From positions 1,191,165-1,255,164 of the forward strand of contig OZ242222.1 in NCBI GenBank assembly GCA_965206765.1: a DNA stretch of 64,000 nucleotides, written 5' to 3'. The notes under the pieces are model-generated. The model made no database searches. It was not told the origin of the DNA and saw only the letters and a list, made by a program, of their open reading frames with translations. This document shows positions 1-64,000 of the stretch, one piece after another (within the stretch, counting starts at the first letter, position 1; each line of letters begins with the position of its first letter). This stretch comes from Candidatus Multivorans sp. (GTDB taxonomy: Bacteria > Acidobacteriota > Thermoanaerobaculia > Multivoradales > Multivoraceae). The position numbers were made by a program, and so were the translations under genes.

Positions 1-777
1 ATGAAGGTGACCGTCCTGCCGTGCTTGGCGGCCGTGTTCTTGATGATGTACTTGTAGAGCATCATCGCGTCCGCGGTCTCCACCAGCGGGCCGAAGTGCA
101 GGTCGATCTCGGCCTGACCGCCGGTGCCGACCTCGTGGTGCTGGCACTCGACGTGGAGTCCGACATCTTCGAGGGTCAGCAGCATCTCGCTGCGCAGATC
201 CTGGTGCTTGTCGGTCGGCGGCACTGGGAAGTAGCCCTCCTTGTACCGCGGCTTGTAACCCAGGTTCGGTCCCTCGTCCGCGCCGCTGTTCCAGCGACCT
301 TCGATCGAGTCGACCTCGTAGAACCCGAAGTTCGGGCCGCCGTCGAAGCGCACATCGTCGAAGATGAAGAACTCGGCCTCGGGACCGAAGTAGGCGGTGT
401 CGGCAAGGCCCGTCGACTGGAGATAGGCCTCCGCGGCCTTGGCGACGCCGCGCGGATCGCGCCCGTAGCTCTCACGGGTGATCGGATCGACGATGCTGCA
501 CGTCATGACCAGAGTCTTGTGCTCGAAGTACGGGTCGATGAACGCCGTGCTGGGTTCGGGCACGACCAGCATGTCCGACTCGTTGATCACCTGCCACCCG
601 CGGATGCTCGAACCGTCGAATCCGAGCCCATCCTCGAACGTGCTCTCGTCGACCTCGCTGGCGGGCACCGAGAAGTGCTGCCAAAGACCGGGAAAGTCGG
701 TGAACCTGAGATCGACGATCTGGACGCCTTCGTCCCGGATCCGTCCAATGATCGACTGGGGGCTAGCCTCTGCCATG
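1..777 (-). CDS. glnA: Glutamine synthetase type I, N-terminal part; the gene runs off the window start
   Basis: The reverse-strand translation from the ATG at 777 reads MAEASPQSIIGRIRDEGVQIVDLRFTDFPGLWQHF...GFDGSSIRGW...HHEVGTGGQAEIDL, which matches the GS beta-grasp and catalytic N-terminal motifs. An AGGAGG RBS lies 7 nt upstream. The ORF track missed it because there is no stop within the window. Confidence 0.85.
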
Positions 778-1133
778 AAGTCCTCCTTTGCTTGTCCTTG
801 CCGCGGTGAAGCCGCGCCGAACCGATGTAGTCGAGCCGCCGACCCGACTGATTTCTGCATGCACGAAAGCGCTTTGGCCGCCTGTCTATCAGCGAGTCCA
901 TCAACTGGCAACCCACGGCGCCGACGCTGTGTGTCCTCCGCTAGCAACGTCCGTGCCCGGACGGCTTCTTGGGACGTAGAACAGGCCACACGCCCCGAAC
1001 TACCGCACCGATACGCCAGGAAGCACCCACCGCGATTGGCTTCCCGCTTCTCACGCTGATCGCGCGCGAGTAGACACAACAACTCTGTCGCAGCACTCGC
1101 CCCGGATCCGACGATTCTGTAGCGGGACGCGAG

Positions 1134-2444
1134 CTAGCCCGGTTCCAGCCGCCCGAGCACCGCTGTGTCCTCGCGCCATCCCGGGTGGGCCCTGACCTGC
1201 AACTCCAGGTGTACCCGCCGCTTCAGGAAGTCCTCCAGGTCCCGGCGGGCCGCGGTGCCGATTTCCTTGATCCGTTGGCCGCCGCGACCGATCACGATGC
1301 CCTTGTGGCTGTCCCGGTCGACCAGGATGTGCGCGAGCAGGTCCGTCCGCTTGTCGCCGTCCTCCCAGCCTTCGATGACCACGGCGGTCGTGAAAGGCAG
1401 TTCGTCCCGCGTCTGCTCGAGCACCTTCTCTCGAATCAGCTCCGCCACCAGGAAGCGTTCCGTGTGCACGGTCAGAATCTCCGGATCGTGCTGCGGCTCG
1501 CCCGCCGGAAGGCGCTGCCAGAGGATCTCCAGGACCTGTTCCACGCCGTCCCCGGTAAGCGCCGAGATGGGCACGATCTCCTCGAACACGCCGGGGCCGG
1601 CATACCGCTCGATCTCGGGCAACAGCCGGTGCTTCTTGACCTGGTCGATCTTGTTCAGCAGGCACAGCATCGGACGTTCCGGTCCGGCTGCCGCCGCGGC
1701 GCCGACGAGATCGAGGGCGTAGGCCTCGCCCTTGCCGAACGGAACCGCCACGTCGCGGATCAGGCATACGACGTCGGCCTCGTTGAGTGCCGCGGAGGCG
1801 GCGTGGACCATGCTGCGGTTCAACCGGTGCAGGGGCCGGTGCAGGCCGGGCGTGTCGTGGAACACCAGTTGGCCGCGTTCCGTGGTCAGGATGCCGATCA
1901 ATCGGTGGCGGGTGGTCTGCGGCTTGTCCGAGACGATCGCCAGCTTCTCGCCCAGCATCCGGTTCATCAGCGTCGACTTGCCCGCGTTCGGACGGCCCAC
2001 GAACGCCACCGTTCCGGTCTTGTACGGCCCCACGAAGTGCCCCCGCAGCCGCTGCTCCAGGGCCTCCATCTCGCCGTCGTCCGTCTCGTGGTCATAGCCC
2101 AGGCAATGCAGGATTCCGTGCAGTGCAAGCATCTGGAGCTCTCGCTCGAGGGCGGTGCGGCCGCGCGCCAGGGCCGTCTCCACCGAGATCACGACATCGC
2201 CCAGGTGCCGCCCCTCCGGGGTCGTCTCGCCGGGAAACGAGAGCACGTCGGTCGACGCATCGACCGTCCGGTAGCGGCGGTTCAACTCGCGGATCTCGTC
2301 GTCGCCTGTGAGGCGCAGGGTCAGCGTGGCCGGGGCCGGCGCAAGTTCCGCGACCACATCGTGAGCGACGCGGCGGAGACCGGGCAACAGGGCCTGGCAC
2401 CTGGCCTCCACGGTGGCCGCAACCTGCAGATCGATGGTCGCCAC
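1134..2444 (-). CDS. ybeY-era: Fused YbeY endoribonuclease (N-terminal ~135 aa, HGILHCLGYDH zinc motif) and Era GTPase (GRPNAGKSTLMN P-loop, C-terminal KH domain)
   Basis: A single uninterrupted 436-aa ORF. The YbeY H-x3-H-x5-H motif is followed in the same frame by the Era G1 motif, DTPG, NKxD and the KH-domain GxxG segment (VIGRGGQRIKEIG). Confidence 0.85.
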   Translation of the reverse strand: MATIDLQVAATVEARCQALLPGLRRVAHDVVAELAPAPATLTLRLTGDDEIRELNRRYRTVDASTDVLSFPGETTPEGRHLGDVVISVETALARGRTALERELQMLALHGILHCLGYDHETDDGEMEALEQRLRGHFVGPYKTGTVAFVGRPNAGKSTLMNRMLGEKLAIVSDKPQTTRHRLIGILTTERGQLVFHDTPGLHRPLHRLNRSMVHAASAALNEADVVCLIRDVAVPFGKGEAYALDLVGAAAAAGPERPMLCLLNKIDQVKKHRLLPEIERYAGPGVFEEIVPISALTGDGVEQVLEILWQRLPAGEPQHDPEILTVHTERFLVAELIREKVLEQTRDELPFTTAVVIEGWEDGDKRTDLLAHILVDRDSHKGIVIGRGGQRIKEIGTAARRDLEDFLKRRVHLELQVRAHPGWREDTAVLGRLEPG

Positions 2445-2450
2445 GGCGGG

Positions 2451-4868
2451 TCAGTCGGACTGTCCGCTCCCCGCGCCGCCGGGAAGCACCCGTAGCGAAC
2501 CGCGACTCTCGGCCTTGAAGTCGAACCCCGGATACTCCACCCGGTGGTGGTGGATCGTCTTCAGGACGTTCTGCACGGTGTAGCTCAGCCGGCGCAGGTC
2601 GGAGAGGGTCAGGTCGGTCTGATCCAACTGACCATCTTCGACAATGTCGTCCAGCAGGCGCGTGACCAAAGCCTGGATCGACTCCTCGGAGAAGTCCTTG
2701 AGGGTACGGCTCGCGGCCTCGACCGTATCGGCGACCATCAGCACGCCCATCGTCTTGTTCTGGGGCATCGGGCCCATGTACCGGTACTGGTGTTCGTTGA
2801 TGGTCTGGCCCGGCTCCGCCCGCTTCTTCGCCCGGTCGAGGAAGTAGCTGAGGGTGCGAGTACCGTGGTGCTGTTCGATCGCGTCCACGATCGGCTGCGG
2901 CAGACCCTCCTCCCGCGCCAGGCGGACGCCCTCCTTCACGTGATCGATGAGGATCAGCGCCGACATCGACGGAGCGAGCTTGTCGTGCGGGTTGTCTCCC
3001 TCGCGCTGGTTCTCCACGAAGTACTGCGGCCGCAGCACCTTGCCGATGTCGTGGTAGAGGCCTCCGACATACGCCAGCGTCGGGTTCCCGCCCACCGCCT
3101 CGCAGCCCGCCTTGGCGAGATTGGCGACCATCAGCGAGTGCTGGAAGGTGCCGGGCGCCTCGAAGGCAACGCGCTGAAGGAGCGGCTGATTCGTGTCGGA
3201 GAGCTCCATCAGCTTCATGTCCGTGGTCAGGAACAACGCCGCCTCGAACACGGGGATCGCGAAGCCGACCGCGGCCGCGACCAGCAGGCCGCCGAGGAGT
3301 GCGCAGAGCAGTTCGAAGCCCCAGCCGGCGATCGTGGCGCCGTTCTCGTCCAGCAGGGTCAGCACGGTCACCGAAGCCATGTTGACGAGTCCGACCAGCA
3401 GGCCCGCCCTGATCACCGCCGACCGCTGCTTCAGTTGATCGAGCGCGAACACGGCGGCGAGGCTGCCGGTCAGCGCGTAGAGCATCGTGCCGCCCGCCAA
3501 CCCAAGCTGCGAGGTGGTTGCCTCCGACCATCCGAGACGCCCCACCAGCACGGAGAAGACCAGGCCGGCAAGCAACCCGGCGCCACGGCCGTAGAGGACG
3601 GACACCAGCAGCGCGACCGCGGCGAACGGAATCGTGAAGCCGTAGCTCCGCGCTGAACTGAGCGCCTCGATCTCGAAGGAAGCGGCGAGCGCGTCGGCGA
3701 CCACGAAGCCGAAGCGGGTCGCCAGAAGCCCCAGAATCAACAGCAGCACGACGCTACCGAAGGCGCGGGCCTCGACGGTGACCAGCCGCTTGCGCCGGAA
3801 CGCGATCCACAGGAACGCCACCGCCAGCCCCAGCAGCAGCGCCGACGCCAGCGGCGATCGGAGCAGCGTCAGCGTCCCCTCGCTGCCCGTCATCTCCCGC
3901 AACAGACTGATGGCCTCCTGGTCGACCACGGCGCCCTTGCGCACGATGACCTGGCCCGCCCGGATCTGGTTGAACACCGATCCGACCGCTTCCGCGGCCG
4001 CGTTCCGGCGCTCCTGGGTCTCGTTCAGGTTCAGGTAGATGTTCGGGGTCAGGTTGACCATCAGGAAGTCGACGACCGTGTTCCGGTCGGCGCGGGACCA
4101 GCCGCCCCACCGGCCGACCTCCGCTTCCAGGTAGCTCTGCACCTCAACCGGGTACCCGCGGTAGCCGAAGAGGTCGAACTGGACCGACTCCTCGCCGGTC
4201 TGCATGTTGCGCTCCGTCACGCCCTCGAGCCGGTTCTGGAGCAGGGTCTCCTTGTTCTCCACGATCCCGCCCCGAAGCAGGAACCCGACCAGGCGAACGA
4301 GGCGCTCCTCCAGCTCCGCGCCTTCGTCCTGTTCGCCGATGCGGGCAGCAAGCAGGTCCGCGTGGCCTTCGTCGACCCGCAGATCGCTGCCCTCCCTCAG
4401 CCGCAGCAGCCGTTCGGAGGCCACGTCCTCCTCCGGCAGAAGCTCGGCCACCTCGTCGAAGCCCCGCTCGATCTCGAACAGGCGCCCGATCCGGCCCTCG
4501 ACCTCCTCAGCCAGGGCGGCGTCGAAGTCGTACAGCGGCCGGACCTCGGTACGGGCCCGCTGCTTCAGCTCCTCCGAGGTCGCCTCATCGAGGATCAGGA
4601 CGTCGCGGGTCGCGTGATAGTCGCGGTTCGCGATGTCGCCTTCGCTCAGATCCGGACCGAAGAAGAAGCCGGCCGGGGCCATGATCCAGGCGCCGGCCAG
4701 GACCATGAACACGACCCAGACGACGTCGAGCTCCAGCAACCAGTGCCACAGGCCGGCGACGGTCAGCCGTTCGCCGTGGCGCCGGAACATGCTGCGCCGC
4801 AGCCGCTTGCGAGCCTCCCGCCGCCGCCCGGTCCGGCGTCGCCGGGTTGTCTTCGCCGACGGGCTCAC
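2451..4868 (-). CDS. pgpH: 7TM-HD (HDIG-domain) membrane phosphohydrolase, PgpH/YqfF-like cyclic-di-AMP phosphodiesterase
   Basis: 805 aa. It has an N-terminal extracellular region, multiple TM helices and a C-terminal HD domain (LYHDIGKVL ... EQHHGTRTLSYF). It keeps the conserved position between phoH and ybeY. Confidence 0.8.
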   Translation of the reverse strand: MSPSAKTTRRRRTGRRREARKRLRRSMFRRHGERLTVAGLWHWLLELDVVWVVFMVLAGAWIMAPAGFFFGPDLSEGDIANRDYHATRDVLILDEATSEELKQRARTEVRPLYDFDAALAEEVEGRIGRLFEIERGFDEVAELLPEEDVASERLLRLREGSDLRVDEGHADLLAARIGEQDEGAELEERLVRLVGFLLRGGIVENKETLLQNRLEGVTERNMQTGEESVQFDLFGYRGYPVEVQSYLEAEVGRWGGWSRADRNTVVDFLMVNLTPNIYLNLNETQERRNAAAEAVGSVFNQIRAGQVIVRKGAVVDQEAISLLREMTGSEGTLTLLRSPLASALLLGLAVAFLWIAFRRKRLVTVEARAFGSVVLLLILGLLATRFGFVVADALAASFEIEALSSARSYGFTIPFAAVALLVSVLYGRGAGLLAGLVFSVLVGRLGWSEATTSQLGLAGGTMLYALTGSLAAVFALDQLKQRSAVIRAGLLVGLVNMASVTVLTLLDENGATIAGWGFELLCALLGGLLVAAAVGFAIPVFEAALFLTTDMKLMELSDTNQPLLQRVAFEAPGTFQHSLMVANLAKAGCEAVGGNPTLAYVGGLYHDIGKVLRPQYFVENQREGDNPHDKLAPSMSALILIDHVKEGVRLAREEGLPQPIVDAIEQHHGTRTLSYFLDRAKKRAEPGQTINEHQYRYMGPMPQNKTMGVLMVADTVEAASRTLKDFSEESIQALVTRLLDDIVEDGQLDQTDLTLSDLRRLSYTVQNVLKTIHHHRVEYPGFDFKAESRGSLRVLPGGAGSGQSD

Positions 4869-5869
4869 CGAGCCTCCTGCCGCCCCGAGTCGGGACCGAA
4901 ACGAGCCTCCCAGCGGTCATAGGCGCCGACGACCCGCTGTACGAGTTCGTGGCGGACCACGTCGGACCGCCCGAAGCGCACGAATTCAATGCCCTCCTCG
5001 CCGCGAAGCACCTCGAGTGCGTGCTTCAGCCCCGACTGCTGGCCGGGCGGGAGGTCGACCTGCGTGATATCGCCGTTGACCACCGCCTTCGAGTTGAAGC
5101 CGATGCGGGTCAGGAACATCTTCATCTGCTCCGGCGTCGTGTTCTGCGCCTCGTCGAGGATGATGAAGCTGTCGTTGAGCGAGCGACCCCGCATGAAGGC
5201 GAGCGGCGCCACCTCGATCACTTCGCGTTCCATCATCCTCGACACCTGGTCGAAGCCGATGATGTCGTAGAGAGCATCGTAGAGCGGTCGCAGGTAGGGG
5301 TTCACCTTCTCCGCCAGGTCGCCGGGCAGGAACCCGAGCTTCTCGCCCGCTTCGACCGCCGGCCGCGCCAGCACGATACGCCGGACCTTCTCCTGCTTGA
5401 GCGCGGAAGCCGCCACCGCCACCGCCAGGTAGGTCTTGCCCGTGCCCGCCGGCCCGGTCGAGATGACCAGATCATGATCCAGCATAGCGCGCAGGTAGCG
5501 CTTCTGGTTCAGGCTGCGTGGAGCGACGAGGCGACGCGAGGCCAGGATCAACGCTCCGGTCTTGAAGAAATCGACCAGCGATGTGGCCGGTTCCTCGGCC
5601 ACCACGCGCAGCGCGGTCGCCAGGTCGCCACCGCTGAGCCTGCGGCCACTCGCGGCCAGCGTGCCGAGGTCGGTGAGCAGGCGCTCCGCCTGGCTCACCG
5701 CCTTCGCCGCACCCTGGATCTGAACCGCCGATCCACGCACGCCGAGGGTCACCTGGAGCGCCTTCTCGACCCGCCGCAGGTTCTCGTCGTGGGCGCCGCA
5801 GATCGCCTGCACCGACCCTTCGGGCAGGATCAACTGCGCTCTGGCCGGCGCTGGTTCAGCGGTAGTCAA
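4865..5869 (-). CDS. phoH: PhoH-like ATPase (PhoH/YbeZ)
   Basis: Walker A GPAGTGKTYLAVAVA, ILDEAQN and DITQVDLP motifs. The stop overlaps the pgpH start. Confidence 0.9.
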   Translation of the reverse strand: MTTAEPAPARAQLILPEGSVQAICGAHDENLRRVEKALQVTLGVRGSAVQIQGAAKAVSQAERLLTDLGTLAASGRRLSGGDLATALRVVAEEPATSLVDFFKTGALILASRRLVAPRSLNQKRYLRAMLDHDLVISTGPAGTGKTYLAVAVAASALKQEKVRRIVLARPAVEAGEKLGFLPGDLAEKVNPYLRPLYDALYDIIGFDQVSRMMEREVIEVAPLAFMRGRSLNDSFIILDEAQNTTPEQMKMFLTRIGFNSKAVVNGDITQVDLPPGQQSGLKHALEVLRGEEGIEFVRFGRSDVVRHELVQRVVGAYDRWEARFGPDSGRQEAR

Positions 5870-6707
5870 AGAACCCCTTGCCGGTCTTGCGTCCCAGTCG
5901 CCCGGCCTGGACCATCTGCTTGAGCAGTGTCGGCGGGGCGAAGCGGGTCTCCCGGTACTCGTCGAACATGATGTTCGCGACGTAGTACATCGTGTCCAGG
6001 CCGATGAAGTCGCACAGCGTGAACGGTCCCATCGGATAGCCGCAGCCCAGCTTCATCGCGGTGTCGATGTCTTCCAGGCTGCCGATGCCGTTCTCGTAGG
6101 CGCGGATCGCATCCAGCAGATACGGGACCAGCAGCCGATTGACGATGAAACCGGAGTTGTCCTTGCACGCGACCGGCGTCTTGCCGACCCGCTTGGCCAG
6201 ATCCCAGCAGGCGTCGTACGCCTCGTCCGACGTCATCAGGGTGCGGACGACCTCGACCAGCCGCATCGCCGGCACCGGATTGAAGAAGTGGAGCCCCACG
6301 AACCGGTCCGGCCTCGAGGTCGAAGCGGCGAGCTGGGTCAGGGTCAGCGAGGACGTGTTGCTGGCGAAGATCGTGTCCTCCCCGACGATGTCGTCCAGGG
6401 AGACGAACAGCTCGCGCTTCGACTCCAGGTCCTCGACGATCGCCTCGACGATCAGATCGGAACCGGCGAGATCCGCAAGGTCGACCGTGCCGGACAGGTT
6501 CGAGATCGCCCGGTCGTGCTCCCCGGCGTCGATACGCCGCTTCTCCAGACTCTTGGCCAGGGACACGCGCACCGCGCCGAGCCCCGCATCGAGCAGTTCC
6601 CGGTTGATCTCCCTGACCGTGACCGGGATCCCGGCCCGCGAACAGATCTCTGCAATGCCCCGGCCCATGAGACCGCAGCCGACGATGCCAATGCGTTGCA
6701 CTTCCAT
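5856..6707 (-). CDS. hbd: 3-hydroxyacyl-CoA / 3-hydroxybutyryl-CoA dehydrogenase
   Basis: The start is at the internal MEVQRIGIVGCGLMGRGIA Rossmann motif. The HFFNPVP segment and the C-terminal dimerisation region are present. The annotated ORF has a 22-codon upstream extension, which I reject. Confidence 0.8.
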   Translation of the reverse strand: MEVQRIGIVGCGLMGRGIAEICSRAGIPVTVREINRELLDAGLGAVRVSLAKSLEKRRIDAGEHDRAISNLSGTVDLADLAGSDLIVEAIVEDLESKRELFVSLDDIVGEDTIFASNTSSLTLTQLAASTSRPDRFVGLHFFNPVPAMRLVEVVRTLMTSDEAYDACWDLAKRVGKTPVACKDNSGFIVNRLLVPYLLDAIRAYENGIGSLEDIDTAMKLGCGYPMGPFTLCDFIGLDTMYYVANIMFDEYRETRFAPPTLLKQMVQAGRLGRKTGKGFFDYR

Positions 6708-6747
6708 CGAACTCTCTTCTCGCCTCCTCTTGTAGGTCCGCGGCGAA

Positions 6748-7215
6748 TCAGCCGCTCCGGTTCCGAGAGCCACCTGGCCCGGTTTCGGTGCGGGACTCTA
6801 GCAACGGTTCCAGCACCTCGATCCTCCGCTGTCCTGGTTCCCGACCGACCTCCAACCGGACCTCCATCGCCGGCACGGGGTACGGCAGGCGGTCGGCCCA
6901 CTCGACGACCTTGACACCGTCCCCCGCCAACAACTCCTCCAACCCGATCCCCTCGACCTCCTCCGGCTCCAGCCGGTAGAGGTCTACATGGACCAGACGC
7001 GCCGGCCCGCGGTCGTGCTCGTGAATCAGAGTGAAGGTCGGCGACTGGATCTGCCCCGCGTCGAGCCCCAGGCCCTCGGCTATGCCCTGGGTCAGAACCG
7101 TCTTGCCGGAACCCAGGTCGCCGAACAGGAGTGCCATGCCATCGGGCCTCAGCCGTTCGGCGAGTTCGACCCCCAACTTCCGGGTCTCTCCGGCGCTCCC
7201 GGTGCGAACGATCAT
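6748..7215 (-). CDS. tsaE: tRNA threonylcarbamoyladenosine biosynthesis ATPase TsaE (YjeE)
   Basis: 155 aa with P-loop GDLGSGKTVLTQGIAEGLG and the conserved SPTFTLIHEH segment. Confidence 0.85.
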   Translation of the reverse strand: MIVRTGSAGETRKLGVELAERLRPDGMALLFGDLGSGKTVLTQGIAEGLGLDAGQIQSPTFTLIHEHDRGPARLVHVDLYRLEPEEVEGIGLEELLAGDGVKVVEWADRLPYPVPAMEVRLEVGREPGQRRIEVLEPLLESRTETGPGGSRNRSG

Positions 7216-8762
7216 GGCTCCAACAGCGACTTGAACGCCGATCCGAGTTCATCGACCAGGTCGGAGGCGGCCATCGACGTCTCACCCCAGGTTGCGGCGG
7301 CCAGATCGCCCGCCAGACCATGAACGTAAACGCCCATCCTCGCCGCGGAAGGCGGTTCCAATCCCTGGGCCAAGAGCGCCGCGATCACCCCGGTCAGCAC
7401 GTCGCCACTGCCCCCTGTCGCCATACCCGGGTTGCCGGTCGGGTTCACCCAGGTGCCGAGGGCGGGGTCCGAGATCAGCGTCTGGCGGCCCTTGAGGACG
7501 ACCACCGCCCCGGTCTCGCGAGCAGCCCGCCGCGCATACCCCCAGCGGTCGTTCACGACGGCATCGGTCGCGACGCCCAACAGGCGCGCCAGCTCGCCCG
7601 GATGGGGCGTGATCACGAGATGCGTGTCGCGCGCCCGGAGCGCCCTCGCGTCGCCGGCGAATGCGGAAATGCCGTCCGCGTCGAGGACGACCGAGGCCGT
7701 ACTCCGGGCCAGCACCTGCCGGGCAAGAACGCGGGCATCGCCGCTCAGGCCGAGGCCCGGGCCCAGCGCCAACGCGCCCGGCGAGGCGCGCTCGACGATC
7801 GCCTGCAGCAACGGCTCCACCGCGTCCCGCGACCAGCCGCCCCGCTCCGAGGGCAGGCCCAGGGTCATCGACTCGATCGAACCGGCGTCGACCACAAGAG
7901 CGAGGTGCTCCGGCACAGCCGCCGTGACCAGACCGGCGCCGCTCCGGACAGCGGCGCGCGCCGCCAGGACCACGGCCCCGCTGTAGCCGCTCGCTCCGCC
8001 GGCAACGACGACGTGACCGAACGTTCCCTTGTGGCCACCCCGCGGACGCGTTCCGAGGCGGCCCATCAGTTCCTCCCGCCGCGACTGGTAGAGCGCATCG
8101 GGCCCCGGGGGCGGTTCCGTCAGCGGCACACCGAGATCGCCGATCCGGAGCCGGCCGCCAGCGTCGGAGGCCGGCGCCAGCACGTTCGCAACCTTGGGGA
8201 AGCCCAGAGCCACGGTGAGATCGGCGACGACGTGGGGCCCAGGCGGCACGGCCGCGGAGGCATCGAGCCCGGTCGGCAGGTCGACCGAGACGACGGGGAC
8301 TTCTCCCCGGCAGTTGCTCAGCCAGTCGACCCAGCGGGCCACCGGGCCTTCGACGGGCCGATTCAGCCCCGTGCCGAGCAGCGCGTCGACCCAGAGGTCG
8401 ACCTCCCGGCCCACCGCGTCGGACTTGGCGGGCTCGGGAACCGCCGCGGGCGACAGCCCGAGCTGCTCGCAGGAGACGAGCTGCTGCGCCGCTTCGAGGC
8501 TGAGTCTGTCGAGCGGTCCGGCGATGTAGGCCGTCGCTTCGTACCCCCGCGTCGTCAGATCGCGCAGCAGCGCCAGACCGTCGCCGCCGTTGTTGCCCCG
8601 GCCGCAGACGATGGCGACACGGCGCGCGCGCGGATAGCACTCGGCAATGGCGTCGGCGATGGCGCAAGCCGCGTTCTCCATCAAGACCAGCGCCGGCACG
8701 TTCAGGCCGGAGATCGCCGCGGCTTCGACCGACCGCATCTCGTCGCTGGTGACGACTCTCAC
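7212..8762 (-). CDS. nnr: Bifunctional NAD(P)H-hydrate repair enzyme Nnr (N-terminal epimerase YjeF_N plus C-terminal ADP-dependent dehydratase)
   Basis: CGRGNNGGDGL (YjeF_N), then GHKGTFGHVVVAGG ... GNPGMATGGSGDVLTG in the carbohydrate-kinase-like C-domain. I place the start at the GTG at 8762, which forms a GTGA overlap with the upstream gene. The annotated 577-aa ORF carries a 5' read-through. Confidence 0.8.
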   Translation of the reverse strand: MRVVTSDEMRSVEAAAISGLNVPALVLMENAACAIADAIAECYPRARRVAIVCGRGNNGGDGLALLRDLTTRGYEATAYIAGPLDRLSLEAAQQLVSCEQLGLSPAAVPEPAKSDAVGREVDLWVDALLGTGLNRPVEGPVARWVDWLSNCRGEVPVVSVDLPTGLDASAAVPPGPHVVADLTVALGFPKVANVLAPASDAGGRLRIGDLGVPLTEPPPGPDALYQSRREELMGRLGTRPRGGHKGTFGHVVVAGGASGYSGAVVLAARAAVRSGAGLVTAAVPEHLALVVDAGSIESMTLGLPSERGGWSRDAVEPLLQAIVERASPGALALGPGLGLSGDARVLARQVLARSTASVVLDADGISAFAGDARALRARDTHLVITPHPGELARLLGVATDAVVNDRWGYARRAARETGAVVVLKGRQTLISDPALGTWVNPTGNPGMATGGSGDVLTGVIAALLAQGLEPPSAARMGVYVHGLAGDLAAATWGETSMAASDLVDELGSAFKSLLEP

Positions 8763-9529
8763 TGCCGGGACTCCGTTGCTGGCGGACGGCGGGACCAGGA
8801 CGCCACCACGTCGGCGGTTCGCGGGCACAGGGACCGCAACTCGGGCCGGCATTCGAGAGCGGCCCGGAATCGAGCCAGATCGTCCACCGTGTCGAGATCC
8901 TCCTCTTCCGGCAGGAGGGCAACATCCAGGCCCAACTCGCCGCAACGCGACAGCGTCTCGGAAAGCACCGACGGCGTGCTCCAGGCCACTCCGTCGAACA
9001 ACCGACGGTCTACAGCCTCACGCCGCAGGGCGATCAGGTAGTAGCCACCGTCCCGAGCCGGACCCAGGGCCGCATCGCGCCCGGCGGCAAGAAGATCGAA
9101 CGCCATCTCCACCCGCGCCGGATCGAGCTCGGGGTGATCGCTGCCGACCGCCGCCGCGTATCCGGCGCCGGACGCCGCCCATTCCAAACCCCGGTAGAGC
9201 CGCTCGCCCAGGTCGCGACCGCGCTGTCGCCGCCAGGACACGCCGGCAGGCGCCAGGTCGGCTGGCGGATCATCCCCCTTCGACAACGACCACATCAGAA
9301 CCAGATCCCAGCAGCCGGCTTCGAGACGTCGGCTCAGGTCCGCAACCAGGGCGGCGTGCAGCGAAGCGGCCTGACGACCGGTCAGACCGCCTGGAACGAT
9401 CAACCGGGTCTTCACGTCGCCGGGCACCGGGTCCTTGGCGAAGAGCAGCAGCCGGCGCGCCGTCGCGTCGGCGGACCGAACGCCGGGCGCCTCCAGAACC
9501 CTCGCGCAGTCGACGGGGTGCGCCACCAT
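8759..9529 (-). CDS. DUF2064 (TIGR04282) family protein, glycosyltransferase-like nucleotidyltransferase fold
   Basis: LLLFAKDPVPGDVKTRL ... GSDHPEL ... GGYYLIAL ... STPSVL pattern typical of DUF2064. 256 aa. Confidence 0.6.
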   Translation of the reverse strand: MVAHPVDCARVLEAPGVRSADATARRLLLFAKDPVPGDVKTRLIVPGGLTGRQAASLHAALVADLSRRLEAGCWDLVLMWSLSKGDDPPADLAPAGVSWRRQRGRDLGERLYRGLEWAASGAGYAAAVGSDHPELDPARVEMAFDLLAAGRDAALGPARDGGYYLIALRREAVDRRLFDGVAWSTPSVLSETLSRCGELGLDVALLPEEEDLDTVDDLARFRAALECRPELRSLCPRTADVVASWSRRPPATESRQ

Positions 9530-9544
9530 CGCCCGAAAGGGCCC

Positions 9545-9763
9545 TCACCTCTTCCTGAGCCGTCTGAGCGACCACGCGATGGCGATCCCGACGGCGCCCG
9601 CCGCGACAGGCAACACCCAGGCTGTCCCCACGCGGACGCGGCTCAGATCGGTTCCGCCCACATCACCGAGCGCCCTGCGGACCTGCGCCACGGCCTCTCT
9701 CGTGTCGTCACGCCGGCGAACCAGCAAAGCCGCCCGCTGGCGCGCCTCCGACCGGCGGCTCAC
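9545..9763 (-). CDS. Small hypothetical membrane protein, possibly a YqjK-like partner of the upstream holin-X-like protein
   Basis: 72 aa, Arg-rich N-terminus and one hydrophobic segment (WVLPVAAGAVGIAIAWSL). Its start overlaps the stop of the 9760..10224 gene. Confidence 0.4.
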   Translation of the reverse strand: MSRRSEARQRAALLVRRRDDTREAVAQVRRALGDVGGTDLSRVRVGTAWVLPVAAGAVGIAIAWSLRRLRKR

Positions 9764-10224
9764 GATCCACTCCCGGACGACTCGTCGGGATCCCGATCCG
9801 AAGCCGCGTCGCTCCTGCCTGCGGCCTCGTCCAGAAGGCCCTTCCAGAACGCCAGGTGACTGCCGACGCGGCGCTTCACGGTACCCACGGGCGATTCGAG
9901 ACGGCGCGCCCTGACACGGACGATCCAGAGCAGGATCAACGCCAGCGCCAGCAGGCCGACGGCGACCGCCAGCGCGGCCGCCCAGAGCGGCAGCACATTC
10001 GCCAAGCCGGCGCCGGCCGCGAAGAGGAGTGCGCCGAGCGCCCAGAAGACGACGCCGAACACCAGTCCCGCGAGCAGAACGAGGCCAAGAAAACGGCGCC
10101 AGTTCTGCGCCAGGTCGAAGCGCAGTTGATCCACTTCCGCTTCGAGCAGGGCCGAGGCGGAACGCGCCAGAGCACCTCCCAGCCCACTCAGAGTGGTCAA
10201 TGACTCGACGAACTTCGTGGTCAT
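9760..10224 (-). CDS. Phage holin family (Holin-X / YqjE-like, PF07332) membrane protein
   Basis: 154 aa. The MTTKFVESLTTLSGL...LLEAEVDQLRFDLAQ N-terminus followed by two TM helices is characteristic of the holin-X/YqjE family. Confidence 0.55.
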   Translation of the reverse strand: MTTKFVESLTTLSGLGGALARSASALLEAEVDQLRFDLAQNWRRFLGLVLLAGLVFGVVFWALGALLFAAGAGLANVLPLWAAALAVAVGLLALALILLWIVRVRARRLESPVGTVKRRVGSHLAFWKGLLDEAAGRSDAASDRDPDESSGSGS

Positions 10225-10299
10225 AAGCGGCTCAGCCTCCAGGCAGCCCCCGGGTCAGCCTCCGAGCAGCCTACCCGTATCGCCCCGGTCAGACGCTGG

Positions 10300-12084
10300 T
10301 CAGGCGCCGACTCGCAGGGTGCGTGTAATGAAGGAAGTCTGGCCGGCCACCTCGTCCCGCACCCCGATCGTCAGGCGTTGATCGCCCTCCTTCATGATCA
10401 ACGGCAGCGTGTAGGTGTAGAAGCTCTCCCGCGCACGCTCCAGATCCTCGGCCGGGATGGTGAGCTCGAACGGCTCGACCTGGGGCGGCGAGATGTCGCC
10501 GTTCGACGCCAGGGCCTGCACCCAGACCCGCGCTCGCAGGAGGTGCTCTCCGACCGTGCCCACCGGGACCAGGGTCATCTCGCCGATCGGCACCCTCACA
10601 TCGAGGTGGACGGTGTAGAGCCCCTTCTCCTCACGGCGAATCTCGTCGGACTTGACCAGGGTGATGTCCAGGTCGTTCTTCTCGTAGCCGAGCTTGAGCG
10701 CCGCCAGGGTCCCCTCGGTCATCTCCGTATCGATCGACTTGTCGCGGTAGCTCAGGCGATGCCTCACGAACCGGTCCCGCTTCAACCCCAGCCGTCTCTT
10801 CGCCTCGTTCGTCAACTCGACGTTGATCCTGTACCTCCGGCCGGTACCCGCATGACCGGGCTGGAAGCCGAGCGAGTAGTAGCTCGTGAAGTCGAGGGCG
10901 ACGCGGTTCAGGCCATCGCGGAAGTTGTTCGTGTTCACGATGTACTGACCGCCGGTTTCCTCGGCCATGTACATCACCGACGAGTGCATGTTGTCCCGGG
11001 CCACCGAGTCGATGTTGGACGAGAACGCCATGCCCTGCATGGACGCGTCCCGCGAGTTGATGCCCATCGGCCCGGAGGCGTCGACCGTGTAGAAGGAGAC
11101 TTCGTTCGCGTTCGCGGTGTCGACCAGATCCTGAAAGCGCCGGCTCGAGTCGTACTGCAGCGAATCGAGGAAGAAGTTCTGGTTGTAGCTCCCCGAGTCC
11201 ACCGCCCGGCCGCGTTCATCGAGCGCACTGAACATGTCCGCGCCTGCCCGCATCGGCAGACCGTCCGAGATGTACATGAAGGCCTTGCGGCCGGGCAGGC
11301 CGGCCAGCGAGATCACGGTGTCCTTCAGCCCGTCGAGGGTGAACTGCATGTCGTTGAAGATCGTCTGGGCGTAGATCCGGACGCGGCCCTGGACGTACTC
11401 GTAGTGGCGGTCCTCCTCGCCGATGTCGCGGATGATGTCGGCGCGGTCCGAGTCCCACTGCGTCCTGCCGCCGGTGTGCTTCTCGAGTTCATAGAGAGCG
11501 TTCGCAATCATCTGCGGATCGGTGGTGAAGTCCCGCTCGATCTTCACGGAGCGGTTGTAGCTCAACAGCATGACCCGATCCTCTCGCGTCACGTCCTTGC
11601 GCAGGAACTCGCGCACGTACCGGAACACCCGGTTGCGGTTCTGGGGCCGGATGTTCAGATGATCGATGTAGATCACCAGGTTGAGGCGTTCGTCCTCGGG
11701 CACGACACGACCCCGGCGCTCCAGTCCCGGCCGATCCACGAACCGGACTTCGGGTTCGTCCGGCACCAGGCCGGGAACGTCGCTTACCTTGACCCGATCG
11801 TTGATTTCGTAGAAGTTCGTGATCTTGATCGGGTCCTTCTCCTCTTTCAGAACGAAGTCGTTCCGGGTCAGGCCGGTGACTGGGTTGCCGTCCTTGTCGC
11901 GGACGAAGACCTGCACGTTCACGACCTTGATGTGGACGGACTCCTCGAAGGTGGCGCGAGGCGTTTGAGAGCGTCCCTGGCTGGGCCTCTCCTGGGCCGG
12001 AACGGCGACCGCCCCGATCAGCGGCAATCCGGCGATCAAGGCCGCGGCGTACAGAAGCGACACCTGGCGGAATGGTCGGTACAT
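10300..12084 (-). CDS. VWA domain-containing secreted protein (acidobacterial-type VWFA-related family, TIGR03436-like)
   Basis: The start is at MYRPFRQVSLLYAAALIAGLPLIGAVAVPAQE (signal peptide). The VWA region carries a MIDAS-like DxS/T. The 660-aa annotated ORF has a spurious 66-codon extension. Confidence 0.7.
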   Translation of the reverse strand: MYRPFRQVSLLYAAALIAGLPLIGAVAVPAQERPSQGRSQTPRATFEESVHIKVVNVQVFVRDKDGNPVTGLTRNDFVLKEEKDPIKITNFYEINDRVKVSDVPGLVPDEPEVRFVDRPGLERRGRVVPEDERLNLVIYIDHLNIRPQNRNRVFRYVREFLRKDVTREDRVMLLSYNRSVKIERDFTTDPQMIANALYELEKHTGGRTQWDSDRADIIRDIGEEDRHYEYVQGRVRIYAQTIFNDMQFTLDGLKDTVISLAGLPGRKAFMYISDGLPMRAGADMFSALDERGRAVDSGSYNQNFFLDSLQYDSSRRFQDLVDTANANEVSFYTVDASGPMGINSRDASMQGMAFSSNIDSVARDNMHSSVMYMAEETGGQYIVNTNNFRDGLNRVALDFTSYYSLGFQPGHAGTGRRYRINVELTNEAKRRLGLKRDRFVRHRLSYRDKSIDTEMTEGTLAALKLGYEKNDLDITLVKSDEIRREEKGLYTVHLDVRVPIGEMTLVPVGTVGEHLLRARVWVQALASNGDISPPQVEPFELTIPAEDLERARESFYTYTLPLIMKEGDQRLTIGVRDEVAGQTSFITRTLRVGA

Positions 12085-12094
12085 AGACTGCCGA

Positions 12095-12937
12095 TTATAG
12101 GCGACGACCCCGACGCCCCGCCATCGGGTCGAGGGTGCCGTGGCGATTGCTCCGCCCCAAGGGGTACGACCCCCGCAGCGCCCGCTCGACGAAGGCGACT
12201 GCCCGCCGCACTGCCCGCTCGAGCGGCATGTGCCAGCCAAGACCCGCGGCGATGGCCGCCGACAGGGTGCAGCCCGTGCCACGCCGCCAGGGGGTCCGGA
12301 TCCTTGGGTGGACGAAAGCCTCGAACCGATTCCCGTCGAACAGCAGATCGGTCAGTTCGCCGCCGTTGCCGCCGTCAGGCGCCCCCGCCGCGGCCGAATA
12401 GCCGTGGCCTCCGGTGATCAGGACACTCGGCCCCATCCGCTCGATGCGCCGCGCGGCAGCCCGGGCATCGTCCGGGCCCCCGATCGCCATGCCGCTCAGC
12501 CGCTCAGCCTCGAACAGGTTCGGTGTCACGAGCAGCAGTCTCGGCAGCAGTCGCTCCACGACCAGGGGGAGAGCGTCCACCTCCAGGAGCGCGGCGCCCG
12601 ACGTCGACCGGAACACGGGGTCGAACACCGCCGGCGTCGGCGGCAGTGTCTCCAACCAGTCCGCGACCGCCTCGACCGTAGCGGCATCGGCGAGCATCCC
12701 GATCTTGATCGCGTCGATCCCGATCTCGGCAGCCGCCTCCAACTGCCGTACCAGCAGCTCGGTACCCACCGGTTCAACCGCCCGCACCTCGCTCGCGGTC
12801 TGGGCCGTGACCGCGGTGAGTGCGCACAGGCCGTGAACCCCGTATGCCGCAAAGGTCCGCAGATCCGCCGGCACCCCCGAGCAACCCCCGGAGTCGGAGC
12901 CGGCGATGGTCAGGACGCGCGGCGGCGGCGCAGCCAT
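12095..12937 (-). CDS. thiD: Hydroxymethylpyrimidine/phosphomethylpyrimidine kinase
   Basis: 280 aa from the internal ATG at 12937 (MAAPPPRVLTIAGSDSGGCSGVPADL...). Ribokinase-like fold with a GTGCTLSAAIAAGL anion hole. The 541-aa annotated ORF is a read-through. Confidence 0.8.
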   Translation of the reverse strand: MAAPPPRVLTIAGSDSGGCSGVPADLRTFAAYGVHGLCALTAVTAQTASEVRAVEPVGTELLVRQLEAAAEIGIDAIKIGMLADAATVEAVADWLETLPPTPAVFDPVFRSTSGAALLEVDALPLVVERLLPRLLLVTPNLFEAERLSGMAIGGPDDARAAARRIERMGPSVLITGGHGYSAAAGAPDGGNGGELTDLLFDGNRFEAFVHPRIRTPWRRGTGCTLSAAIAAGLGWHMPLERAVRRAVAFVERALRGSYPLGRSNRHGTLDPMAGRRGRRL

Positions 12938-13710
12938 AGCAGAACGACCAGAAGCATGAGAGCGGCCGCGATCAACTGCGCCACCGTGAGCGCTCCGAAG
13001 AAGCGATCGTCCTTGGCGCGCAGGAACTCGACCAGGAAGCGTTCCAGCGACAGCAGACCCACGACCGGCAGGACGACGCCGCCGGCCGGTGTGCCCCGCG
13101 CCAGAAGCGACCGACCTAGCCAGAAGATGAGAAGAGCGGTCAAGGTCTCGTAGAGTTGAGTCGGATGCACCGCGACCAGGGCGTCCGGCGCCACGCCGGC
13201 GGGAAGTTCGACACCGAACTCCCGCTGCAGGGCGCTGGCCACCGTGGGGATCGGTCCCTCGGGGAAGGTCATTCCCCAGGGAAGGTCCGTCGGCGCACCG
13301 TAGTCGTCGCCGACGAGCAGGCACCCGATGCGGCCGATGCCGTAGCCCAGCGCCAGCGCGGGCGCAGCCGCGTCGGCGGTCCGCCACGCCGGCATCCGGC
13401 GACGATGGATCACGAACAGAACCGCCGCCGCCCCGACCAGGAAGCCGCCGTACCAGACCAGACCGGCGCGGCTGTAGAGCAGACGCCAGTCGCCGTAGAG
13501 CAGCGCGTAGTACGCCTTGCCGCCGGCGATGCCCCCGAGGGCGGCAGCCAGCAGAATCGCCGCGGCGTCGTCGGCGGCCCGCGCCGCGCTCGCGCCCACG
13601 CGCCGGAGGCCCCAGCGCAACTGCAGGTTGCCGATGAACAGAGCGGCCACGAGCATCACCCCGAAGGGCGAGACCGACAGCGGGCCGACGCTGAACAACT
13701 CCGAGATCAT
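12910..13710 (-). CDS. lgt: Prolipoprotein diacylglyceryl transferase
   Basis: 266 aa from the ATG at 13710 (MISELFSVGPLSVSPFGVMLVAALFIG). Lgt signature YGIGRIGCLLVGDDYG. It overlaps the thiD start by 28 nt. Confidence 0.85.
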   Translation of the reverse strand: MISELFSVGPLSVSPFGVMLVAALFIGNLQLRWGLRRVGASAARAADDAAAILLAAALGGIAGGKAYYALLYGDWRLLYSRAGLVWYGGFLVGAAAVLFVIHRRRMPAWRTADAAAPALALGYGIGRIGCLLVGDDYGAPTDLPWGMTFPEGPIPTVASALQREFGVELPAGVAPDALVAVHPTQLYETLTALLIFWLGRSLLARGTPAGGVVLPVVGLLSLERFLVEFLRAKDDRFFGALTVAQLIAAALMLLVVLLWLRRRRAS

Positions 13711-13755
13711 GAGTGGGCATCCTACGTCGCCGCCGCTTGAAGGCGCGGCGCTAGC

Positions 13756-14805
13756 ATGAACGGGATGCTGAGCGAGCTGGCCCGAAACCGCTTCGCCGCG
13801 TTCCGCAGCCACATAGACAGCACGGATCCGCGGGGGCGCTGGCTCATCCTCACCCATGACAACCCGGACCCGGACGCCCTGACCGCGGCGACCATTCTGG
13901 CGAAAGTCCTCCGCTCCGGGTTCCAGCGCCGCGTCACCGCCGCCTATCGGGGCATCATCGGCCGGGCCGAAAACCAGGAGATGGTCCGCTCCCTGAAAAT
14001 GCAGTTCAGCCAGGCGCGGCGGCTGAAGCTCGAGAGCTACCGTTACGTAGCGCTGGTCGACTGCCAGCCGGCGACCGGCAACAGCCCCCTGCCTGACGAT
14101 CTGGCGCCCGAAGTCGTCATCGACCACCATCCGCGCCGCCGAAAGACTTCAGCGTCGGCCTTCCACGACCTGCGAAACGACTACGCGGCCTCCGCCACGA
14201 TCGTCGCCGAGTACCTGCTCGCCGCCGGCATTCCGGCCACCCGCCGCGAAGCGACGGCCATCGTCTACGCGATACGCAGCGAGACGCTCGACTTCTCCCG
14301 CGGCGCAGACGAGGCGGATCGGCTGATCCACGAGCACTTCAACGCCCGCGCCCTGCCGCGCCTGCTGGGCCGCATTCAGAACCCGCGGCTGCCCCTCAAC
14401 TACTTCGAGACTCTGCGCGAGGCCCTGGCCAACCTTCGCGGCGTGGACACCCTGATCATGAGCCGGCTCGGCGCCGTCGCCCAGCCCGACATCGTGCCCG
14501 AGATCGCCGATCTGCTGCTGCGCATGGAGGGCCGAACCTGGTCGCTGTGCAGTGGCCTCTACGAGGAGCGGGTCTACTGCTCGATCCGCACCACGAACAC
14601 CCGCGCGGATGCCTCTCGCGTCATGCGCCGGCTGGTCGGGCGCCGCGGCCGCGGCGGCGGCCACGGCATGATCGCCGGCGGCTGGATCCCGGCCGCCCGA
14701 GGCGGGGCCGAGGCGGTGCCGCGCCAGCAGGACCGCCTGGAGGTGCGGCTCGCCACCATTCTGCGCAAGGACCCGGCCCGGATCGCGCCGATCGCAGACG
14801 GTTGA
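13756..14805 (+). CDS. nrnA: DHH/DHHA1 family phosphoesterase (NrnA-like oligoribonuclease / pAp phosphatase)
   Basis: DHH motifs (LTHDNPDPDALTA, VIDHH) and the DHHA1 GGGH motif (RGRGGGHGMIAGG). Confidence 0.75.
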   Translation: MNGMLSELARNRFAAFRSHIDSTDPRGRWLILTHDNPDPDALTAATILAKVLRSGFQRRVTAAYRGIIGRAENQEMVRSLKMQFSQARRLKLESYRYVALVDCQPATGNSPLPDDLAPEVVIDHHPRRRKTSASAFHDLRNDYAASATIVAEYLLAAGIPATRREATAIVYAIRSETLDFSRGADEADRLIHEHFNARALPRLLGRIQNPRLPLNYFETLREALANLRGVDTLIMSRLGAVAQPDIVPEIADLLLRMEGRTWSLCSGLYEERVYCSIRTTNTRADASRVMRRLVGRRGRGGGHGMIAGGWIPAARGGAEAVPRQQDRLEVRLATILRKDPARIAPIADG

Positions 14806-14843
14806 AGCGGCGCCGTCGGGCGGTCCTCAACCGGCGGCCGCCC

Positions 14844-16460
14844 TCACTCCCACTCGATCGTGCCGGGCGGTTTGCTGGTCAGGTCGTAGACCACCCGATT
14901 CACGCCGGCCACCTCGTTCACGATGCGGCCCGCGACCCGCCCCAGGAACTCGTGCGGCAACTGGCTCCAGTCGGCGGTCATGAAGTCCTCGGTCTCGACC
15001 GCCCGCAAGGCGACGACGTTCTCGTAGCTGCGGCCGTCGCCCATCACGCCCACGCTGTGGACCGGCAGCAGCACCGCCAGCGCCTGACTCACGCGGTCGT
15101 AGAGCCCCGCGACGCGCAGTTCCTCGATGAAGATCGCGTCCGCCTCCTGCAGCACCGCCACCCGGTCGGCGGTGACCTCGCCCAGAATCCGGACGCCCAG
15201 GCCCGGACCCGGGAACGGATGCCGGCCCACGAACTCCGAACCGAGGCCGAGTTCGCGGCCGAGGTTGCGCACCTCGTCCTTGAACAGGAAGCGCAGCGGC
15301 TCGATCAACTCGAAGCCCAACCGTTCCGGCAGACCGCCGACATTGTGGTGGCTCTTGATCATCGCCGACGGGCCAAAAGCGGAGACGGACTCGATCACGT
15401 CCGGGTAGAGCGTGCCCTGGACCAGGAAGCGAATCGCGCCCGCGCCTTCGCCGGCCCGCTCCAGCTTCTCGGCCTCGCGCTGAAACACCTCGATGAAGAC
15501 GCGGCCGATCGTCCGGCGTTTCTCCTCCGGATCGGTGACTCCGGCCAGCTCACCCAGAAACTCCCGCGCGGCGTCGACCACGACCAGCCGCAGGTCGAGT
15601 CCCCGGCGCAGGCGCCGCTCCACCTCGCTGCGTTCGTTCTTGCGCAGCAGCCCGTTGTCCACGAACACCGCGGTCAACCGTTCCCCCACGGCGCGCTGCA
15701 CCAGGCTGGCCGCCACCGCCGAGTCGACGCCACCGGAGATCGCACATAGAACACGGTCCGTGGGTCCCACCTGGGCCTCGATCGCGGCTGTCGCCTCGTC
15801 GGCGTAGGACGCCATGCGCCACTCTCCGGCGGCGCCGCAGGCGTCGAACAGGAAGTTGCGCAGCATCCTGGCGCCGCTGTCGGTGTGGGTGACTTCGGGA
15901 TGGAACTGGATACCGAACAGCGCCCGCTCCCGGTCCTGGGCCGCCACCACCGGCACCGTGGAGGTCGACGCCGTCGCTTCAAAGCCCGGCGGCAGTTCCT
16001 CGACCCGGTCGCCGTGGGACATCCACACGTTCTGCTCCGGTCCGAGTCCCGAGAACAGGTCGCCGCCCTTGGCCAGCAGCGTGATGCCGGTGCGACCGTA
16101 CTCCCGCTGGCCCGACGCCGCGACCCGGCCCCCGAGGACCTGAGCCATCCACTGCATGCCGTAGCAGATTCCAAGCACCGGAACGCCGAGCCGGAGCACC
16201 TCCGGGTCGGCCTGCGGCGCGTTCCGCTCGTAGACGCTGTCCGGCCCCCCTGAGAGCACGATGCCGATCGGCCGCCGCGCCCGGATCCGGTCGGCGTCGA
16301 GGTCGAAGGGATGGATCTCGCAGTAGACCCGGAGTTCCCGGATCCGGCGGGCGATCAACTGCGTGTACTGGCCACCGAAGTCGAGCACCAGAACGGTCTC
16401 GTGCTCGCCGGCGGCGGAGGGCTGGACCGGGGACGCCGGTGCGCTCGCCGGTTCAGCCAT
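14844..16460 (-). CDS. guaA: GMP synthase (glutamine-hydrolysing)
   Basis: GATase-1 (LGICYGMQ, HPE), PP-loop SGGVDSAV, and the C-terminal dimerisation domain ending in EWE. The start is at the ATG at 16460 (MAEPAS...), forming an ATGA overlap with the gpsA stop. Confidence 0.9.
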   Translation of the reverse strand: MAEPASAPASPVQPSAAGEHETVLVLDFGGQYTQLIARRIRELRVYCEIHPFDLDADRIRARRPIGIVLSGGPDSVYERNAPQADPEVLRLGVPVLGICYGMQWMAQVLGGRVAASGQREYGRTGITLLAKGGDLFSGLGPEQNVWMSHGDRVEELPPGFEATASTSTVPVVAAQDRERALFGIQFHPEVTHTDSGARMLRNFLFDACGAAGEWRMASYADEATAAIEAQVGPTDRVLCAISGGVDSAVAASLVQRAVGERLTAVFVDNGLLRKNERSEVERRLRRGLDLRLVVVDAAREFLGELAGVTDPEEKRRTIGRVFIEVFQREAEKLERAGEGAGAIRFLVQGTLYPDVIESVSAFGPSAMIKSHHNVGGLPERLGFELIEPLRFLFKDEVRNLGRELGLGSEFVGRHPFPGPGLGVRILGEVTADRVAVLQEADAIFIEELRVAGLYDRVSQALAVLLPVHSVGVMGDGRSYENVVALRAVETEDFMTADWSQLPHEFLGRVAGRIVNEVAGVNRVVYDLTSKPPGTIEWE

Positions 16461-17521
16461 CACAGGGCGGACTCTACCTTCAGTTCTCGCTGCATCAGAT
16501 CCCGAATCGCGTCGGCGGGTTTCTTGCCCCGGTAGAGGATCTCGACCATCTGCTCGGTGATCGGAAGTTCGACCTTCTTCTCGGTCGCCAACTCCAACAG
16601 GGCGAGCGAGTTCCGTACACCTTCGGCAACCCCTGCGCGCTCGGCCTCGATCTCTTCGAGGGTGCGGCCTCGGCCGAGTTCGATCCCCGTGTTCCGGTTG
16701 CGCGACAGGCCGCCGGTACACGTCAGCACGAGATCGCCGAGACCGCCGAGGCCGGCGAAGGTGGCCGGACGGCCGCCGCAGGCCAGACCGAGTCGCATCA
16801 TCTCGTGCAGGCCGCGGGTGATCAGCGCCGCGCGCGTGTTCGATCCGTAGCGCAGGCCGTCCAGAACGCCGGCCGCGATCGCAATCACGTTCTTTGCCGC
16901 CGCGGCGATCTCGACCCCGATCACGTCGGTCGAGGTGTACAGCCGCAGCGATCCGGTTGAGAGCAGCGCCTGCAGCCGCTCGGCCACCGCGTCGGATTCC
17001 GCCGCGACGACGCAGGCGGTCGGCAGCTCGGCGGCGAGTTCGGCCGCGAACGAGGGCCCGCTGATGGTGGCGAACTCAACGTCCGTGCCGGCTGCTGCCG
17101 CCTCTTCCCGGCAGACGTCGCTCATGCACCGGAAACCGCCGCGGTGGTCCGACTCGATGCCCTTGGCGCCGGAAACGAAGGTGACCCGATCCGGCAGCGG
17201 CGCGCCGTCGCCGAGACCTCGCCGCGCCTTGAGAAAGGACCGGACGACCGCCCGAAAGCCGTGGGACGGCACGACGACCAGCACGGTCTCGCAGGCCGCG
17301 GCCTGCCGCAGATCCCAGGTGACCCGAACCTGCGCCGGCAACTCGACACCCGGGAGGTAACGCTCGTTCACCCGCTCCGCCGCCAGAACCGCGCCGAACT
17401 CGGCGGACCGGGCCCAGAGGATGACCGGCAAACCCGCCCGGGCCGCATGCACCGCGAGCGCGGTGCCCCAGGCGCCCGCGCCGAGCACGGCAACTCCATT
17501 GCCTGTGTCCGCGATCGTCAC
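16460..17521 (-). CDS. gpsA: NAD(P)H-dependent glycerol-3-phosphate dehydrogenase
   Basis: VAVLGAGAWGTALA Rossmann motif plus the conserved NVIAIAAGVLDGL and GGLSRNRNTG segments. GTG start at 17521 in a GTGA overlap with the plsY stop. The annotated 677-aa ORF is a read-through. Confidence 0.85.
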   Translation of the reverse strand: MTIADTGNGVAVLGAGAWGTALAVHAARAGLPVILWARSAEFGAVLAAERVNERYLPGVELPAQVRVTWDLRQAAACETVLVVVPSHGFRAVVRSFLKARRGLGDGAPLPDRVTFVSGAKGIESDHRGGFRCMSDVCREEAAAAGTDVEFATISGPSFAAELAAELPTACVVAAESDAVAERLQALLSTGSLRLYTSTDVIGVEIAAAAKNVIAIAAGVLDGLRYGSNTRAALITRGLHEMMRLGLACGGRPATFAGLGGLGDLVLTCTGGLSRNRNTGIELGRGRTLEEIEAERAGVAEGVRNSLALLELATEKKVELPITEQMVEILYRGKKPADAIRDLMQRELKVESAL

Positions 17522-18171
17522 TCGGCAGCCTCGGCCGCCGGCGGCTTCCGACCTAGCCGGGACTCCGTTCCCGCGCGCAGCCGGGCCAGGTTGGCCCGGT
17601 GCTTGAAAATCACCAGGACGGCGATCGCGGACACACCGGCCAGCAGTGCCGGACCGTAGTCCAGCCCGTCCGCATCCCGAAACGCGCCACCCCACCAGCG
17701 CGCAGAGACCAGCACCGGCAGAGAAGCCGCCGCCGAGATCGAGCCCAGGGAAACGTAGCGCTTCCAGGCCACCAGCAGGACGAACACGGCCAGCGCGCCG
17801 AGCCCGGCCCAGGGCACGAGCACCGCCAGCACGCCGGCGGCCGTGGCTACGCCCTTGCCGCCGCGAAAGACGAGGAACAGGGGAAACACATGCCCCGCGA
17901 CCGCCGCCGCCGCGGCAGCCGCGAGCCACCAGCTCCCGACCTCCAGCATGCGCGCGACAACCACCGCCGCCGCGCCCTTGGCCACATCGAGCAGCAGGGC
18001 GAGCAGGGCCGCCCACTTGCCCGACGCGCGCAGCACGTTCGTCGCGCCGGCGCTTCGGCTGCCGATCGTGCGCACGTCGAACCCCCGGTGGATCCGCACG
18101 ATCAGGTAGCTGAACGGCACGGACCCCAGGAGGTACGCCGCCAGGACGGCGACAGCACCGGTCGCGGTCAC
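17518..18171 (-). CDS. plsY: Glycerol-3-phosphate acyltransferase PlsY
   Basis: 217 aa, multi-TM, with PlsY motifs (GSRSAGATN, FRGGKGVATAAG). Confidence 0.85.
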   Translation of the reverse strand: MTATGAVAVLAAYLLGSVPFSYLIVRIHRGFDVRTIGSRSAGATNVLRASGKWAALLALLLDVAKGAAAVVVARMLEVGSWWLAAAAAAAVAGHVFPLFLVFRGGKGVATAAGVLAVLVPWAGLGALAVFVLLVAWKRYVSLGSISAAASLPVLVSARWWGGAFRDADGLDYGPALLAGVSAIAVLVIFKHRANLARLRAGTESRLGRKPPAAEAAE

Positions 18172-19490
18172 GATGCACCCTCCCCGCGCGGCGCCGCCCA
18201 GGGCAGCAGGTCTCGCCCGGTCTCGCGCGGCGCCAGCATCCGCCGCAGCAGCTCGAGCGCGAACTGGGTCGAGAGCTGCCGCACACGCGCCCGGTCGCCC
18301 GGGAATCGCGCCTCGAAGTGCGAAGCGGCGCCTGCCGGGCCGGCGACCGCGATGTGGACCGTTCCCACCGGCCGCGCCTCGCTGCCGCCGCCGGGGCCCG
18401 CGACGCCCGTGATCCCGATCCCGTAGTCACTGCCGCAACGCTCCCGGGCGCCCTTGGCCATCGCCAGCGCCGTCGGTCCCGATACAGCGCCATCTTCCAC
18501 CAGCGTCTGGCGAGGCACTTCGAGCAGGCGCATCTTCAGTTTGTTCGAGTAGGCGAGGAGGCCGCCCACGAAGTACGCGCTGCTGCCCGCGGTGGCGGTG
18601 AGCCGCTGGCCAAGCAGACCGCCGGTACAGGATTCGGCGACCGCGACGGTCTCGCCGCGCGCCGCCAGCAGCTCGCCGACCGCGGCCTCGAACTCGATGC
18701 CGTCCTCTACCTGGCCGACGTAGAACACCGCCTCGCCCAGGGCGTCCCGCACCTCCTCCTCCATCGCCAGCAGCCGCGGCGCGCGGCCACTGGTCGGGCC
18801 GTCCGCGCGCAGACGCAGCCGGATCTCTCCCGGTCGCGCCAGCACCGACACCATTTCGTCACCGAATCGCTCGTAGACCCGCACGATCCGCTCCTCGACC
18901 ACCGACTCCGGCAGGCAGGCGACGCGCACCTCGATCTGATCGAACCCCGCGCCGTCCTCGGCCCGCGCCGCCAGCCACGGATCAAGGGCGTCGGCGACCA
19001 GGGCCTTCAGTTCCCGCGGCACGCCGGGGAACAGGAAGTACGTCGTGCCCCGGGGCGCGGGCGCCGGATCCTCGATCCGCAGCCCGGGCGCCACGCCGGC
19101 GCGGTTCGGCAGCATTTCGGCGCCATCGACCCGCTCGGCCTGCTTGCGGTTGACCCGGGGGATCTTGCGGCCGAGCTTGCGGAACCCGCGCTCGATCTCC
19201 TCCCAGACACGTTCGTCGACGGCGACACCGCGTCCCAGCAGCCGCGCCACACCCTCCCGGGTGAGGTCGTCCCGGGTCGGGCCCAGCCCGCCGGTCACCA
19301 GCAGCACGTCCGCCCGCTCCCGGAGCGCATCCAGCGTCTCCGCGATCGAGGCGACGTCGTCACCGACCACCGCCTTCGAGACCAGCTCCACCCCCCGCCG
19401 CCTCAGCACCTCCGTCAGCACCAGCGAGTTCGTATCGAGCCGGTCCGTACCGAGCAACTCGGCGCCAACCGCGAGAATCGAAGCCTTCAC
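18168..19490 (-). CDS. cinA: CinA family protein (MoCF-biosynthesis-like N-domain plus C-terminal nicotinamide-nucleotide amidohydrolase PncC)
   Basis: LLVTGGLGPTRDDLT (MoCF domain) and ESCTGGLL ... GIGITGVAGPGG (CinA_C). Probable GTG start at 19490 (VKASILAVGAELL). The 853-aa annotated ORF is a read-through. Confidence 0.8.
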   Translation of the reverse strand: MKASILAVGAELLGTDRLDTNSLVLTEVLRRRGVELVSKAVVGDDVASIAETLDALRERADVLLVTGGLGPTRDDLTREGVARLLGRGVAVDERVWEEIERGFRKLGRKIPRVNRKQAERVDGAEMLPNRAGVAPGLRIEDPAPAPRGTTYFLFPGVPRELKALVADALDPWLAARAEDGAGFDQIEVRVACLPESVVEERIVRVYERFGDEMVSVLARPGEIRLRLRADGPTSGRAPRLLAMEEEVRDALGEAVFYVGQVEDGIEFEAAVGELLAARGETVAVAESCTGGLLGQRLTATAGSSAYFVGGLLAYSNKLKMRLLEVPRQTLVEDGAVSGPTALAMAKGARERCGSDYGIGITGVAGPGGGSEARPVGTVHIAVAGPAGAASHFEARFPGDRARVRQLSTQFALELLRRMLAPRETGRDLLPWAAPRGEGAS

Positions 19491-19528
19491 CGGCCGCAGT
19501 GTAACGAGGCTGCGGTCCTTCCGACGAT

Positions 19529-20794
19529 CTACTCCGCCACCGGAGGCGGCGCCTCGGCCTCTTCGCCGATGACGAGCGCAGCCGCGACCTCGCGCTGCAG
19601 CCGCTCCGGATCCCGGCGCACGTAGAGCCGGGCGAGTTCCTGGCCGCGTTCGACCTTCTGGCCGAGGCGGACGTCGTACCGGAGCGCGACGGCGTGGTCG
19701 ATCCTGTTCGGGTCGCGGTCCGGGCGGCAGGCGTCCGCGAAGGCGTTGCCGATCCGCCGGCAGTCGACGGCCGCGAGGAAGCCCGACTCGGAGGCGGTGA
19801 CGACGGCCTCGATCGGCGCCAGCTCCAGAGAGTCGGTCCAGCCTGATGCGGCGCCCTGGGCGTCGGCCCAGTCGATCAGCTTCTGGCGGGCGGCGCCCGA
19901 CGCGATCACGGCCTCGATCTCCTTTGGAAGAATCTCCTTGCCGACCAGACGGGCAGCCTTCCGGCAGATCGCTGCGACCACTTCGAACTGTCGCGGGTCG
20001 CCGTCCCCGCCCAGGCAATCCAGGGCCTCGCGTACTTCGGCCGCGTGGCCGACCCACCGGCCAAGAGGCTGACTCATGTCGCTCAAGACATAGTCCGCCG
20101 GCGTGCCGCAGGCGGCGCTGATCGAGACCAGGCCGGACGCCAGTGTGCGGGTGTCGTCCGAATCGGGAAAAAAGCCGCCGTTGCCGGTCTTGACGTCGAA
20201 CACGATCCCGGACGCGCCCAGGGCGAGCTTCTTCGACAGGATGCTGCCGACGACGAGCGGGATCGAACTCACCGTCGAGGTCCGGTCCCTCAGGCCGTAC
20301 AGACGCCTGTCGGCCGGTGCGATGCCGGCGGTGGCGATGCCGATCGCCATGCCGAAGCGCTCGAGCAGACCGAGGGTCCTGCTCCGGTCCAGCTCCAACT
20401 GCACACCGGGGATGCTCTCCAGCTTGTCCGCGGTGCCGCCGCTGTGGCCCAGGGAGCGGCCAGTGAGCTTGGCGGCCGGCACGCCGCACGAGGCGAGCAC
20501 CGGCAGAACGATCAGGCTGACCGTATCGCCCACTCCGCCGGTCGAGTGCTTGTCCACGAGCGGACCGAAGTCCGCGGCCAGCGCCCATCGGTCGCCGGAC
20601 TCGAGCATCGCCAGGGTCAACTCCCGCGTCTCGTCGGAATCGAGACCCCGCATCGCGGCGGCCATCAGGAAGGCGGCAAGGTGTACGTCCGTCCAGCTCC
20701 CATCGGCCGCTCCCGCGACCACCGACCACACCTCGTCACGGGTCAGCGTCCGCCCTTGACGCATCCGGTTCAGAATGCCGTAGGGCGTGACCAT
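19529..20794 (-). CDS. pdp: Thymidine / pyrimidine-nucleoside phosphorylase
   Basis: Start at the ATG at 20794 (MVTPYGILNRMRQGRTLTRDEVW). DKHSTGGVGD phosphate-binding motif and the C-terminal PYNP domain. Confidence 0.85.
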   Translation of the reverse strand: MVTPYGILNRMRQGRTLTRDEVWSVVAGAADGSWTDVHLAAFLMAAAMRGLDSDETRELTLAMLESGDRWALAADFGPLVDKHSTGGVGDTVSLIVLPVLASCGVPAAKLTGRSLGHSGGTADKLESIPGVQLELDRSRTLGLLERFGMAIGIATAGIAPADRRLYGLRDRTSTVSSIPLVVGSILSKKLALGASGIVFDVKTGNGGFFPDSDDTRTLASGLVSISAACGTPADYVLSDMSQPLGRWVGHAAEVREALDCLGGDGDPRQFEVVAAICRKAARLVGKEILPKEIEAVIASGAARQKLIDWADAQGAASGWTDSLELAPIEAVVTASESGFLAAVDCRRIGNAFADACRPDRDPNRIDHAVALRYDVRLGQKVERGQELARLYVRRDPERLQREVAAALVIGEEAEAPPPVAE

Positions 20795-20813
20795 GCGGAC
20801 GGTGTTCTGGCCG

Positions 20814-21653
20814 CTAGCCGCCGAAACTGAATGGACTCGGGGTGACGGGTTCGGGCCCGAGCTGTTGCCGGGCCCTGATCGCGTAGCCGCTGTCCGGGTA
20901 CTCGTCGACGAGGCGCTGGAAGGTCTCCCGAGCGCCCTCCTCGTCGCCGAGTTGCTCCAGGGTCGCGGCGAGCTCGAACAGTAGTGCATCCTTCGGCAGC
21001 GCGGACGTCTCGGTCGCCACCGCGCCGCGGAGTTCAGCCGCAAGCTGCTCTCCCCGGCCCTCGGCGCGGTCGAGGCTGTACAGGTTCAACTGCAGGCTCA
21101 CGGCCAGCGCATGGTCGCCGCCGTTCGTCTCGAGATACTCCTTCCACAGCTCACGCGCCGTCGCGGTATCGCCCTCGGCGGCGGCAATCTGGCCCAGGTA
21201 GACCGAGGCCAGCCGACCCGAGGCCGTGGAACCGTAGCTATCCTGGACCGCTTCGAGCGCCACTCGCGCCTCCCCCCGCCTTTCCGCCTCGGAGGCGAAA
21301 CTCAGGCCCCCGTCTTCCGCGTCTTCTTCCACGACGGAGGTTTCCGGCGCCCCGGCGTCGTCCTCGCCCGGAGCGCTGTCCGGCGGCGTGCCGAACAGAT
21401 CGTCGATGGCGTCCGTCTCCGGTGCATCGATTGGCGCCCGGTAGACCTTGAGCGCTTCACTGAGCTGGAAGCTCGCCTCCGCTTCCCGGCGGTCCTGGTA
21501 GCTGAGGAACAGGACGACGCCGATCACGACGGCGATCACCGCCGCGACCCCGATCAGGATTTGCCGGACGTGATCGGCGAACCAGGAGGAGGCCGAAACC
21601 ACCGCCTCGCGCACCTCGTCCCGCTGGATTTCTTCTCGTGTCAAACGGCTCAT
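20814..21653 (-). CDS. Hypothetical membrane-anchored protein with a TPR-like C-terminal domain (YfgM-like)
   Basis: N-terminal TM ([19 protein letters not shown]) followed by an acidic linker and an A/L/E-rich helical repeat region. No catalytic motifs. Confidence 0.5.
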
Positions 21654-21803
21654 TCGAGACCTCCCAAAACGGCGCAAACCCTACCACCGTTGCCAGGACC
21701 GAACGCGCCCGCACTCAAGCTATGGCAGACTCGGCCTGAGGTCCACGGCCCCACGCGGAAACCGCCAACCGGCGACGCCGCTCAACCACCTGGAGCACCC
21801 AAG

Positions 21804-21989
21804 ATGCCGACCCTGGGATTTGGCGAACTGCTGATCGTTCTCGCGATCGTCATCCTGGTCTTCGGGGCCAGCCGTATTCCCAAGCTGGCCGGAGGTCTGG
21901 GCGCCGGCATCCGGAACTTCAAGCGCGGCCTGAACGAGCCCGGCGAAGACGAGGACGAGGACAAGCCGAAGCGCGAGATCGAGGAGTAG
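21804..21989 (+). CDS. tatA: Sec-independent protein translocase TatA/E
   Basis: 61 aa, [33 protein letters not shown], canonical TatA TM plus amphipathic helix. GGAG RBS. Confidence 0.9.
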
Positions 21990-22020
21990 CTACGGAGCGA
22001 CGGGTGCGCCTGGAGGGTGG

Positions 22021-22094
22021 TGCGCCTGGGAGGACTCGAACCTCCGACCTCTGGATTAGGAATCCAGCGCTCTATCCTGCTGAGCTACAGGCGC
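22021..22094 (-). tRNA. tRNA-Arg (anticodon CCT)
   Basis: Manual cloverleaf: the GCGCCUG acceptor stem pairs with CAGGCGC, the D-arm is GCUC/GAGC, the anticodon stem CUGGA/UCCAG carries loop UUCCUAA (CCU), and the T-arm is GGAGG-UUCGAGU-CCUCC. CCA is not encoded. Confidence 0.9.
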
Positions 22095-22134
22095 TGACCC
22101 GTGGGGCCGGCCCGGCGGCCGGCCGCCAAGGATC

Positions 22135-22668
22135 TCAGTAACGGACCAGCGATTCAACCACGTCGTAGCCTTCGAGGCGTCGCCGGCCTTCGAGGTACGT
22201 CAGTTCGACGACGAATCCGATGGCCTCGACCCGGGCCCCGACCGACTCGACCAGGTCGGCGGCCGCCCTCGCAGTGCCGCCGGTGGCAAGCAGATCGTCA
22301 ACCACGGCCACCCGGTCACCGCGGGCGAGACCGTCGACATGCATCTCCAGCGTGTCGCTGCCGTACTCGAGTTCGTAGGTGCGGGAGGCCGTCTCGGCCG
22401 GCAGCTTTCCGGGTTTCCGCACCGGGACGAAGCCGGCGTTCAGTCGATCCGCCACCAGCGGCGCGAAGATGAACCCCCGCGCTTCGATCCCGACCACCTG
22501 ATCGATCCGACGGTCCGCAAACCGTTCGGCGAGCCGGTCGGCTGCCTCTCGCAGCGCCGCCGGCTCCTTGAGCAGCGTCGTGATGTCCTTGAACAGGATG
22601 CCGGGCTTCGGGAAGTCGGGTACCTCGCGAATCCAGTTCTTCAGTCGGTTCGCGTCGTCCGATTCCAT
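22135..22668 (-). CDS. apt: Adenine phosphoribosyltransferase
   Basis: 177 aa, PRPP-binding motif [14 protein letters not shown]. Confidence 0.9.
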
Positions 22669-22677
22669 CGCCGCCTC

Positions 22678-23304
22678 CTACTCGACCTTGGTCTTCCAGC
22701 CGTGCCGGCCGATCAGGGGCACGAAGCGGACCGGTTCGCCGACCTCGCGCGTGACCATGCCGTTCTGGTGCTTCTGGTAGTCGATCAGCCGCTGCTCGTG
22801 CTGATCCCCCTCGGGAATCACCAGACGGCCACCCGGCGCCAGTTGATCGAGAAGCGCGTCCGGAACCCGGGGCGCCGCCGCGGCAACGAGAATGCGGTCG
22901 AAGGGCGCGGCGCTGCTCCAGCCGACCGTGCCGTCGAAGACCTGGATCTTGACGTTGGGCAGTTTGAGCGCCTGGATTCGGCCGATCGCCTCCCGGGCCA
23001 ACTGCCCCACCCTCTCGATGCTGTAGACGCGGCGCGCGAGCGTCGCCAGGACCGCCGTCTGGTAGCCCGATCCCGTGCCGACCTCGAGCACCGAGTCCTC
23101 GTCCCTCACGTCCAGCGCTTCGGTCATGCGCGCGACGATGTAGGGCTGGGAGATCGTCTGATCGCAACCGATCGGCAATGCCCGGTCGCTGTACGCGTCG
23201 TTCACCAGGTGCTCCGGCACGAACAGGTGGCGCGGAACGCGTTCGAGGGCCGCGAGCACCCGCTCGTCCCGCAGGCCGTACTGCTCGACCAGCTTCGTGA
23301 CCAT
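22678..23304 (-). CDS. pcm: Protein-L-isoaspartate O-methyltransferase
   Basis: 208 aa from the ATG at 23304. SAM-binding motif VLEVGTGSGYQTAVLA and the DAY/ISQP segments. Confidence 0.85.
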   Translation of the reverse strand: MVTKLVEQYGLRDERVLAALERVPRHLFVPEHLVNDAYSDRALPIGCDQTISQPYIVARMTEALDVRDEDSVLEVGTGSGYQTAVLATLARRVYSIERVGQLAREAIGRIQALKLPNVKIQVFDGTVGWSSAAPFDRILVAAAAPRVPDALLDQLAPGGRLVIPEGDQHEQRLIDYQKHQNGMVTREVGEPVRFVPLIGRHGWKTKVE

Positions 23305-23354
23305 GCGCCGGCGGGGAAAGCGGTAGGCGCCGCCCAGCCTGGCGCCAGCCGAAT

Positions 23355-24131
23355 TCAAAGGAGCGCTCCAACGAGGCCCGGCAACACACCGTCGCCCTCG
23401 GCGACCGCCCGGCGATCGGTCAGGTCGGCGCTGAGCGGCGTGATCGAGATGTAGCCGTCGCGAACCGCCGCTGCGTCCGTGTCGTGGAGGCGTTCCGGCT
23501 CCGGCTTCCCCACCAGCCAGTACATCGATCCACCGCGCGGATCGTCCTGCTGCACCACCGAGTTGCGATACGGACGCCGGCCAAGCCTCGCGACCTTGAC
23601 GCCGCGCGGCGGATCGAACGGGAAGTTCACGTTGAGGAGCATCCGGTCGGGAATCTCCTGCTCGAGCAAGGAGACGATCGCGCGCGCGGCCAGCGCCGCG
23701 GCCCGTTCCATGTCGGCGGGTTGGTCCTTGCGGTACTCCTGCGAGAAAGCTATCGCCGGTATGCCAAGCAGCCTGCCCTCGAGCGCGGCGCCGACCGTGC
23801 CGCTGTGCGTCACGTCGTCGCCCAGGTTGACCCCGTAGTTGACGCCCGAGACGAGCAGATCGGGGGGCCGGTCCAGCAGCGCGTGGACGCCCACGTTGAC
23901 GCAGTCGGACGGTGTGCCGTCGACCGAGAACCAACCCTCCCGCACCGGCCTGACGCGCAGCGGCCGGAACAGCGTCAGGGCCTGTCCGCATCCGCTCTGC
24001 TCGTGGAGCGGCGCCACCACCTGGTACTCGATCGGCCCCAAGGGCGTCACGGCTTCATCCAGCGCCGCCGCCAGACAGACCAGGCCCCTAGCACCCACGC
24101 CGTCGTCGTTCGTCAGCAGCAGTCGCGTCAC
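23355..24131 (-). CDS. surE: 5'/3'-nucleotidase SurE
   Basis: GTG start at 24131 (VTRLLLTNDDGVGARGL), with a GTGA overlap with the mtnP stop. Conserved NDDG and GTV motifs. Confidence 0.85.
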   Translation of the reverse strand: MTRLLLTNDDGVGARGLVCLAAALDEAVTPLGPIEYQVVAPLHEQSGCGQALTLFRPLRVRPVREGWFSVDGTPSDCVNVGVHALLDRPPDLLVSGVNYGVNLGDDVTHSGTVGAALEGRLLGIPAIAFSQEYRKDQPADMERAAALAARAIVSLLEQEIPDRMLLNVNFPFDPPRGVKVARLGRRPYRNSVVQQDDPRGGSMYWLVGKPEPERLHDTDAAAVRDGYISITPLSADLTDRRAVAEGDGVLPGLVGALL

Positions 24132-25048
24132 TTCGGGCCTCCGCTCTTCGCCGCTGAACTGTCGTCGCCGCGGCCCAGGCGGCGGCCGAGGATCGGGGCC
24201 AGGTCGCGCAGCACGGACGCCGGGATGACCGACGGATCGGTGATCAGGGCGTGCTCCAGTGCATTGGCGCAGGGACACGATCCCTCCGGCCGATCCTCCG
24301 GCAGCGCCCCGACGATCCGCGCCACCGCGGCCTGGGCGGTGCGCGCGTTCTGTTGCAGCACTGCGAGGACGGCAGAGACGGTGACGTCCTCTTCTTCCTC
24401 GTGCCAGCAGTCGTAGTCCGTGATCAGGGCGAGCGTCGAGTAACAGATCTCCGCCTCCCGCGCCAGCTTCGCCTCCTGCAGGTTGGTCATGCCGATCACG
24501 TCCGCGCCCCAGCCACGGTGCATGAACGATTCGGCGCGGGTCGAGAACTGGGGTCCCTCCATGCACACGTACGTGCCGCCGCGGTGGACCACGGCGCCGG
24601 CCGCAGCCGACTGGTCGGCGCAGACCTCCATCAGCACCGGACAAATCGGGTCGGCGAAGGCGACATGGGCAGCCAGACCGTTGCCGAAGAACGTGTCGGG
24701 CCGATGCCGCGTGCGATCGATGAACTGGTCCGGCACCACGATGTGGGTCGGCTGGTAGCGCCGCCGGAGCGAGCCGACGGCCGACAGCGAGATCAACCTT
24801 TCCGTGCCTAGCGTCTTGAAGGCATAGATGTTGGCCCGGAAGTTCAACTCGCTGGGCAGGATGCGGTGGCCGCGGCCGTGACGGGCCAGGAAGGCGACGC
24901 GCCGACCGCTCAGCTCCCCCAGCACGAAGGCATCGGAAGGACTGCCGAACGGCGTCTCGATCGCCCGTTCCTCGTGAACCTCGAGTTCCTCCATGCCGTA
25001 GAGGCCGGAGCCGCCGATGATCCCGACCCTATGGGCGCCCGCGCTCAT
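24128..25048 (-). CDS. mtnP: S-methyl-5'-thioadenosine phosphorylase
   Basis: Start at the ATG at 25048 (MSAGAHRVGIIGGSGLY). PNP/MTAP fold with GMT and ICYSTLALITDYD motifs. Confidence 0.8.
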   Translation of the reverse strand: MSAGAHRVGIIGGSGLYGMEELEVHEERAIETPFGSPSDAFVLGELSGRRVAFLARHGRGHRILPSELNFRANIYAFKTLGTERLISLSAVGSLRRRYQPTHIVVPDQFIDRTRHRPDTFFGNGLAAHVAFADPICPVLMEVCADQSAAAGAVVHRGGTYVCMEGPQFSTRAESFMHRGWGADVIGMTNLQEAKLAREAEICYSTLALITDYDCWHEEEEDVTVSAVLAVLQQNARTAQAAVARIVGALPEDRPEGSCPCANALEHALITDPSVIPASVLRDLAPILGRRLGRGDDSSAAKSGGPK

Positions 25049-26028
25049 GTTTCGCTTCCGGCGATCGTCGAGTTCACCCGTAGCGCCGTCTTGAGCGCCC
25101 GCCGTCCGGCCTCGCCGTCGACGAGTGCGGACCGCCCGCCGGCGCACCGGTCGAGAAACGCCTCCAGTTCCCCGCGCAGCGGTTCGCCCTGCTCCACCTC
25201 GAGATCGGCCGGCACGATGCGCCCGGCCGGTCCGCCGGCTGAGGCGGAGGACGCCGTGGCCGGCGCCGCAACGTCAGCGCCCCGCACTCTCCGGAATCCC
25301 CGCACCGTCTGCTCCTGGTAGTCCAACGAGTAGTACCGATCCTCGAAGAAGACGCGCAATTGCCGCACCCGCTCCGCGGACACCCGCGACGCGGTCAGGT
25401 TCGCGACACAGCCCGACTCGAGTTCGATCCGGGCGTCGGCGATGTCGACCCGGTCCGACAGGACATCGATCCCGACCGCCCGTACTTCGCGCACCGGACT
25501 CGGATCGAGGGCGTGGAGGATCTGCAGGTCGTGAATCATCAGGTCCAGCACCACGTCCACATCCAGGCTGCGAGGGCTGAAGGGCGACATCCGTTCGACT
25601 TCGACGAAGCGGGGCCCACGACCCGTTGCCAACAGTGCCTGAACGGCAGGATTGTAGAACTCGACGTGGCCCGCCGCCAGAACCACGCCGCGCGCCGCCG
25701 CGGTCGCTACCAGTGCGTCCGCCTGGGCGAGGTCGACCGCGATCGGCTTCTCCACCAGGACGTGAACGCCGGCCTCGATCAGACGGCCCGCCACCTCGAG
25801 GTGGTCGACCGTCGGCACAGCGACCACGGCGACGTCGACGGCCTCCGCCAGCTCGCCGAGTCCAGCCGCCACCGCGGCGCCGTGCTCCTCGGCCGCGCTC
25901 TCGGCCCTTGCCGGATCCGCGTCGACCACGAACACCGACCCCGGACCCGACAGGTCGGTCAGCAGGCGCACATGATGCCGGCCCATCACGCCGGCGCCGA
26001 CCACCCCGGCGCGGAGTCCGCTCCCCAT
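25045..26028 (-). CDS. Gfo/Idh/MocA family NAD(P)-dependent oxidoreductase, candidate UDP-GlcNAc 3-dehydrogenase (GnnA-like)
   Basis: N-terminal Rossmann motif GVVGAGVMGRHH and the EKP motif (VLVEKPIA). It sits directly downstream of lpxA in the same orientation. Confidence 0.55.
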   Translation of the reverse strand: MGSGLRAGVVGAGVMGRHHVRLLTDLSGPGSVFVVDADPARAESAAEEHGAAVAAGLGELAEAVDVAVVAVPTVDHLEVAGRLIEAGVHVLVEKPIAVDLAQADALVATAAARGVVLAAGHVEFYNPAVQALLATGRGPRFVEVERMSPFSPRSLDVDVVLDLMIHDLQILHALDPSPVREVRAVGIDVLSDRVDIADARIELESGCVANLTASRVSAERVRQLRVFFEDRYYSLDYQEQTVRGFRRVRGADVAAPATASSASAGGPAGRIVPADLEVEQGEPLRGELEAFLDRCAGGRSALVDGEAGRRALKTALRVNSTIAGSET

Positions 26029-26038
26029 CGGCGCGCCC

Positions 26039-26851
26039 TCAGGCGCCCGCGCCTCGCGAGCCGCGGCGCGCCGAGCGGATGAAGCCTCTGGCGGAACCGC
26101 GAATGAACGCGATCAGCGCGTCCACGTCGGCGTGTCCGGCATGCTCGGTGTCCAGTTCCTCCAGAGCCTGGGTCTTGTTCCGTCGCGAGCGCGTGAGGAC
26201 CCGCACCGCGCGCTCGATCGCCCGGATGTCCTCGGCCGACTTCCCCTTGCGCTCAAGGCCGATGCGGTTGACGCCCATGCACGCCGGCTTGATCCCGACG
26301 CTGATGCAGAACGGCAGCGCGTCCATGGTGATGACCGAGTAGCCGCCGATGTAGGCGTGCCTGCCCACGCGACAGAACTGGTGGACGGCCGAGAAGGCGC
26401 CGATCGTCGCGTCGTCCTCGACCACCACGTGGCCTGCCAGAGTGGCGGCATTGGTAAACACCGTGCGGCTGCCGACCCGGCTGTCGTGGCCGACGTGGCT
26501 CTGGGTCATGAACAGGTTGTCATCGGCGATCCGGGTTTCGCCGCCGCCGAACTTCGTTCCCCGGTTGATCGTGCAGAACTCCCGGAACTGGTTCCGGTCA
26601 CCGATCACCAGCCGGCTGCTTTCCCCCTTGTACTTGAGGTCCTGCGGGTCGAAGCCGATCGCCGCATGGGGAAAGACCCTGTTCGCCCGGCCGAGAACCG
26701 TCTCGCCGTAGATCGTCGCGTGGGCGCCGACCTTCGTGCCGTCGCCGACCTGGACGGCGGCGCCGATCACGGCGTAGGGACCTACGACTACGTCCTCGCC
26801 CAACTCGGCCCCGCGGTCGACGATCGCCGTCGGATGGAGTTCGGCCGTCAT
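26039..26851 (-). CDS. lpxA: Acyl-ACP--UDP-N-acetylglucosamine O-acyltransferase
   Basis: 270 aa, left-handed beta-helix hexapeptide repeats, and the conserved HQF and MGVN segments. Confidence 0.9.
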   Translation of the reverse strand: MTAELHPTAIVDRGAELGEDVVVGPYAVIGAAVQVGDGTKVGAHATIYGETVLGRANRVFPHAAIGFDPQDLKYKGESSRLVIGDRNQFREFCTINRGTKFGGGETRIADDNLFMTQSHVGHDSRVGSRTVFTNAATLAGHVVVEDDATIGAFSAVHQFCRVGRHAYIGGYSVITMDALPFCISVGIKPACMGVNRIGLERKGKSAEDIRAIERAVRVLTRSRRNKTQALEELDTEHAGHADVDALIAFIRGSARGFIRSARRGSRGAGA

Positions 26852-26885
26852 CGTCCGTGCCGTCGCATCAGCAACCGCCAGTGTC

Positions 26886-27356
26886 TCAGACCGCGGCCAT
26901 GGTTGACGTGCAGATCGCCTCCACCGCCAGCTCGCCGTCGACGGTCGCCACGCCCCGGAAACGCGAATGGAAGGTCCGCAGGCGCAAGGACTCCACCTCC
27001 ATCCGCAGTTGATCGCCGGGGACCACCGGCCTGCGAAAGCGAGCCTTCTCGATGCCGGAGAAGAAGAGCACCTTCCGATCCCGGTCTTCGATCTCGTGCA
27101 GCAGCAGCAGCGCCGCCGTCTGCGCCATCGCCTCGATCACCAGGACGCCGGGCATGATCGGGTTGCCCGGGAAGTGACCGTCGAAGAAGGGCTCGTTCCG
27201 CGTCACGTTCTTGACCGCCACCACGCGCTCGCCCGGCACGATCTCCAGCACGCGGTCGACCAGCAGCAACGGGTAGCGGTGCGGCAGCACGCTCGCGATC
27301 CAACGCGAGTCGAACGGGCCCAGGGGCGCCCCGCTCCCGGTCTGCTCTTCGCTCAC
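26886..27356 (-). CDS. fabZ: 3-hydroxyacyl-ACP dehydratase FabZ
   Basis: 156 aa, hot-dog fold motifs [25 protein letters not shown]. Confidence 0.9.
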
Positions 27357-28480
27357 GTTTCGTCTCCCCCGCCCGTCTCAAGGTCCACTGCCGGCAAAGG
27401 CCCAGCGGCCGACGTCGAGCCGGCCGCCCTGTCGATCTCCGCCGCCTCCAACTCCTGGACGCGGCGCTCGAGACCGCGCAGCGCGGCGCGCATCGCCGGC
27501 AGCCGGGACTGTAGCGCGTTCCGGCGACGCCAGGCGGCGATCGGCATCGCGGGGATTCCTGCAACCCGCTGCCCCGGCGGCACCTCCTGGAACACAGCGG
27601 ACTTCGCCGCGACCTGTACCCCGTCGCCGATCTCGAAATGACCCGCGACTCCCGCCTGACCCGCGAGCAGAACCCGGTCGCCGATGCGGCTGCTGCCCGA
27701 GACCCCCGCCTGTCCGCAGAGGATGCATCCCTCGCCGATCTGCGCGTTGTGACCGACCTGCACCAGGTTGTCGATCTTCGTGCCGCGGCCAACGCGGGTG
27801 GTGTCGAACGTGGCCCGATCGACGGCCGAGTTGGCGCCGATCTCGACGTCATCCTCGATGACGACGACGCCGACCTGGGGCAACTTGATCTGGGACGCCG
27901 CCGCCTCTCCTTCGGCGAAACCGAAGCCGTCCGCTCCGAGCACCACGCCCGAGTGCACGATCACCCGATCGCCGATCCGGCCGCCGTCGTAGACCACGAC
28001 GTGGGGGTGAAGCACCGTACCCGCGCCGATCCGGCAGCCGCGGCCGACTACGCTGTGGGCGCCGACGATGGCGTTTGGGGCAACCGTCGAGCCGGCGCCG
28101 ACGACGGCGAAGGCGTCGATCCGGGCGGCGGCATCGACACGGGCAGTCGCATCGACGCACGCCGTCTCGTGAATGCCCGGCTCGACTTCGGGCGCCGGGA
28201 AGAGCGCCGTCGTCAGTTCGGCCAGAGCGCGGTAGGCGCCGTCGCAGAACAACAGATCGACGCACAGACCGCTCAGCGTGTCGGGCGAGATGTCCTTCGG
28301 CACCAGGAGCGCGCCGGCCTCCGAAGACCGCGCCCGATCCCGGTACCTGGGGTTCGTCAGGAAGGAGAGATCCCGTTCGCCGGCGGCCTCCAGCGTGGCG
28401 ACGCCGTCGATGGGCCGATCCGGATCGCCCACAAGCTCGGCGCCGACCATCGCGGCGAGATCGGCCAGACGCTGGGTCAC
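27353..28480 (-). CDS. lpxD: UDP-3-O-acylglucosamine N-acyltransferase
   Basis: [17 protein letters not shown] aligns with the LpxD N-terminus, followed by hexapeptide repeats. The start is probably the GTG near 28480; the annotated 421-aa ORF is over-extended. Confidence 0.8.
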
Positions 28481-28569
28481 GAAGCGAGAGTACCGAATCC
28501 CGGTGGACTCCGGTCGGCTCAACGATACGATGCCGGCACTCCCTTCGACGATTCTTGGAGGTTCCTTCG

Positions 28570-29967
28570 ATGGCTGCACCGACCACGTCCCGACCACGTC
28601 GCGAACTCTCGCCCTCACCGATCCGCCGAGCAGCGAGCGCGGTAGCGATCCTCACCTGCGCCGCGCTCTGCGCCACCTCACCGGCCTGGGCTTCCGACGA
28701 CTGGCCCCAGTTCCGGGGTCCCGGGATGAACCCCGCGGTCGAGGACAATCCGAACCTGCCGGATCGCTGGAGCCAGACGGAGAACGTCGAATGGGTGACC
28801 GAGGTCCCGGGTCTCGGCTGGTCGAGTCCGATCGTCTGGGGCAACCGGGTATTCCTCACCGCGGCGGTCGCCGAGGGCGACTTCGAACGTCCGCAGGCCG
28901 GGCTCTACGCCGCGCGCGGGCGGAGCGAACCGCCCCAGGCAGCCCACGACTGGCGGGTCTACTGCCTGGATCTTGCGACCGGCGAGGTTCTCTGGCGCCG
29001 CTCCGTCAGGACGGGGATCCCCGAGTTCCCGCGTCACCAGAAACAGACCTACGCCTCTGAAACCCCCACCACCGACGGCGAGCGCGTCTACGTCCGCTTC
29101 GGCGACCTCGGTGTCTACGCGTTCACGATGGATGGGGCCTCGGTCTGGAGCTTCGACACCCCCCACCGGGAGACGATGTGGGACTACGGCGCCGCGTCCT
29201 CGCCGGTGGTGCACGACGACCTGGTGATCATCCTCTACGACAACGAGGAGGAGTCCTGGATCGCCGCCCTCGACAAGGTCACCGGCAAGCAGCGCTGGCG
29301 CACCGACCGCGACGAGGTGTCGAGCTGGGCCACGCCCCTGGTGTGGACCAACGAAGTCCGTACCGAGATCGTCACCAACGGCAAGAACCGCATCCGCTCC
29401 TACGGCCTCGACGGCGAGCTGCTGTGGGAGATGAACGGTCGCATGTCGTGGGCAGCGATCGCGACACCCTTCGCCGCGCACGACATGGTCTACGTGAACT
29501 CCGGCTACTTCCAGGACCAGCGGCGGCCCGTGTTCGCGATCCGCCCGGGCGCCCTGGGTGACATCACCCTCGAAGAAGACGCCACCGAGAGCGAGTTCGT
29601 CGCCTGGCACCAGCCGAAGGCCGGCAACTACAACACCTCGCCCCTGGTCTACAAGGGCATCTACTACAGCCTGCTGGACCGCGGCTTCTTCGAGGCCTAC
29701 GACGCGCTGACGGGCGAACCGGTGTACGGCCGCCAGCGGGTCGCTCCGCGCGGCGGCGCCAGCTTCACCTCATCGCCGTGGGCCTACAACGACCGCGTGT
29801 TCGCGCTGAGCGAGCAGGGCGACACCTACGTGATCCGGGCCGGCGCCGAGTACGAGGTTCTGCACCTCAACAGCCTCGACGAGATGGCGATGGCATCGCC
29901 CGCGGTCGCGGGCGACCGGCTGCTGATCCGCACCCGGTCGAAGCTCTACAGCATCCGGAACGAATAG
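28570..29967 (+). CDS. Secreted PQQ-like beta-propeller repeat protein (BamB-like fold)
   Basis: ATG at 28570 with a GGAGG RBS. Signal peptide ...AILTCAALCATSPAWA and repeated W/G beta-propeller blades. It lies on the opposite strand between skp and lpxD. Confidence 0.7.
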   Translation: MAAPTTSRPRRELSPSPIRRAASAVAILTCAALCATSPAWASDDWPQFRGPGMNPAVEDNPNLPDRWSQTENVEWVTEVPGLGWSSPIVWGNRVFLTAAVAEGDFERPQAGLYAARGRSEPPQAAHDWRVYCLDLATGEVLWRRSVRTGIPEFPRHQKQTYASETPTTDGERVYVRFGDLGVYAFTMDGASVWSFDTPHRETMWDYGAASSPVVHDDLVIILYDNEEESWIAALDKVTGKQRWRTDRDEVSSWATPLVWTNEVRTEIVTNGKNRIRSYGLDGELLWEMNGRMSWAAIATPFAAHDMVYVNSGYFQDQRRPVFAIRPGALGDITLEEDATESEFVAWHQPKAGNYNTSPLVYKGIYYSLLDRGFFEAYDALTGEPVYGRQRVAPRGGASFTSSPWAYNDRVFALSEQGDTYVIRAGAEYEVLHLNSLDEMAMASPAVAGDRLLIRTRSKLYSIRNE

Positions 29968-29974
29968 CCGAAAG

Positions 29975-30526
29975 TTACTCCGCAGGCGTCACCGGATTGG
30001 CGGCGTTGTACCGCTCGATGATCAGGTTCGTAATGTCGGCGGCATCGGCCGAGTACAGCAATCCTCCCTGGAACTTGTTGAAGATCGCCGTGTAGCCGAA
30101 CTCCCGGCCGACCTGGGAGATGATCGGCAGAACGGCCTGCTCGATCTCGCCGAACATCTCGCCCTGGAGCTTCTGCATCTCCCGGTTCGCGTCGTCCTGG
30201 GAACGTTGCAGCCCGATGGTCATGTCCTCGAGCTGCTTCTCCATCTCCGCCAGGCGATCTTCAGCCAGGGTCAGGCGGCCGTCGTTGTACTGCTTCTGAA
30301 GTGCCGCCAACTGTTCCTGCTGACTCTGGAGCCGCGTCTGCATCTGGTCTCTGAGCTTGGTCAGTTCCTGGACCGCCACCTGGCCGCGGCCCGATTCCTG
30401 CAGTAGCCGCTCGACCTCGATCACCGCGATCTTGCTCTGGGCGAGGGCCGGTCCCGAGGTCATGGCCCCCAGGAGGACGGCGCCCGCGACGAGGGCGGCG
30501 CGGGTAACGAGTGTGTTGACTTTCAT
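29975..30526 (-). CDS. skp: OmpH/Skp periplasmic chaperone
   Basis: 183 aa, signal peptide plus Q/E/L-rich coiled-coil. It lies immediately downstream of bamA. Confidence 0.8.
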   Translation of the reverse strand: MKVNTLVTRAALVAGAVLLGAMTSGPALAQSKIAVIEVERLLQESGRGQVAVQELTKLRDQMQTRLQSQQEQLAALQKQYNDGRLTLAEDRLAEMEKQLEDMTIGLQRSQDDANREMQKLQGEMFGEIEQAVLPIISQVGREFGYTAIFNKFQGGLLYSADAADITNLIIERYNAANPVTPAE

Positions 30527-30546
30527 GGGGTGTTCTCCGTGGGACC

Positions 30547-32964
30547 TCAGAAGCTGGTCCCGATACTGAAGTCGAAGCTGTCGAAGCGTTCCCGGTCGAG
30601 ACCGCCAAGGCTGTCGAGGGGATTCAGGTTCGTAGCGTAGATGAACCGGAGCGGCGCTCCAAGAATGGGCACGTTAACCCGAAGTTCGATTCCGGCCGAC
30701 ATTCTCATGTGGTTGAAGTCGACGCTCTGGTCGTCGCCGTAGACGTTCCCCGCGTCGAAGAACGCGACCACCCGGAAGGGGCCGTTGACCAACGTGTGGT
30801 GCTCGAGGTTGATCACGACGCTCTTGTTGCCGCCCTGAGGGAAGCCGTTCGCGTCGAGCAGCGTCCGCCCGGTTTCCGGATCGCGCACCCAGATCGACCG
30901 GAAGGCGAAGCCCCGGAGGCTGTTCTCGCCGCCGAGCAGATAGCGGTCGAGGAAGAACAGTTGGCGGAGGTTGCCCTGGTCGTCCGCGCCGAAGGGCTTG
31001 ATGTAGCCGAGTTGAAGGTTCGCCCGGCCTACCGAACGCCACGCCCCCCGCGTCAACGGCACCGTGATCGCGGCCGTCAGCGAGGGCCGGATGAAGAACG
31101 ACTCGCCGCCGAGCGGGCCGCCGGCGTACTCGAGCGAGGCGATCAGACGTTTGCCCTGGGTCGGCTCGAGCCGGCTGTTGTGGCTGTCGTACTGGTAGGT
31201 CGCGGTGACCGAACTCCGGTTGAACTGGAACGCCTGTTCGATCGTGTCGCTCATGGTGTCTTCCTGCTCCTCCGGATTCTCGAAGAAGTAGAACGTCTGC
31301 GACTGGTAGCTCTCGATGTCCATGTTGCTGTAGGCCAACTGGACGAGCTCCCACCGGCGGAACGACCGTCCGAACGAGATGACGCCGCCCGCCTCCTTGC
31401 TGCGGTACCGCTGGTCGGCCAGCAGATCGAAATCCGTCTCCCGGTTGAACAACTGGACGCCGAAGTTCTGCGGCCGGTCCTTGACCCACGGCATGTAGTA
31501 GGACACGTCGAAGATGTCGCGGTAGCGCCCGGTCTGCATCGATACGCCGACCGTCTCGCCGCGGCCGAGGAAGTTGCGGGTGCGCAGAGCCGACTGGACG
31601 AAGAATCCGTCCAGCTCGCTGTAGCCGCCGCCGAACTGGACCTCGGTCTGACCCGCCTCCGTGCCCTTGACGACCAGATTGACCTTCTGGTTGCCGCTGT
31701 CGTAGTTGACCTCGACGGGATCGTCGTCGTTGACCACGTAGTACTCGAGCTGACTGAGCCGCAGCAGGCTGGTGCGGAGCATCCCCGAGTTGAAGACATC
31801 GCCCTCCTTCAGCAGCATCTGGCGGCGGAGAACCCGGTCCCGGGTGCGCTCGTTGCCCGTGAACTCGAGCCGCCCCACCCTGAACTGGTCGTTCTCCTCG
31901 ATCGTCACCAGCAGGTCCGCCACCAGATCCTCGCGTTCGACAATTTCCATCTTCACGTCCGCGAAGATGTAGCCGCTGTTGCGGTAGAGCTCTCCGATCT
32001 GCTCGACTCCCTCATCGACCACGTCCGAACGCAGCCAACCGTCCTGGGGTTCCTTGAACATCTGACGCAGCAGCCCATCCGGCAACACCTCGGCGCCTTC
32101 GATCTCGATCTGACCCAGCTTCCAGCGCGGCCCCTCCTCGATCGGCACAACCAGGGCAAGCTGCCGCTTGCGGCCCTCGAGCCGCTCCGCGTTCGGCTTG
32201 CGCTCGATCACCTCGAGTTCCGGCTCGCCGACCTCGACATCCTTGTAGCCGAAGCGGCGGTAGAGGCCCTTGACCTTGTCGAGATCCTCCTCGACGGTGG
32301 CCGAGTTGAAGACGTCGCGCTTGCGTATCCGGGTCAGTAGATTCGACTTCTTCGTCTTCTCCATCTGGCGGCGGAGCTTGCCGGTGGAGAACACCTCGTT
32401 GCCGTCGAAGTCGACCCGGCCGATCTTGACCCGGCCGCCCTCGTCGACGGTGATCAGAACGCGCTTCTCACCCAGGCCCGCGTCCTGCACCTCCACGTGG
32501 ATCCCGGCGAAGCGGTAGCCCCGCTCTTCGTAGAGCTTCTTGATCGCCTGCTCGAGACGGGCCACCTCGCCAAGGTCGAGCGGGGAACCCTCGTAGACCG
32601 AGATGCGCTCCCGATCCGTCATGTCGCCGATGTCGCTGCGCTTCAGCTTCTTCAGCCCGTCGTAGTCGAGTGAGGTCAGGAGCGGCCGTTCGGTGATCGT
32701 CACCCGAACGCCAACCCCTTCGCCCTCCGCCTCGGCCTCAACGGAGATGTCGTCGATCAGCTCACGCTCCCAGAGCTCCTTGATCCGGTCGTTCAGACGC
32801 CCCGGATCCCAGGGCTTTCCCGGCTCCAGGTCGAGGTAGTAGCTCAGGCTTTCTTCGCTCAGCGTCTCGACGCCGGTGTACTCGACCGACGCGATCGGGC
32901 GCCCGACAAGGAGTTGAGATGCGGCCGGCGACGCCACCAGGAGCACGGCCAAGAGCGCGCCCAT
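30547..32964 (-). CDS. bamA: Outer membrane protein assembly factor BamA
   Basis: POTRA repeats plus a C-terminal 16-strand barrel ending in the aromatic beta-signal (...SIGTSF). Start at the ATG at 32964 (MGALLAVLLVASPAAS). The exact start is uncertain. Confidence 0.85.
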   Translation of the reverse strand: MGALLAVLLVASPAASQLLVGRPIASVEYTGVETLSEESLSYYLDLEPGKPWDPGRLNDRIKELWERELIDDISVEAEAEGEGVGVRVTITERPLLTSLDYDGLKKLKRSDIGDMTDRERISVYEGSPLDLGEVARLEQAIKKLYEERGYRFAGIHVEVQDAGLGEKRVLITVDEGGRVKIGRVDFDGNEVFSTGKLRRQMEKTKKSNLLTRIRKRDVFNSATVEEDLDKVKGLYRRFGYKDVEVGEPELEVIERKPNAERLEGRKRQLALVVPIEEGPRWKLGQIEIEGAEVLPDGLLRQMFKEPQDGWLRSDVVDEGVEQIGELYRNSGYIFADVKMEIVEREDLVADLLVTIEENDQFRVGRLEFTGNERTRDRVLRRQMLLKEGDVFNSGMLRTSLLRLSQLEYYVVNDDDPVEVNYDSGNQKVNLVVKGTEAGQTEVQFGGGYSELDGFFVQSALRTRNFLGRGETVGVSMQTGRYRDIFDVSYYMPWVKDRPQNFGVQLFNRETDFDLLADQRYRSKEAGGVISFGRSFRRWELVQLAYSNMDIESYQSQTFYFFENPEEQEDTMSDTIEQAFQFNRSSVTATYQYDSHNSRLEPTQGKRLIASLEYAGGPLGGESFFIRPSLTAAITVPLTRGAWRSVGRANLQLGYIKPFGADDQGNLRQLFFLDRYLLGGENSLRGFAFRSIWVRDPETGRTLLDANGFPQGGNKSVVINLEHHTLVNGPFRVVAFFDAGNVYGDDQSVDFNHMRMSAGIELRVNVPILGAPLRFIYATNLNPLDSLGGLDRERFDSFDFSIGTSF

Positions 32965-32992
32965 CCACGCCGGGCCCGAGAAGCGGCTTCGA

Positions 32993-35518
32993 TCAGGATT
33001 CGGCAAGAGCAGGTTCCTCCTCACGGGTTGCCAGGTGTTCACCGGCTGCGGCGACTTGCTCGCCGCCGGCGCCCGGAACCACTTCCAGGACCAGTTCCAT
33101 CTCGGCGAGCGAACCCTCGCCGCCGGGTTTCTGCTTCCGGATCGGCGCCAGATCAAACCCGATCCGATGGATCTCCGCGCCGGTGCGCTGGATCAGCAGG
33201 TCGGACACCGCATCCTGGACGTGGCGCTGGATCGTCCGGCGAAGCGGCCGGGCGCCGGTCGACGGGTCGATTCCCGCCTGCTCGAGCAGCCATTCCCGAA
33301 CTGAGGGACTCACATCGACAGCCAGACCTCGTTCGGCCAGGGTCTCGTTCACGTCCGACAGCAGCAGATCGACGATCGCCCGCAGTTCCTCCCGGCCCAG
33401 CGGATTGAACACGATCGTCTCGTCGATCCGGTTGATGAACTCGGGGCTGAAGGAACGGCGGAGTTCGGCTTCGATCTCCTCGCGTATCCGGGCAAAGTCG
33501 TCGTCCGCGGAGAGGCCCCCGAAGCCCACCCGGCTGCCCTTGAGGGCCAGCTTGCTGCCCAGGTTCGAGGTCAGGAGTACGAGAGAGTGGCGGAAGTCGA
33601 CATGGTTGCCGTAGGCGTCCGTCAGCGTCCCCTCCTCCAGGATCTGCAACAGCAGGCTCGCGATGTCCGGGTGCGCCTTCTCGATCTCGTCGAAGAGGAT
33701 CAGCGAGTACGGCTGGCGCCGCACCCGCTCGGTCAACTGGCCGCCCTCTTCGTAGCCGACGTAGCCCGGCGGGGAGCCGATCAGCTTGGACGCCGAGTAC
33801 TTCTCCATGTACTCGCTCATGTCGAATCGCAGCAGGGCGTTCTGGCTGCCGAACAGGAACTCGGCGAGCCGCCGCGCCACCTCCGTCTTGCCGACGCCGC
33901 TCGGCCCCAGGAAGATGAAGGAACCCACCGGGCGCCGGGGATCGGAGACGCCGAGCCGCGACCTGCGGATGGCGCGGCTGATCGCACGGATCGCCCGATC
34001 CTGCCCCACGATTCGCCGCTGTAGCGCCTCTTCCATGTTCATCAGTCGCTGGGCCTCGTCGCTGCGCAGAGCAGCCACGGGCACGCCGGTCCAGGAGGCG
34101 ATCACCTCCTCTACATCCTGGGCAGTCACAACCTGATCTCCAACGCCAAGGTCATGCAACCGCTCCATGCTCTCCAGATCTTCCCGCAGTTCGATTTCAC
34201 GCTCCCGGTAGCGGACCGCGCAGTCGAAGTCCTTGTCGGAAATCGCCGCCTTCATCTCGGCCACCACCTGCCGGATCTCCGTCTCGATCCGGCGCGTCGG
34301 CCGCGTGTCTCTCACCCGGCGCAGCTTGACCCTGGCGCCGGCCTCGTCGATCACGTCGATCGACTTGTCCGGCTGGTAGCGGTCGGGGATGTAGCGGTTC
34401 GACCCGGCAACCGCAGCCCGCAGGGCGCCGTCATCGTAGGCCACCTTGTGGAAGCCCTGGTAGCGCTCCTTGAGCCCCACCAGGATCTCGTACGTCTCAT
34501 CGGCCGTCGGCGGCGCCACCCGGATCGCCTGGAAGCGCCGTAGCAGCGAACGGTCCTTCTCGATGTAGCGCCGGTACTCCCGCTGGGTGGTGGCGCCGAT
34601 GCAGGCGACGTCGCCTCTCGACAGGGCCGGTTTGAGGATGTTCGCCGCGTCGAGCGACCCCTCGGCCGAGCCCGCCCCGACCAGGGCGTGAATCTCGTCG
34701 ACGAAGACGAGCACGTCCTCGGCCTCCTCCAACTCCTTGAGGATGCCCTTCAGACGCTCCTCGAACTGGCCCCGGTACTTCGTGCCGGCGACGATCAGCG
34801 ACAGGTCGAGGGCGACGATGCGCTTGCTCGCCAGGAAACTCGGCACCCGGCCCATCACGACGCGCTGCGCCAGCCCTTCGACGATCGCCGTCTTGCCGAC
34901 CCCCGGTTCGCCGAGCAGGATGGGGTTGTTCTTCGTTCGCCGGGCGAGGATCTGAACGATCCGCCCGACCTCCTCCTCTCGGCCGATGAGCGGATCGAAA
35001 TGATCCTGCTGAGCCAGCGCGGTCAGGTCGCGGCCGAACTCCTGAAGATAGGGCAGTTCCTGCTTGCCGCGCCGGTTGGCCCGCTCCCGCGCCACCTGGG
35101 CGACCTCTTCGCGCACCGTCGCGATATCGAACCCGTACTGAACCAGGATGCGTTGGGCCAGACAGCCCTCGACCCGGAGCACCCCGATCAGCAGATGCTC
35201 CGAACCGACCGAGGAGTGGACCATGCTCTCGGCCTCGTGCGAGGCGAACGCGAGGATCTTCTTCGACTCCTCCGAGAGCGGCAACTCCGCGGTCGACGAG
35301 ATCCGCTCGACGAACACCCGCTCTCCCTCGATCTCGTGGCGGAGGTCCTCCTGTTTGACCCCGAGCCGCTGGAGCAGCTCGGTGATCGAGTCCTCGCCCT
35401 CCCGCAGGATGCCGAGCAGGATGTGCTCCGACTCGATGACCCGGCTGCCGAGCTTGCTCGCCTCGTAGCGGGCGAAGAACAGCGCTCGGCGCGCCTTTTC
35501 GTTGTATTTCTCGAACAC
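32993..35518 (-). CDS. clpC: ATP-dependent Clp protease ATP-binding subunit ClpC (two AAA+ modules, UVR motif)
   Basis: Double Clp_N repeats, two Walker A motifs ([16 protein letters not shown]) and a UVR linker. Confidence 0.9.
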
Positions 35519-35599
35519 GGAATCACCTGCTCATGGCGCTGCGCGCCCGGCTCTGCCCGCAGTCTATCGACGTGGCCGGTTCGCCGGGCGCTCCAGCAC

Positions 35600-36268
35600 T
35601 CAAACCGGCGTCAACCGCCCCTGGTCCAGTTGCAGGATCCTGCCGCACCGACGGGCCACATCGGGGTTGTGGGTCACCACCACCATGGTGGTTTCGCGCC
35701 GCCGCTGAAGGCCGCTCAGCATCTCCAGCACCTGCGCTCCGCTGGCCGCGTCCAGGTTGCCGGTCGGTTCGTCGGCAAGCAGCACCGGGGGTTCGAGCAT
35801 CAGCGCGCGACAGATTGCCACCCGCTGCCGCTCGCCGCCCGAGAGCTGCTGGGGAAAGTCGGCGGCGCGGTCCCGAAGCCCCACCTGGTCGAGCAGCTCC
35901 AGCCCCTCCGTCTGCAGCGCCGCCGCGGAGCGGCCCGCGATCCGTCCCGGCATGATCACGTTCTCGACCGCCGTGAAGTCGGGCAGCAACTGGTGGAACT
36001 GGAACACAAAGCCGAGGGAGCGGTTGCGGAACCCGGCCAGCGCCGCCGGCCTCGAGGCCGAGAGTTCCACACCGTCGATGCGGACCGTGCCGGCGTCGGC
36101 GGTGTCGAGCGCCCCGAGAATGTTCAGCAGCGTCGACTTCCCCGAGCCCGAAGGGCCGACGATGGCGGCCGTGTCGCCGCGGCCGAGCTCGAGATCGACG
36201 CCGCGCAGCACGTGGCGCCGGATCTCGCCGTCGCGGTAGGCCTTGGCGACTCCGGAAACGGAGATCAC
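35600..36268 (-). CDS. lolD: ABC transporter ATP-binding protein, LolD/MacB family
   Basis: GPSGSGKST, LSGGERQRVAICRAL, LLADEPTGNLD. Confidence 0.8.
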   Translation of the reverse strand: MISVSGVAKAYRDGEIRRHVLRGVDLELGRGDTAAIVGPSGSGKSTLLNILGALDTADAGTVRIDGVELSASRPAALAGFRNRSLGFVFQFHQLLPDFTAVENVIMPGRIAGRSAAALQTEGLELLDQVGLRDRAADFPQQLSGGERQRVAICRALMLEPPVLLADEPTGNLDAASGAQVLEMLSGLQRRRETTMVVVTHNPDVARRCGRILQLDQGRLTPV

Positions 36269-37449
36269 GTCCGGGCGCTCCGCATCGCCTCGACCGGATC
36301 CATGCGGCTCGCCCTGCGCGCGCTCAGGAGCGAAGCCGCGCCCGTGAACACGATCGTGGAAACCACCACGACGAGCACGTCCCTGCCCCGAACCAGGAAC
36401 GGCACATAGTCGACGATGTACACGTCCGACGGCAGCGAAAGGACCCGGAAGCGGTCCAGCAACACGGCCACGCCCGCGCCCACGACGCCGCCAAGACCGG
36501 CGCCGCCCACCGAGAGCAGCGCGCCGAGAGCCAGGAAGAGTCGCTGCAGCCGGGCCGGCGGCGCCCCCATCGCGGCGAGCACGCCGACTTCGGAGCGCTT
36601 GCTCGAGAGCACCAGGGACAGCGCGGCGAGCAGCGCGAAAGCCGCCACCGCCACGATCAGCGCCACCGCCGAGAACACGAGGCTCTTCTCAAGCCGCAGG
36701 ACGAACAGCAACGCCCGATTGGCCTGCCGCCAGGTTGTCACCGTGCCCTCGTCCGCGGGAATCGCCGCGCGCAGGTCGGCGGCCACGCGCTCCGGATCGG
36801 CGGCCGGGGCCAGGGTCAGATCAAGCCGGCGGTCACCGCCCGCGAAGAGGGCCGAGGCCTGCTCGAGTGGCAGCAGCACCGGCAGGTCTTCGTATTTGGC
36901 GCGGCCGGAGTCATAGATCGCAGCCACCGGCAGCGTCCGCATCCGCGGCCGCGCCCCTACCGGCGTCAGTCCGGGCCGGGGCGAGACCACCCGCGCCGTG
37001 CCGCCAACCGCCAGCCCCATCCGCAGAGCAACGGAGACCGGCACGATCAGGCCCGGAACAGCAGCCTCGTCGACCGGAATCCAGGCCGGCGGCGTCTTTT
37101 CGTAGCCCACCACCTCGACCGCCTGCACACCCGTCCTGTCGGCCAGCCAGCCGCGGGCGTACAGCAGTTCCTGCGCCGCTGCAACGTCGTCCACGGCAAT
37201 CACCCGGTCGACGAGCGAGGCGGCCGCGCCATCCGCGCCGCCTCCCAGTTCCACCTGCAGCGCCGGTGTGTGTTGCGCAAGGTCTCGCAGCAGGTGGTTC
37301 TGAAAACCCGAGAGCGCCGCCAAAGCCAGGACCAGCGCCGCCGTCCCCACCGCCAGACCGCCGGCGGTCAGCGAGGACAGCACGCGGATGTGGGCGTCCG
37401 CGCGGGTTGAACGGAAGTACCTCAGCGCGACATGCCAGACAAACCCCAC
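36265..37449 (-). CDS. ABC transporter permease with FtsX-like domain (LolC/E family)
   Basis: 394 aa, an N-terminal TM, a large periplasmic domain, and a C-terminal three-TM FtsX bundle ending in SRMDPVEAMR. Confidence 0.75.
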   Translation of the reverse strand: MGFVWHVALRYFRSTRADAHIRVLSSLTAGGLAVGTAALVLALAALSGFQNHLLRDLAQHTPALQVELGGGADGAAASLVDRVIAVDDVAAAQELLYARGWLADRTGVQAVEVVGYEKTPPAWIPVDEAAVPGLIVPVSVALRMGLAVGGTARVVSPRPGLTPVGARPRMRTLPVAAIYDSGRAKYEDLPVLLPLEQASALFAGGDRRLDLTLAPAADPERVAADLRAAIPADEGTVTTWRQANRALLFVLRLEKSLVFSAVALIVAVAAFALLAALSLVLSSKRSEVGVLAAMGAPPARLQRLFLALGALLSVGGAGLGGVVGAGVAVLLDRFRVLSLPSDVYIVDYVPFLVRGRDVLVVVVSTIVFTGAASLLSARRASRMDPVEAMRSART

Positions 37450-37476
37450 GGCAGCGCGAGGCTATCCGCAGAGGCG

Positions 37477-38025
37477 CTACTCCGCTTCCACCTCCGCCTC
37501 GTCCAGCACGCCGATGTAGGGCAGGTTGCGGTAGCGGTCGTTGTAGTCGAGGCCGTAGCCGACCACGAACACGTCATCGACCTCGAAGCCGCGGTAGTGG
37601 ATCTGGACCGCCGTCTCCCGCTTGCAGGCCTTGTCCAGCAGTACGCAGAGGCGAACCGAACGGGCGCCACGGAAACCCATCAGCGCCATGATCGTGCGCA
37701 TCGTGTAGCCCGTGTCGACGATGTCCTCGATCAGCAGGACATCGCGCCCGGCCAATGAGTGGTCGAGGTCGCGCCGGATCCGCACCTCGCCGTGCGAGGT
37801 CGTCTCACCCCGGTAGCTCGAGGTCTGGAAGAAGTCGACCACCAGCGGCCGCGACAGTCGCTGCACCAGATCGGTGAGGAAGAACACCGAACCCTTGAGC
37901 ACACCCACGCAGAGGAGGTCCCTGCTGTCGGCGTAGTCGCGTTCGATCTCGGCCGCCAGCTCGTCGATCCGACGCTGCAGCGTCTCCGTCGAAATGAGCT
38001 CCCGGGGCATTCCGTTGTCGGTCAT
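37477..38025 (-). CDS. hpt: Hypoxanthine phosphoribosyltransferase
   Basis: 182 aa, PRPP motif VLLIEDIVDTGYTM. Confidence 0.9.
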   Translation of the reverse strand: MTDNGMPRELISTETLQRRIDELAAEIERDYADSRDLLCVGVLKGSVFFLTDLVQRLSRPLVVDFFQTSSYRGETTSHGEVRIRRDLDHSLAGRDVLLIEDIVDTGYTMRTIMALMGFRGARSVRLCVLLDKACKRETAVQIHYRGFEVDDVFVVGYGLDYNDRYRNLPYIGVLDEAEVEAE

Positions 38026-38105
38026 CGATCACCTCGCGCGCCGCCGCCGAACGACAGGCCGGTCGTGTATCGTCTCCCCCCACTCCGCGACGGGGGATCA
38101 AGGGC

Positions 38106-38978
38106 GTGAATCTGCGCAAGAATACAGGGCCAGACACGGGTCTCTCCGCCGAACTCGAAGAGAGCCGGAAACGCTGGCTCGACGCGGGGTGGCCCCGGCC
38201 TGACGCCCTCCTGGTCACCGGCTCCGGCTTGAGCCTCGATCTTGGCGTGCCGGCGGCCGGTCCGTGGCCGTTCGGCGACCTGCTCCCGTTCGATGTCGAG
38301 GCGATCGAGGGCCACGCCACGACCGCCGAAGTGGTCGAAACGCGGGACGGACGGTTCGTGCTCTATTGCCGCGGCCGGCTCCACGCCTACCAGGGCTACA
38401 CGCCGGCGCAGGTCGTGTACATGGTGCGTCTCGCGGCCCTGCTCGGCGCCGGTTCGCTCGTGATCACCAACGCGGCCGGCTCGCTGCGGCGTGATCTGCC
38501 GCCGGGATCGATCGCGGCGATTACCGATCACGTGAACCTGACCGGTCTGAATCCGCTCCGCGGCCGCCTGCCGGCAAGCTGGGGACCCCGGTTTCCGGAC
38601 CTGGCCTGGGCCTACGACCCGGCCCTGCGCCGCCGTTTCGCCGAACTCGGCCGTGACGCGGGAATCGCAGTAGGCGTTGGGGTTTACCTCGGCCTGCTCG
38701 GGCCTTCGTACGAGACGCCGGCCGAGATCCGCGCCTACCAGAACCTTGGCGTCGACCTGGTCGGCATGTCGACGGTCCTGGAAGTGATCGCGGCCCGCCA
38801 CATGGGCCTCCGCGTGCTCGGCTTCTCCCTGGTCACGAACATGGGCGTCGGCCTCGAGGAAGGCCCCGTCGACCACGAGGACGTGTTGCGGATCGGCAGC
38901 AACGCCGGGGCAGCCATCGCACGCCTGACCTCCGACCTGATCGACGATGGCGTTCTCTGGAACGCCAAGTCAGACTGA
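38106..38978 (+). CDS. Purine nucleoside phosphorylase (PNP/MTAP family)
   Basis: GTG start at 38106. Motifs LVTGSGL, GMSTVLEVIAAR. Confidence 0.8.
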   Translation: MNLRKNTGPDTGLSAELEESRKRWLDAGWPRPDALLVTGSGLSLDLGVPAAGPWPFGDLLPFDVEAIEGHATTAEVVETRDGRFVLYCRGRLHAYQGYTPAQVVYMVRLAALLGAGSLVITNAAGSLRRDLPPGSIAAITDHVNLTGLNPLRGRLPASWGPRFPDLAWAYDPALRRRFAELGRDAGIAVGVGVYLGLLGPSYETPAEIRAYQNLGVDLVGMSTVLEVIAARHMGLRVLGFSLVTNMGVGLEEGPVDHEDVLRIGSNAGAAIARLTSDLIDDGVLWNAKSD

Positions 38979-38981
38979 GCC

Positions 38982-40469
<1,488 letters not shown>

Positions 40470-40596
40470 CGTTGGCGCAGGGACATGCGCCTTCTGGCAC
40501 CGAACAGCGCAGAGTCGCCTACCGATCCCTCCGTGAGGCTGCGTCATTCGGTGATTGGCCCAGTTCGCGCCCTCGCACGGCGCTCCTGAAGCGATG

Positions 40597-41439
40597 TTAT
40601 CGCCCGGGCCCGACCCTCATGTCATCAACCCGAGCCACGGGCACAATCTCCACACCGCGCCCCTTGCTATAGAGGAACAGGTACCGCGAGTTACCGCCGA
40701 TAATGCTCCAAGAGTGGTGCGTGTAGGTACGCTCCGCCGTGTGTACCACAAAGGCGCTCCCGGGATTGTCCTTCACCTCGGCAATCCGAAGGTGGGCGCC
40801 ACCAAGGAGGCTTGAGGTAAACCCTATCGTGAACACCGCCAGGAAGATCATCACTCCCGTGCCGTGGAATCGCCTACTCAGGAGTACGACCGGAACATAG
40901 GCGATGCTGATCGCAATCAGGGGCATCCACCTGAGCAGCTGAAAACCTTCGTCACCCGGGGCATAGGAGAGAGCTACAAGCGCAACGAACGCCACTATGG
41001 TCAGCCAAGAGGTGATGGACCCCTGCCAAAAGCGCTCGTGCCGGTACACCGAAACTGCTGGCGAGGCAGTCTGCCATGGCTGCGCACCAAGAAGCCACCC
41101 GAGCATGCCGACGGCGGCATGCCGGAGTTGGTCGATGCTACTCGAGACGTAGTCAGTCACGTGGAAGAAGTCACCCACGTCCACGCCGAAATGTCCATAC
41201 AGGACGTGTACATGTAGGTATCCCGACACCAAGAAGGTCGCTGATAGCCACCAACCCAACAACGACAACTCCTTGGCCGGAAAGAGAGTCCTTCCTGACG
41301 ACGAAGAGGCTAGGGCACTACGCTGTCTCCGGAACTCCTTGACCGCAAGCCTGTAGACTTGCGCCACCCACTCCTCTACTTGGAACCGCGGAGGAATCAG
41401 TGGGCGCGTCTCCGTCTTCGCCCGCGGGACCCTCGTCAC
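40597..41439 (-). CDS. Hypothetical polytopic membrane protein (5 predicted TM helices plus a C-terminal soluble domain of about 60 aa)
   Basis: 280-aa ORF in the low-GC island with no recognisable motifs. Its start may be downstream of 41439, given the overlap with the upstream ORF. Confidence 0.5.
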   Translation of the reverse strand: MTRVPRAKTETRPLIPPRFQVEEWVAQVYRLAVKEFRRQRSALASSSSGRTLFPAKELSLLGWWLSATFLVSGYLHVHVLYGHFGVDVGDFFHVTDYVSSSIDQLRHAAVGMLGWLLGAQPWQTASPAVSVYRHERFWQGSITSWLTIVAFVALVALSYAPGDEGFQLLRWMPLIAISIAYVPVVLLSRRFHGTGVMIFLAVFTIGFTSSLLGGAHLRIAEVKDNPGSAFVVHTAERTYTHHSWSIIGGNSRYLFLYSKGRGVEIVPVARVDDMRVGPGR

Positions 41440-41821
41440 TCCCGACGCGCGACGACACGAAACTTGCCATCAGGAGGTACCAGCGCCGATACCGTCCACA
41501 CTGGTCGTTCGACCGAAGCCACTCCGCCCACTCCGTCTGCCGCGCCCGCCGGGTCAGGCGAGACTCCGTCACCAAGCGACTATCGAAGAGGTCACCTATT
41601 TCCTCACGGATTTCACGATCGAGAACGTCGTCTCTTCTTTCAACACCGAGACCGAAGTGCAATCGCAGTCTCAGAGCCGCCGCGTGCTGCAGCAGTCCGC
41701 GCGCTTGGCGCGCGCGGTCCACCAGCATTCTAGTCCGGAGAGGGTCGAGCCAACGTCGCAGTAGAGCAACCGCCGAAAGTGCGTAGACCAACCTAAGCAT
41801 AGAGTCCTTCCGTAGTGTCAC
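41318..41821 (-). CDS. Hypothetical protein (167 aa), island-encoded
   Basis: ORF with atypical codon usage. It has a hydrophobic N-terminus and a charged helical middle. It overlaps the downstream gene by about 120 nt, so the boundaries are uncertain. Confidence 0.35.
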   Translation of the reverse strand: MTLRKDSMLRLVYALSAVALLRRWLDPLRTRMLVDRARQARGLLQHAAALRLRLHFGLGVERRDDVLDREIREEIGDLFDSRLVTESRLTRRARQTEWAEWLRSNDQCGRYRRWYLLMASFVSSRVGSDEGPAGEDGDAPTDSSAVPSRGVGGASLQACGQGVPETA

Positions 41822-42192
41822 CGTGGGGCATACCTCGCTTCTAGCGGGTTGCCTGCGGCATCTTAGCCGGGCTTGATCGGGACGAGCCCCACCCCGCGGC
41901 TTGCTGGTCCCGGCAAGCAGGGCGCGCGACCGGCCGACTTACAAGCCGTACCTCCCGCGGACCGAAACGGGCGGCGGCTTGGCCTACGCGACGCTCCAGC
42001 GGATCCGCCTCAACGGTAGGGGGCACGACCAGGACAACTGGCGGGGAGCCTGGGGAACTCCGCCAACCTCAGGCAGAGGTCCCTCAGTCGCCGCCGAGTG
42101 TATGCTCGGCCACGGCCCCCGCCTGAGGGAGTCCGCTAAGAGCAACCCACCTTGACCCGGCGTAACAGCGCCAACGACGACCGCGCACCGCC

Positions 42193-43257
42193 ATGATCGC
42201 ATCGGCATCCGCCGCAGAACAACAGCTTCGCCGCTACTTGGCGGCGCCCCGGTACTCACCTCTCTATGTCGCAGGGGACGCCGTAGGTGTCTTGCCCTGC
42301 TTTCCTGCTTCGTCCTTCGACTGCTGCATGACCAGCCCCCCCTATTGGCGGAAGCGGCAGTACTCGGGCGGCGGTATCGGAATGGAGAGCACCTACGAAG
42401 ACTATGTCGACAAACTTCTCGCGGTGTTGGGAGAGGTCCGTCGCGTCCTTAAGCCCACGGGCTCGCTCTGGCTTAACCTGGGAGACTCCTACAAGAACAA
42501 GGGGCTGGCCGGCATTCCATGGCGAGTGGCATTGCGGCTCACGGACGAGCAGAACTGGATCCTCCGCAACAGTGTGGTGTGGAACAAGATCAAGGGCGGG
42601 CCAGACAACACCCGCGACCGTCTCCGAAACGTCCATGAAAACGTGTTTCACTTCGTCAAGGAACCGCGCGGGTACTACTACGACGTCGACTCGATTCGCA
42701 GCACACCGAAGACGACAAAGGTCGTCAATGGCTCCGTAGTCACGGCGACCGGCGTTCGCGGCGTGCGATATCGGAGGCAGATCGAACTCTCCACCGAACT
42801 CAGTGCGTCTGAGAGAAAGTCCGCCTCTCGGGCTCTCGCGGACATGCTCAACGCCGTGCGAGGTGGCACCGTGGCCGACTTCCGCATGATTATTCGTGGC
42901 AACCAGAGGACCACCCACTCGGACTCCGCAAGCGTCTCGGGTCGCGCCAAGGAGCTTCGCGATAAGGGCTTCTACTTCCTGAAGTACCACCCGAACGGCA
43001 GCAAGCCTGCGGACGTCTGGGACATCCTTCCTGAAGACACCCAGAAACGGCGAGCACATTTCGCACCTTACCCAGAGGATCTCTGCAAACTACCGATCCT
43101 CGCGACTTCGCCACCAGACGGCACGGTCCTTGACCCGTTCTGCGGCACAGGAACGACGATGCTAGTCGCACAGCGTCTAGGGAGAAAGTCGGTCGGCATC
43201 GATCTATCGGCCGAGTATCTGGAAATGGCCGAGATGCGAACGGGCTCATTGTTGTGA
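42193..43257 (+). CDS. Site-specific DNA methyltransferase (N4-cytosine/N6-adenine, beta class, PF01555-like)
   Basis: Motif IV TSPPYW precedes motif I DPFCGTGTT. That order is characteristic of beta-class amino-MTases, and an S-P-P-Y tetrapeptide favours N4-cytosine specificity. Confidence 0.85.
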   Translation: MIASASAAEQQLRRYLAAPRYSPLYVAGDAVGVLPCFPASSFDCCMTSPPYWRKRQYSGGGIGMESTYEDYVDKLLAVLGEVRRVLKPTGSLWLNLGDSYKNKGLAGIPWRVALRLTDEQNWILRNSVVWNKIKGGPDNTRDRLRNVHENVFHFVKEPRGYYYDVDSIRSTPKTTKVVNGSVVTATGVRGVRYRRQIELSTELSASERKSASRALADMLNAVRGGTVADFRMIIRGNQRTTHSDSASVSGRAKELRDKGFYFLKYHPNGSKPADVWDILPEDTQKRRAHFAPYPEDLCKLPILATSPPDGTVLDPFCGTGTTMLVAQRLGRKSVGIDLSAEYLEMAEMRTGSLL

Positions 43258-44102
43258 GCCAGGTACTCGAGCTCTTCGGGCACGGTGCGGACGAGGCAAC
43301 CGATTGGTCTCGGGTGGTTGGGGAGCAGCTCTGCCCCTACCTAGGCTCGGCATGCATCAAGACCCGGAAGAGTCAACCCGAAGTGGCCATTGGAACCTGT
43401 TGCGTCAGCTACGGCCGCGAGGAGCGGACTCCGGTGATCTGTCCGAACCGGCTCCTGAGAGGCGGAAAGGTAATCATCGACTGCATGCGCTACTTGCGGT
43501 CCTACGGACCGGGGGACGACCTGCACGTCGTTCCAGAAGTCGGAGTGCCGGGCGGAAGTGCCGACTACTTCTTGGTGTCTGTGAGCGGGGGCTCAGTCGG
43601 GGACTTTGTCGGGATCGAGTTGCAAGCACTTGACACGACGGGAACGGTCTGGCCGGCTCGTCAGCGGTTCCTAGGGCGAGTCGGACTACGCCAACGCGCC
43701 GAAGCAGAAGCAAGCAGTCGCAGATACGGCATGAACTGGAAGATGACCGCGAAGACGACTCTTGTTCAGCTACACCACAAGGTCCGAACTTTCGAGGCCC
43801 TGGGCCGGCAACTCGTACTTGTCTTGCAGGACGAGCTTCTTGGCTACTTGCAGAGGGAGTTCACCTTCGGGCACGTAGGCCATGCTTCCGACAACGACCC
43901 GATGCAGTTCCACGCCTACAACGTGCAACGGGGCCAAGCAGGCAGCGGGTTACATCTCGCAGAACGGCTGAGCACCGACACCAAGGGAGTCCGCCGCTGC
44001 TTGGATCTTCAGACTGAGGCGCGAGTTGACACCGACCATCTGGTCGCGCAGCTGCGCAGAAAGCTAGGTCCCAGCACCCTCTTCCGCCCAAGAGGAACGT
44101 AG
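43254..44102 (+). CDS. Candidate cognate type II restriction endonuclease (Cys-rich N-terminal metal-binding region)
   Basis: GTG start at 43254 overlaps the MTase TGA, forming a GTGA that implies translational coupling. It has 5 Cys in the first 65 aa (CPYL...C...CC...C) and a possible D...E-x-Q/K catalytic core (DFVGIELQ). Confidence 0.5.
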   Translation: MSQVLELFGHGADEATDWSRVVGEQLCPYLGSACIKTRKSQPEVAIGTCCVSYGREERTPVICPNRLLRGGKVIIDCMRYLRSYGPGDDLHVVPEVGVPGGSADYFLVSVSGGSVGDFVGIELQALDTTGTVWPARQRFLGRVGLRQRAEAEASSRRYGMNWKMTAKTTLVQLHHKVRTFEALGRQLVLVLQDELLGYLQREFTFGHVGHASDNDPMQFHAYNVQRGQAGSGLHLAERLSTDTKGVRRCLDLQTEARVDTDHLVAQLRRKLGPSTLFRPRGT

Positions 44103-44109
44103 GCACGCC

Positions 44110-44290
44110 TCCAGCTTTGCCCTAACAGGTTCCTTTAGCCAAGACAGGACGCCGAGGTTGCCCTCGCGAGCCGCGGCGTGTCGCCTCCACCGCAGTTAGG
44201 AAAGCGAACGGCGCGGTAGTACGCGGGAACGTCGGAGCCGGCGGCGTCGATTCGAGCGACTTCCCAGGCCCCCTAGCCCCCCATAGCGGA
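44110..44290 (-). pseudogene. Decayed duplicate of the 3' end (last ~55 codons) of the hypothetical gene at 44962..45969
   Basis: About 75% nucleotide identity to 44975..45140. The translation retains ...YYRA.RF......REGNLGVL.WL.EP... in the same order as the intact C-terminus. Confidence 0.7.
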
Positions 44291-44954
44291 CCGGTGCCGA
44301 AGTTGGCGGCAGGTCTAGTACCTGCCATATCGACTCACGGTCGAGGAAGTCGTCGAACCGACGAACGTGCTCGACCTGGTTTCCAATCCCGATGAAGTTC
44401 CACCCCAACGCGCGACTCGCTGCCCTGTCCCATGACTGGTTTCCGAAGTAGAACCTCCGCTCGGCTGGTTTGTCAGCCATGGCTCTTCGCTCGGCGATCT
44501 GCATGATCTCGATCCGGCGAATGGCGTCTGAAGCGGATGACAAGTGCAACATGTCGGGGTCGAGGCCGATCGCTCGGAGCTTCATCGCCGCCGTCTCAGG
44601 CCAACCGCCGGTCGCAACGGCCACGCGGACTTCCGGGTGCGCAATGAGTCGGTTCACGAAGGCACGGGCGCCGGGGATCTCCGGTAGTCGGCCATCCCGA
44701 TCGCTGAGATAGTCCCGGACCAGGGCGACAAAGGCCTTCTTGACCGAGGCACGGGCAGCGAAGCGGTCGATTTCGACGGCGTGCCGATCGAGGATCTCGT
44801 CCAGGATGCCGCTGTCCGTGGCGTGCTGGTAGCTGGACCAGTCCTCATCGACCCCGATGTCGAGCACGTCTCGAACCGCCTGGGCGTACAAGACTCCGTC
44901 GAACTCGTCCGACTCGACGAGGGTTCCGTCGACGTCGAAGACGATCAGGTGCAT
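44196..44954 (-). CDS. HAD-superfamily hydrolase
   Basis: Start MHLIVFDVDGTL (HAD motif I), motif II S/T, and a K...GD/N region (WNFIGIGNQ). The C-terminal ~30 codons read through into the duplicated fragment. Confidence 0.7.
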   Translation of the reverse strand: MHLIVFDVDGTLVESDEFDGVLYAQAVRDVLDIGVDEDWSSYQHATDSGILDEILDRHAVEIDRFAARASVKKAFVALVRDYLSDRDGRLPEIPGARAFVNRLIAHPEVRVAVATGGWPETAAMKLRAIGLDPDMLHLSSASDAIRRIEIMQIAERRAMADKPAERRFYFGNQSWDRAASRALGWNFIGIGNQVEHVRRFDDFLDRESIWQVLDLPPTSAPVRYGGLGGLGSRSNRRRRLRRSRVLPRRSLS

Positions 44955-44961
44955 GGACTTC

Positions 44962-45969
44962 CTAGCTTCCACGGTTCGTAGCCAGCCACTCCTCCAGGGC
45001 CACTCTGGCCGGTTCCTCCAGCCAGGGCAGGACGCCCAGGTTGCCCTCGCGGGCGGCGGCGTCTATGTCGACTTCGTTGCGGTCGAGAAAGCGGGCGGCG
45101 CGGTAGTACAGGGGGCCCTCGGAGTCGGCGGCGTCGCCGAGTTCGATCAGGTGGCCGGCGAGTTCGCGGGTGCGGCGGAGCCTGGGCGGCAGCGGTGGCG
45201 CGGGCAGGGGTCTGGGCAGGCGAGGCTGGAGACCCGCGGCTTCGGCTGCGCATTGGAACGCCGCGGCGTCGGGCGGCGACTCGCCGCCGTGAAACAGGGC
45301 GTCGAAGGCCTCGGGCCAGGTGGATTGCAGGCGTTCGGCGAGCAGGCGCCGCTCGCGGGCGCCGAGCTGCATCGCGCGCGGTACGACGAGACGGGCGCCG
45401 GCGGCGGCGAGTCGCGCCATCGCCGGCGCCAGGAGGCCCGGCTGGTCGGTCCAGTCGGCAACGAGCGGCCAGACGACGGTCGCGCCGGCCAGCGGACGCG
45501 GTTCGAACGGGAGGCCAGGCTGCCGACGCTCCCTGAACTGGCTTCGCAGCGCGGCAGCGTGGCGGACCAGGGCGTCGAGGAGGTCGACTGCGACGACGGC
45601 GTTGGGGGGCAGGTCGGCAAGTCTTGGCGCGGCCACCTCGCCAAGGCTCGACCCGCCGACCGGGATGTTCGCTACCACTTGAATCAGGAGCGGCACTCCG
45701 GCACCGGCCGCGGCCTCGACGATGCGGGTACGGAGGGGCTCGTGATCCGCCGGTAGCGGGGGAACGTAGACGACATCGGTCACCGAGTGCACCCCTTCGG
45801 CGGCCTCGGCGCCGGCCGGCAAGGGTCCGGCCGTCGACGGCGGCAGGCCGCCGGTGGCGAGATCGCACCAGAGGTCGTCGCTGCCGGCCGCGGGCCAACG
45901 GGGAAAGCTGTGACGGATCCAGAGGTTCGCCGGTTCGGCGACGTGTTCGCGGAGGTTGAGAGCGCTCAC
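44962..45969 (-). CDS. Hypothetical protein (335 aa) with no recognised family
   Basis: Clean high-GC3 ORF, Pro/Ala/Leu-rich, with no catalytic signature that I can assign. Its 3' end is the source of the duplication at 44110..44290. Confidence 0.55.
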   Translation of the reverse strand: MSALNLREHVAEPANLWIRHSFPRWPAAGSDDLWCDLATGGLPPSTAGPLPAGAEAAEGVHSVTDVVYVPPLPADHEPLRTRIVEAAAGAGVPLLIQVVANIPVGGSSLGEVAAPRLADLPPNAVVAVDLLDALVRHAAALRSQFRERRQPGLPFEPRPLAGATVVWPLVADWTDQPGLLAPAMARLAAAGARLVVPRAMQLGARERRLLAERLQSTWPEAFDALFHGGESPPDAAAFQCAAEAAGLQPRLPRPLPAPPLPPRLRRTRELAGHLIELGDAADSEGPLYYRAARFLDRNEVDIDAAAREGNLGVLPWLEEPARVALEEWLATNRGS

Positions 45970-45974
45970 GCCCT

Positions 45975-46150
45975 GACGCTCCCGAACCAGATGCGGGCGG
46001 GACGCCCGCGTTCCCAGGGCAGAGAGGTCATGGGGCGACGTTCCCGAACCAGATGCGGGCGAGACGCCCGCGTTCCCAGGGCAGAGAGGTCACGGGGCGA
46101 CGTTCCCGACGCGGATGCGGGCAAGATGCCCGCGTTCCCAGGACGGACGG
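45975..46150. repeat. Tandem array of about three 62-bp units, each carrying a GC-rich hairpin (GCGGGC[G/A]-NGA-[C/T]GCCCGC) plus the conserved flank GTTCCCAGG
   Basis: The period is 62 bp (CGAACCAGATGCGGGC at 45983 and again at 46045). The third unit has diverged and abuts the ribE stop. Confidence 0.85.
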
Positions 46151-46151
46151 C

Positions 46152-46892
46152 TCAACGCCGGGCCGACTCGAGGGCGGCTGCGACGGCCGCCTCGACGGAC
46201 TTCTGCACGTACCGGGCGAGAACGTCGCCCTCGACGTTGACCCGGTCTCCAGGCTTCAGGTCCGAGAGGGTCGTGACCTCGAGCGTGTGCGGAATCAGGG
46301 CGACGTCGAAGGTCTCTTCGTCGAGCGCCGCGATCGTCAGGCTGACGCCGTCGATGGTCACGCTGCCCTTGAGAACGAGGCTGTTCTCGAGCTCGGCGGG
46401 GACTTCGAACGTGATGACCCGGTTGTCTCCGAGTTCCTCGACTTTCGCCACCCGGGTCGTCGTGTCGACGTGTCCCTGGACCCAGTGGCCGCCAAGCGGA
46501 TCGCCGGCCGAGAGCGGCGGCTCCAGGTTCACCTCATCGCCGTCCTGAAGCGTGCCCAGCGTCGTTCGGCTGAGGGTTTCAGGAGACAGATCGAAGGCGG
46601 ACCACGCCGGGATGGCGTCTTCCGCGCCTTTGCCCGCAACTCCGTTCGCGCCGCCCTGCTCCACCACGGTAAGGCAAACGCCGGAGACCGAGAGGCTGGC
46701 GCCCAAATCCAGCCGCGACGCAAGCCTCTCGGAGTGCCCGATCACCACGCGGGAACCCGTGGGGCGCGTCCTCGCGCCACACGCGACCCAGTCCGAGCGC
46801 CCGTCTTCGGGCGGTCGGATGGCACCGTGGCGCCCCAGGGCCTTTGGGGCCTCGACTACCCGGCCAAACTCCGTGACAATTCCGGTAAACAT
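46152..46892 (-). CDS. ribE: Riboflavin synthase alpha subunit
   Basis: MFTGIV start and a duplicated lumazine-binding barrel. Confidence 0.8.
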   Translation of the reverse strand: MFTGIVTEFGRVVEAPKALGRHGAIRPPEDGRSDWVACGARTRPTGSRVVIGHSERLASRLDLGASLSVSGVCLTVVEQGGANGVAGKGAEDAIPAWSAFDLSPETLSRTTLGTLQDGDEVNLEPPLSAGDPLGGHWVQGHVDTTTRVAKVEELGDNRVITFEVPAELENSLVLKGSVTIDGVSLTIAALDEETFDVALIPHTLEVTTLSDLKPGDRVNVEGDVLARYVQKSVEAAVAAALESARR

Positions 46893-48043
46893 CCTTGCCG
46901 GTACCCTACAAGAATCACGTCCGGGCTACGCCTCTGAACCCGCAGCCGATCGAGGCGCCAGGCGTCAGCCAGCTTCTCGGCGCCCGCGCCGCCGAGCGGC
47001 CCCGGGGCCAGAGTACCGCCGATCAGGAGGGGCGCGCAGCACACCGCGGCCCGATCCCAGACACCCGAGGACGCAAACGCCTCCAGCACCCCGGCGCCGC
47101 CCTCGACCAGCACGTTCGACACGCCGCGCCCGGCCAGGTCCGCCAGCACCGCGGGCGGCGCCACGGCCTCGATCACGACGACATCGGCGCCCGCATCACG
47201 TAGACGGTCTCGCCGCCGGGCCCATTCCACCGCGCCCTCGTCCGCGCCCTCGTCCGCGCCGCCCTCCGGCGCCGCCGTGTAGACGACAACCGGCCCCTCG
47301 ACCTCGAACATCCGCGCCCCCGGGGATAGCCGCAACCGCCGATCGAGCACCACCCGCACGATCGGTCCCTCGGCCCGGCCCAGCCGCCGGTTCAGACGCG
47401 GATCGTCGGCCAGCGCGGTGCCGCTGCCTACCGCGATCGCCTGGTGCTCCTCGCGCAGTTCGAGCGCCCAACGGCGGCCGCGCGGCGACGAGATCCACTG
47501 GCTGTCGCCGGTCGCCGTCGCGATCCGGCCGTCCAGGCTCATCGCCCACTTCAGCGTCACGGCGGGCCGCTGATGGAGGACGCGGGTCAGGAAGGGCACG
47601 TTCATCTCGACCGCCTGCTCGGCCAGAAGCCCGCTCTCGACCAGGAGGCCCGCGGCCCGCAGCCGTTCGCCACCCCCGCCGATCACCTCGGGGTTCGGAT
47701 CGCGGTGGGCGAAGACCACGCGCTCAACCCCGGATTCCAGGATCCGTCCCGCGCAGGGCGGCGTCCGACCGCGATGGTTGCAGGGCTCGAGCGTGACGTA
47801 GATCGTGCCGCCGCGGGCGCGTTCGCCGGCAGCGTCGAGCGCCATCGCCTCAGCGTGCTCGCCGCCGGCCCGGCGGTGCCAGCCGGCGCCGACGATCTCG
47901 CCGCTCTTCGTGACCACCGCCCCCACCATTGGGTTCGGCGCCGTGGTCAGGCGGCCCCGCCGCGCCAGCGCCAGCGCTCGTCCCATCGCCCGCCGATCGG
48001 CGTCGTCGAACCGCCCGCCCGCCTCAGCGCCCACGGCGCTCAC
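46856..48043 (-). CDS. ribD: Bifunctional riboflavin biosynthesis deaminase/reductase RibD
   Basis: Deaminase motif HAEAMAL ... PCNHRGRTPPC, plus the reductase domain. GTG start at 48043 in a GTGA overlap with the ftsY stop. The annotated 479-aa ORF carries a 5' read-through. Confidence 0.8.
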   Translation of the reverse strand: MSAVGAEAGGRFDDADRRAMGRALALARRGRLTTAPNPMVGAVVTKSGEIVGAGWHRRAGGEHAEAMALDAAGERARGGTIYVTLEPCNHRGRTPPCAGRILESGVERVVFAHRDPNPEVIGGGGERLRAAGLLVESGLLAEQAVEMNVPFLTRVLHQRPAVTLKWAMSLDGRIATATGDSQWISSPRGRRWALELREEHQAIAVGSGTALADDPRLNRRLGRAEGPIVRVVLDRRLRLSPGARMFEVEGPVVVYTAAPEGGADEGADEGAVEWARRRDRLRDAGADVVVIEAVAPPAVLADLAGRGVSNVLVEGGAGVLEAFASSGVWDRAAVCCAPLLIGGTLAPGPLGGAGAEKLADAWRLDRLRVQRRSPDVILVGYRQGCLPELSRSLAG

Positions 48044-49032
48044 CCGAACAGAGCGGCCGCAAAGGACCGCGGCTTGTAGTCGACGATGTCCTCCACCCCC
48101 TCGCCCACACCCAGGTAGGCGACCGGCAGGCGCAGATCGCGGGCGATCGCCACCGCCATGCCGCCTTTGGCCGTACCGTCGAGCTTGGCCAGGAACACGG
48201 CGTCGATCGGGACCGTCGCCCCGAACTCGCGCGCCTGCACCAGCGCGTTGTGACCGTTGCCGGCATCGACAACCAGGAGGGTGAAGAGGTTCCACTCGTC
48301 GCCGGCAGCGCGCCGCGTGACACGGTGAACCTTCGACAACTCGTCCATCAGTTCACCGCGAGTGTGGAGGCGGCCCGCCGTATCGACGATCAGGTGATCG
48401 ATGCCGCGGGCGCCGGCTGCCTGGACGGCGTCGAAGACGAGCGCCGCCGGGTCGCCGCCCGACCGGCGGCGGACGACCTCGATCCCCAGCCGCTCGCCCC
48501 AGACCTCGAGCTGCTCCGCGGCCGCGGCACGAAAGGTGTCGCCCGCCGCGAAGAGGACCTTCTCGCCCCGGGCCAGGGACGCCCGCGCCAACTTGGCGGC
48601 GGAGGTCGTCTTGCCCGAACCGTTGACGCCGACCATCAGGGTGATGCGCGGGGTCGCCGGCAGCGCGGCGGGCGGAGCGTCGAGCAGCAGCACCGCCACT
48701 TCGTCGACGAGCAGTTGCCGCAAGGCGAACTCGTCGCCGGCGGCGATCGGCCCCGAATCTCCCGCCTGACGCAACCGCTCCACGAGCTCGAGCGAGGTCT
48801 CGACCCCCAGGTCGGCCTCGATCAGCGTCTCCTCGAGCCGTTCCAGCACATCCTCATCGATCCGCGCCGCGCCTCCAAGCGCGGTGCTGATCCGGCCGAC
48901 CAGTCCCGTCCGGGTACGGCCGAGGCCGCGTCGCAGCCGGTTCCACAGGCCGCCCCTTCCGGATTCCAGCGATTCGCGCGCTTCGCCTTCCGCCGCCGGC
49001 GCGGCCGTGCCGCCGCCGATTCCCGCGCTCAC
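48040..49032 (-). CDS. ftsY: Signal recognition particle receptor FtsY
   Basis: NG domain with GVNGSGKTTS, DTAGR, and the GxGEG-like motif. Confidence 0.9.
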   Translation of the reverse strand: MSAGIGGGTAAPAAEGEARESLESGRGGLWNRLRRGLGRTRTGLVGRISTALGGAARIDEDVLERLEETLIEADLGVETSLELVERLRQAGDSGPIAAGDEFALRQLLVDEVAVLLLDAPPAALPATPRITLMVGVNGSGKTTSAAKLARASLARGEKVLFAAGDTFRAAAAEQLEVWGERLGIEVVRRRSGGDPAALVFDAVQAAGARGIDHLIVDTAGRLHTRGELMDELSKVHRVTRRAAGDEWNLFTLLVVDAGNGHNALVQAREFGATVPIDAVFLAKLDGTAKGGMAVAIARDLRLPVAYLGVGEGVEDIVDYKPRSFAAALFG

Positions 49033-50237
49033 TGCCCGGCCCCGGACAACGAGGCGCGGGAGTCGTCGAGAAACGCCTGGAGCTCACTCCGCACCAACGC
49101 CGGATCGAGATCCGCGACGATCTCGCCACGACCCGGTTCGGCCGGCAGGATCCAGACCAGACCGCTCTCGCGCGCCTTCTTGTCGCGGCCCATCGCGTTG
49201 ACGAGCCGGTCCACGTCCAGCCGCACGCCACACTGCTGCTCCACCGTGCCGAGCCTCGGTGGCCCGAGCCGGTCGATCATGCGCCCCAGGCGCGACGCGA
49301 ACTCCGGGTCCAGCCCGCGCCGAAGCGCCAGGCGCAGGGCGAACCTCATGCCGTGGCCCACCGCGTCGCCGTGACGCAGGCCCCGGTAGCCGAACTCCGA
49401 TTCGATCGCGTGGCCCAGGGTGTGGCCGAAGTTGAGCAACCGCCGGCGGTCCCCTTCTTCGAGGTCGGCTTCGACGACTCCCAGCTTGGCCTGGATCGAA
49501 GCCGCGACCACCCGCGTCAGCGACTCCGGGTCGCCCGCGAGCAGCCGCTCGAGGGACTCCTCCACCTGCGCCAGCAGATCGAGATCGAGCAGCGCCGCCA
49601 TCTTGACGACCTCGAACAAGCCGGCCCGCAACTCGCCGGCCGGCAGTGTGCGCAGGCAGTCGATGTCGGCGAGCACGAAGCGGGGATGGTGGAAGGCGCC
49701 GACCGTGTTCTTGCCGCCTGGGAGGTCGACCCCGGTCTTGCCGCCGACCGAGGCGTCGACCTGAGCCAGAAGAGTCGTCGGGATCTGGATGTAGTCGATG
49801 CCGCGCAGGAAGCAGCCGGCGGCGAAGCCTCCAAGGTCGCCCACCGCGCCTCCGCCGAGCGTCACCAGGCGACTGTCGCGCTTGCCGCCCCGCTCGAGCA
49901 TCTGCCGCCAGACGGAGGCGGCGCACTCGACCGTCTTCGCCGCCTCGCCGTCGGGCACGTAGATCGTCTCGATCCGGGTCGCGCCCGCGGTCTCCAGCAA
50001 CTGCCGAACCGAGGCGCCGCAGTGGCGGTCCGGCGCCTCGCTCGTGACCATGAAGACGACGCAGCCCCGGCACCAGTCGGCAACGTCGGCGAGAGCACCC
50101 GCGCCGCCCGCAGCCAGCAGACCAGGGCCGACGAGGATCTCGCTCACCCCGCGGGGGTGGGCGAGAGTCAGACGGCGCGGAGCGTCCAAGCCGACCTCCG
50201 CGCTACCCGCCCTGGGCTGAGCCCCGCGGGCGGACAC
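49029..50237 (-). CDS. aroB: 3-dehydroquinate synthase
   Basis: GGGAVGDLGGF and the metal-binding HGH. Confidence 0.8.
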   Translation of the reverse strand: MSARGAQPRAGSAEVGLDAPRRLTLAHPRGVSEILVGPGLLAAGGAGALADVADWCRGCVVFMVTSEAPDRHCGASVRQLLETAGATRIETIYVPDGEAAKTVECAASVWRQMLERGGKRDSRLVTLGGGAVGDLGGFAAGCFLRGIDYIQIPTTLLAQVDASVGGKTGVDLPGGKNTVGAFHHPRFVLADIDCLRTLPAGELRAGLFEVVKMAALLDLDLLAQVEESLERLLAGDPESLTRVVAASIQAKLGVVEADLEEGDRRRLLNFGHTLGHAIESEFGYRGLRHGDAVGHGMRFALRLALRRGLDPEFASRLGRMIDRLGPPRLGTVEQQCGVRLDVDRLVNAMGRDKKARESGLVWILPAEPGRGEIVADLDPALVRSELQAFLDDSRASLSGAGQ

Positions 50238-52023
50238 GCAATCCCAGGTCGAGCAACTGCTCCTGGTCGACGGTCGATGGCGCTTCGGTCATCAGGCAGA
50301 CCGCCGACGCCGTCTTCGGGAAGGCAATCACGTCGCGCAGCGAGTTGGCGCCGGCCATCAGCATGACGATCCGGTCGACTCCGAGGGCCACGCCACCGTG
50401 CGGCGGCGCGCCGTAGCGCAGGGCCTCGAACAGGAAGCCGAAGCGCCGCTCCGCCTCTTCAGAGTCGATTCCAAGCAGGGCGAGCACCCGCTTCTGCAGT
50501 GCCTGGTCGTGGATCCGGATCGAGCCGCCACCGACCTCGTTGCCATTGAGCACCACGTCATAGGCGCGCGATCGCACCGACCCCGGGTCGCTCTCCAAGC
50601 GGTCGAGGTCGGACATGCGCGGCGAGGTGAACGGATGGTGGGTCGCGTTCCAGCGCCCATCGTCGCCGTTCCATTCGACCAGGGGGAAGTCGTGTACCCA
50701 CAGGAACTCGTGCGCGTCCTCGCGCATGTGTCCGAAGCGCCGGCCCACCTCGACCCGCAGCGCGCCGAGCGCCGCCGCCGCGGTCGGCGCGGGCGCCGCG
50801 ACCAGGAGTCCCATGCCGCCCTCCTCGACGCCGAGACGGTCGGCGAGGCTCTCGACCTGCGCCGGCGTCAGGGCGTTCTTGACCAGGAACGAGGGCACGC
50901 CGTTCTCGCGCTTGACCCAGAGCACTCCCTGGGCGCCCTGGCGACGGCCGATGTCGGCGTACTCGTCGACCTGGCGCCGGCTCGATCCGGCGGCGCCCGG
51001 TATGTGGACGCCCCGCACCACGCCGCCCGCGCCGATCGCCGCCCGGAAGGCGCGGAACTCCGTCTCTCGCAGGCGGTCCGTCACGTCCGTGATCTCGAGT
51101 CCGACCCGCAGGTCGGGACGATCCGAGCCGTAGCGCGCCACCGCGTCGTCGTAGGAGAGCCGCGGGTAGGAGGCCGGCGGCTCGATCCCGGCGAGCGGGA
51201 ACACCCGCGAGAACAGCCCTTCGACCAGGCGGAACACGTCCTCCTCCTCGATGAAGGACATCTCGACATCGATCTGTGTGAACTCCGGCTGCCGGTCGGC
51301 GCGCAGATCCTCATCGCGGAAGCAGCGCGCGAACTGCACGTAGCGCTCGAGGCCGCTCACCATCAGGATCTGCTTGAACAACTGCGGTGACTGGGGCAGG
51401 GCGTAGAATCTGCCGTGGTTCAGGCGGCTCGGCACGAGGTAGTCGCGGGCGCCCTCCGGGGTCGAGCGGGTGAGCATCGGCGTTTCGACGTTGATGAAGC
51501 CCTGCTCGCGGAAGTAGTTCAGGCTCTCGATCGTGAAGTCGGAGCGCAGCCTCAGGTTGCGCTGCAACCCCTCCCGGCGCAAATCGAGGAACCGGTACTT
51601 GAGACGGGTTTCCTCGCTCGCGTCCGCCGCACCCTCGATCGCGAACGGCATCGGCTCGGAACGAGCCAGGATCCGCCCCTGCCGGACCTGCACCTCGATT
51701 TCGCCGGTGGCCATCTTCGGGTTGACCTTGTCCGGGTCGCGGCGCACGACCTCGCCCTCGACCTCGACGACGTACTCGAGCCGCGCGGGTTGCAAGGCCT
51801 CGGCCGTCTCAGGCGTGCTCTCGGGGTGGACGACGGCCTGCACGACGCCGCTCCGGTCGCGCACGTCGAGGAAGATCACGCCGCCGTGATCGCGCCGGCG
51901 ATGGACCCACCCCTGGACCTTCGCCTGCTCGCCGACCTGCTCGGTGGTCAGGGTTCCTGCCTTGGTTCTGTTCACGTGCTTGTCCGTTGGTTCTGTCTGC
52001 CTGCTTTCGCCCCGGCTCTCCAT
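50203..52023 (-). CDS. aspS: Aspartate--tRNA ligase
   Basis: OB-fold N-domain (GWVHRRRDHGGVIFLDVRDRSG) and class II motifs (FRDEDLRADRQPEF, GGVALGVDRIVMLM). The start is probably the internal M at 52023. Confidence 0.85.
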   Translation of the reverse strand: MESRGESRQTEPTDKHVNRTKAGTLTTEQVGEQAKVQGWVHRRRDHGGVIFLDVRDRSGVVQAVVHPESTPETAEALQPARLEYVVEVEGEVVRRDPDKVNPKMATGEIEVQVRQGRILARSEPMPFAIEGAADASEETRLKYRFLDLRREGLQRNLRLRSDFTIESLNYFREQGFINVETPMLTRSTPEGARDYLVPSRLNHGRFYALPQSPQLFKQILMVSGLERYVQFARCFRDEDLRADRQPEFTQIDVEMSFIEEEDVFRLVEGLFSRVFPLAGIEPPASYPRLSYDDAVARYGSDRPDLRVGLEITDVTDRLRETEFRAFRAAIGAGGVVRGVHIPGAAGSSRRQVDEYADIGRRQGAQGVLWVKRENGVPSFLVKNALTPAQVESLADRLGVEEGGMGLLVAAPAPTAAAALGALRVEVGRRFGHMREDAHEFLWVHDFPLVEWNGDDGRWNATHHPFTSPRMSDLDRLESDPGSVRSRAYDVVLNGNEVGGGSIRIHDQALQKRVLALLGIDSEEAERRFGFLFEALRYGAPPHGGVALGVDRIVMLMAGANSLRDVIAFPKTASAVCLMTEAPSTVDQEQLLDLGLRVRPRGSAQGG

Positions 52024-52064
52024 CAATCGGCTGCCGGCCCGCGAAGCCCCCGATCCTCGCACAA

Positions 52065-53369
52065 CTAGGGCTGCTCGTCAGGACGTACCTTCGCTGCAAC
52101 CGCAGCCGCGAAACCATCCCGCGGAATCGTCTCCTGGGTGCTGTCGTAGAAATCCCTCAACACGACCTCTCCGTTCTTCTCTTCGTCCTCGCCAAAGAGC
52201 ACGACCCACCGACAGTCGTGGCGGGACGCCTGTTTCAGCCGAGCCTTGAGAGGCCGCAGAGAATCGAATTCACAGATCGCAGGGATACCGGCGGCGCGCA
52301 ACTCCTGCGCCAACACCATGCCGTGCCGACGGTACGAGCCGCCGATCGGAATCACGCACACGGGTCTCCGGCGAAGGTCCTCGGCGTTCAGGCGCGCAAA
52401 GGCTCCGGGGATCTTCAGTACGAGGTCGACCAGCCGATCCTGACCGATCGCGAAACCGATTCCGGGCACACTCGGACCGCCAAGTTCGGCGATCAAACCA
52501 TCGTAGCGACCGCCGCCCAGGATCGCGTTCTGCGCGCCCAAGCCCGCAGATGTGATCTCGAACACAGTCCGGGTGTAGTAGTCGAGGCCGCGCACGAGCT
52601 TGTCCTCTACCCGGTGGGCGACACCGGCCTGGACCAGTTGCTCGCGCACCTCCTGGAAGTGGTCGTGAGCCCGACCGCCCAAGTCATCGGACAACCGCGG
52701 GGCGTTCTCGAGCAACTCTCGCTCCTTGGGCGCCTTCGTGTCCAGGATGCGGAGGGGATTCGTCTCCAGCCGTCGCCGGCTGTCCCCGCCCAGTTCGTCA
52801 CGGTACGGTTCGAGGAACTCCCGCAGGCGCTGGGAGTACCGCTGTCTGCATTCCACATCGCCGACCGAGTTGAGGCCCACCTCCAGGTCCTCGAACCCGA
52901 GTTCCTCCAGGAAGCGCACCAGCATGACGAGAAGCTCGACGTCGCTGTAGGGACCCGGATCGCCGATCAGCTCGGCGCCAATCTGGTGGAACTGACGGTA
53001 GCGGCCTTCCTGGGGGCGCTCGTAGCGAAAGTACGGCCCCATGTAGAAGACCTTGACTGGCTGCGGCCCCGACGCCCAGTTGTTCTGCAGGTAGGCGCGC
53101 GCCACCGGCGCCGTGCCTTCCGGGCGGAGCGTCAGGCTACGCCCCTTCTTGTCGTCGAAGGTGTACATCTGCTTGCCGACGATCTCGCTGCCCTCGCCCA
53201 CGCCGCGCACAAACAGCTCCGTCTCCTCCACGATCGGTGTGCGCACCTCGTCGTAGCCGTAGAGGGAGAACACCTCTCGCGCCTTCTCCTCCACAAACGC
53301 AAAGGCAGGGGCCTTGTTGACCAGGTCGTGCATTCCCTTGACGGTCTGGAATCGTCGCTTCGCAGCCAT
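52065..53369 (-). CDS. hisS: Histidine--tRNA ligase
   Basis: Start MAAKRRFQTVKGMHD, class II motifs and an anticodon-binding C-domain. Confidence 0.85.
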   Translation of the reverse strand: MAAKRRFQTVKGMHDLVNKAPAFAFVEEKAREVFSLYGYDEVRTPIVEETELFVRGVGEGSEIVGKQMYTFDDKKGRSLTLRPEGTAPVARAYLQNNWASGPQPVKVFYMGPYFRYERPQEGRYRQFHQIGAELIGDPGPYSDVELLVMLVRFLEELGFEDLEVGLNSVGDVECRQRYSQRLREFLEPYRDELGGDSRRRLETNPLRILDTKAPKERELLENAPRLSDDLGGRAHDHFQEVREQLVQAGVAHRVEDKLVRGLDYYTRTVFEITSAGLGAQNAILGGGRYDGLIAELGGPSVPGIGFAIGQDRLVDLVLKIPGAFARLNAEDLRRRPVCVIPIGGSYRRHGMVLAQELRAAGIPAICEFDSLRPLKARLKQASRHDCRWVVLFGEDEEKNGEVVLRDFYDSTQETIPRDGFAAAVAAKVRPDEQP

Positions 53370-53437
53370 AGGGGCTGATCGTATCCATCCCCCGCTGCAT
53401 AGGGGCACTGGTAGCGAGCTTCAACCGCGAAACAAGC

Positions 53438-53490
53438 CAGCGCTTCGGACCGGATGCGGGCAGGATGCCCGCGTTCCCAGGATCGGAGCG
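53438..53490. repeat. Dispersed single copy of the 45975..46150 repeat unit (GGATGCGGGCAGGATGCCCGCGTTCCCAGGA)
   Basis: About 85% identical to the third unit of the tandem array, with the same hairpin and GTTCCCAGG flank. It is intergenic, between hisS and the Uma2 gene. Confidence 0.8.
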
Positions 53491-53515
53491 ACAGCTCAGT
53501 CCGCGGCGCAGGCCC

Positions 53516-54112
53516 TCATCTGTCCGAGAACTTCCGGTCGACCGCGGCCCAGAGTTCGTCCATGTTCAACTCGATCTCCGGCACAGCGGCCGACTGGTAG
53601 CTGGAGCCCTCCGGCGCACGCTCGGCAAAGCCCTCGCCGTCGTGAACCAGGAACGCGATCCGGCGCTGCCGCGGATCGACAATCCAGTACTCACCTACAC
53701 CGGCCGCGGCATAGAGGTCGAGCTTGTGGACCCGGTCGCGTGACGCCGTCGAAGGCGACAGCACCTCGACCAGGAGATCCGGCGCGCCTTCCATCCAGTC
53801 CTGAACAATCTCGCTCCGCTCCGGGGAGACGTAGATCACGTCGGGCTGGACCACCGAATGATCCGCCAGGTGGACATCCATCGGCGCCACGATCGCAGCG
53901 CCGCCGGTGCGATCCGCCGCGTCGAGGAAGAGCCGGAACAGATAGCCGACGATGAACTGGTGGAGGAAGATTGGGCTGGGACTCAGGTAGAACCTCCCGC
54001 GGATCAACTCGCAGCGGGGTTCATCGGGGAGGGCCATGTAGTCGCGGCGGCGGTACGGCCCCAAACTGTGCGGCAGCGTCCGCGGCGGCCGGTCGAGCAG
54101 CGTCACGGTCAT
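53516..54112 (-). CDS. Uma2 family (DUF820) PD-(D/E)XK endonuclease
   Basis: 198 aa with motifs PDV.YV ... EVLSPST ... YW.VD typical of Uma2/DUF820. Confidence 0.7.
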   Translation of the reverse strand: MTVTLLDRPPRTLPHSLGPYRRRDYMALPDEPRCELIRGRFYLSPSPIFLHQFIVGYLFRLFLDAADRTGGAAIVAPMDVHLADHSVVQPDVIYVSPERSEIVQDWMEGAPDLLVEVLSPSTASRDRVHKLDLYAAAGVGEYWIVDPRQRRIAFLVHDGEGFAERAPEGSSYQSAAVPEIELNMDELWAAVDRKFSDR

Positions 54113-54201
54113 GCGGAGGAGTATACGGAGCCAACGGTCCCCGGCGTCTAGTCAGGCGCACAGGTAGCCAGGTGGTAGCGTCCCGCCGAGGACGGATACC
54201 G

Positions 54202-55332
54202 GTGCAGATCGAACTCTCGGAACGCCAGCGCGCGACCGTCGCTGCCGCGGCGACGATCGCCGCGGCAGCCGTCATCCTGGCCGCCGTGGCGTTGCTGTTC
54301 TGGGCCATCGGCACCTTCTTCGCCGCCTTTTCGAGCGTCTTCCTGCCGCTGGCGGTCGCGGCCGTGCTGGCGTTCGTGCTCCGGCCGTACTACGAACTGC
54401 TCAACGAACGGCTACGGTTCCCGAAGATCCTGGCGGTGGCCGCGGTGCTGCTGTCCCTGCTCATCCCCGTCGTCGGCTTCGCCTGGTTCTTCGGCGCCAT
54501 GGCGGCGTCACAGATCGACGAACTCTTCGAAGCGCTACCGGCCGCGTGGGACCGCATCGTCGACTGGACGGCCGCGATCTCGCCTGTGGTGACCGAGTTC
54601 CTGGAAACGAATTCGGTCGCAATCCAGGTGCGGGAGGCGTTCGAGGGCGGAGAGTCGAACCTGCTCTCGAGCCTCGGCAGCGTCGGCGATACGGCAGTGG
54701 AGGTACTCCAGAGCATCGCCGCCGCCCTCGCCTCGCTCTTCGCCTGGGCGGTGCTGCCGGTGTATCTCTGCTTCTTCCTCATGGTCGAACCCGACCGGTT
54801 CCGCAAGCTCGACCACCTGTTTCCGTTCCTCAAGGCCAAGACGCGGGCCGACGTGATCTACCTGATCCAGGAGTTCATCGACATCCTGGTCGCCTTCTTC
54901 CGCGGCCAGCTCGTCATCGCCTTCCTCCAGGGCGCGCTGTTCGCCATCGGCTTCTCCATCGCCGGGCTGCGCTACGGCCTGGTCCTGGGCCTGATGCTGG
55001 GCTTCCTCAACATCATTCCGTACCTGGGCAGCATCGTCGGTCTGGCCGTGGCGCTGCCGATCGCCTACTGGCAGGAAGGCGGCGGCCTCCAGCTCGTGAT
55101 CTGGGTGGTGGTCGTCTTCACGCTCGTCCAGCTCATCGAGGCCTACGTGCTGACCCCGCGGATCATGGGCGACCGCACGGGGCTGCACCCGATGGCGATC
55201 ATCGTCGCCGTCTTCTTCTGGGGCTCGGCCCTCAACGGCATCGCCGGCATGATCCTGGCGATTCCGTTGACCGCCTTCCTGGTCGTGTTCTGGCGGTTGG
55301 CAAGGGAGCGCTACATCGGCGAGGTCTTGTAG
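54202..55332 (+). CDS. AI-2E family transporter (UPF0118 / PerM-TqsA-like permease)
   Basis: About 8 TM helices. The C-terminal ...GMILAIPLTAFLVVFWRL is typical of the family. GTG start near 54202. Confidence 0.7.
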   Translation: MQIELSERQRATVAAAATIAAAAVILAAVALLFWAIGTFFAAFSSVFLPLAVAAVLAFVLRPYYELLNERLRFPKILAVAAVLLSLLIPVVGFAWFFGAMAASQIDELFEALPAAWDRIVDWTAAISPVVTEFLETNSVAIQVREAFEGGESNLLSSLGSVGDTAVEVLQSIAAALASLFAWAVLPVYLCFFLMVEPDRFRKLDHLFPFLKAKTRADVIYLIQEFIDILVAFFRGQLVIAFLQGALFAIGFSIAGLRYGLVLGLMLGFLNIIPYLGSIVGLAVALPIAYWQEGGGLQLVIWVVVVFTLVQLIEAYVLTPRIMGDRTGLHPMAIIVAVFFWGSALNGIAGMILAIPLTAFLVVFWRLARERYIGEVL

Positions 55333-55469
55333 GCCCCGGCCCGCAAGGACGGAGCCAAGGCCCGACCACCGCCGAGATCTCCCAGCAACCGCCAAGGACC
55401 CCCACGGCTTGGCGCCGTCGCCAGCTTGCTGCAGTGTAACGAGACGTTACATGGTAACCTGCCGAAACC

Positions 55470-56198
55470 ATGTTGCCGGGACACCACAAGGGCGCGGCTC
55501 TACTCTCGATCAAGCTCACCGCGCGGCTGGCAGGAGTAACGGTGCCGGCAGTGAGGGCAGCCATCCGCCGCGAACGGCTCAAGGCGGTGACGCTGGCCGA
55601 GGCAGAGAGCACCGCTGTGCGATTCGTCGATCTACGCGAAGCCGCTCGTTACTACGGGTGGCCTCCGGCGCTGGTCAACCGCCTGGAGGACGAGTGGAGA
55701 ACAGGCGTTCCGGACGGAGAAGCCGTATACAAACTCGACCACGATGCCGACGCGCCCGACAGCGAGACGCACAGCCTTGACGCCGTCGCCGCTCAACCCA
55801 CTACCAACGAGCCGCACAACACCCACACAGAGACGGTACCGACAAGGGCTACCGACTCGGCCACTCAGGCCGAAGATGTCACCCGCGCGCCGGATCTGGC
55901 GCCCGAGCCGACATCGGCCGGCCATGCGTGGGAGCGCGCGGTGACAGAGTCGGCCAGCGCCAGCCAGAAACCGGGCGATCCTCCCCCAGGCTTCAGGCTC
56001 GTTCTGCCTCGAAAGACCGCGAAGCTCCAAGCGAGGGAGGTGTACGACCTGGTAGTCGACGGCGAGGTCGTCGGGACGATCGCGGACAAGGGCTTTGCGA
56101 GCTACGTCAGGGAGAAGTGCTTCCGGGGCGAGGTCTTCGTGAACGGCAAGGGGGGCGTCAAGTGGCGCCCGCGCGTCCCCCTCAAGAGAAACGTGTAG
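55470..56198 (+). CDS. Hypothetical protein with an N-terminal helix-turn-helix-like segment and a Thr/Pro-rich linker
   Basis: LSIKLTARLAGVTVPAVRAAIRRERLKAV resembles an HTH. The C-terminal ~70-aa basic domain has no family I can name. Confidence 0.45.
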   Translation: MLPGHHKGAALLSIKLTARLAGVTVPAVRAAIRRERLKAVTLAEAESTAVRFVDLREAARYYGWPPALVNRLEDEWRTGVPDGEAVYKLDHDADAPDSETHSLDAVAAQPTTNEPHNTHTETVPTRATDSATQAEDVTRAPDLAPEPTSAGHAWERAVTESASASQKPGDPPPGFRLVLPRKTAKLQAREVYDLVVDGEVVGTIADKGFASYVREKCFRGEVFVNGKGGVKWRPRVPLKRNV

Positions 56199-56237
56199 CG
56201 CCATTTTCTCCTCCTGGAAAGGAGAGATAGAGCCTCT

Positions 56238-57608
56238 ATGACCCCGGACGTGGACCGCTTCCGACGCGCCTTCGACGCACAGCTTGCCGATGGGCTGCAA
56301 GACGCCGGCCCGCCATTCACGAGGCGCCGCCTCTTCGGCCAGATACAGATGCCGGGCAAAGTCACGACCGTGATCGGCATGCGACGCGCCGGCAAGACCA
56401 CGTTCCTCCAGCAGTTGAGAGCCGAGAGCATTGCGCGGGGCACCGCACCCTGGCAACTACCGTTCCTCAGGCTCGAAGAGGAGCGGTTCGCGGGACTGGA
56501 CGCCCTGTCCCTCGGAGCCTTGATCGACGAGTACCCAAGCCGCTATCTGACCGGCGCGGAGGCCGCACCCGAAGCTTGGTTCCTCGACGAGATTCAGGTC
56601 GTGCCCGGCTGGGAGCGGCTCGTGAGGCGCCTGCTCGACTCCCGGCACGCCGACTTGTACATCTCAGGATCCTCAGCCGGTCTTCTCTCCCGAGAAATTG
56701 CCACGGAGTTGCGCGGTCGCGGATGGAAAGTCCTGATCCACCCCTTCAGCTTTGAGGAAGCTCTTCGGCATGGCGGCATGACACCACCGCCCGACCCGCC
56801 GGCCGTCGCGGAGGCGGAAGCGACCCGACTGGAGTCGACCCTCCGCGAGTGGCTGCGCACCGGTGGCTTCCCGGAAGCTCAGGGACTGCCGACGGCGCCC
56901 CGACTCCAACTCCTCCGGGACTATGTGGACGTGGCCATCCTGAGGGATGTCGTCGATCGCTATGCGGTCCGCAACGTCACGGGCCTGCGCTGGCTTGCTC
57001 GCCACCTGCTGGCCAACGCCGGGTCTCCCTTCAGCGTCGAGAAATTCCACGCCAGGTTGAAGTCCCAGGCGATCGCCATAGCAAGGGACACCGTGCACGA
57101 GTACCTCTCCTATCTGGAGGACTGTTTCCTGGTGAGGACGGTATGGATCGAGGCGGATTCCGAGCGCCAACGCATGGTGAACCCACGCAAGGCGTATCCG
57201 GTCGATTCCGGGTTGATTCCCGCGTTCGACCGTACCGGGCGAGCCAACCTGGGGCACGCGCTGGAGACGGCGGTCCTCGTCGAGCTGGAGCGGCGGGGGT
57301 GCGAGGTGACCTATGTGCGTACGCCGGAGGGCTACGAAGTGGACTTCCTGGCTCGGTCGCCCAGCGGCGAGAAGGACCTGATCCAGGTATGCGCCGACGC
57401 CTCCGACGACGACGCCGCGACCCGGGAACTCCGAGCGCTGGCCGCCGCCCAAGACCGCTTTCCCAGTGCTCGCAAACGGCTGTTGACCCTGACGCGGTCG
57501 GGCCTTCCGTCCGAAGTACCCTCTGGGGTTGAAGCCCAACCGGCGCATGAGTGGCTACTCGGCGACTCGCCAAGCTTTGGGGAACCGCCCCCACGGGGTT
57601 GGCTGTAG
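56238..57608 (+). CDS. AAA-superfamily ATPase with a C-terminal DUF4143 (predicted PD-(D/E)xK-like) domain, COG1373-type
   Basis: Walker A GMRRAGKTT and Walker B WFLDEIQ, plus the C-terminal EVDFL...GEKDLIQV region. Confidence 0.7.
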   Translation: MTPDVDRFRRAFDAQLADGLQDAGPPFTRRRLFGQIQMPGKVTTVIGMRRAGKTTFLQQLRAESIARGTAPWQLPFLRLEEERFAGLDALSLGALIDEYPSRYLTGAEAAPEAWFLDEIQVVPGWERLVRRLLDSRHADLYISGSSAGLLSREIATELRGRGWKVLIHPFSFEEALRHGGMTPPPDPPAVAEAEATRLESTLREWLRTGGFPEAQGLPTAPRLQLLRDYVDVAILRDVVDRYAVRNVTGLRWLARHLLANAGSPFSVEKFHARLKSQAIAIARDTVHEYLSYLEDCFLVRTVWIEADSERQRMVNPRKAYPVDSGLIPAFDRTGRANLGHALETAVLVELERRGCEVTYVRTPEGYEVDFLARSPSGEKDLIQVCADASDDDAATRELRALAAAQDRFPSARKRLLTLTRSGLPSEVPSGVEAQPAHEWLLGDSPSFGEPPPRGWL

Positions 57609-57628
57609 TCGCCGAGCGCGACCATCGA

Positions 57629-60600
57629 CTACAGCAACACCAGGCGCCCCGACGCCGGCGCGCCCGTCAGTTGCTCCAGCGCATAGCAGTACCAGCGCAC
57701 CTGGCGACGGTACGCATCGCCCCGCGGAACGGCCTCGGCGCCGGCCTCGCCACCACCAACCGGCGCGTCGAGATCGGCCAGATCCGTCTTCCAGTCGACG
57801 ACGATCCACCGGTTGTCCTCATCCAGGTAGGCGAGATCGATCGTTCCCTCGACGATTCCGCGGCCGTCCTTGCCGTCTTCGCTGCCTACTTCCGAGACGG
57901 GTAGAGGCAAGACGAACGGGGTCTCGCGCAGCACCCGCGGCGAGTCCCGAGCGGCGTGCGCGGCCGGACTCGCGAGGGCGGCCGACACCGCCGCAACCGC
58001 GGCTTCGATCTCCGCCGTATCGGCCGCCAGCAGCGAACCGTGCAACCCGGCCAACTCCCGGATCCGGTCCGGCTCGCCGGCAAGAGGGGTATCCCGCAGA
58101 ACGGTGTGCACCAGACTGCCGAACCGGACGCCGCCCGGGCGGTCTCGGCGACGCTCTCGTTCCTCGACCACGACCTCGGCCGCCGGCCCGGGCGGCTCGA
58201 AGTCGAGTCCGGTGACCGCTTCAGGCCGGACCGAGGGCCGACCGCCTCGCTCCAGCAGGGCCTGGTTGCGGCTTCGCCACCGTTCGAATCGCTCGCGACT
58301 CGCATCGGCGGCGGCGCCACCACCCTCGACCAGGAGATCCTCGCCCAGCAGGCCGTAGGTGGCCGGGGGCTCCTGGTTCAGAAGGTCCGCATCCCACCAG
58401 ACCACGTCGTAGTCCGGGGCGTCGTCGGCCGGGCCGTCCGTTCCGGCCGCCTTCGGGAACCGGTACCGGCCGGGTCTCACGGACTGCTCCGGCCTGCGGT
58501 CGTAGTTCGAGGGACGCACCGCCACCGACCTGTCGCCGAACTCGGGGCAGCCTTCGGCGGGCGCCGAGCCGCGCCAGGCATCCGATCCGGGGTACACGGC
58601 GTCGTTGAGGCATTCGATCCAGCCCGAACGCTTCACGTCGCCGACCGCGGGCACCACGAGCAGGTCGCGAGCTCGCGTGGCGGCCACGTACGCGACCCGG
58701 ACGCCCTCCGCTTCCTCCCTCTTGTCCTCGACCTCCGAGGCGTCGAGCAGTTCCTGCGGCGAGAGTCCGAGCAGCTTCATCGCGCAAAGCTCGTCCTCGC
58801 TGCGTACGGTCCGTTCGGCGCCGCGCGACAGCTTCGCGGTCATGTCCGCAAGGATGACGACCGGGAACTCCAGTCCCTTCGCGGTATGAACCGTCATCAC
58901 GCGGACTCCCTCGGCGTCCTCCTCGACCACCGGGGCCTGGGCGCCACCGATCCGTTCCGCCTCCTCGTCCAACTGCTCGACGAACCCACGGAACGAACGA
59001 CCGCCCGCTACCTCATAGCGGCGGGCCAGATCGCACACGCGCTGGGCGTTGCCCAGCACCTGGTTGCCGGCCGGCCGCAGCGCCATCGCAGCCTGGGCGC
59101 GCGGCTTGGCCAGGATTTCCTGGACCGTCTGCACGATTGGCCGGTAGTTCCGCCGACGGTGGAGCGTGCCGAGGAAGTCGAGGACATCGACCAGGGAGGC
59201 GAACTCCTCCGGCGGCTCGACGCACTCCCGCGCCCTGCGCGGCGAGTAGAGGGGATGCCAGTTCCCGTAGCGCGTCTTGAAGCGCAGCAACAGGTCGTCG
59301 TCGAAGGCGAACAGGGATCCACGGAGCGTCGCGTAGACGGAGAGGCGATCGTCGGGCCACTCCACGGCCGTCAGCGCCGACCGCAAGGCCTCGACCTCCT
59401 CCCGGTCGTGGAAGGAGCGAGCGCCGATCAGCAGGTGCGGAATGCCCAGCGCCTCCAGGCCGCGGACGTAGTCCCGGGCGGTGTCCTGGTTCCAGCTCAG
59501 GAAGCGCCGGAAGAGCAGGCAGATGTGCCGCGGCTGCACCGGCGTTCGCATGAAGCGACCGGGATTGTCCGGATCGGGCACCTCGACTTTCCAGCCGCTG
59601 TCCTGGATCAACCAGCGCACGAATTCGACGGTCGCGGACGGCTGGCACGCCTCGATGTCTCGCTGGGTCACGTTGCGGTAACCGTAGGGCTTCGGCGGCG
59701 GCAGCGCGACGACCTGGGGTTGGCCGGGGATCGCCTGCCGGTGCTCGCCCAGGGGGATGTAGTCGGCGCTGCCGGCGGTCCGGTCGCCGGTCATGCACGG
59801 CGCGAAGGCCGCATTGACCAGCCGCTGGATCGGCGCCACGGACCGGAAGCTGGTCGTGAGCTGCAGCGCCTGGACCCCGCGCTCAGCGAGCCTCTTCTTC
59901 ACGATCTGGTACAGCACGACATCGGCCCGGCGGAAACGGTAGATCGACTGCTTCGGATCGCCGACCAGGAACAGTTTGCCGGAAGCCGGCGTCACCTGCG
60001 TCCAGTCGTCCTCGTCCGGATCGTCGGCCGACAGCAGCAGCAGGATCTCGGCCTGCAGCGGATCCGTGTCCTGAAACTCGTCGATGAACAGGTGCCGGTA
60101 GCGCGCCTGCAGGTGGCGCCGCACCTCCCGGTCGCGGCGAAGCAGGTCGCGGGCCTTCATCAGCAGGTCGTGGAAATCGAGCTTCCCCAGCAGTCGCTTG
60201 GCGTGCTCGTAACGTTCGACGGCGCCCGATAGCTCGTCCTTCAGCAATGCGGCCAAGTCGGCATTCGCGGTCTGCTCGAACCGGCGCAGACGCTCCGAGA
60301 GCCGGCGCCAGAGCTCGAAGACCTGTTCCCGGGCGACGCCCTCAGCAAAGCCGCCCCGACCCTTGCGCGGACTCCTGAACCCGCTCAGGTCGCGCAGCAG
60401 CCTGACGAGCCTTGCTTCCAACTGGTCCTGGAACGCCTCCCGGCCGTCTGCCCGATCCCCTCGATGCGGACCGGGACCCGCCACACTCAGTTGCCGGGTG
60501 CGAACGATCCAGTTCGAGAGCTCGACCACCGGCGCCAGGTTTCGACGCAGCACGTCGCCCTGCCGGCCACAAAGAACCAGTTCTCCGAGCCGCTCGACCC

Positions 60601-61273
60601 CGTCGCAGAGCTCCTCCAACTCCGCCTCCCGATCGAACTCGGGGCGCCGCCAGGGCGTCGCAAAGTCGCGCCAGTCGACTAATCTCCACGCCGCTTCGCG
60701 CAACCGATCGAGTGCCGACTGCTGCGGCGACCATGGCCCGACCGTCAGGCGGGCCAGTTCGCGCCTCAGGCCCGGCGGCATCGTCTCGAGCTGCTCTTCG
60801 ATCCAGCGTCCGAAGGTGCGGGCGAACAGGCGCGGCGCTTCGTCTTCCGCCAGCTCTCCAAACCCCGGATCGACCCCGGCCTCGACCGGACGCTCGCGCA
60901 GGATGTCGGCGCAGAGAGAGTGGATCGTGCCGATGGCCGCCTGTTCGAGGCGGGAGATGGCGGTTTCGAGGTTCGCCGTCCTCTTGCCGGCCTCTCCGCC
61001 GTCGCGCAACTCGATCAGACGGGCGTCGAGCGCCTGGCGCAGGCGGAGCTTGAGTTCGCCGGCGGCCTTGCGGGTGAAGGTCACCGCCGCCAAGGCGTCG
61101 ACCGAGCCGCGGCCCTCCTCCAGGATCGCCACCAGGCGCTCCACCAACACCGTCGTCTTGCCGGTACCGGCAGCCGCCTCGACCAACTGGCTCTCGTCCA
61201 GCGCCTCGCGGATGCGGCGGCGGGCGGCTTCGTCGGCCGGCGGCGGGGCCTGGGCGCGCGGACTGGCAGCCAT
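57629..61273 (-). CDS. addA: ATP-dependent helicase/nuclease subunit A (UvrD-family SF1 helicase plus C-terminal RecB-type nuclease)
   Basis: Walker A AAAGTGKTT and UvrD motifs (LFIDEFQDTDPLQ, VGDPKQSIYRFRRAD, MTVHTAKGLEFPVV). The C-terminal nuclease motif is DLAYLDED..VVDWKTD. ATG at 61273 in an ATGA overlap with the addB stop. The 1396-aa annotated ORF is a read-through. Confidence 0.85.
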   Translation of the reverse strand: MAASPRAQAPPPADEAARRRIREALDESQLVEAAAGTGKTTVLVERLVAILEEGRGSVDALAAVTFTRKAAGELKLRLRQALDARLIELRDGGEAGKRTANLETAISRLEQAAIGTIHSLCADILRERPVEAGVDPGFGELAEDEAPRLFARTFGRWIEEQLETMPPGLRRELARLTVGPWSPQQSALDRLREAAWRLVDWRDFATPWRRPEFDREAELEELCDGVERLGELVLCGRQGDVLRRNLAPVVELSNWIVRTRQLSVAGPGPHRGDRADGREAFQDQLEARLVRLLRDLSGFRSPRKGRGGFAEGVAREQVFELWRRLSERLRRFEQTANADLAALLKDELSGAVERYEHAKRLLGKLDFHDLLMKARDLLRRDREVRRHLQARYRHLFIDEFQDTDPLQAEILLLLSADDPDEDDWTQVTPASGKLFLVGDPKQSIYRFRRADVVLYQIVKKRLAERGVQALQLTTSFRSVAPIQRLVNAAFAPCMTGDRTAGSADYIPLGEHRQAIPGQPQVVALPPPKPYGYRNVTQRDIEACQPSATVEFVRWLIQDSGWKVEVPDPDNPGRFMRTPVQPRHICLLFRRFLSWNQDTARDYVRGLEALGIPHLLIGARSFHDREEVEALRSALTAVEWPDDRLSVYATLRGSLFAFDDDLLLRFKTRYGNWHPLYSPRRARECVEPPEEFASLVDVLDFLGTLHRRRNYRPIVQTVQEILAKPRAQAAMALRPAGNQVLGNAQRVCDLARRYEVAGGRSFRGFVEQLDEEAERIGGAQAPVVEEDAEGVRVMTVHTAKGLEFPVVILADMTAKLSRGAERTVRSEDELCAMKLLGLSPQELLDASEVEDKREEAEGVRVAYVAATRARDLLVVPAVGDVKRSGWIECLNDAVYPGSDAWRGSAPAEGCPEFGDRSVAVRPSNYDRRPEQSVRPGRYRFPKAAGTDGPADDAPDYDVVWWDADLLNQEPPATYGLLGEDLLVEGGGAAADASRERFERWRSRNQALLERGGRPSVRPEAVTGLDFEPPGPAAEVVVEERERRRDRPGGVRFGSLVHTVLRDTPLAGEPDRIRELAGLHGSLLAADTAEIEAAVAAVSAALASPAAHAARDSPRVLRETPFVLPLPVSEVGSEDGKDGRGIVEGTIDLAYLDEDNRWIVVDWKTDLADLDAPVGGGEAGAEAVPRGDAYRRQVRWYCYALEQLTGAPASGRLVLL

Positions 61274-64000
61274 CACCGCTCGCTCCGAATCGCCTGCAGG
61301 TCGTGCAGCCGCGTCCCGTCCTTGCGCTGGACCCGCAACTCTTCGTAGGGGCCGCACACCCGCCGGTAGTCGCAGTACCGGCATTCGTCCCTCGCCGGCG
61401 CCGCGGGCAGGAAGCCGTCCTCCAGCGCTCCGTCGACCGTCTTCAGCAGCCGACGGGCGGCGCCGCGGCTCCGCTCGTCGAGCGGCACGGCCACCGTGCT
61501 GTAGCCGCCCCGCTGGGTGCAGTAGAAGAGCCGCCCCGAAACCACCTCCCGCTCGAGCACGTCCTCCGCGGCCAGACTGTAGAGGACCGGCTGCAGCACC
61601 TTGCCGCCGCCGATCACCAGGCCGGCGCCGGCATGAACGGCGCGACCGGTCTTGTGGTCGGTCACTCGCAGCCGACCGTCCGCGTCCTCCTCCACGAGGT
61701 CGATCGAGCCACGCAGCCGCGCCCCGTCGAGCACCTCCGCCGGCGCCCGCTTGCTGCGCGGATCCCGGTCCGCGGACCGCCTGAGACCGAAGGAGAGTTC
61801 GGCGTGGACCGGCTTCCACTGGCCGCCCTCGTCCGCCACCTGCCGCAACCAGCCGCGCAGGTCGGCCCGCAAGCCCTCGAACTCCGCCCTCCAGACGCGC
61901 TCGATCGGCGGCGCGAGTTCCTCCCGGTAGTCACGCTCGCTCTGAACGAGCACCTCATCCAGCAACTCGAAGACCGTCTCCAGGCGGCTCAGCACCACCG
62001 GCAACAGGTCCGCCGCCTCCAGGGCGCCAAACAGGCGGAACTGGATCTCGTGGAAGATGCTGCCCCGGGTCATCGGGTTCATCTGCTCGAGCTGGACGAG
62101 TTCCTTGCGCGGCCTGAGGTACAGCACCGCCTGCAGGAAGAACCGGTAGGGGCAGGCGGCGAAGTTCTGGAGGGCGGTCGGCGAGTAGGAGCGCACGCCG
62201 ATCCGCTGGGCAGCGAGCGACTCCCTGGCCTCCGGGCTCGCGTCCACGAGACCGTCGACCGGGAACCAGGGTCGCCGCCAGCGCCGGCCACGCGCCTGCA
62301 GGGCGCGTTTCAGGTGCGGGTTCGACTCCAGGAGAAAGCGCGCCCGCCCTCTGCGCTCCGCGACCGGGGCGCCGGGACCCAGGAGCGGTTGCAGCAGGGC
62401 GAGATCGAACTCGGCCTCGTCGACCGCGTCCTCGGCTTCGGCGGGCGCCGGCCAGCCGACCACCGCGGCGCCGGCGGCCGCGGCGCGCCGGCCGAGCGCG
62501 TCGAGGTCCGGCAGGCTGCCTTCGGCGCCCCGCAGCACGTCGAGCGCGTAAAGCGACGGCACCCGTGCCCGCCCCTGCACCAGGTCGACCCGCGGATACG
62601 AAACGACCAGCCAGCGACTCGCGGCGCCGATGGCGAGGCGAAGCAGCAGTTGCTCCCGCCGGGTGCGGCCCAGATCCTCGGTGAGCCGGTAGCCCGCTTG
62701 CCGCAGGGTCCGGCGACCTTCGTCGAGCAGCAGCGGATCCTCCTTCGCCCGCCGTGGGAACACCCCCTCGGCCAGGCCCGGCACGAACACGACGTCGAAG
62801 CTCCGTCCCGCCGCCTCCTCGACGCCACCGACGAAGACCCGGCCGAACCGCCGTTTCGGCGGCCGGCTGCGGCTGAATCCCAAGCGCTCGCCCAGGATCC
62901 GCTCCACCTCGGGCAAGCCGACCTCGTCGACCTGCGCCAGGGGTCGGAGCTCGGCAAGCACCTCGAGCACGGTCTCCGGCCGCCGCAACGCCATCGTCGC
63001 CAACTCCTGCAGACGCTCGAGCCACCATCCCCAGTCCGCGCGCTCGGGCAGGGCGTCGAGGAACTCGATCAGGGGCAGCGCGAACGTCTGGAGCGTTTCC
63101 AGGCGCCCGATCTGCCGCTCCAGATAGCCCCTGTGGCCTTCGTCCTCGTCCCCGGCCTCGCGCAGTTGCAGCCGGAACTCCGCGCCGAGACCCGCCAGCC
63201 GCTTCTTCCAGCGTTCGGCCCCGCCGACCACGGCGGCATCGACCAGCAGGCGCTCCCACTGGGAAGGGACGCGGAGCGCGCCGGCCGGCGCCGCCTCTTC
63301 CTGGGTTTCGCGAGCCTCCGCTGCGCTGTCGGTCACAGAGTGCGGGCCAGACGCCCGCCGAGACAACTCCGGCGACTTGAGGACGAGTTGTTCGCCCGCC
63401 GGCTCGACCCAGGGCGCCTCGCGCTGCGGGGGTCCGCCGCCCTTGGCCGGTTCGGGAGTCTGGCCGAGCGACAGGTACTCGGCGAAGCGGCTCGCCGAGA
63501 GTCTCTCCCCCACGCACGCCAGCAGGGCCAGGAAGGCGCGGCCGGCCGGATTCGGGCGCAACGCGCCCCGGGTGACGTAGGCGGGGATGCCGGCGCGGCT
63601 GAGCGCGTCCTCCACCAGGGGCAGGTAGGCGGCCGGCTGGCGAAGCAGGATCGCCATGCGATCGAAGTTGAGGCCCCCGGCCGCGGCACGGTGGATGCGC
63701 CGGGCGATCTCGACGCACTCCTGGCCCTCGCCGGCCGCCGAGAACAGGTCGACCGAAGAGCCGGCCGGCACATCTGCGGCACTGCGTGGAAGCGCGGCCA
63801 TCCTGCCCGCACCTGGGGGCGCGGGCGTCTCGCCCGCATCCGTCGTTCCGCCAAGCGGCGAGGACGCGTCCACACCGGTCTCAAAGACGAAGCGCTGGAC
63901 CCGATCCAGCCGCCGACCGCCCGAAGTCCCGGCGACGACCGCTTCCTCCCGGTCGAGATCGATCACCGCCCCTTCGCCGAGCAGCGAGCCCAGCCACTCC
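61273..64000 (-). CDS. addB: Helicase/nuclease subunit B-like protein (AddB/RecB-family nuclease domain with Fe-S cysteines); the N-terminus lies beyond the window end
   Basis: The first Cys (NFAACPYRF) and the nuclease motif (DLVEEDADGRLRVTDHKTG) are followed by a C-terminal CRYCDYRRVCGPYE triad. This is the AddB Fe-S cluster arrangement. Confidence 0.75.
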   Translation of the reverse strand, partial: EWLGSLLGEGAVIDLDREEAVVAGTSGGRRLDRVQRFVFETGVDASSPLGGTTDAGETPAPPGAGRMAALPRSAADVPAGSSVDLFSAAGEGQECVEIARRIHRAAAGGLNFDRMAILLRQPAAYLPLVEDALSRAGIPAYVTRGALRPNPAGRAFLALLACVGERLSASRFAEYLSLGQTPEPAKGGGPPQREAPWVEPAGEQLVLKSPELSRRASGPHSVTDSAAEARETQEEAAPAGALRVPSQWERLLVDAAVVGGAERWKKRLAGLGAEFRLQLREAGDEDEGHRGYLERQIGRLETLQTFALPLIEFLDALPERADWGWWLERLQELATMALRRPETVLEVLAELRPLAQVDEVGLPEVERILGERLGFSRSRPPKRRFGRVFVGGVEEAAGRSFDVVFVPGLAEGVFPRRAKEDPLLLDEGRRTLRQAGYRLTEDLGRTRREQLLLRLAIGAASRWLVVSYPRVDLVQGRARVPSLYALDVLRGAEGSLPDLDALGRRAAAAGAAVVGWPAPAEAEDAVDEAEFDLALLQPLLGPGAPVAERRGRARFLLESNPHLKRALQARGRRWRRPWFPVDGLVDASPEARESLAAQRIGVRSYSPTALQNFAACPYRFFLQAVLYLRPRKELVQLEQMNPMTRGSIFHEIQFRLFGALEAADLLPVVLSRLETVFELLDEVLVQSERDYREELAPPIERVWRAEFEGLRADLRGWLRQVADEGGQWKPVHAELSFGLRRSADRDPRSKRAPAEVLDGARLRGSIDLVEEDADGRLRVTDHKTGRAVHAGAGLVIGGGKVLQPVLYSLAAEDVLEREVVSGRLFYCTQRGGYSTVAVPLDERSRGAARRLLKTVDGALEDGFLPAAPARDECRYCDYRRVCGPYEELRVQRKDGTRLHDLQAIRSER

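Follow-up and report, generated by a model that had tools for sequence, protein, structure and literature searches.

YbeY–Era fusions have been reported in Clostridia, Selenomonadales and Thermoleophilum (Wood et al. 2019, PMC6738653; Gruffaz & Smirnov 2023, PMC10582724), whereas a 2016 mBio paper makes no mention of a natural YbeY–Era fusion. The published fusions (InterPro IPR002036 together with Era), that of Thermoleophilum album included, share the YbeY, GTPase, KH order and the presumed role with the locus described here. RNase III–Era fusions occur in some Rickettsia (PMC10582724); there, too, Era is joined to an rRNA-processing nuclease that is its operon neighbour, the nuclease family being different. 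In E. coli and S. aureus YbeY and Era are two proteins, of the same families and with the same key residues as the fusion. Their interaction in these organisms has been reported from two-hybrid, split-luciferase and pull-down experiments, and era overexpression suppresses ΔybeY; the statement in the original prediction that YbeY and Era interact physically is in agreement with published physical and genetic data. Residues T42, R44 and D85 in the beta-sheet of E. coli YbeY mediate uS11 binding (PMC5101352). The operon order is ybeZ(phoH)-ybeY-ybeX(corC) in E. coli and phoH-yqfF(pgpH)-yqfG(ybeY)-dgkA-cdd-era in B. subtilis, and the typical acidobacterial operon, phoH-(pgpH)-ybeY-corC-era, combines the two patterns.

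The window analysed in this study is a stretch of 64,000 nucleotides from a member of the Multivoraceae (Acidobacteriota, Thermoanaerobaculia), an organism known only from metagenome-assembled genomes. The features of the locus are listed below.

1134..2444, minus strand: fused ybeY::era gene, 436 codons plus TAG stop (1134-1136), GTG start
2031..2444, minus strand: YbeY half, aa 1-138, last helix 125-138 (PF02130 and TIGR00043, AlphaFold2, Foldseek)
2088..2120, minus strand: YbeY zinc-binding motif HGILHCLGYDH (H109, H113, H119; sequence, alignment to E. coli)
2007..2045, minus strand: fusion junction, aa 134-146, RGHFVGPYKTGTV, predicted 3-residue turn from the last YbeY helix to Era strand 1
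1485..2021, minus strand: Era GTPase domain, aa 142-320 (HMM hits, invariant columns, Foldseek)
1974-1997, minus strand: Era motif G1, GRPNAGKS; the other G motifs are G2 (T177/T178), G3 (DTPG), G4 (NKID) and G5 (SA)
1137..1460, minus strand: Era KH (type II) domain, aa 329-436, with GRGG (PF07650, invariant G386 and G389)
2451..4868, minus strand: PgpH-type 7TM receptor with HD hydrolase domain, 805 aa (PF07697, PF07698 and PF01966, TIGR00277 HDIG)
4865..5869, minus strand: PhoH/YbeZ-like ATPase, 334 aa (PF02562, 319 bits)
5856-6773, minus strand: 3-hydroxyacyl-CoA dehydrogenase, upstream and co-oriented (Pfam, synteny)
6748-7215, minus strand: TsaE, upstream and co-oriented (Pfam, synteny)
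3..776, minus strand: glnA (glutamine synthetase type I), downstream, cut by the window start

The original prediction held that YbeY and Era are encoded here as one 436-aa open reading frame, and this is confirmed by the family models, which match each half, by the intact catalytic and GTPase motifs and by conservation of the fusion. The HMM scan proposed at that time (PF02130 with Era and KH_2 models) gave hits above the cut-offs in both halves. The YbeY half matched PF02130 (Pfam) over aa 30-132 with 91.7 bits (cut-off 25) and TIGR00043 (NCBIfam) over aa 23-133 with 93.6 bits (cut-off 45). The Era half matched NF000908 (NCBIfam GTPase Era) over aa 141-433 and almost the whole model (positions 1-289 of 291) with 325.3 bits (cut-off 237), and TIGR00436 with 243.4 bits (cut-off 116); within it, MMR_HSR1 (Pfam) was found at aa 145-265 and KH_2 PF07650 (Pfam) at aa 364-423 (53.7 bits). 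The YbeY half (about aa 1-138) and the Era half (aa 141-433) are each complete. The HGILHCLGYDH motif (nt 2120..2088) and GRPNAGKS (nt 1997..1974) lie at the positions given for them before, and the junction, placed at 2040-2060 in the original prediction, was located close by, at about nt 2045..2007, where the residues spanning it are …EALEQRLRGHFVG-PYKTGTVAFVGRPNAGKST.

Analysis of individual residues revealed that the H-x3-H-x5-H triad H109/H113/H119 aligns to H114/H118/H124 of E. coli YbeY and R59 to its conserved R59, while T42, R44 and D83 align to T42, R44 and D85 of the E. coli protein. The zinc triad (HxxxHxxxxxH) is retained in 58/58 fused homologues, and Era G1-G5 and the KH GxxG (G386-R-G-G389) are all invariant columns in the alignment. 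From these residues the YbeY half is predicted to be a catalytically intact zinc metallo-endoribonuclease and uS11-binding module, and the Era half, with its GTPase and KH domains, is predicted to bind the 16S rRNA 3' minor domain.

The AlphaFold2 model of the fusion (pLDDT 87.1, pTM 0.75) places a helix at residues 125-138 and a strand at 142-150, with pLDDT 84-93 in the junction block. An ordered 3-residue turn is thus predicted to join the last YbeY helix to Era β1, leaving a near-absent linker in the model. Foldseek comparison of the YbeY part gave a TMt of 0.75 against 1oz9 and 0.71 against 7y7o; the Era part gave a TMt of 0.89 (rmsd 2.4 Å) against 3iev_A, the RNA-bound ON state, and 0.88 against 7c1o. 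From the zinc motif to G1 there are 41 residues, a spacing at the low end of the observed range of 40-150. Compared with the separate proteins of E. coli and S. aureus, the link encoded in the window is covalent and essentially linker-less and would enforce 1:1 stoichiometry and proximity. The value claimed earlier for structural work holds without being unique, although the junction here is unusually short and ordered and the PDB contains no fused YbeY–Era chain.

Location of the gene inside a phoH-pgpH-ybeY-era cluster, as originally described, is supported by co-orientation, spacing and conserved synteny. The pgpH-type gene (7TMR-HDED, 7TM and HD) lies upstream on the same strand, with its stop 6 nt before the start of the fusion, and phoH overlaps pgpH by 4 nt. 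The genes for 3-hydroxyacyl-CoA dehydrogenase and TsaE are syntenic in all Multivoraceae loci, and a spacer of 357 nt separates the era stop from glnA. The phoH-pgpH-ybeY…era order and the tight coupling are common to the fusion locus and the known operons. No hits were obtained in an Rfam scan of 1..10000. In 700..9600 a promoter/terminator scan gave nothing promoter-like, and its terminator-like matches were all weak or intragenic; it was hence uninformative on operon boundaries.

A survey of related genomes for the same fusion, suggested with the original prediction, found the same in-frame, stop-free fusion with identical synteny in 24/24 species-level genomes of Multivoraceae (Thermoanaerobaculia), several of them complete chromosomes. 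Fused homologues formed 58 protein clusters, down to 48% identity. The dN/dS ratios ranged over 0.17-0.36 in the YbeY half and over 0.14-0.43 in the Era half, showing that both halves are under purifying selection. Identity within the clade was 63-91% for the YbeY half and 75-98% for the Era half, the YbeY half evolving faster. Among 5.8 billion proteins, no standalone Era exceeded 67% identity and no standalone YbeY exceeded 66%; the YbeY-only protein search listed standalone YbeYs only, not the higher-scoring fused relatives, and serves as evidence against a clade-like standalone copy but not as a census. No second copy of ybeY or era occurs within the 64-kb window. Some fused subclades carry low-complexity linkers of 6-29 aa, while the form in the window and the earliest-branching members are linker-free. 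Public records call these proteins only 'GTPase Era', and the YbeY function of Multivoraceae genomes is easily overlooked in automated annotation.

The architecture is already documented in other bacteria, and the Multivoraceae case is a further instance of it, not a system of a new kind. The description of the arrangement as 'uncommon' holds in a relative sense only: it is the most frequent Era fusion known, it is present in the literature, and it accounts for 30 of the 150 best representative clusters. Fused genes were also seen directly in Thermoleophilia (L062, L076) and in a Clostridiaceae cluster (P0279/P0411); of ten fused clusters looked up, one yielded organism names. What differs from the published fusions is that Multivoraceae belong to Acidobacteriota, a phylum absent from PMC6738653 and PMC10582724, and that the junction sequence is another one. 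The fused Multivoraceae clade was monophyletic in 100/100 bootstraps, apart from the other fused groups, and its fusion event is shown by these trees to be independent of theirs. A single origin of all acidobacterial fusions was ruled out (0/100 bootstraps), and at least three independent fusion-state changes (mode five) were found in the sample.

The original prediction took the Bacillus arrangement as its reference. Absence of dgkA and cdd between ybeY and era was correctly noted, as the cluster leaves no room for them; the Bacillus arrangement as the relevant ancestor was not upheld. In most related Acidobacteriota ybeY, a corC-like gene and era follow in order, the intervening gene being corC/tlyC-like (CNNM-CBS-CorC_HlyC), and origin by a Bacillus-type loss of dgkA/cdd was ruled out on this ground. 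Unlike the E. coli and B. subtilis operons, the fusion locus has no gene between ybeY and era, and the gene lost is the corC-like one. In two relatives (L027 and L029) ybeY and era adjoin with an 8-nt stop/start overlap in different frames. The ancestral operon in Thermoanaerobaculia was very probably of the phoH-(pgpH)-ybeY-corC-era type; in the Multivoraceae clade the corC-like gene was lost and ybeY and era came to share one reading frame.

A 1-nt indel error at such an overlap, as in L027 or L029, would mimic a fusion, which speaks for an artefact of sequencing or assembly (a frameshift or lost stop between adjacent genes). The probability of an artefact is negligible, since 24 independent species-level genomes, complete chromosomes included, and 58 protein clusters from different sources all keep the frame open, and the YbeY and Era halves alike are under purifying selection. 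Moreover, the junction is not a simple overlap-type frameshift because the Era N-terminal extension is also missing. The artefact was rejected on this comparative evidence. It is unlikely that ribosomes also, or mainly, start within the gene close to the junction and make Era on its own. In-frame GTG codons do occur in the window at V137, V145 and V148, with CGGGGG 6 nt before the V137 codon, but the closest relative (L019) alone shares the V137 GTG with the window, CTG or CTC taking its place elsewhere, and another junction (L021) is without any ATG, GTG or TTG; an Era begun at V145 or V148 would lack part of its strand 1. An internal Era start at the V137 GTG was rejected as a conserved feature, being confined to the window and L019.

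Degeneration of one half, leaving YbeY as a non-catalytic uS11-binding adaptor or Era as an RNA-binding anchor, would fit the faster evolution of YbeY and the debate over the catalytic role of YbeY in 16S 3' processing (Gruffaz & Smirnov 2023, PMC10582724). Conservation of the complete zinc triad across the fused homologues, of R59 and of the interface residues, together with invariant Era G motifs and dN/dS far under 1 in both halves, makes this very unlikely. Cleavage of the fused polypeptide at the junction into two proteins is highly improbable: the low-complexity linkers of some subclades could be accessible to proteases, but the linker-free form of the window and of the earliest-branching members, and the ordered, high-confidence junction predicted by the model, argue against it.

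The open reading frame, the integrity of its domains, its conservation, the purifying selection, the independent origin and the ordered junction in the model all have direct support. Taken with the proposed mechanism and origin, the locus very probably represents a genuine, vertically inherited fusion that gives a single bifunctional 30S-subunit biogenesis factor of ~48 kDa. We infer that the protein acts as a single polypeptide in vivo, to which the lack of a conserved internal start and the ordered junction of the model point indirectly, that the two activities are co-delivered to pre-30S particles and that they are coupled to the GTPase cycle. The mechanism is drawn from the known behaviour of separate YbeY and Era. 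In the GTP-bound state Era would dock at the platform cleft, where the KH domain would engage the 16S 3' end, and YbeY would be delivered 1:1 to the neighbouring uS11 and 16S 3'-end region, because only a 3-residue turn attaches it to the Era N-terminus; GTP hydrolysis would then release the YbeY and Era activities together. Published docking and two-hybrid data suggest that YbeY touches Era only weakly and has its main contact with uS11 (PMC5101352). Era has been argued to leave the 30S before final 3' processing (Gruffaz & Smirnov 2023, PMC10582724), and the fusion may hence be of benefit in uS11/platform assembly rather than in 3'-end cleavage. The AlphaFold2 model, with Era in the RNA-binding ON state and a high pTM, prompts a further, rather doubtful suggestion, namely that the linker-less fusion might fix YbeY on the Era GTPase domain in the geometry of the nascent 30S platform.

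The main points of interest are a near-absent, ordered linker for which there is no solved structure and the recurrent independent origin of the fusion. With the Multivoraceae locus the known YbeY–Era fusions extend to an acidobacterial lineage, and several independent fusion origins strengthen the case that YbeY and Era act together. The locus bears on the recruitment of YbeY to the small subunit and on the joint role of Era and YbeY. If the fixed geometry is true, cryo-EM of pre-30S particles would have in the fusion a stoichiometric YbeY·Era complex ready for use, one that could help to decide if YbeY gets to uS11 and the 16S 3' end at all and, if so, in what way; the repeated changes of fusion state would in that case serve as a Rosetta stone for simultaneous action of YbeY and Era as a unit.

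Analysis of the window revealed a single ORF with a YbeY half at the N-terminus and an Era half at the C-terminus. The original prediction that both lie in one 436-aa ORF was borne out in full by the ORF call and by Pfam and NCBIfam matches; the PF02130, Era and KH_2 models place both halves above their cut-offs, and both motifs quoted in that prediction were found. The phoH-pgpH-ybeY-era cluster is likewise present, with the PgpH-type and PhoH genes upstream on the same strand at tight spacing. The fusion reading is supported and the finding is real. The features are as follows.

777-1133: spacer from the era stop to the glnA start, 357 nt; glnA, downstream of the fusion, is cut by the window edge
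1134..2444, minus strand: ybeY::era, 436 codons, GTG start
2120..2088, minus strand: HGILHCLGYDH motif
1997..1974, minus strand: GRPNAGKS motif
aa 23-133: YbeY equivalog TIGR00043 (NCBIfam), 93.6 bits against 45
aa 30-132: YbeY PF02130 (Pfam), 91.7 bits against a cut-off of 25
aa 141-433: Era full-length equivalog NF000908 (NCBIfam), 325 bits against 237, model positions 1-289 of 291
aa 145-265: MMR_HSR1 GTPase domain (Pfam)
aa 364-423: KH_2 (Pfam)
2451..4868, minus strand: PgpH-type protein (7TMR-HDED/7TM/HD), stop 6 nt from the fusion start
4865..5869, minus strand: PhoH, 4-nt overlap with the PgpH-type gene
5856-6773, minus strand: 3-hydroxyacyl-CoA dehydrogenase (3HCDH), between tsaE and phoH
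7212..8945, minus strand: bifunctional Nnr (YjeF_N + NAD(P)H-hydrate dehydratase), as listed
8759..9529, minus strand: DUF2064 protein

Beyond PhoH the upstream genes encode 3HCDH, TsaE, Nnr (YjeF_N + Carb_kinase) and the DUF2064 protein. The 3HCDH gene, an unexplained metabolic passenger amid RNA/ribosome-related genes, keeps its place between tsaE and phoH in Multivoraceae and in other Thermoanaerobaculia loci (L024, L026, L027, L032). The listed Nnr and DUF2064 ORFs share ~190 nt, so translation of Nnr probably begins downstream of the TTG given in the ORF list. The era-glnA spacer (G+C ~62%, below the flanking genes) gave no Rfam match and contains no consensus promoter or terminator.

A genome scan placed the window in Candidatus Multivorans/Multivoraceae (Acidobacteriota, Thermoanaerobaculia), the top match being OZ253534.1 at 96% amino-acid identity. 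Protein searches identified 58 clusters with both PF02130 and Era domains (48-93% identity), several of them on Mb-scale contigs. The survey of related genomes that had been proposed found the same in-frame fusion in 24/24 species-level Multivoraceae loci, the YbeY and Era matches sharing one frame with no intervening stop, and the order tsaE–3HCDH–phoH–pgpH–ybeY::era–glnA is common to all of them. Compared pairwise with 12 fused relatives, the window has dN/dS of 0.17-0.36 in its YbeY half and 0.14-0.43 in its Era half. The fused clusters, in-frame loci, shared synteny and dN/dS together rule out a sequencing or assembly artefact. The acidobacterial fused sequences already in NCBI include four proteins (P0005, P0008, P0026, P0027) labelled solely 'GTPase Era', and such genomes would therefore seem to be without an annotated YbeY.

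Both halves are intact as judged by alignment. The window shares with E. coli YbeY (1xm5) the zinc triad (equivalent to H114/H118/H124), R59, and the β-sheet residues T42, R44 and D85, which mediate uS11 binding (PMC5101352); in an alignment of 56 homologues, the columns of Era G1-G5 and of the KH GxxG do not vary. With that alignment as input, AlphaFold2 predicts (mean pLDDT 87.1, pTM 0.75) that the final YbeY helix (125-138) passes through a 3-residue turn into Era strand 1 (142-150), and block pLDDT stays at 84-93 over the junction. The modelled Era part fits Aquifex Era with GNP and the 16S 3' end (3iev, TMt 0.89, rmsd 2.4 Å) and does not superpose on the apo/GDP forms (1ega, 9jkp; rmsd 12-18 Å). 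Searches of the PDB by sequence and fold found no chain spanning both halves (best TMq 0.62).

At V137 the window has an in-frame GTG that it shares only with its closest relative, L019; the codon is CTG or CTC in other members, and the junction of the relative L021 has no start-type codon. Among the 5.8 billion proteins searched, no standalone copy was found above 67% identity for Era or 66% for YbeY, ceilings that fit sister lineages and not the Multivoraceae clade itself, and the 64-kb window holds no second ybeY or era. Since no conserved junction start, no clade-like standalone copy and no second copy in the window was found, we infer that this lineage probably makes Era only as the fusion.

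The YbeY-Era architecture is already known and fairly widespread, given the published fusions in several Clostridia, some Selenomonadales and Thermoleophilum album (PMC10582724) and our exhaustive search of 1.84 billion representatives, in which 30 of the best 150 clusters combine, in one chain, a YbeY zinc motif with an Era G1 motif 40-150 residues further on. One of the fused clusters is a Clostridiaceae protein with the IMG name 'GTP-binding protein Era/rRNA maturation RNase YbeY'. The present fusion differs in belonging to an acidobacterial lineage, which Wood et al. 2019 (PMC6738653) and the review by Gruffaz & Smirnov 2023 (PMC10582724) do not name, in its apparently independent origin, and in a near-minimal ordered junction with a zinc-motif-to-G1 spacing of 41. 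Among fused homologues P0011-P0046, this spacing is found in the earliest Multivoraceae branches and the window's subclade, and other subclades show 46-70, a linker grown by low-complexity inserts such as PSEVPGTRRAG.

Other Era architectures were also observed. P0347 (541 aa) is a fusion of a cytidylate kinase (PF02224, aa 12-223) with a complete Era (MMR_HSR1 + KH_2); it has Era in place of the Der of known Cmk–Der fusions (NCBIfam NF007071), and the 2023 review (PMC10582724) names no Cmk–Era pairing in its list of Era fusions. Nine Era representatives (P0277, P0284, P0292, P0300, P0345, P0351, P0373, P0378, P0381) have N-terminal extensions of 100-170 aa with neither a Pfam match nor a YbeY zinc motif, which may represent targeting regions for organelles, misassigned starts or domains not yet known.

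In most other sampled Acidobacteriota ybeY and era lie ~1.3 kb apart. At locus L024 the gene between them (L024:4734-6002; CNNM + CBS + CorC_HlyC) is corC/tlyC-like, in the order 3HCDH–phoH–ybeY–corC–era with overlaps of 4-8 nt; about 40 further acidobacterial loci have such a gene at the equivalent position, as do most Acidobacteriota. The order phoH–pgpH–ybeY–corC–era is seen in many loci. No corC-like homologue occurs at the Multivoraceae position or anywhere in the 64-kb window. The Bacillus arrangement with dgkA and cdd, offered originally as the comparison, is thus not the relevant ancestor. The closest relatives with adjacent unfused genes, L027 and L029 (59-63% identity), lack corC; there the era start encloses the ybeY stop, in a different frame and with an 8-nt overlap (ATGACTGA, L027:4520-4540; ATGCGTGA, L029:2005-2025), a translational-coupling arrangement one small indel short of fusion. 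In the window the end of the last YbeY helix (…RLRGHFVG) joins Era just before strand 1 (PYKTGTVA…), without Era's short N-terminal extension. Gene order, overlap and junction make it most likely that the corC-like gene was lost and that a small deletion or indel over the coupled stop and start then joined the frames.

Neighbour joining on the Era portion of 200 sequences gave a uniformly fused Multivoraceae clade with unfused successive sister groups; P0050, the P0048-P0060 group, L031 and the Thermoleophilia loci L062 and L076 are fused lineages branching elsewhere. In distance trees on this one domain (75 taxa, 100 replicates), the Multivoraceae clade was monophyletic in 100/100 bootstraps and joined the second fused group in 2/100. 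A single origin of all acidobacterial fusions, monophyletic in 0/100, was rejected. Fitch parsimony gave 3-7 changes of state (mode 5), and junction sequences and linker lengths are unlike between fused lineages. Multiple gains appear a better reading than reversal from fused to ybeY–corC–era, because reversal would require a gene to be re-inserted exactly at the junction.

What YbeY-Era fused proteins do is among the questions that the review (PMC10582724) lists as open. Era in its GTP-bound form uses its KH domain to bind the 16S 3' minor domain, and ΔybeY is suppressed by era overexpression; YbeY binds uS11 and Era and is required for 16S 3' maturation and platform assembly (PMC10582724, PMC5101352). 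By analogy with the separate proteins, Era would anchor the fused polypeptide on the nascent platform and deliver YbeY to uS11 and the 3'-end region at a fixed stoichiometry and over a short distance, and GTP hydrolysis would release the two together. The YbeY-Era contact looks weak by two-hybrid and docking (PMC5101352). Since Era is argued to depart before final 3' cleavage (PMC10582724), the selective benefit of the fusion may concern uS11/platform assembly and not cleavage itself. A tentative reading, which we consider rather unlikely, is that the linker-less fusion holds YbeY and Era in the arrangement of their physiological complex; if so, structural studies of late 30S assembly could make good use of it.

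Follow-up and report, generated by a model that had tools for sequence, protein, structure and literature searches.

The DNA just downstream of the lysyl-tRNA synthetase gene lysS in the window (the whole 64,000-nucleotide stretch analysed here) raises the questions of whether it is accessory, which of its genes belong together and how it came to lie there. The host chromosome belongs to the Thermoanaerobaculia (Acidobacteriota), and a Candidatus Multivorans MAG is its nearest GTDB species representative. A first-pass annotation had proposed a low-GC accessory island ending at 44960 and carrying a coupled Type II restriction-modification (R-M) pair plus unknown genes. In our analysis, the sequence between the conserved genes lysS and ORF335, 40472-44983, is very probably an accessory composite occupying a recombination-prone slot, with a Type II R-M cassette as its core.

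Composition and edges of the segment

The following features define the segment and its flanks.

38982-40469, plus strand: lysS, class II lysyl-tRNA synthetase (Pfam tRNA-synt_2, E 1.8e-91); conserved left flank of the hotspot
40472-42190: variable slot; sequence unique to the window, with other cargo there in relatives
42193-43257, plus strand: beta-class DNA amino-methyltransferase, 354 aa
43254-44102, plus strand: predicted NotI-family Type II restriction endonuclease, 282 aa; its GTG start overlaps the methyltransferase TGA
44196-44972, minus strand: HAD-family hydrolase (Pfam Hydrolase/HAD); a separately variable third module
44962-45969, minus strand: ORF335, conserved, family unknown; right flank of the hotspot, holding repeat copy B at 44984-45136

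In 500-bp steps from 40500 to 44750 the GC content was 0.59-0.64, compared with 0.67-0.76 on both sides. Over the whole window, GC at 1-kb resolution averaged 0.683 (sd 0.031), and its lowest value, 0.598, fell inside the methyltransferase gene. No other part of the window is as GC-poor as 40.5-44.9 kb, where GC drops to 0.60-0.64. The GC3 of the island ORFs was 0.62-0.76, against 0.83-0.90 in hpt, pnp, lysS, ORF335 and ribE and 0.79 in ribD, confirming the GC drop and codon-usage shift described earlier. DNA homology to all relatives stops at 40469-40471, the end of lysS. The low-GC accessory character proposed by the first-pass annotation stands. At the other end, homology to the island-less relative L007 resumes at exactly 44984, which makes 44983 the better choice of right edge. 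ORF335, the gene at that edge, is 65-93% identical across all relatives.

Accessory status and history of the segment

Five related lineages were examined, and the R-M cassette was missing from two of them, including the closest. This closest species representative, L007 (lysS 95% identical), and L008 (lysS 84%) both lack the cassette and carry wholly different genes between the same flanks: HigB with an HTH-HEPN protein (HEPN_Swt1) in L007, and a HATPase_c/DUF4325 protein with a CoiA_N protein in L008. L001, L004 and L005 keep the cassette at the same site, with identities of 86-91% for the methyltransferase, 79-90% for the nuclease and 82-93% for lysS. The segment departs from the window background in GC and codon usage and is not syntenic in all relatives, as expected of an accessory island.

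We regard as decidedly improbable a reading of the block as native core DNA passed on vertically, with a low GC due to constraints on the individual genes. The cassette, the HAD gene and ORF335 are indeed syntenic in L001-L006, with divergence that tracks lysS and ribD, and the cassette has a GC of about 0.60 in each of the three cassette-bearing lineages (L001, L004 and L005); however, the other genes between the same flanks in L007 and L008 largely refute this explanation, and the occurrence of the same cassette in Firmicutes and on proteobacterial plasmids, together with a GC3 0.10-0.25 lower than in neighbouring core genes, also speaks against it. The cassette GC was below the host GC in the window's clade and in L093, and host-like in Priestia.

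The accessory segment is not uniform. Relative to L001-L006, homology breaks sharply, stopping at 40471 and restarting at 42179-42191. In the slot so delimited, L001, L002 and L004 hold an OLD-family ATPase-TOPRIM gene (PADLOC OLD, 9.4e-24), which is split in L002, and nothing was called in L005 and L006. No cross-homology was found when the slot cargoes of different lineages were compared. The HAD gene is present in L001-L004 and also in L008 despite the missing cassette there, is reduced to degraded fragments in L005 and L006, and is absent from L007. These distributions divide the segment into three modules that vary independently of one another, namely the slot, the R-M cassette and the HAD gene; it is no single island.

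Judged from these comparisons, the lysS-ORF335 interval is a small, swap-prone defence hotspot: across five lineages it has four distinct sets of cargo, R-M, OLD and HigB with HEPN among them. It resembles known defence and toxin-antitoxin hotspots between core genes in its sharp conserved flanks and in cargo that differs by lineage. It differs from them in being very small (2-4.5 kb) and free of mobility genes, and in that one module, the R-M cassette, is stably kept across several lineages. Three other lineages have the cassette at this very site, diverged about as much as core genes, so it appears to be old in the clade and not a recent arrival; the identity values would fit vertical inheritance or repeated exchange between close relatives alike. 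The cassette would have been in place before L001, L004, L005 and the window's own lineage parted, and L007 and L008 would since have lost it or gained something else in its stead. The slot at 40472-42190 seems to turn over faster than the neighbouring cassette. Exchange probably proceeds via homologous recombination in the conserved flanks, without an integrase.

The methyltransferase and a NotI-like nuclease

The 354-aa protein matched PF01555 (E 1.8e-48) and PADLOC MTase_II (1.3e-66), and both motifs on which the beta-class amino-methyltransferase assignment had been based were located, TSPPYW at residues 47-52 and DPFCGTGTT at 314-322 (FCGTG at 316-320). The order of motif IV (TSPPYW) before motif I (FCGTG) was kept in all seven cassette methyltransferases (7/7). 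SPPY is common to most, though not all, bacterial N4C methyltransferases (PMC8885841). In HMMER searches, TTHA0409, the N4-cytosine methyltransferase N4CMT and PvuII were among the best solved relatives. Since motif IV contains SPPY and the best solved relatives include N4C enzymes, the predicted product is probably N4-methylcytosine. The protein shares PF01555, motif IV before motif I, and SPPY with M.PvuII (1boo), rotifer N4CMT (8s9n) and TTHA0409 (2zie); it differs from these solved relatives in its centre, which is little alike, the HMMER matches lying mainly at both ends.

The methyltransferase/nuclease junction reads TTGTTGTGAGCC, with the stop codon TGA and the start codon GTG overlapping in GTGA, exactly as noted before. 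The 282-aa ORF is Cys-rich, as had been remarked, with 7 Cys, 6 of them within the first 77 residues. Its homologs (n = 3203) bear the NCBI name "NotI family restriction endonuclease". The match to Pfam NotI (PF12183) scored 18.5 bits, under the 22-bit gathering cut-off, and 23 of 24 aligned family members matched the same model at E<=0.01 (best 1.5e-8); the match to PADLOC REase_II was 1.7e-8. We then compared an AF2 model of the nuclease (pLDDT 77.7, pTM 0.81) with the PDB by Foldseek. The sole significant match was NotI, 3c25_A (E 7.7e-8, probability 1.00, TM 0.59), and the runner-up had an E of 0.12. A sequence profile of the nuclease family, searched against the PDB, did not reach NotI.

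In 24 diverse homologs, the window protein included, C27, C34, C49, C63, D104, E122 and Q124 were invariant, with D104 lying within GGSxDY and E122/Q124 within DFVGxExQ. The four cysteines C27/C34/C49/C63 are predicted to form an N-terminal metal site. The core is a putative PD-(D/E)XK fold with Gln for the usual Lys (D104...E122-x-Q124), which fits the NotI pattern. NotI itself contains an Fe-Cys4 motif, and in both NotI and BglII the Lys is reported to be replaced by Gln (PMC4081073). The predicted fold, the weaker Pfam matches and the motif logic suggest that the 282-aa nuclease is a compact NotI relative: it resembles NotI (3c25/3bvq; PF12183; Type IIP) in predicted fold, N-terminal Cys4 and NCBI naming, and may share its D...ExQ active site; it differs from NotI in that the identity is only 16%, in the structural alignment, and in being about 100 residues shorter. 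Full-length NotI has 383 aa, and the 3c25 chains are listed at 353-354 residues. Because of the 16% identity and the shorter protein, NotI specificity is not to be assumed, and the recognition sequence need not be GCGGCCGC. The window contains 18 GCGGCCGC sites, a count that is informative neither for nor against that specificity.

An improbable alternative is a methyltransferase that functions alone (an orphan), next to a 282-aa ORF that is the inactive or decaying remnant of a nuclease. The nuclease activity is a prediction, the Pfam NotI score is weak, and two accessory genes nearby have decayed, namely the frameshifted membrane-protein gene described below and the split OLD gene of L002. 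Yet the ORF is full length, retains all residues invariant over the 24 homologs, diverges from its orthologs in relatives as the core genes do (79-90% identity), and preserves the 4-nt overlap. The beta-class methyltransferase, the NotI-like predicted fold, the invariant Cys4 and D...ExQ residues, and the occurrence of the overlapping pair across phyla agree with the original Type II assignment and support the reading of 42193-44102 as an ordinary two-gene Type II R-M system. In such a system, the methyltransferase would methylate cytosine N4 in a short specific site and thereby protect the host chromosome, the GTGA overlap would couple the translation of the two proteins, and the nuclease would act as a homodimer, cutting the same site wherever it lacks methylation, such as in phage or plasmid DNA that enters the cell.

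The cassette in other genomes

The order of methyltransferase followed by nuclease, with the 4-nt overlap, was also found in Priestia megaterium and one other genome (L092 and L093), the methyltransferases of which were 61% and 73% identical to that of the window. The same overlap occurs in the relatives L001-L006, and the two genes are annotated as a pair on six plasmids. In gene order and motifs, the window cassette resembles a widespread cassette of a ~350-aa SPPY methyltransferase and a ~280-aa NotI-family nuclease, with members on the Priestia megaterium chromosome, on Klebsiella, Enterobacter and Serratia plasmids, and on pBspH9 of Acinetobacter sp. NEB 394. Identities between the window cassette and these members were 45-57% for the nuclease and 61-73% for the methyltransferase. 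The overlap in pBspH9 is 8 nt by its annotation, in contrast to 4 nt in the window.

No documented specificity was found for the cassette members named, and at 45-57% nuclease identity specificity may differ between them. NEB 394 is a BspHI producer with several R-M systems (PMC8259958, PMC9122589), and pBspH9 as the source of BspHI (TCATGA) is only a lead. A test for under-represented palindromes gave no signal particular to genomes with the R-M system.

Upstream of the cassette lies one further feature.

41822-42192: divergent intergenic region, 371 bp, between the membrane-protein and methyltransferase genes; presumed promoter region

This region contained no convincing ORF and no controller (C) protein ORF, and neither homology in relatives or the rest of the window nor a sigma-70 consensus match was found for it.

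A frameshifted membrane-protein gene in the variable slot

The slot of the window carries a single gene in two halves.

40597-41821, minus strand: membrane-protein gene, ~407 aa, frameshifted
41318-41821, minus strand: ORF167, the N-terminal half
40597-41439, minus strand: ORF280, the C-terminal half

The two halves had been taken for two genes without a recognisable family; tblastn and ORF repair turned them into one frameshifted gene of ~407 aa, and the lack of a named family held. The tblastn matches of homologs run in frame 2 at 41731-41474 and in frame 3 at 41388-40609, which places the frameshift between about 41389 and 41469. Dropping one G from the GGG at 41441-41443 (minus strand) gave a single ORF that aligns full-length with the family, and ORF280 aligns with the C-terminal ~250 residues of the homologs. 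HMMER recovered 235 remote homologs of ~380-440 aa, which are representatives of 50%-identity clusters, from 1.84 billion representatives. The gene had no match in Pfam, NCBIfam, PADLOC or PHROG and no fold match in the PDB. Members of the family have a helical domain at the N-terminus, then about five transmembrane helices, and a small beta domain at the C-terminus. In relatives, the place of this gene in the slot is taken by an OLD nuclease or by HigB/HEPN.

Of the eight other contexts recovered, five place members of the family next to defence or toxin-antitoxin genes or in their midst: adjoining an MmeI-type R-M enzyme (L096), near the PADLOC candidates PDC-S26 (L090) and PDC-S01 (L091), in a toxin-antitoxin, GmrSD and DUF3696 island (L097), and with toxin-antitoxin modules adjacent to a fragment of a transposase (L095). 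The remaining three (L087, L088 and L089) are short, uninformative contigs of 1.6-5.9 kb. These contexts weakly sustain the earlier suggestion that the neighbouring unknowns are defence candidates, which now concerns a single frameshifted gene that varies independently of the cassette. An undescribed family acting as a stand-alone anti-phage or abortive-infection membrane effector is a tentative possibility, and on balance an unlikely one.

With a minimal probability, the methyltransferase, the nuclease and the membrane protein would be components of a single defence system, in which the membrane protein would serve the R-M pair as effector or sensor. The genes are adjacent, and the family adjoins an R-M enzyme or PADLOC candidates in the L096, L090 and L091 contexts just described. 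However, the cassette occurs without the membrane gene in L001-L006, L092, L093 and the plasmids, and the membrane gene without the cassette in L091, L095 and L097; in the window the membrane gene lies on the opposite strand and is frameshifted, and the point where homology to relatives is interrupted separates it from the methyltransferase gene. We found no evidence linking the membrane-protein gene to the R-M system.

Mobility and the HAD gene

The absence of an integrase or tRNA target, already noted by the first reading, was borne out by searches of the island ORFs, which contained no integrase or transposase families, by the tRNAs, none of which lies within 18 kb of the island (nearest at 22018), and by an Rfam search of 36-50 kb, which gave no match. 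Att-like repeats flanking the whole island were not found; the only repeat brackets the HAD gene.

44101-44249: degenerate duplicate (copy A) of the ORF335 3' end, just past the nuclease gene

This copy and 44984-45136 form direct repeats (D3/D4) of ~150 bp with ~77% identity, flanking the HAD gene. The low GC and the 150-bp direct repeat would suit a genomic island of the classical, integrase-mobilised type, or what is left of a prophage or transposon, as would the integrase fragment and DDE transposase that lie a few kb rightward of the locus in L002. We nevertheless assign such an origin a very low probability: the window is devoid of integrase, transposase, tRNA target and whole-island flanking repeats, the nuclease had no match in 50,697 phage records, and the repeat, which brackets only the HAD gene, represents the end of a gene in duplicate rather than an att site. 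Copy A is a rearrangement scar; the 3' ends of ORF335 in L001, L004, L005, L007 and L008 match it too. The true start of the HAD gene is likely the Met at 44954.

A low-GC segment downstream of lysS with variable gene content

The first-pass annotation had described a fall in GC and a shift in codon usage downstream of lysS, and both were borne out. In 500-bp windows, GC across 40500-44750 was 0.59-0.64, against 0.67-0.76 on either side, and the ORFs between lysS and ORF335, a conserved gene on the right flank, had GC3 values of 0.62-0.76, compared with 0.83-0.90 in hpt, pnp, lysS, ORF335 and ribE and 0.79 in ribD. The lysS-ORF335 segment is the longest low-GC run of the 64-kb window (mean GC 0.683, sd 0.031 in 1-kb windows), and the minimum of the window, 0.598, is located within the methyltransferase gene. 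Dips to about 0.63, shorter and shallower, were also seen at 10751-12000 and 29751-32250 in 1-kb windows. The absence of an integrase and of a tRNA target, also remarked on at first pass, was reproduced, as no tRNA lies within 18 kb of the segment and none of the island ORFs falls in an integrase or transposase family. Rfam families gave no match in 36-50 kb, and no signal in the promoter and terminator consensus scans exceeded the shuffled background.

Modules and genes of the segment (window coordinates)
40472-42190: slot cargo, in the variable segment after lysS
40597-41439, minus strand: ORF280, C-terminal half of a membrane-protein gene
41318-41821, minus strand: ORF167, N-terminal half of the same gene
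42191-44102: restriction-modification (R-M) cassette
42193-43257, plus strand: methyltransferase (354 aa)
43254-44102, plus strand: nuclease (282 aa)
44101-44983: HAD-family hydrolase gene (HAD) and duplication scar
44196-44972, minus strand: HAD
44962-45969, minus strand: ORF335

Six metagenomic relatives (L001-L006) have the gene order lysS, slot, methyltransferase, nuclease, (HAD), ORF335, ribE, ribD, ftsY, aroB, aspS, hisS. Their DNA homology with the window stops at the lysS stop codon (40471) and restarts at 42179-42191, 2-14 bp upstream of the methyltransferase ATG. In the slot between these points, the window has the membrane-protein gene, and L001, L002 and L004 encode a 670-aa OLD-family ATPase-TOPRIM protein (PADLOC Old, 9.4e-24); in L005 and L006 no gene was called there. 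These cargoes show no cross-homology. By its lysS the organism is a member of the Thermoanaerobaculia, with a Candidatus Multivorans MAG (L007, 95% identity) as the nearest GTDB representative. In L007, the lysS-ORF335 interval encodes HigB, a toxin, and a protein of the HTH-HEPN(Swt1) type; the methyltransferase, the nuclease and HAD are missing, and homology with the window restarts exactly at 44984. A further relative, L008 (lysS 84%), also lacks the cassette; its interval encodes HATPase_c/DUF4325 and CoiA_N proteins, with HAD after them. Since the cassette, the slot cargo and HAD vary independently among the relatives, the low-GC region consists of three modules with separate histories.

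The cassette itself is old at this site, because the protein identities between the window and the cassette-bearing relatives (methyltransferase 86-91%, nuclease 79-90%) parallel those of the core proteins (lysS 82-93%, pnp 77-92%, ribD 74-89%). To its right, HAD lies between two direct copies of a 150-bp sequence (44101-44249 and 44984-45136; about 77% identity), a scar left by illegitimate recombination or by an insertion. The first copy is a decayed duplicate of the ORF335 3' end, and in the window genome it gives the HAD ORF a C-terminal tail rich in Arg. In L005 (8832-10122) and L006 (3758-5048), HAD survives only as fragments, and the space from the nuclease gene to ORF335 also contains a PhyH (phytanoyl-CoA dioxygenase) gene, a further sign of turnover right of the cassette.

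Taken together, the lysS-ORF335 interval forms a small hotspot for defence and toxin-antitoxin genes, whose exchange would most probably occur via recombination in the conserved flanks. Its value is modest: a cleanly bounded site with fast cargo turnover among close relatives and no mobility gene.

Two further features of the slot were also recorded. The L008 proteins lie in the slot position at 11502-13497, where a 449-aa HATPase_c and DUF4325 (STAS-like) protein, matching part of PADLOC DrmA (E 1e-28), adjoins a 181-aa CoiA_N protein; the pair is a possible two-gene defence module. In the window, GC at 41850-42050 follows a strong period of three bases, one phase having the 0.8-0.9 typical of native core genes, and a check of 41822-42192 for a coding remnant or regulator found no homology and no credible ORF. 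The periodicity may be left over from an earlier coding sequence or may have arisen by chance.

The R-M cassette belongs to a widespread family

The methyltransferase matches Pfam N6_N4_Mtase (E 1.8e-48) and the PADLOC Type II methyltransferase model (1.3e-66), and its closest solved structures are TTHA0409 (2zie), the rotifer N4CMT (8s9n/8s9m), CcrM and M.PvuII. Its assignment at first pass to the beta class of amino-methyltransferases is sound, because motif IV (TSPPYW, residues 47-52) stands before motif I (DPFCGTGTT, residues 314-322). SPPY in motif IV is common to most bacterial N4-cytosine methyltransferases (PMC8885841), whereas N6-adenine enzymes have DPPY at this position (PMC8885841; PMC10406627); the SPPY of the window enzyme therefore predicts N4-methylcytosine as its product. 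All seven cassette methyltransferases examined, spanning four phyla or classes, keep TSPPYW.

Under-represented palindromes were considered as candidate recognition sites by comparing 124 kb of R-M-bearing sequence with 43 kb from R-M-free relatives. In the pooled 124 kb (window and relatives), CTAG (observed/expected 0.34), CAGCTG (0.18), AAGCTT (0.11), AGATCT (0.30) and CACGTG (0.34) were depleted. The depletion was equal in the R-M-free relatives and is therefore a clade-wide property, which carries no information on the site recognised by the cassette.

For the 282-aa nuclease, 3203 homologs were counted at E<=0.001; the majority are 278-295 aa long and more than 50% identical, even those from Firmicutes, Chloroflexi, Hydrogenedentes and Proteobacteria; where a name is given, it is 'NotI family restriction endonuclease'. 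PADLOC REase_II matches the nuclease (1.7e-8). Against Pfam NotI, the window protein scored 18.5 bits, below the 22-bit cut-off, and 23 of 24 aligned homologs matched at E<=0.01. Neither sequence nor family-profile searches of the PDB with the nuclease reached NotI. When the 24-sequence alignment was modelled with AlphaFold2 (pLDDT 77.7, pTM 0.81), DNA-bound NotI (3c25) was the only significant PDB match (E 7.7e-8, probability 1.00, TM 0.59; second-best match, E 0.12), so that the putative relationship to NotI is visible only through the predicted fold and weak Pfam matches. C27, C34, C49 and C63 are invariant in the alignment, as is D104...E122-x-Q124. NotI has a Cys4 iron site, and a Gln replaces its catalytic Lys (PMC4081073); the invariant Cys4 and D/E/Q residues of the window nuclease are probably equivalent to those of NotI.

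The two genes are joined at TTGTTGTGAGCC, where the methyltransferase TGA overlaps the GTG start of the 282-aa ORF, as had been read at first pass. The same arrangement, with a ~350-aa N6_N4 methyltransferase gene ending 4 nt past the start of a ~285-aa nuclease gene, is present in Priestia megaterium (L092; methyltransferase 61% identical to the window protein) and in L093, an unrelated genome of 5.4 Mb (73%). The pair also occurs on six plasmids from Klebsiella, Enterobacter, Serratia and Acinetobacter, including pBspH9 (WP_176538639 and WP_176538638) of Acinetobacter sp. NEB 394, a strain once named Bacillus species H, from which the BspH systems come (PMC8259958). No statement in the literature or supplements was found that ties the pBspH9 homolog to BspHI (TCATGA), a link that is kept as a lead. 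A search of 50,697 phage records with the nuclease returned zero matches. Cassette GC is about 0.60 in the window's clade (host or locus 0.67-0.70), 0.54-0.56 in L093 (0.69) and 0.33-0.34 in Priestia (0.33), which is consistent with horizontal spread followed by partial amelioration. On these comparisons, we take the pair to be an ordinary Type II R-M system, belonging to a very large family of cassettes with existing annotation, and the first-pass interpretation is upheld: a Type II system lying within an accessory, integrase-free segment of foreign composition. As such it is routine, adding one further family member from a little-studied acidobacterial class.

A frameshifted membrane-protein gene next to the cassette

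Two genes of no recognisable family had been proposed on the opposite strand. A word-indexed search with ORF280 returned only a 221-aa self match, and its apparent orphan status was rejected when an exhaustive HMMER search of 1.84 billion cluster representatives revealed 235 homologs, most of 380-440 aa, with whose C-terminal ~250 residues ORF280 aligned. By tblastn of these homologs against the window, the N-terminal domain mapped to the ORF167 frame (41731-41474) and the remainder to the ORF280 frame (41388-40609). The frameshift lies between about 41389 and 41469, because a stop at 41470-41472 closes the ORF280 frame, and removal of one G from the GGG at 41441-41443 (minus strand) gave a 407-aa protein with an end-to-end family alignment. 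The HMMER and tblastn results thus replace the two proposed genes by a single, broken one, a gene-structure correction of modest value.

Such a frameshift might also be a homopolymer error of long-read assembly. The OLD gene of L002 (6545-8556), on a contig of 8x coverage, is likewise split, into 490-aa and 185-aa pieces, and is intact in L001 and L004; this split could be either pseudogenisation or a long-read indel error. However, the six core genes flanking the segment in the window aligned at full length with those of relatives, with zero frameshifts, and for this reason we consider a real mutation somewhat more likely, and an assembly error somewhat less so.

The cassette is found without the membrane gene and vice versa, so the two do not form one system. 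The earlier suggestion that the neighbour of the cassette is a defence candidate finds weak support, as five of the eight other contexts recovered for the membrane family, counted with no statistical control on neighbourhood, were defence or toxin-antitoxin neighbourhoods.

Neighbourhoods of the membrane-protein family
L096: membrane gene 1 bp from an MmeI-type R-M enzyme
L090: adjoins a PDDEXK_4 protein matching PADLOC candidate PDC-S26 (2.5e-112)
L091: adjoins a DUF4143 ATPase matching PDC-S01 (7.9e-98)
L097: among PanA, PIN/FitA, HicB, RelB/ParE, a resolvase, a DDE transposase, GmrSD_N and an AAA_15/DUF3696 ATPase
L095: transposase fragment alongside; PIN/Phd and Mut7-C/DUF433 modules within about 5 kb

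L098 has the same neighbourhood as L097, and L087, L088 and L089, on short contigs (1.6-5.9 kb), had nothing informative near the membrane gene. This guilt by association, in a handful of cases, justifies a test of a link to defence, not a claim. The uncharacterised family is the only potentially new element of the locus, albeit frameshifted in the window copy, and its proximity to defence genes in most readable contexts is a lead of modest value.

A dispersed repeat beside ORF335

Between ORF335 and ribE lie three tandem copies of a 62-nt unit (45959-46154), each comprising a GC-rich hairpin, GCGGGCGrGAyGCCCGC, followed by GTTCCCAGG. More copies are present at 53453-53481 and 63812-63840 in the window and at 20140-20181 in L001. 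With five matches observed against zero expected by chance, the unit resembles dispersed intergenic elements of the REP or MITE-like type.

Follow-up and report, generated by a model that had tools for sequence, protein, structure and literature searches.

A variable segment downstream of lysS in the genome of Candidatus Multivorans sp. raises the question of whether two overlapping ORFs beside a restriction-modification (R-M) system represent two genes that act together or the remains of a single gene. The window analysed in this study is the whole stretch of 64,000 nucleotides in which the two ORFs lie. An earlier note, made from these letters alone, described a membrane protein of 280 aa and a 167-aa partner, and flagged the pair as a candidate novel defence or abortive-infection system. 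In this study, we report the characterisation of the two ORFs, of the segment that carries them, and of the protein family to which they belong.

The two ORFs and their genomic setting

Both ORFs are located on the minus strand. In the ORF listing the 280-aa ORF (frame B) occupies positions 40597-41439 and the 167-aa ORF (frame A) positions 41318-41821, so that they overlap by 122 nt (41318-41439), in agreement with the co-orientation and the overlap of about 120 nt described before. The GC content by codon position marks the 280-aa ORF as genuinely coding (GC1/2/3 of 0.61/0.47/0.72), with a signature like that of the adjoining methyltransferase and endonuclease genes, and the signature of the 167-aa ORF is mixed (GC1/2/3 of 0.71/0.52/0.63). 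Much as the earlier note had it, the 167-aa ORF encodes a helical product whose N-terminus is mildly hydrophobic.

Scans against Pfam, NCBIfam, PADLOC and PHROG, performed with both ORFs, the restored protein described below and eight homologs, gave no match, and PADLOC-DB v2.0.0 gave none for either ORF at E<=0.1; the description of the proteins as uncharacterised, with no assignable motif, therefore held. A word-indexed search of a 5.8-billion-protein set returned a sole match for the 280-aa ORF, which was the public annotation of this 3' ORF (P0001). The same search returned zero matches for the 167-aa ORF, not even the ORF itself, which indicates that the annotation of the source genome lacks it. 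Nothing useful came from scanning the region for Rfam families, promoters and terminators.

The neighbouring R-M system is located on the plus strand and was readily recognised. A Type II DNA methyltransferase (N6_N4_Mtase) at 42193..43257 matched Pfam PF01555 (1.8e-48) and PADLOC MTase_II (1.3e-66), and the candidate for its cognate restriction endonuclease at 43254..44102, the start of which overlaps the methyltransferase stop by 4 nt, matched PADLOC REase_II (1.7e-8) and, weakly, a NotI-like Pfam model (1.4e-3). The methyltransferase is transcribed divergently from the membrane-protein gene, 371 nt apart. The small ORFs of the divergent intergenic region (41841-42259) had no Pfam match, and no C-protein-like regulator was found in that region.

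The foreign composition attributed to this segment was confirmed. The mean GC content of the window is about 68%; it falls to 0.61-0.64 between 40.5 and 45 kb and is 0.60-0.64 in the segment versus about 0.68-0.72 in the flanks. Three related genomes, moreover, lack the segment. LysS forms a cluster at >90% identity with proteins of related genomes of 4.4-5.4 Mb, and in three of these relatives (L037, L039 and L040) homology to the window extends precisely to the lysS stop codon, 40469, breaks off there and picks up again at 44984 (L039) or 44345 (L037). Each relative carries a different cargo downstream of lysS, namely IS elements and an 862-aa protein in L037, a HigB toxin and an HTH/HEPN protein in L039, and a HATPase_c-DUF4325 protein, DUF222 and IS21/DDE transposases in L040. 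The end of homology at lysS and the differing cargo of the relatives thus mark 40470..44100, comprising the membrane-protein pseudogene and the R-M system, as strain-specific cargo in a recombination hotspot, where defence, toxin-antitoxin and mobile genes tend to be found.

One gene in two reading frames

An exhaustive HMMER search of 1.84 billion representatives with the 280-aa ORF (E<=1e-3) retrieved 235 relatives, mostly of 380-440 aa. Most of these matched the query solely through their C-terminal ~240 aa, indicating that the relatives possess an extra N-terminal region of ~150 aa. A family profile of 396 positions was built from 59 full-length relatives and searched against the three frames of the minus strand. 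Frame A matched positions 15-115 with 39 bits (about 41737-41432), and frame B matched positions 140-391 with 209 bits (41364-40612), an order that agrees with that of the intact proteins. Against a profile of the N-terminal domain only, frame A scored 45.7 bits, which is inside the range of intact members. The 167-aa 'partner' thus corresponds by homology to what in the homologs is the N-terminal domain of this same protein, and on the basis of this homology and of the shared order of the frames we consider, with a probability of about 0.85, that the two ORFs are the halves of one ~400-aa membrane-protein gene split by a one-base (+1-type) frameshift.

The spacing of the two matches is in keeping with this. 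The 24 profile positions between them correspond to 67 nt, or 22 codons and one base, and any one-base deletion within about 41365-41440 yields a single stop-free ORF of 400 aa starting at ATG 41800. The restored ORF scored 258-259 bits (E about 6e-79) versus 39 and 209 bits for its halves, and its product aligned end to end with 40 homologs. ATG 41800 is the likely start of the restored gene and is preceded by a Shine-Dalgarno sequence, GGAAGGA, at 41811-41805. The indel can be placed only to the interval 41365..41440, because the variable linker between the N-terminal domain and the first transmembrane (TM) helix is poorly conserved.

The motifs of the family are distributed over the two frames. 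The 5' half of the gene (frame A, 41432..41800, minus strand) encodes the all-helical N-terminal domain, the motifs of which are R-x-R-x2-F-x-LP-x2-G-x-D-x3-D and W-L-x2-D; both were found in frame A, as RLRLHF..D..LD and W.EWL..D, in alignment with the consensus of the family. Two conserved residues of this domain are substituted in the window copy (the P of 'LP' by G, and the G of 'G.D' by R). The 3' half (frame B, 40597..41364, minus strand) encodes a juxtamembrane helix, five TM helices and a small C-terminal beta-barrel, as judged by the profile, the AF2 models, GC3 and the conserved columns. Its membrane motif, GY..(Y/H)..FG.D..FF..DY..S, is contained in the core motif of the TM1-loop-TM2 region, G-[YF]-x-[YH]-x7-F-x-[IVL]-x4-[FY]-F-x3-D-Y-[LIV]-x2-S, which is matched by the window sequence SGYLHVHVLYGHFGVDVGDFFHVTDYVSSS. 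Its barrel motif, G.NS.Y.FL...EI.P or in full (F/I)-G-x-N-S-x-Y-x-F-L ... E-I-(I/V)-P, is represented by IIGGNSRYLFLYSKGRGVEIVP, which aligns to the consensus. Of the four features of the family that were examined, the window copy lacks one, a single uninterrupted ORF, for which the deletion of 1 nt is needed. Judged by sequence, the window locus is a disrupted member of this family of ~400-aa membrane proteins.

It follows from the position of the break that the overlap of 122 nt is out-of-frame read-through flanking the frameshift. Read-through that does not belong to the protein makes up the final ~40 codons of the 167-aa ORF as well as the opening ~20-25 of the 280-aa ORF. The tail of frame A (41318..41431, minus strand; ~38 codons, stop at 41320-41318) begins where the profile match ends, at ~41432, and is homologous to nothing.

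A system of two distinct genes, in which a membrane effector acts together with a small soluble partner in defence or abortive infection, is consequently very improbable. Only the local look of overlapping, co-oriented ORFs beside an R-M system speaks for it. The 167-aa ORF has no independent homologs, and its 3' end is the read-through described above. About 55 other loci encode the whole protein in one uninterrupted ORF, and in 0 of 93 other loci were both parts present as separate conserved genes, the N-terminal domain being either fused or absent. The claim of two separate genes was thus refuted. The two-gene defence systems with which the locus invites comparison (Kiwa KwaAB, Zorya ZorAB-type, and the TM effectors of CBASS, Pycsar and retrons) resemble it superficially in the arrangement of a TM ORF and a small upstream ORF, but the upstream ORF here is part of the same gene, and no HMM of any of their components matched.

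The structure of the restored protein was predicted with AF2 (pLDDT 83.6, pTM 0.71), and low confidence was restricted to the linker (pLDDT 58-64). The model of an intact homolog, P0046 (pLDDT 90.5, pTM 0.79), displayed the same architecture, in which six or seven helices (~170 aa) are followed by five TM helices and, at the C-terminus, by a beta domain of six strands. The five TM helices and the soluble C-terminal domain that had been predicted for the 280-aa protein were therefore recovered, the latter as a domain of about 50 aa whose six strands were modelled with pLDDT above 90. This domain is predicted to resemble a small Sm/SH3-like beta-barrel. By the positive-inside rule the K/R-rich N-terminal domain would be cytoplasmic, and both the C-terminal barrel and the TM1-TM2 loop (FG.D..FF..DY..S), the most strongly conserved loop, would face the periplasm. 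No solved structural relative of the fold was found. In MscS-type channels, too, a TM helix leads into an Sm-like beta domain; neither a PF00924 match nor a structural match to the pore helix and beta domain was found, and an assignment to the MscS mechanosensitive channels was rejected.

Origin and consequence of the frameshift

The reading frame of an inner-membrane protein gene would have been broken in the linker by one additional base, or by an indel of the same effect, leaving an N-terminal fragment in frame A and a membrane and C-terminal fragment in frame B. The comparison with other loci of the family, on which the following in part depends, was made with a degenerate DNA motif of about 44 bits, designed by hand from the most conserved columns. 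The motif found 33 loci in GTDB species genomes and 60 in metagenomes, and a profile search identified all 93 as true family members. About 55 of the 93 loci cover profile positions ~5-393 within one ORF; in about 20, a natural short form of about 250 aa comprises positions ~165-392 only; and 8 (roughly 9%) are split, at varying positions. Clustering at 85% identity reduced 96 loci to 78 clusters.

The frameshift is probably a genuine event, a recently inactivated copy of the gene being likelier than an assembly error. When the window was compared with a 97.6%-identical relative, 10.5 kb of flanking genes aligned with a single gap of 9 nt, which was in frame, and this indicates that the assembly is not prone to indels. 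The conserved flanks in this comparison were without any frame-breaking indel in coding sequence, and the frameshift junction contains no homopolymer of 4 or more bases, both of which stand against a sequencing artefact behind which the organism would hold an intact, functional 400-aa gene. The eight or so split loci elsewhere in the family likewise show that real disruption is common. An artefact would nevertheless account for the absence of decay in the remainder of the gene, both halves of which score as in intact members, and GGG, CCC and GGG runs are present within the junction; in addition, the contig names of the relatives (ctg..._46x) suggest long-read metagenome assemblies, with possible indels. 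On balance the artefact is considered unlikely. The ratio of the N- to the C-terminal domain score of the window copy (0.23) is within the family range and typical of intact members, and for a genuine mutation this good preservation of both halves points to a recent disruption. We thus favour a genuine, recent inactivating mutation, as a result of which the window copy would probably be non-functional, or at most may yield the short-form product considered next.

Production of an active membrane/barrel protein from the 3' half, with or without a separate N-terminal fragment, would leave the split gene functional. The public annotation of this genome uses an internal TTG start at 41262 (minus strand), which gives the 221-aa product P0001, and the sequence AAGGAG (41274-41269), a strong Shine-Dalgarno sequence, stands 6 nt upstream of this codon, the two together occupying 41262..41274. 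TTG 41262 corresponds to profile position ~174, almost exactly where the natural short forms begin. Because no N-domain ORF was found near the ~20 loci that encode only profile positions ~167-392, the membrane-plus-barrel module appears to be the core of the family and able to stand alone. The short forms nonetheless constitute a distinct, lower-scoring subgroup, whereas the closest relatives of the window copy are all full length, and an N-terminal fragment made from frame A would bear about 38 nonsense residues. Such a functional split is therefore regarded as quite unlikely, somewhat more so than the artefact.

Control of the output of the full-length protein by a programmed +1 ribosomal frameshift or by phase variation was rejected as scarcely credible. 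The change required is indeed of the +1 type, several family loci are split, and two of these have T7 or A7 tracts in the overlap region. The homologs, however, are plain single ORFs, and the site of the split varies, being located at profile position ~115-140 here and at 237 or other positions elsewhere. Neither a slippery or homopolymeric tract nor an in-frame stop is present at the junction in the window. A recent inactivating mutation accordingly remains our preferred explanation for the two frames.

Distribution, neighbours and possible role of the family

The family, with at least 235 clusters at 50% identity in many bacterial phyla, is newly delineated and absent from curated databases, and a literature keyword search found nothing specific to a family of ~400-aa membrane proteins of this kind. 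Its hosts include Thermodesulfobacteriota, Nitrospirota, Latescibacterota, Acidobacteriota, Alpha-, Gamma- and Zetaproteobacteria, Chlorobium, Bacteroidota and Campylobacterota. The nearest to the window gene are hypothetical membrane proteins of ~400 aa (representatives P0002-P0150), such as the product of the gene at positions 6230-7564 of locus L027 in Mariprofundus ferrooxydans PV-1 (NZ_DS022294.1). The window gene aligns with these over its full length at 20-33% identity and shares their N-domain, membrane and barrel motifs as well as the predicted fold; it differs from them in its frameshift, in the two N-domain substitutions and in a smaller GC deficit.

The GC content of the family gene is below that of its flanks in all 33 genome loci, by a mean of 13 points and by 37 points in the extreme case, and in several loci the gene forms a sharp AT-rich patch of about 1.5 kb. 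The deficit of the window copy relative to its host is 8 points, smaller than the family mean. Such a uniform deficit is a clear signature of horizontal transfer. The family would be a stand-alone accessory membrane protein that is spread in this way. It behaves as horizontally transferred cargo, often as a single-gene island, which repeatedly adjoins R-M genes.

The genes next to the family were inspected for a conserved partner, 120 neighbour ORFs being examined in the genome loci and 115 in the metagenome loci, and no partner family recurred among them. The commonest neighbours were Response_reg (6 of 120, in five loci) and HATPase_c (4 of 115). A response-regulator partner was rejected, since most of the five loci hold short-form or partial copies and belong to MAGs of delta-proteobacteria and Nitrospirota, with Gallionella (L015) as the exception. 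Most neighbours across the loci are unrelated or housekeeping genes, with many of the latter kind (metH, relA/spoT, TPP enzymes, PhoD).

Five of the approximately 35 loci that were annotated gene by gene have an R-M gene immediately next to the family gene. Besides the window, these are L001/L002, in which Mrr_cat and an N6_N4 MTase lie directly upstream of the family gene and co-oriented with it, within a conjugative element with a T4SS and ArdC; L008, in which the stop of an MmeI-type IIG enzyme is within a few bases of the family gene start; L023, with an MmeI MTase-TRD downstream and a Zeta toxin upstream; and L030, with an Eco57I-like enzyme of 1666 aa. Since R-M systems generally account for well under 1% of genes, these five are far above the ~0.3 such neighbours to be expected, a figure derived from this general share of genes. 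Neighbours in the metagenome loci included DpnII/MboI (2), MvaI/BcnI, a Type I MTase, QatC (2), PDC-S60 (2), PIN (2) and STAND NTPases (2), as well as Zeta, counts in which some entries may be duplicates of one lineage. In L008 the GC content of the R-M gene is host-like and that of the family gene is not, which speaks for insertion of both into shared variable spots and against a functional unit. The association of the family with R-M and defence genes appears to be real but modest.

Single-gene inner-membrane proteins of mobile elements that act in exclusion or abortive infection include T4 Imm, P22 SieA and RexB-like proteins. By analogy only, the family resembles these in being a stand-alone polytopic inner-membrane protein, located in variable or mobile DNA beside defence genes and patchy in its phyletic distribution. 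It differs from them in having neither sequence nor structural similarity to them and no PADLOC or PHROG match. The motif gave 0 matches in 2.9 million viral contigs and the family had no structural match in BFVD, and together with the lack of a PHROG match these results led us to reject its identification as a phage superinfection-exclusion family.

From its context, mobility and predicted topology, the most likely role of the intact family would be envelope-level protection against invading DNA or phage, by exclusion or abortive infection, a suggestion that we put forward tentatively and with the odds against it. Slightly more tentative still is the proposal that the intact family is an unrecognised single-gene inner-membrane determinant of defence or exclusion, moving between phyla as an AT-rich cassette and often coming to lie beside R-M genes; under the same proposal the window copy may have been recently switched off or may survive as the short-form product from the TTG start. 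The earlier proposal of a novel defence candidate hence loses its two-component pair and retains an uncharacterised piece of foreign cargo beside an R-M system, from a family with an apparent, modest R-M and defence association, which leaves the family a weak defence candidate.

For the locus, the results remove a false lead, as the window holds a broken copy of one gene and not a two-component system, and the genome annotation at this position should read as a frameshifted pseudogene instead of a 221-aa protein. For the family, its mobility, AT-richness and repeated proximity to R-M genes make it reasonable to screen intact members by phage or plasmid challenge, which would be inexpensive; the intact gene of the cultured Mariprofundus ferrooxydans PV-1 is one such candidate.

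Cargo exchange and repeats downstream of lysS

The interval 3' of lysS (40470-44983) is a cargo-swapping hotspot within the clade, in which the related genomes L037, L039 and L040 carry different genes immediately after lysS. In L039 the cargo consists of HigB and an HTH/HEPN_Swt1 protein, in L040 of a HATPase_c-DUF4325 protein, DUF222 and IS21/DDE transposases, and in L037 of an 862-aa protein, without a Pfam match, located between two IS copies. For a role in defence, the unannotated cargo genes of these relatives may be stronger candidates than the membrane gene flagged in the earlier note.

Behind the restriction-modification (R-M) genes, a direct repeat of approximately 150 nt (44101-44249 versus 44984-45136) was identified, with 75-77% identity between its copies. 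In the left copy, the 3' end of a 335-aa gene (44962-45969, minus strand) is duplicated in decayed form; this copy is directly preceded by the stop codon of the candidate restriction endonuclease gene and overlapped by the tail of a HAD-hydrolase ORF. Both copies are matched by L039, which itself lacks the HAD gene. The pair resembles a scar left by an insertion or replacement event, through which the HAD gene and a new 3' end of the 335-aa gene would have been acquired together.

A 62-nt unit located between ribE and the 335-aa gene is present three times in tandem (45959-46154), with 75-88% identity to the first copy and the GC-rich hairpin GCGGGCGGGACGCCCGC in each unit. Alignment with L039 contains many gaps across this region, indicating that the copy number or sequence of the repeat differs among strains. 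It may represent a REP-like or terminator repeat.

Divergent region between the membrane and methyltransferase genes

The membrane gene and the methyltransferase gene are separated by a divergent intergenic region of 371 nt (41822-42192), the GC content of which (~0.68-0.69) exceeds that of both flanking genes. Neither a controller (C) protein nor a promoter consensus was found in it. An 84-aa ORF within this region (41901-42155, plus strand, GC3 0.80) had no match in Pfam.

Genomic setting of the membrane protein family

The family gene exceeds its flanks in AT content, by up to 37 points, in all 33 genome loci of the family (L004-L036), among them L004, L008, L022 and L033. Several of the 33 loci show a sharply bounded, single-gene AT-rich patch of ~1.5 kb, and no integrase or transposase was visible at such patches. 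The family homolog P0151 is carried by a conjugative element (L001, 1-9867, and L002), which is a dense cargo region of defence and anti-defence genes; the element also encodes a BglII-type R-M system, two Mrr_cat nucleases, IS elements, ArdC and a T4SS.

Response regulators, sigma-54-type or other, are located within three genes of the family gene in five loci (L007, L012, L014, L015 and L017), a pattern not seen elsewhere. Most of the five hold short-form or partial copies from delta-proteobacterial and Nitrospirota MAGs, and the copy in L015, from Gallionella, is full-length. This proximity may reflect lineage-specific synteny.

Among the other loci of the family, approximately 9% hold split or truncated copies (L012, L026, L069, L071/L084, L086, L087 and L091), L071 and L084 being an identical sequence from two metagenomes. 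A break at profile position 237 is common to L071/L084 and the unrelated L091, and T7 or A7 tracts lie within the overlap in L091 and L086. Given this recurrent inactivation, the family gene may be costly.

Follow-up and report, generated by a model that had tools for sequence, protein, structure and literature searches.

The window analysed here is a 64,000-nt stretch of DNA from Candidatus Multivorans sp. (contig OZ242222.1). On its minus strand, ribD (46856-48295) and ribE (46152-46892), recognized by Pfam Lum_binding, RibD_C and dCMP_cyt_deam_1 matches across 46152..48295, form the operon context upstream of gene X (44962..45969, minus strand), an ORF which encodes a conserved hypothetical protein of 335 aa and which is the parent of the duplicated segment described below. 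X was always found downstream of ribE in the relatives compared, and its homologues (n = 167) all come from Acidobacteriota (Thermoanaerobaculia, Ca. Multivorans). The X protein had no Pfam, NCBIfam or PDB sequence match; its AlphaFold model reached a pLDDT of 78.5 and gave only weak, TIM-barrel-like Foldseek matches (E >= 2.6e-3, TM <= 0.27). Next to X on the same strand lies an ORF of 258 aa for a HAD-superfamily hydrolase (44196..44972; Pfam PF00702, PF12710 and PF13419), referred to here as HAD. It is followed by psi-X, a truncated and frameshifted pseudogene relic of X codons ~275-329 (44101..44262, minus strand), in which the secure core spans 44101-44249 and a weak extension reaches ~44262.

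On the plus strand, a predicted restriction-modification (R-M) cassette faces these genes. It consists of a predicted N4/N6 DNA methyltransferase (MTase; 42193..43257; PF01555, E = 1.8e-48; PADLOC MTase_II) and a predicted NotI-family type II restriction endonuclease (REase; 43254..44102; ORF, Pfam and PADLOC REase_II), whose start overlaps the MTase gene by 4 nt and whose stop codon adjoins psi-X. The Pfam NotI match of the REase scored 18.5 bits, under the curated 22-bit cut-off, and NCBIfam gave no match; many of its more than 3000 homologues, including those at 52-57% identity, carry PF12183 or the NotI family name. The module common to several genomes starts 2-17 nt upstream of the MTase start codon. 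The rest of the low-GC island (40470..42175) holds two unannotatable minus-strand ORFs (40597-41439 and 41318-41821) with no match in Pfam, NCBIfam or PADLOC and no blastn match in the fetched loci. Among the ORFs in 40470-44972, Pfam, NCBIfam and PADLOC identified only HAD, MTase and REase, with no integrase, recombinase or transposase, and no tRNA was found.

The conserved left flank stops at the stop codon of a lysS-like class II aminoacyl-tRNA synthetase gene (38982..40469, plus strand), which is convergent with HAD. The conserved right flank stops at a native spacer of about 14 nt downstream of HAD (44259..44272), which is still common to L004 according to blastn and sequence comparison. 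Synteny with relatives accordingly breaks at 40469 and ~44259: window 55332-44259 aligned to L004 661-11712 at 88.9% by blastn, and synteny resumes at 40468-40491 in eight genomes (L001, L004, L005, L007, L011, L012, L013 and L025). The GC content of the island (40470-44262) is 59-64%, compared with 70-75% in the flanks, and in various relatives the convergent lysS/HAD spacer holds R-M, OLD-like, DrmA-like, toxin-antitoxin-like or IS genes. With conserved flanking core genes, cargo that varies across relatives and an anomalous composition, as genomic-island hotspots have, this spacer is, as judged from its sequence, a hotspot for defence islands in an uncultured lineage of Acidobacteriota.

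Two copies of the X 3' end

A repeat search within the window detected direct repeats between 44101-44179 and 44984-45062 (77% identity) and between 44179-44249 and 45066-45136 (76% identity), the two blocks being displaced by a single 4-nt indel. Both copies have the same orientation, with a spacing of 883-887 nt. The genuine copy (44984..45136, minus strand) lies in X itself, where repeat search and alignments place it at codons ~278-329, the native C-terminal helices. In MAFFT and global alignments of the outer and genuine copies, 116 of 146 ungapped columns were identical; overall, the copies are about 77% identical. The local alignment score of the two copies was 73, compared with 10.4 +/- 1.7 and a maximum of 19 for the 1000 dinucleotide-preserving shuffles used as the significance baseline (z = 38). 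In addition, the minus-strand codon order is kept in the outer copy, which reads ..AYYRAVRF.., then a frameshift, then ..AAAREGNLGVLSWLKEPVRAKLEACL.., where gene X has ..LYYRAARFLDRNEVDIDAAAREGNLGVLPWLEEPARVALEEWL... An assembly artefact was rejected, since the copies are 23% diverged and the arrangement recurs in at least five independent assemblies.

The original prediction, that the last ~170 nt of X reappear at 44110..44290 with about 75% identity, is therefore right about the repeat itself and needs correction in its extent. The copy occupies 44101-44249, perhaps to ~44262; the detectable part is ~150-165 nt long, corresponds to X codons ~275/278-329, and lacks the last ~6 codons and the stop codon of X. 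Its far end is the REase stop codon (44100-44102), so the R-M island indeed abuts the outer copy, as had been stated. The longest identical run between psi-X and X is 14 nt, and the GC content of psi-X is 67%, compared with 72% in the parent segment. As expected of a pseudogene fragment, psi-X combines significant homology and conserved codon order with truncation and a frame disrupted by the 4-nt deletion, and we propose that 44101-44262 be annotated as such a fragment of X. No second repeat pair was found at the outer borders of the island (39800-45300 searched), and there was no tRNA, Rfam family, sigma-70-like promoter or intrinsic terminator in or around the relic.

The HAD gene between the copies

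HAD is the sole gene between the repeats, and the observation that the two copies bracket it holds, with the refinement that the present HAD ORF extends into the outer copy by 26 codons. HAD orthologues have 227-232 aa and end in ..VRDGGS* or ..HDGGT*, whereas the window HAD ends in ..VRYGGLGGLGSRSNRRRRLRRSRVLPRRSLS*. In the alignment with L042-L044, the stop region reads CCCTAG--CCCCCC in the window and CCCTAGCTCCCCCC in these relatives, which places the ancestral stop codon, a TAG that is no longer in frame, and a deletion of 2 nt, the AG of the final AGC codon, at 44273..44277, minus strand. This deletion took the stop out of frame, so that HAD reads on into psi-X. According to the orthologue comparison, the ancestral part of the gene is 44273-44972 and the 26 read-through codons, in a different frame, occupy 44196-44272 (both minus strand); these last codons should be annotated as frameshift read-through and not as real protein sequence.

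The bracketing had suggested another view of HAD, as a small cassette, mobile or integrative, which entered X at its 3' end, supplied a new terminus there and can be excised between the copies. Two further properties of HAD fit such a cassette: it is patchy, since roughly half of the relatives lack it or have it in truncated form, and its GC content (62-65%) is below that of X. The comparison with relatives gave a different picture. Of 39 species-level Ca. Multivorans/Thermoanaerobaculia genomes, 15 keep the order ribD-ribE-X-HAD, even where X identity has fallen to 61%, and in these HAD lies directly downstream of X, with stop and start overlapping or nearly so. If HAD had been inserted, relatives with a single X 3' end were expected to lack it; instead, 14 of the 15 X-HAD genomes, all species-level relatives, keep HAD without any detectable second X fragment. 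L012 and L013 have empty sites, where only 9-45 nt separate HAD from the convergent lysS-like gene. Other islands inserted at the hotspot, or deletions there, account for the truncated HAD stubs in L001, L002, L051 and L052. The conserved gene order shows HAD to be an old, ancestral resident of the locus.

The 3' end of X also gives no sign of having been replaced. In the closest relatives, the X 3' ends match it at 91-95% identity, a level similar to the rest of X, and it is therefore native. Excision of HAD between the copies is unlikely, because at 77% identity they share identical runs of at most 14 nt, and no X/psi-X recombinant was seen in the loci examined. Furthermore, the same X-HAD-psiX-REase order is present in L042-L044, L047 and L050, a finding in relatives that the original prediction itself had set against an insertion, and in L045/L046, where a PhyH gene disrupts HAD, the relic still adjoins REase. 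Because X-HAD is conserved without the repeat, relatives share the arrangement, no recombinase lies between the repeats, the X end is native, the extra copy tracks the R-M genes and the repeat is a poor excision substrate, the reading of HAD as an inserted cassette fails, and we regard it as extremely unlikely; HAD should not be handled as a mobile cassette. What stands of the proposed footprint is an old recombination or duplication at the X 3' end, of which tandem duplication is a viable form.

Association of psi-X with the R-M cassette

At the rib-lysS site, psi-X adjoins the REase stop codon in nine out of nine further loci that have both cassette and relic, giving 10 loci with the window, and the REase-stop|psi-X junction is identical across all loci with the relic. 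Window 43900-44398 aligned contiguously to L042, L043 and L044 at 90% and to L047 at 74%. The spacers of L047 and L050 show similarity to the 3' end of X, with z = 23 in the case of L047. Those of L025 and L045 match the L047 spacer (z = 12-14); their homology to X is a chain of alignments with marginal direct scores (z = 2.2-4.5, that of the L045 spacer with its own X being 4.5). Where the cassette occurs in another context, beside an SNF-type transporter (L048 and L063), the relic is absent. In L049, the cassette lies beside an intact X with an intact tail and without HAD, separated by an unrelated 192-nt spacer; this REase-X spacer was considered as a decayed psi-X and rejected, because it had no similarity to anything tested. 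Metagenome contigs searched with a 20-nt degenerate pattern of the REase 3' end yielded 10 loci, none of them encoding REase, MTase, X or HAD. On these comparisons, psi-X is shown to be linked, in the loci sampled, to the R-M cassette rather than to HAD.

All psi-X copies share bases that no X gene has (..ATCGAC.. for ..GGCGAC.., and GCTCCG for ACTCCG), and from these common derived bases a single origin of the copies is likely. The relic may thus serve as a fossil tag, by which all NotI-like R-M cassettes at the Ca. Multivorans rib-lysS locus would trace to one insertion that was later inherited, lost or swapped by recombination, and it points to the convergent spacer between lysS and HAD as a hotspot for defence islands. 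Psi-X is equidistant from all near-clade X genes (70-72% over 168 columns) and so favours no particular donor lineage or direction.

After this origin, psi-X decayed. The 4-nt deletion is common to the window and L042-L044, and indels differ among the psi-X lineages. Compared with X, the substitutions in psi-X show an AT bias (17 S>W vs 8 W>S), and psi-X identity drops with cassette divergence, from 90% at a REase pS of 0.28 to 64% at 0.40 and ~50% at 0.52, until the relic is nearly unrecognizable in L025, L045 and L050. This pattern is consistent with neutrality, that is, with a presumably dead relic decaying without function. Maintenance for a function could be argued from the same position in 10 loci, window included, and from the divergence between window and L042, which over 149 sites with a mosaic background is 10% for psi-X, under the pS of 0.17-0.32 of the neighbouring genes. 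As candidate functions, the relic could form a 3' UTR or buffer the converging transcription of REase and HAD, regulate X as an antisense element, or serve as a portable homology arm by which the cassette is targeted to the rib-lysS locus. However, the near loss of the relic in three loci, the lineage-specific indels, and the lack of a terminator-like or promoter-like site and of an Rfam match argue against these, and within the local high-identity block shared by window and L042, psi-X (89-91%) diverges faster than the adjacent REase 3' end (94-97%). We attribute the low divergence from L042 to mosaic recombination, with weak constraint as the alternative, and consider a retained function quite improbable.

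The homology arm has one version with a consequence of its own. The ~160-nt X fragment might act as a hitch-hiking arm which, together with lysS-side homology, guides the integrase-less R-M cassette, in other Ca. Multivorans genomes, to their rib-lysS locus by homologous recombination, sometimes deleting HAD; if this were true, the R-M system would gain locus-specific mobility without any recombinase. The HAD-deleting recombinants expected of a homology arm were not seen, and we judge this version to be very improbable.

Possible routes of origin

Considering the linkage and anatomy together, psi-X is probably a recombination scar on the 3' flank of the R-M cassette and not a boundary of a mobile HAD cassette. 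We therefore conclude that the scar goes back to a single old event that placed the R-M cassette in the hotspot, either a recombination, illegitimate or facilitated by homology, or a duplication with a subsequent deletion. The ancestral layout is ribD-ribE-X-HAD convergent with the lysS-like gene, 9-45 nt apart, and in this old event an MTase-REase module joined to about 160 nt of the X 3' end would have been set about 15 nt past the HAD stop. As the most likely route, we infer that the R-M module first came to adjoin X directly, at its variable C-terminal tail, in a genome without HAD, and that the module and the attached X piece then moved into a HAD-bearing genome. This move would have combined homologous crossing-over in the flank on the lysS side with an illegitimate joint immediately past HAD, through homology-facilitated illegitimate recombination or flank carry-over. 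Afterwards, psi-X would have been inherited along with the cassette, or exchanged with it via flank-mediated homologous recombination, decaying without function, and in the window genome the 2-nt deletion would have led to the translation of HAD into psi-X in the wrong frame. The donor state is plausible: the L049 cassette lies beside an intact X without HAD, and in L005 a foreign island is fused to X near codon 329-331, which shows that the tail of X can be replaced. None of the genomes examined had the donor junction that this route postulates, with X codon ~329 joined straight to the REase stop.

Illegitimate insertion of foreign DNA often comes with local duplication or deletion, and a tandem duplication could also have produced the scar. 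The duplicated segment would have started at X codon ~275, included HAD and ended ~15 nt beyond it, giving X-HAD-X'-HAD', after which the second copy was replaced by the R-M island from the X' tail onward, or deleted, leaving a ~160-nt X' stub. The inner junction, where ~15 nt past the HAD stop meets X codon ~275, is what a duplication joint would look like, and the shared orientation of the copies and their spacing of 883-887 nt agree with it. However, two events with coincident end points are required, neither an HAD' remnant nor a full tandem copy occurs in any locus examined, and psi-X was never found without the R-M cassette. We thus hold this explanation to be possible and rather unlikely.

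R-M-linked genome rearrangements have been described, including "insertion with long target duplication" (Furuta et al. 2010, PMC2853133), first reported in H. pylori by Nobusato et al. 2000 (ref. 37 in PMC2853133). In that class, R and M homologues lie inside direct repeats, the duplication exceeds 30 bp, the insert is shorter than 20 kb, no other mobility genes are present, and relatives have a single target copy (PMC2853133). The present locus resembles this class in that a type II R-M pair with neither integrase nor transposase interrupts conserved surroundings, that its GC content is below that of the genome, that relatives have an empty site, and that a long direct duplication of host sequence (>30 bp) lies at one edge, overlapping a gene 3' end. 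The repeat of ~150 nt, the 3.8-kb island, the lack of a transposase or integrase and the single X 3' end in empty-site relatives all agree with it. In contrast to that class, where near-identical repeats flank R and M, the copies here are old (77% identical), and REase and MTase (42193-44102) lie outside the repeats (44101-44249 and 44984-45136), which enclose the resident HAD.

The locus can be compared with two further systems. First, as with islands and prophages in the 3' ends of tRNA or protein genes (attL/attR), a gene 3' end is directly duplicated beside acquired DNA. Unlike in att-type elements, there is no integrase or recombinase in 40470-44972, the copy at the intact gene is native, and the repeat is ~150 nt and degenerate instead of a short conserved core. 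The repeats enclose only HAD (44273-44972), with the DNA of foreign composition (40470-44100) outside, and the enclosed gene is present in relatives without the repeat, namely in the 14 X-HAD genomes and against the lysS-like gene in L012/L013. Second, homology-facilitated illegitimate recombination upon uptake of foreign DNA has been described for Acinetobacter and Streptococcus pneumoniae. A one-sided lysS-side anchor and an illegitimate joint would similarly yield the order HAD-psiX-REase-MTase-...-lysS; unlike in the described cases, the process here is hypothetical, the genomes examined contained no donor configuration, and any microhomology at the joint is no longer readable.

The finding is largely ordinary and does not imply a new mechanism, and its value lies chiefly in annotation and genome history. 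Compared with known defence-island hotspots between core genes, the lysS/HAD spacer shows no essential difference and appears to be a new example.

Gene X, its partial copy and the HAD gene

The hypothetical ORF here called gene X (44962-45969, minus strand) encodes 335 aa and matches nothing in Pfam or NCBIfam and no PDB sequence. It lies on the same strand as ribD (46856-48295) and ribE (46152-46892) immediately upstream and a HAD gene (44196-44972) downstream, which matches three HAD-superfamily Pfam models. The restriction-modification (R-M) cassette on the plus strand consists of an N6_N4 DNA methyltransferase gene (MTase, 42193-43257; E = 1.8e-48) and a restriction endonuclease gene (REase, 43254-44102), whose Pfam NotI match is sub-threshold and whose homologues number in the thousands, many of them annotated as NotI family. 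From ~40400 to ~44900, GC content is 59-64%, down from 70-75%.

As the original prediction stated, the 3' end of X is present as a direct repeat. The repeat search returned two adjoining blocks with a register shift of 4 nt, 44101-44179 against 44984-45062 (77%) and 44179-44249 against 45066-45136 (76%), and 116 of 146 ungapped columns were identical in the global alignment. Chance matching between GC-rich sequences is ruled out by the local score, which was 73 compared with 10.4 +/- 1.7 for 1000 shuffled sequences with dinucleotides preserved (z = 38), and by preserved codon order: translated from the minus strand, the outer copy gives ..AYYRAVRF.., a 4-nt deletion and then ..AAAREGNLGVLSWLKEPVRAKLEACL.., where X has ..LYYRAARFLDRNEVDIDAAAREGNLGVLPWLEEPARVALEEWL.. 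at the corresponding stretch. Judged from the alignment, the shuffle score and the reading of both copies, the outer copy (psi-X) is truly homologous to X. It covers X codons ~278-329, without the last six codons and stop of X; a weaker match extends it to ~44262, so that it may start at X codon ~275. The predicted contact with the R-M island was also found, as psi-X begins right at the REase stop codon (44100-44102).

HAD orthologues are 227-232 aa long and end in ..VRDGGS* or ..HDGGT*, and the protein in the window ends in ..VRYGGLGGLGSRSNRRRRLRRSRVLPRRSLS*. A 2-nt deletion lies beside the ancestral TAG at 44273-44275 (CCCTAG--CCCCCC vs CCCTAGCTCCCCCC in the alignment), and therefore the HAD ORF continues for 26 codons within psi-X, in a frame other than that of X, and stops at 44196. 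This deletion could be either real or an assembly error. HAD without this extension (44273-44972, minus strand) is stop/start-coupled to X in the ribD-ribE-X-HAD cluster.

HAD as an old resident beside a hotspot

Homologues of X were detectable 167 times, all in Acidobacteriota (Thermoanaerobaculia, 'Ca. Multivorans'). One genome per species was scanned, which gave 39 loci, and further loci were added through context look-ups. In every locus ribE is followed by X, and X in turn is followed immediately by a full-length HAD orthologue in 15 of the 39 species-level genomes, at X identities down to 61%. Among these 15, HAD identity roughly parallels X identity, the pattern expected of a co-inherited operon partner, and a second X-like segment was found in only one of them (L025). 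In about half of the relatives, HAD is truncated or lost. In other bacteria, HAD enzymes carry out the 5-amino-6-(5-phospho-D-ribitylamino)uracil phosphatase step of riboflavin synthesis, and from its gene position this HAD could be such a phosphatase. X is well conserved and possibly has an uncharacterised riboflavin-related function; its AlphaFold model (pLDDT 78.5) has a beta/alpha core with a C-terminal helical bundle and gave only weak, TIM-barrel-like matches with Foldseek.

In whole-locus blastn, conservation of the right flank, ribD-ribE-X-HAD, reached 44259 (88.9% over 11 kb with the related locus L004) and that of the left flank 40468-40491, at the stop of a lysS-like class II aaRS gene (38982-40469). 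In two relatives with an 'empty site', the HAD stop lies ~45 nt (L012) or ~9 nt (L013) from the lysS-like stop. These synteny breaks and empty sites show that the convergent spacer between HAD and lysS is occupied in the window by a 3.8-kb island (40470-~44262), whose HAD-proximal end is psi-X. At the same site, other relatives carry an OLD-like ATPase (L042), a DrmA-like HATPase (L001), IS elements (L002, L051), a DUF222 protein (L052) or a HigA-like protein with another gene (L005), and in many loci with other cargo HAD is a stub of 20-128 aa or gone. This convergent spacer is a hotspot for defence or mobile genes; L004 is also counted among the loci with such genes there.

The X-HAD synteny, the empty sites and the varied cargo beside HAD stubs thus identify HAD as an old resident often damaged by hotspot traffic, not an insertion. 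The proposed mobile HAD cassette is contradicted by the 14 species-level genomes that have X-HAD with no second X segment and by the empty sites. Excision of HAD through the two copies was also considered, and the case for it is weak, as they share no identical run longer than 14 nt and X/psi-X recombinants were not observed. What stands of the earlier interpretation is a recombination or duplication footprint beside an R-M island; the mobile cassette, the replacement terminus and a credible excision substrate do not.

Association of psi-X with the R-M cassette and its decay

The MTase-REase module occupies this site in L025, L042-L047 and L050 (REase 79-90% aa identity), and in all of them the ~170-200-nt spacer between the REase and HAD stops is alignable with psi-X of the window. 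In L042-L044, psi-X is 90% identical to the window's and has the 4-nt deletion in common. The L047 spacer matches the X 3' end at z = 23, and that of L050 is similar to it. The spacers of L025 and L045/L046 are nearly worn out; they match the L047 spacer at z = 12-14, and that of L045 matches its own X at z = 4.5. In L045/L046 a PhyH gene breaks HAD, and the relic nonetheless abuts REase. No relic was found in L048 and L063, where the cassette adjoins an SNF-type transporter, or in L049, where 192 nt separate the cassette from an intact X and HAD is absent. L048 and L063 form a second insertion context of the cassette (REase identity 75-77%), with a CcdA/CcdB pair upstream of it in L048. The shared module extends from 2-17 nt upstream of the MTase start codon through psi-X, which forms its other end. 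The identical REase-stop junction in all psi-X copies, together with bases common to all of them and found in no X gene (ATCGAC for GGCGAC, GCTCCG for ACTCCG), points to a single origin.

With X as the reference, psi-X shows an AT-biased set of substitutions (17 S>W, 8 W>S, 5 S>S), its GC content is 67% compared with 72% in the parent segment, and indels differ between lineages. Identity to the window copy drops as the cassette diverges, from 90% in L042 (REase pS 0.28) to 64% in L047 (0.40) and ~50% in L045 (0.52). The comparison with L042 is mosaic (70-100% in 100-nt windows), and inside the local block of high identity psi-X (89-91%) has diverged further than the REase 3' end beside it (94-97%). 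Searches of the psi-X region for promoter- or terminator-like sites, tRNAs and Rfam families found none. We conclude that psi-X is probably non-functional, with the caveat that 149 sites on a mosaic background leave room for weak constraint. Within the cassettes of the window and L042, the same 70%-100% swings at 42200-43700 suggest intragenic recombination among cassette alleles.

Possible origin and known systems

Any origin must explain two junctions, (a) from ~15 nt past the HAD stop to X codon ~275 and (b) from X codon ~329 to the REase stop. In our preferred route, the cassette would formerly have stood against the variable X tail in a HAD-less genome, and a fragment [X 3' stub-REase-MTase-...-lysS side] would then have integrated into a HAD-bearing genome, through crossing-over in homologous sequence at the lysS end and illegitimate joining immediately past HAD. 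L049 has the cassette beside X with no HAD. Invariant residues in X end at W328 and L329, and in L005 the join between X and a foreign island falls at codon ~329-331, so the tail of X is replaceable. The main rival has [X codon 275...HAD...+15 nt] duplicated in tandem and the second copy then overwritten from the X' tail onward; its intermediate is absent from the loci examined, as is that of the preferred route.

Furuta et al. (2010, PMC2853133) describe R-M systems that are flanked by long direct target duplications, often overlapping gene 3' ends, and that appear as indels or substitutions between conserved flanking sequences, with no other mobility genes present. Our locus shares these general features. 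However, R and M lie between the repeats in that class and outside them here, and because of this the locus lacks the defining feature of the class. The most fitting description is a gene relic left as the scar of an R-M-linked rearrangement at a defence-island hotspot, which makes the locus a new example of phenomena already known.

The remainder of the island is occupied by two overlapping low-GC minus-strand ORFs (40597-41439, 280 aa, apparently membrane-like; 41318-41821, 167 aa). They have no Pfam, NCBIfam or PADLOC match and no counterpart in any fetched locus, and may not be genuine genes. The rib cluster is split in the closest complete relative (L001/L003, 4701-9284), where an IS with a DDE_Tnp_1 transposase, together with small ORFs, has inserted between ribD and ribE. 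The ribE-X spacer of the window is filled by a 62-nt tandem unit (45975-46142, x2.7, 92% matches) that slightly overlaps the X start and has no Rfam match, and each unit contains the hairpin GCGGGCGrGACGCCCGC. This spacer is 182 nt long, compared with 41-91 nt in L001 and L002, so the copy number of the unit differs among relatives.
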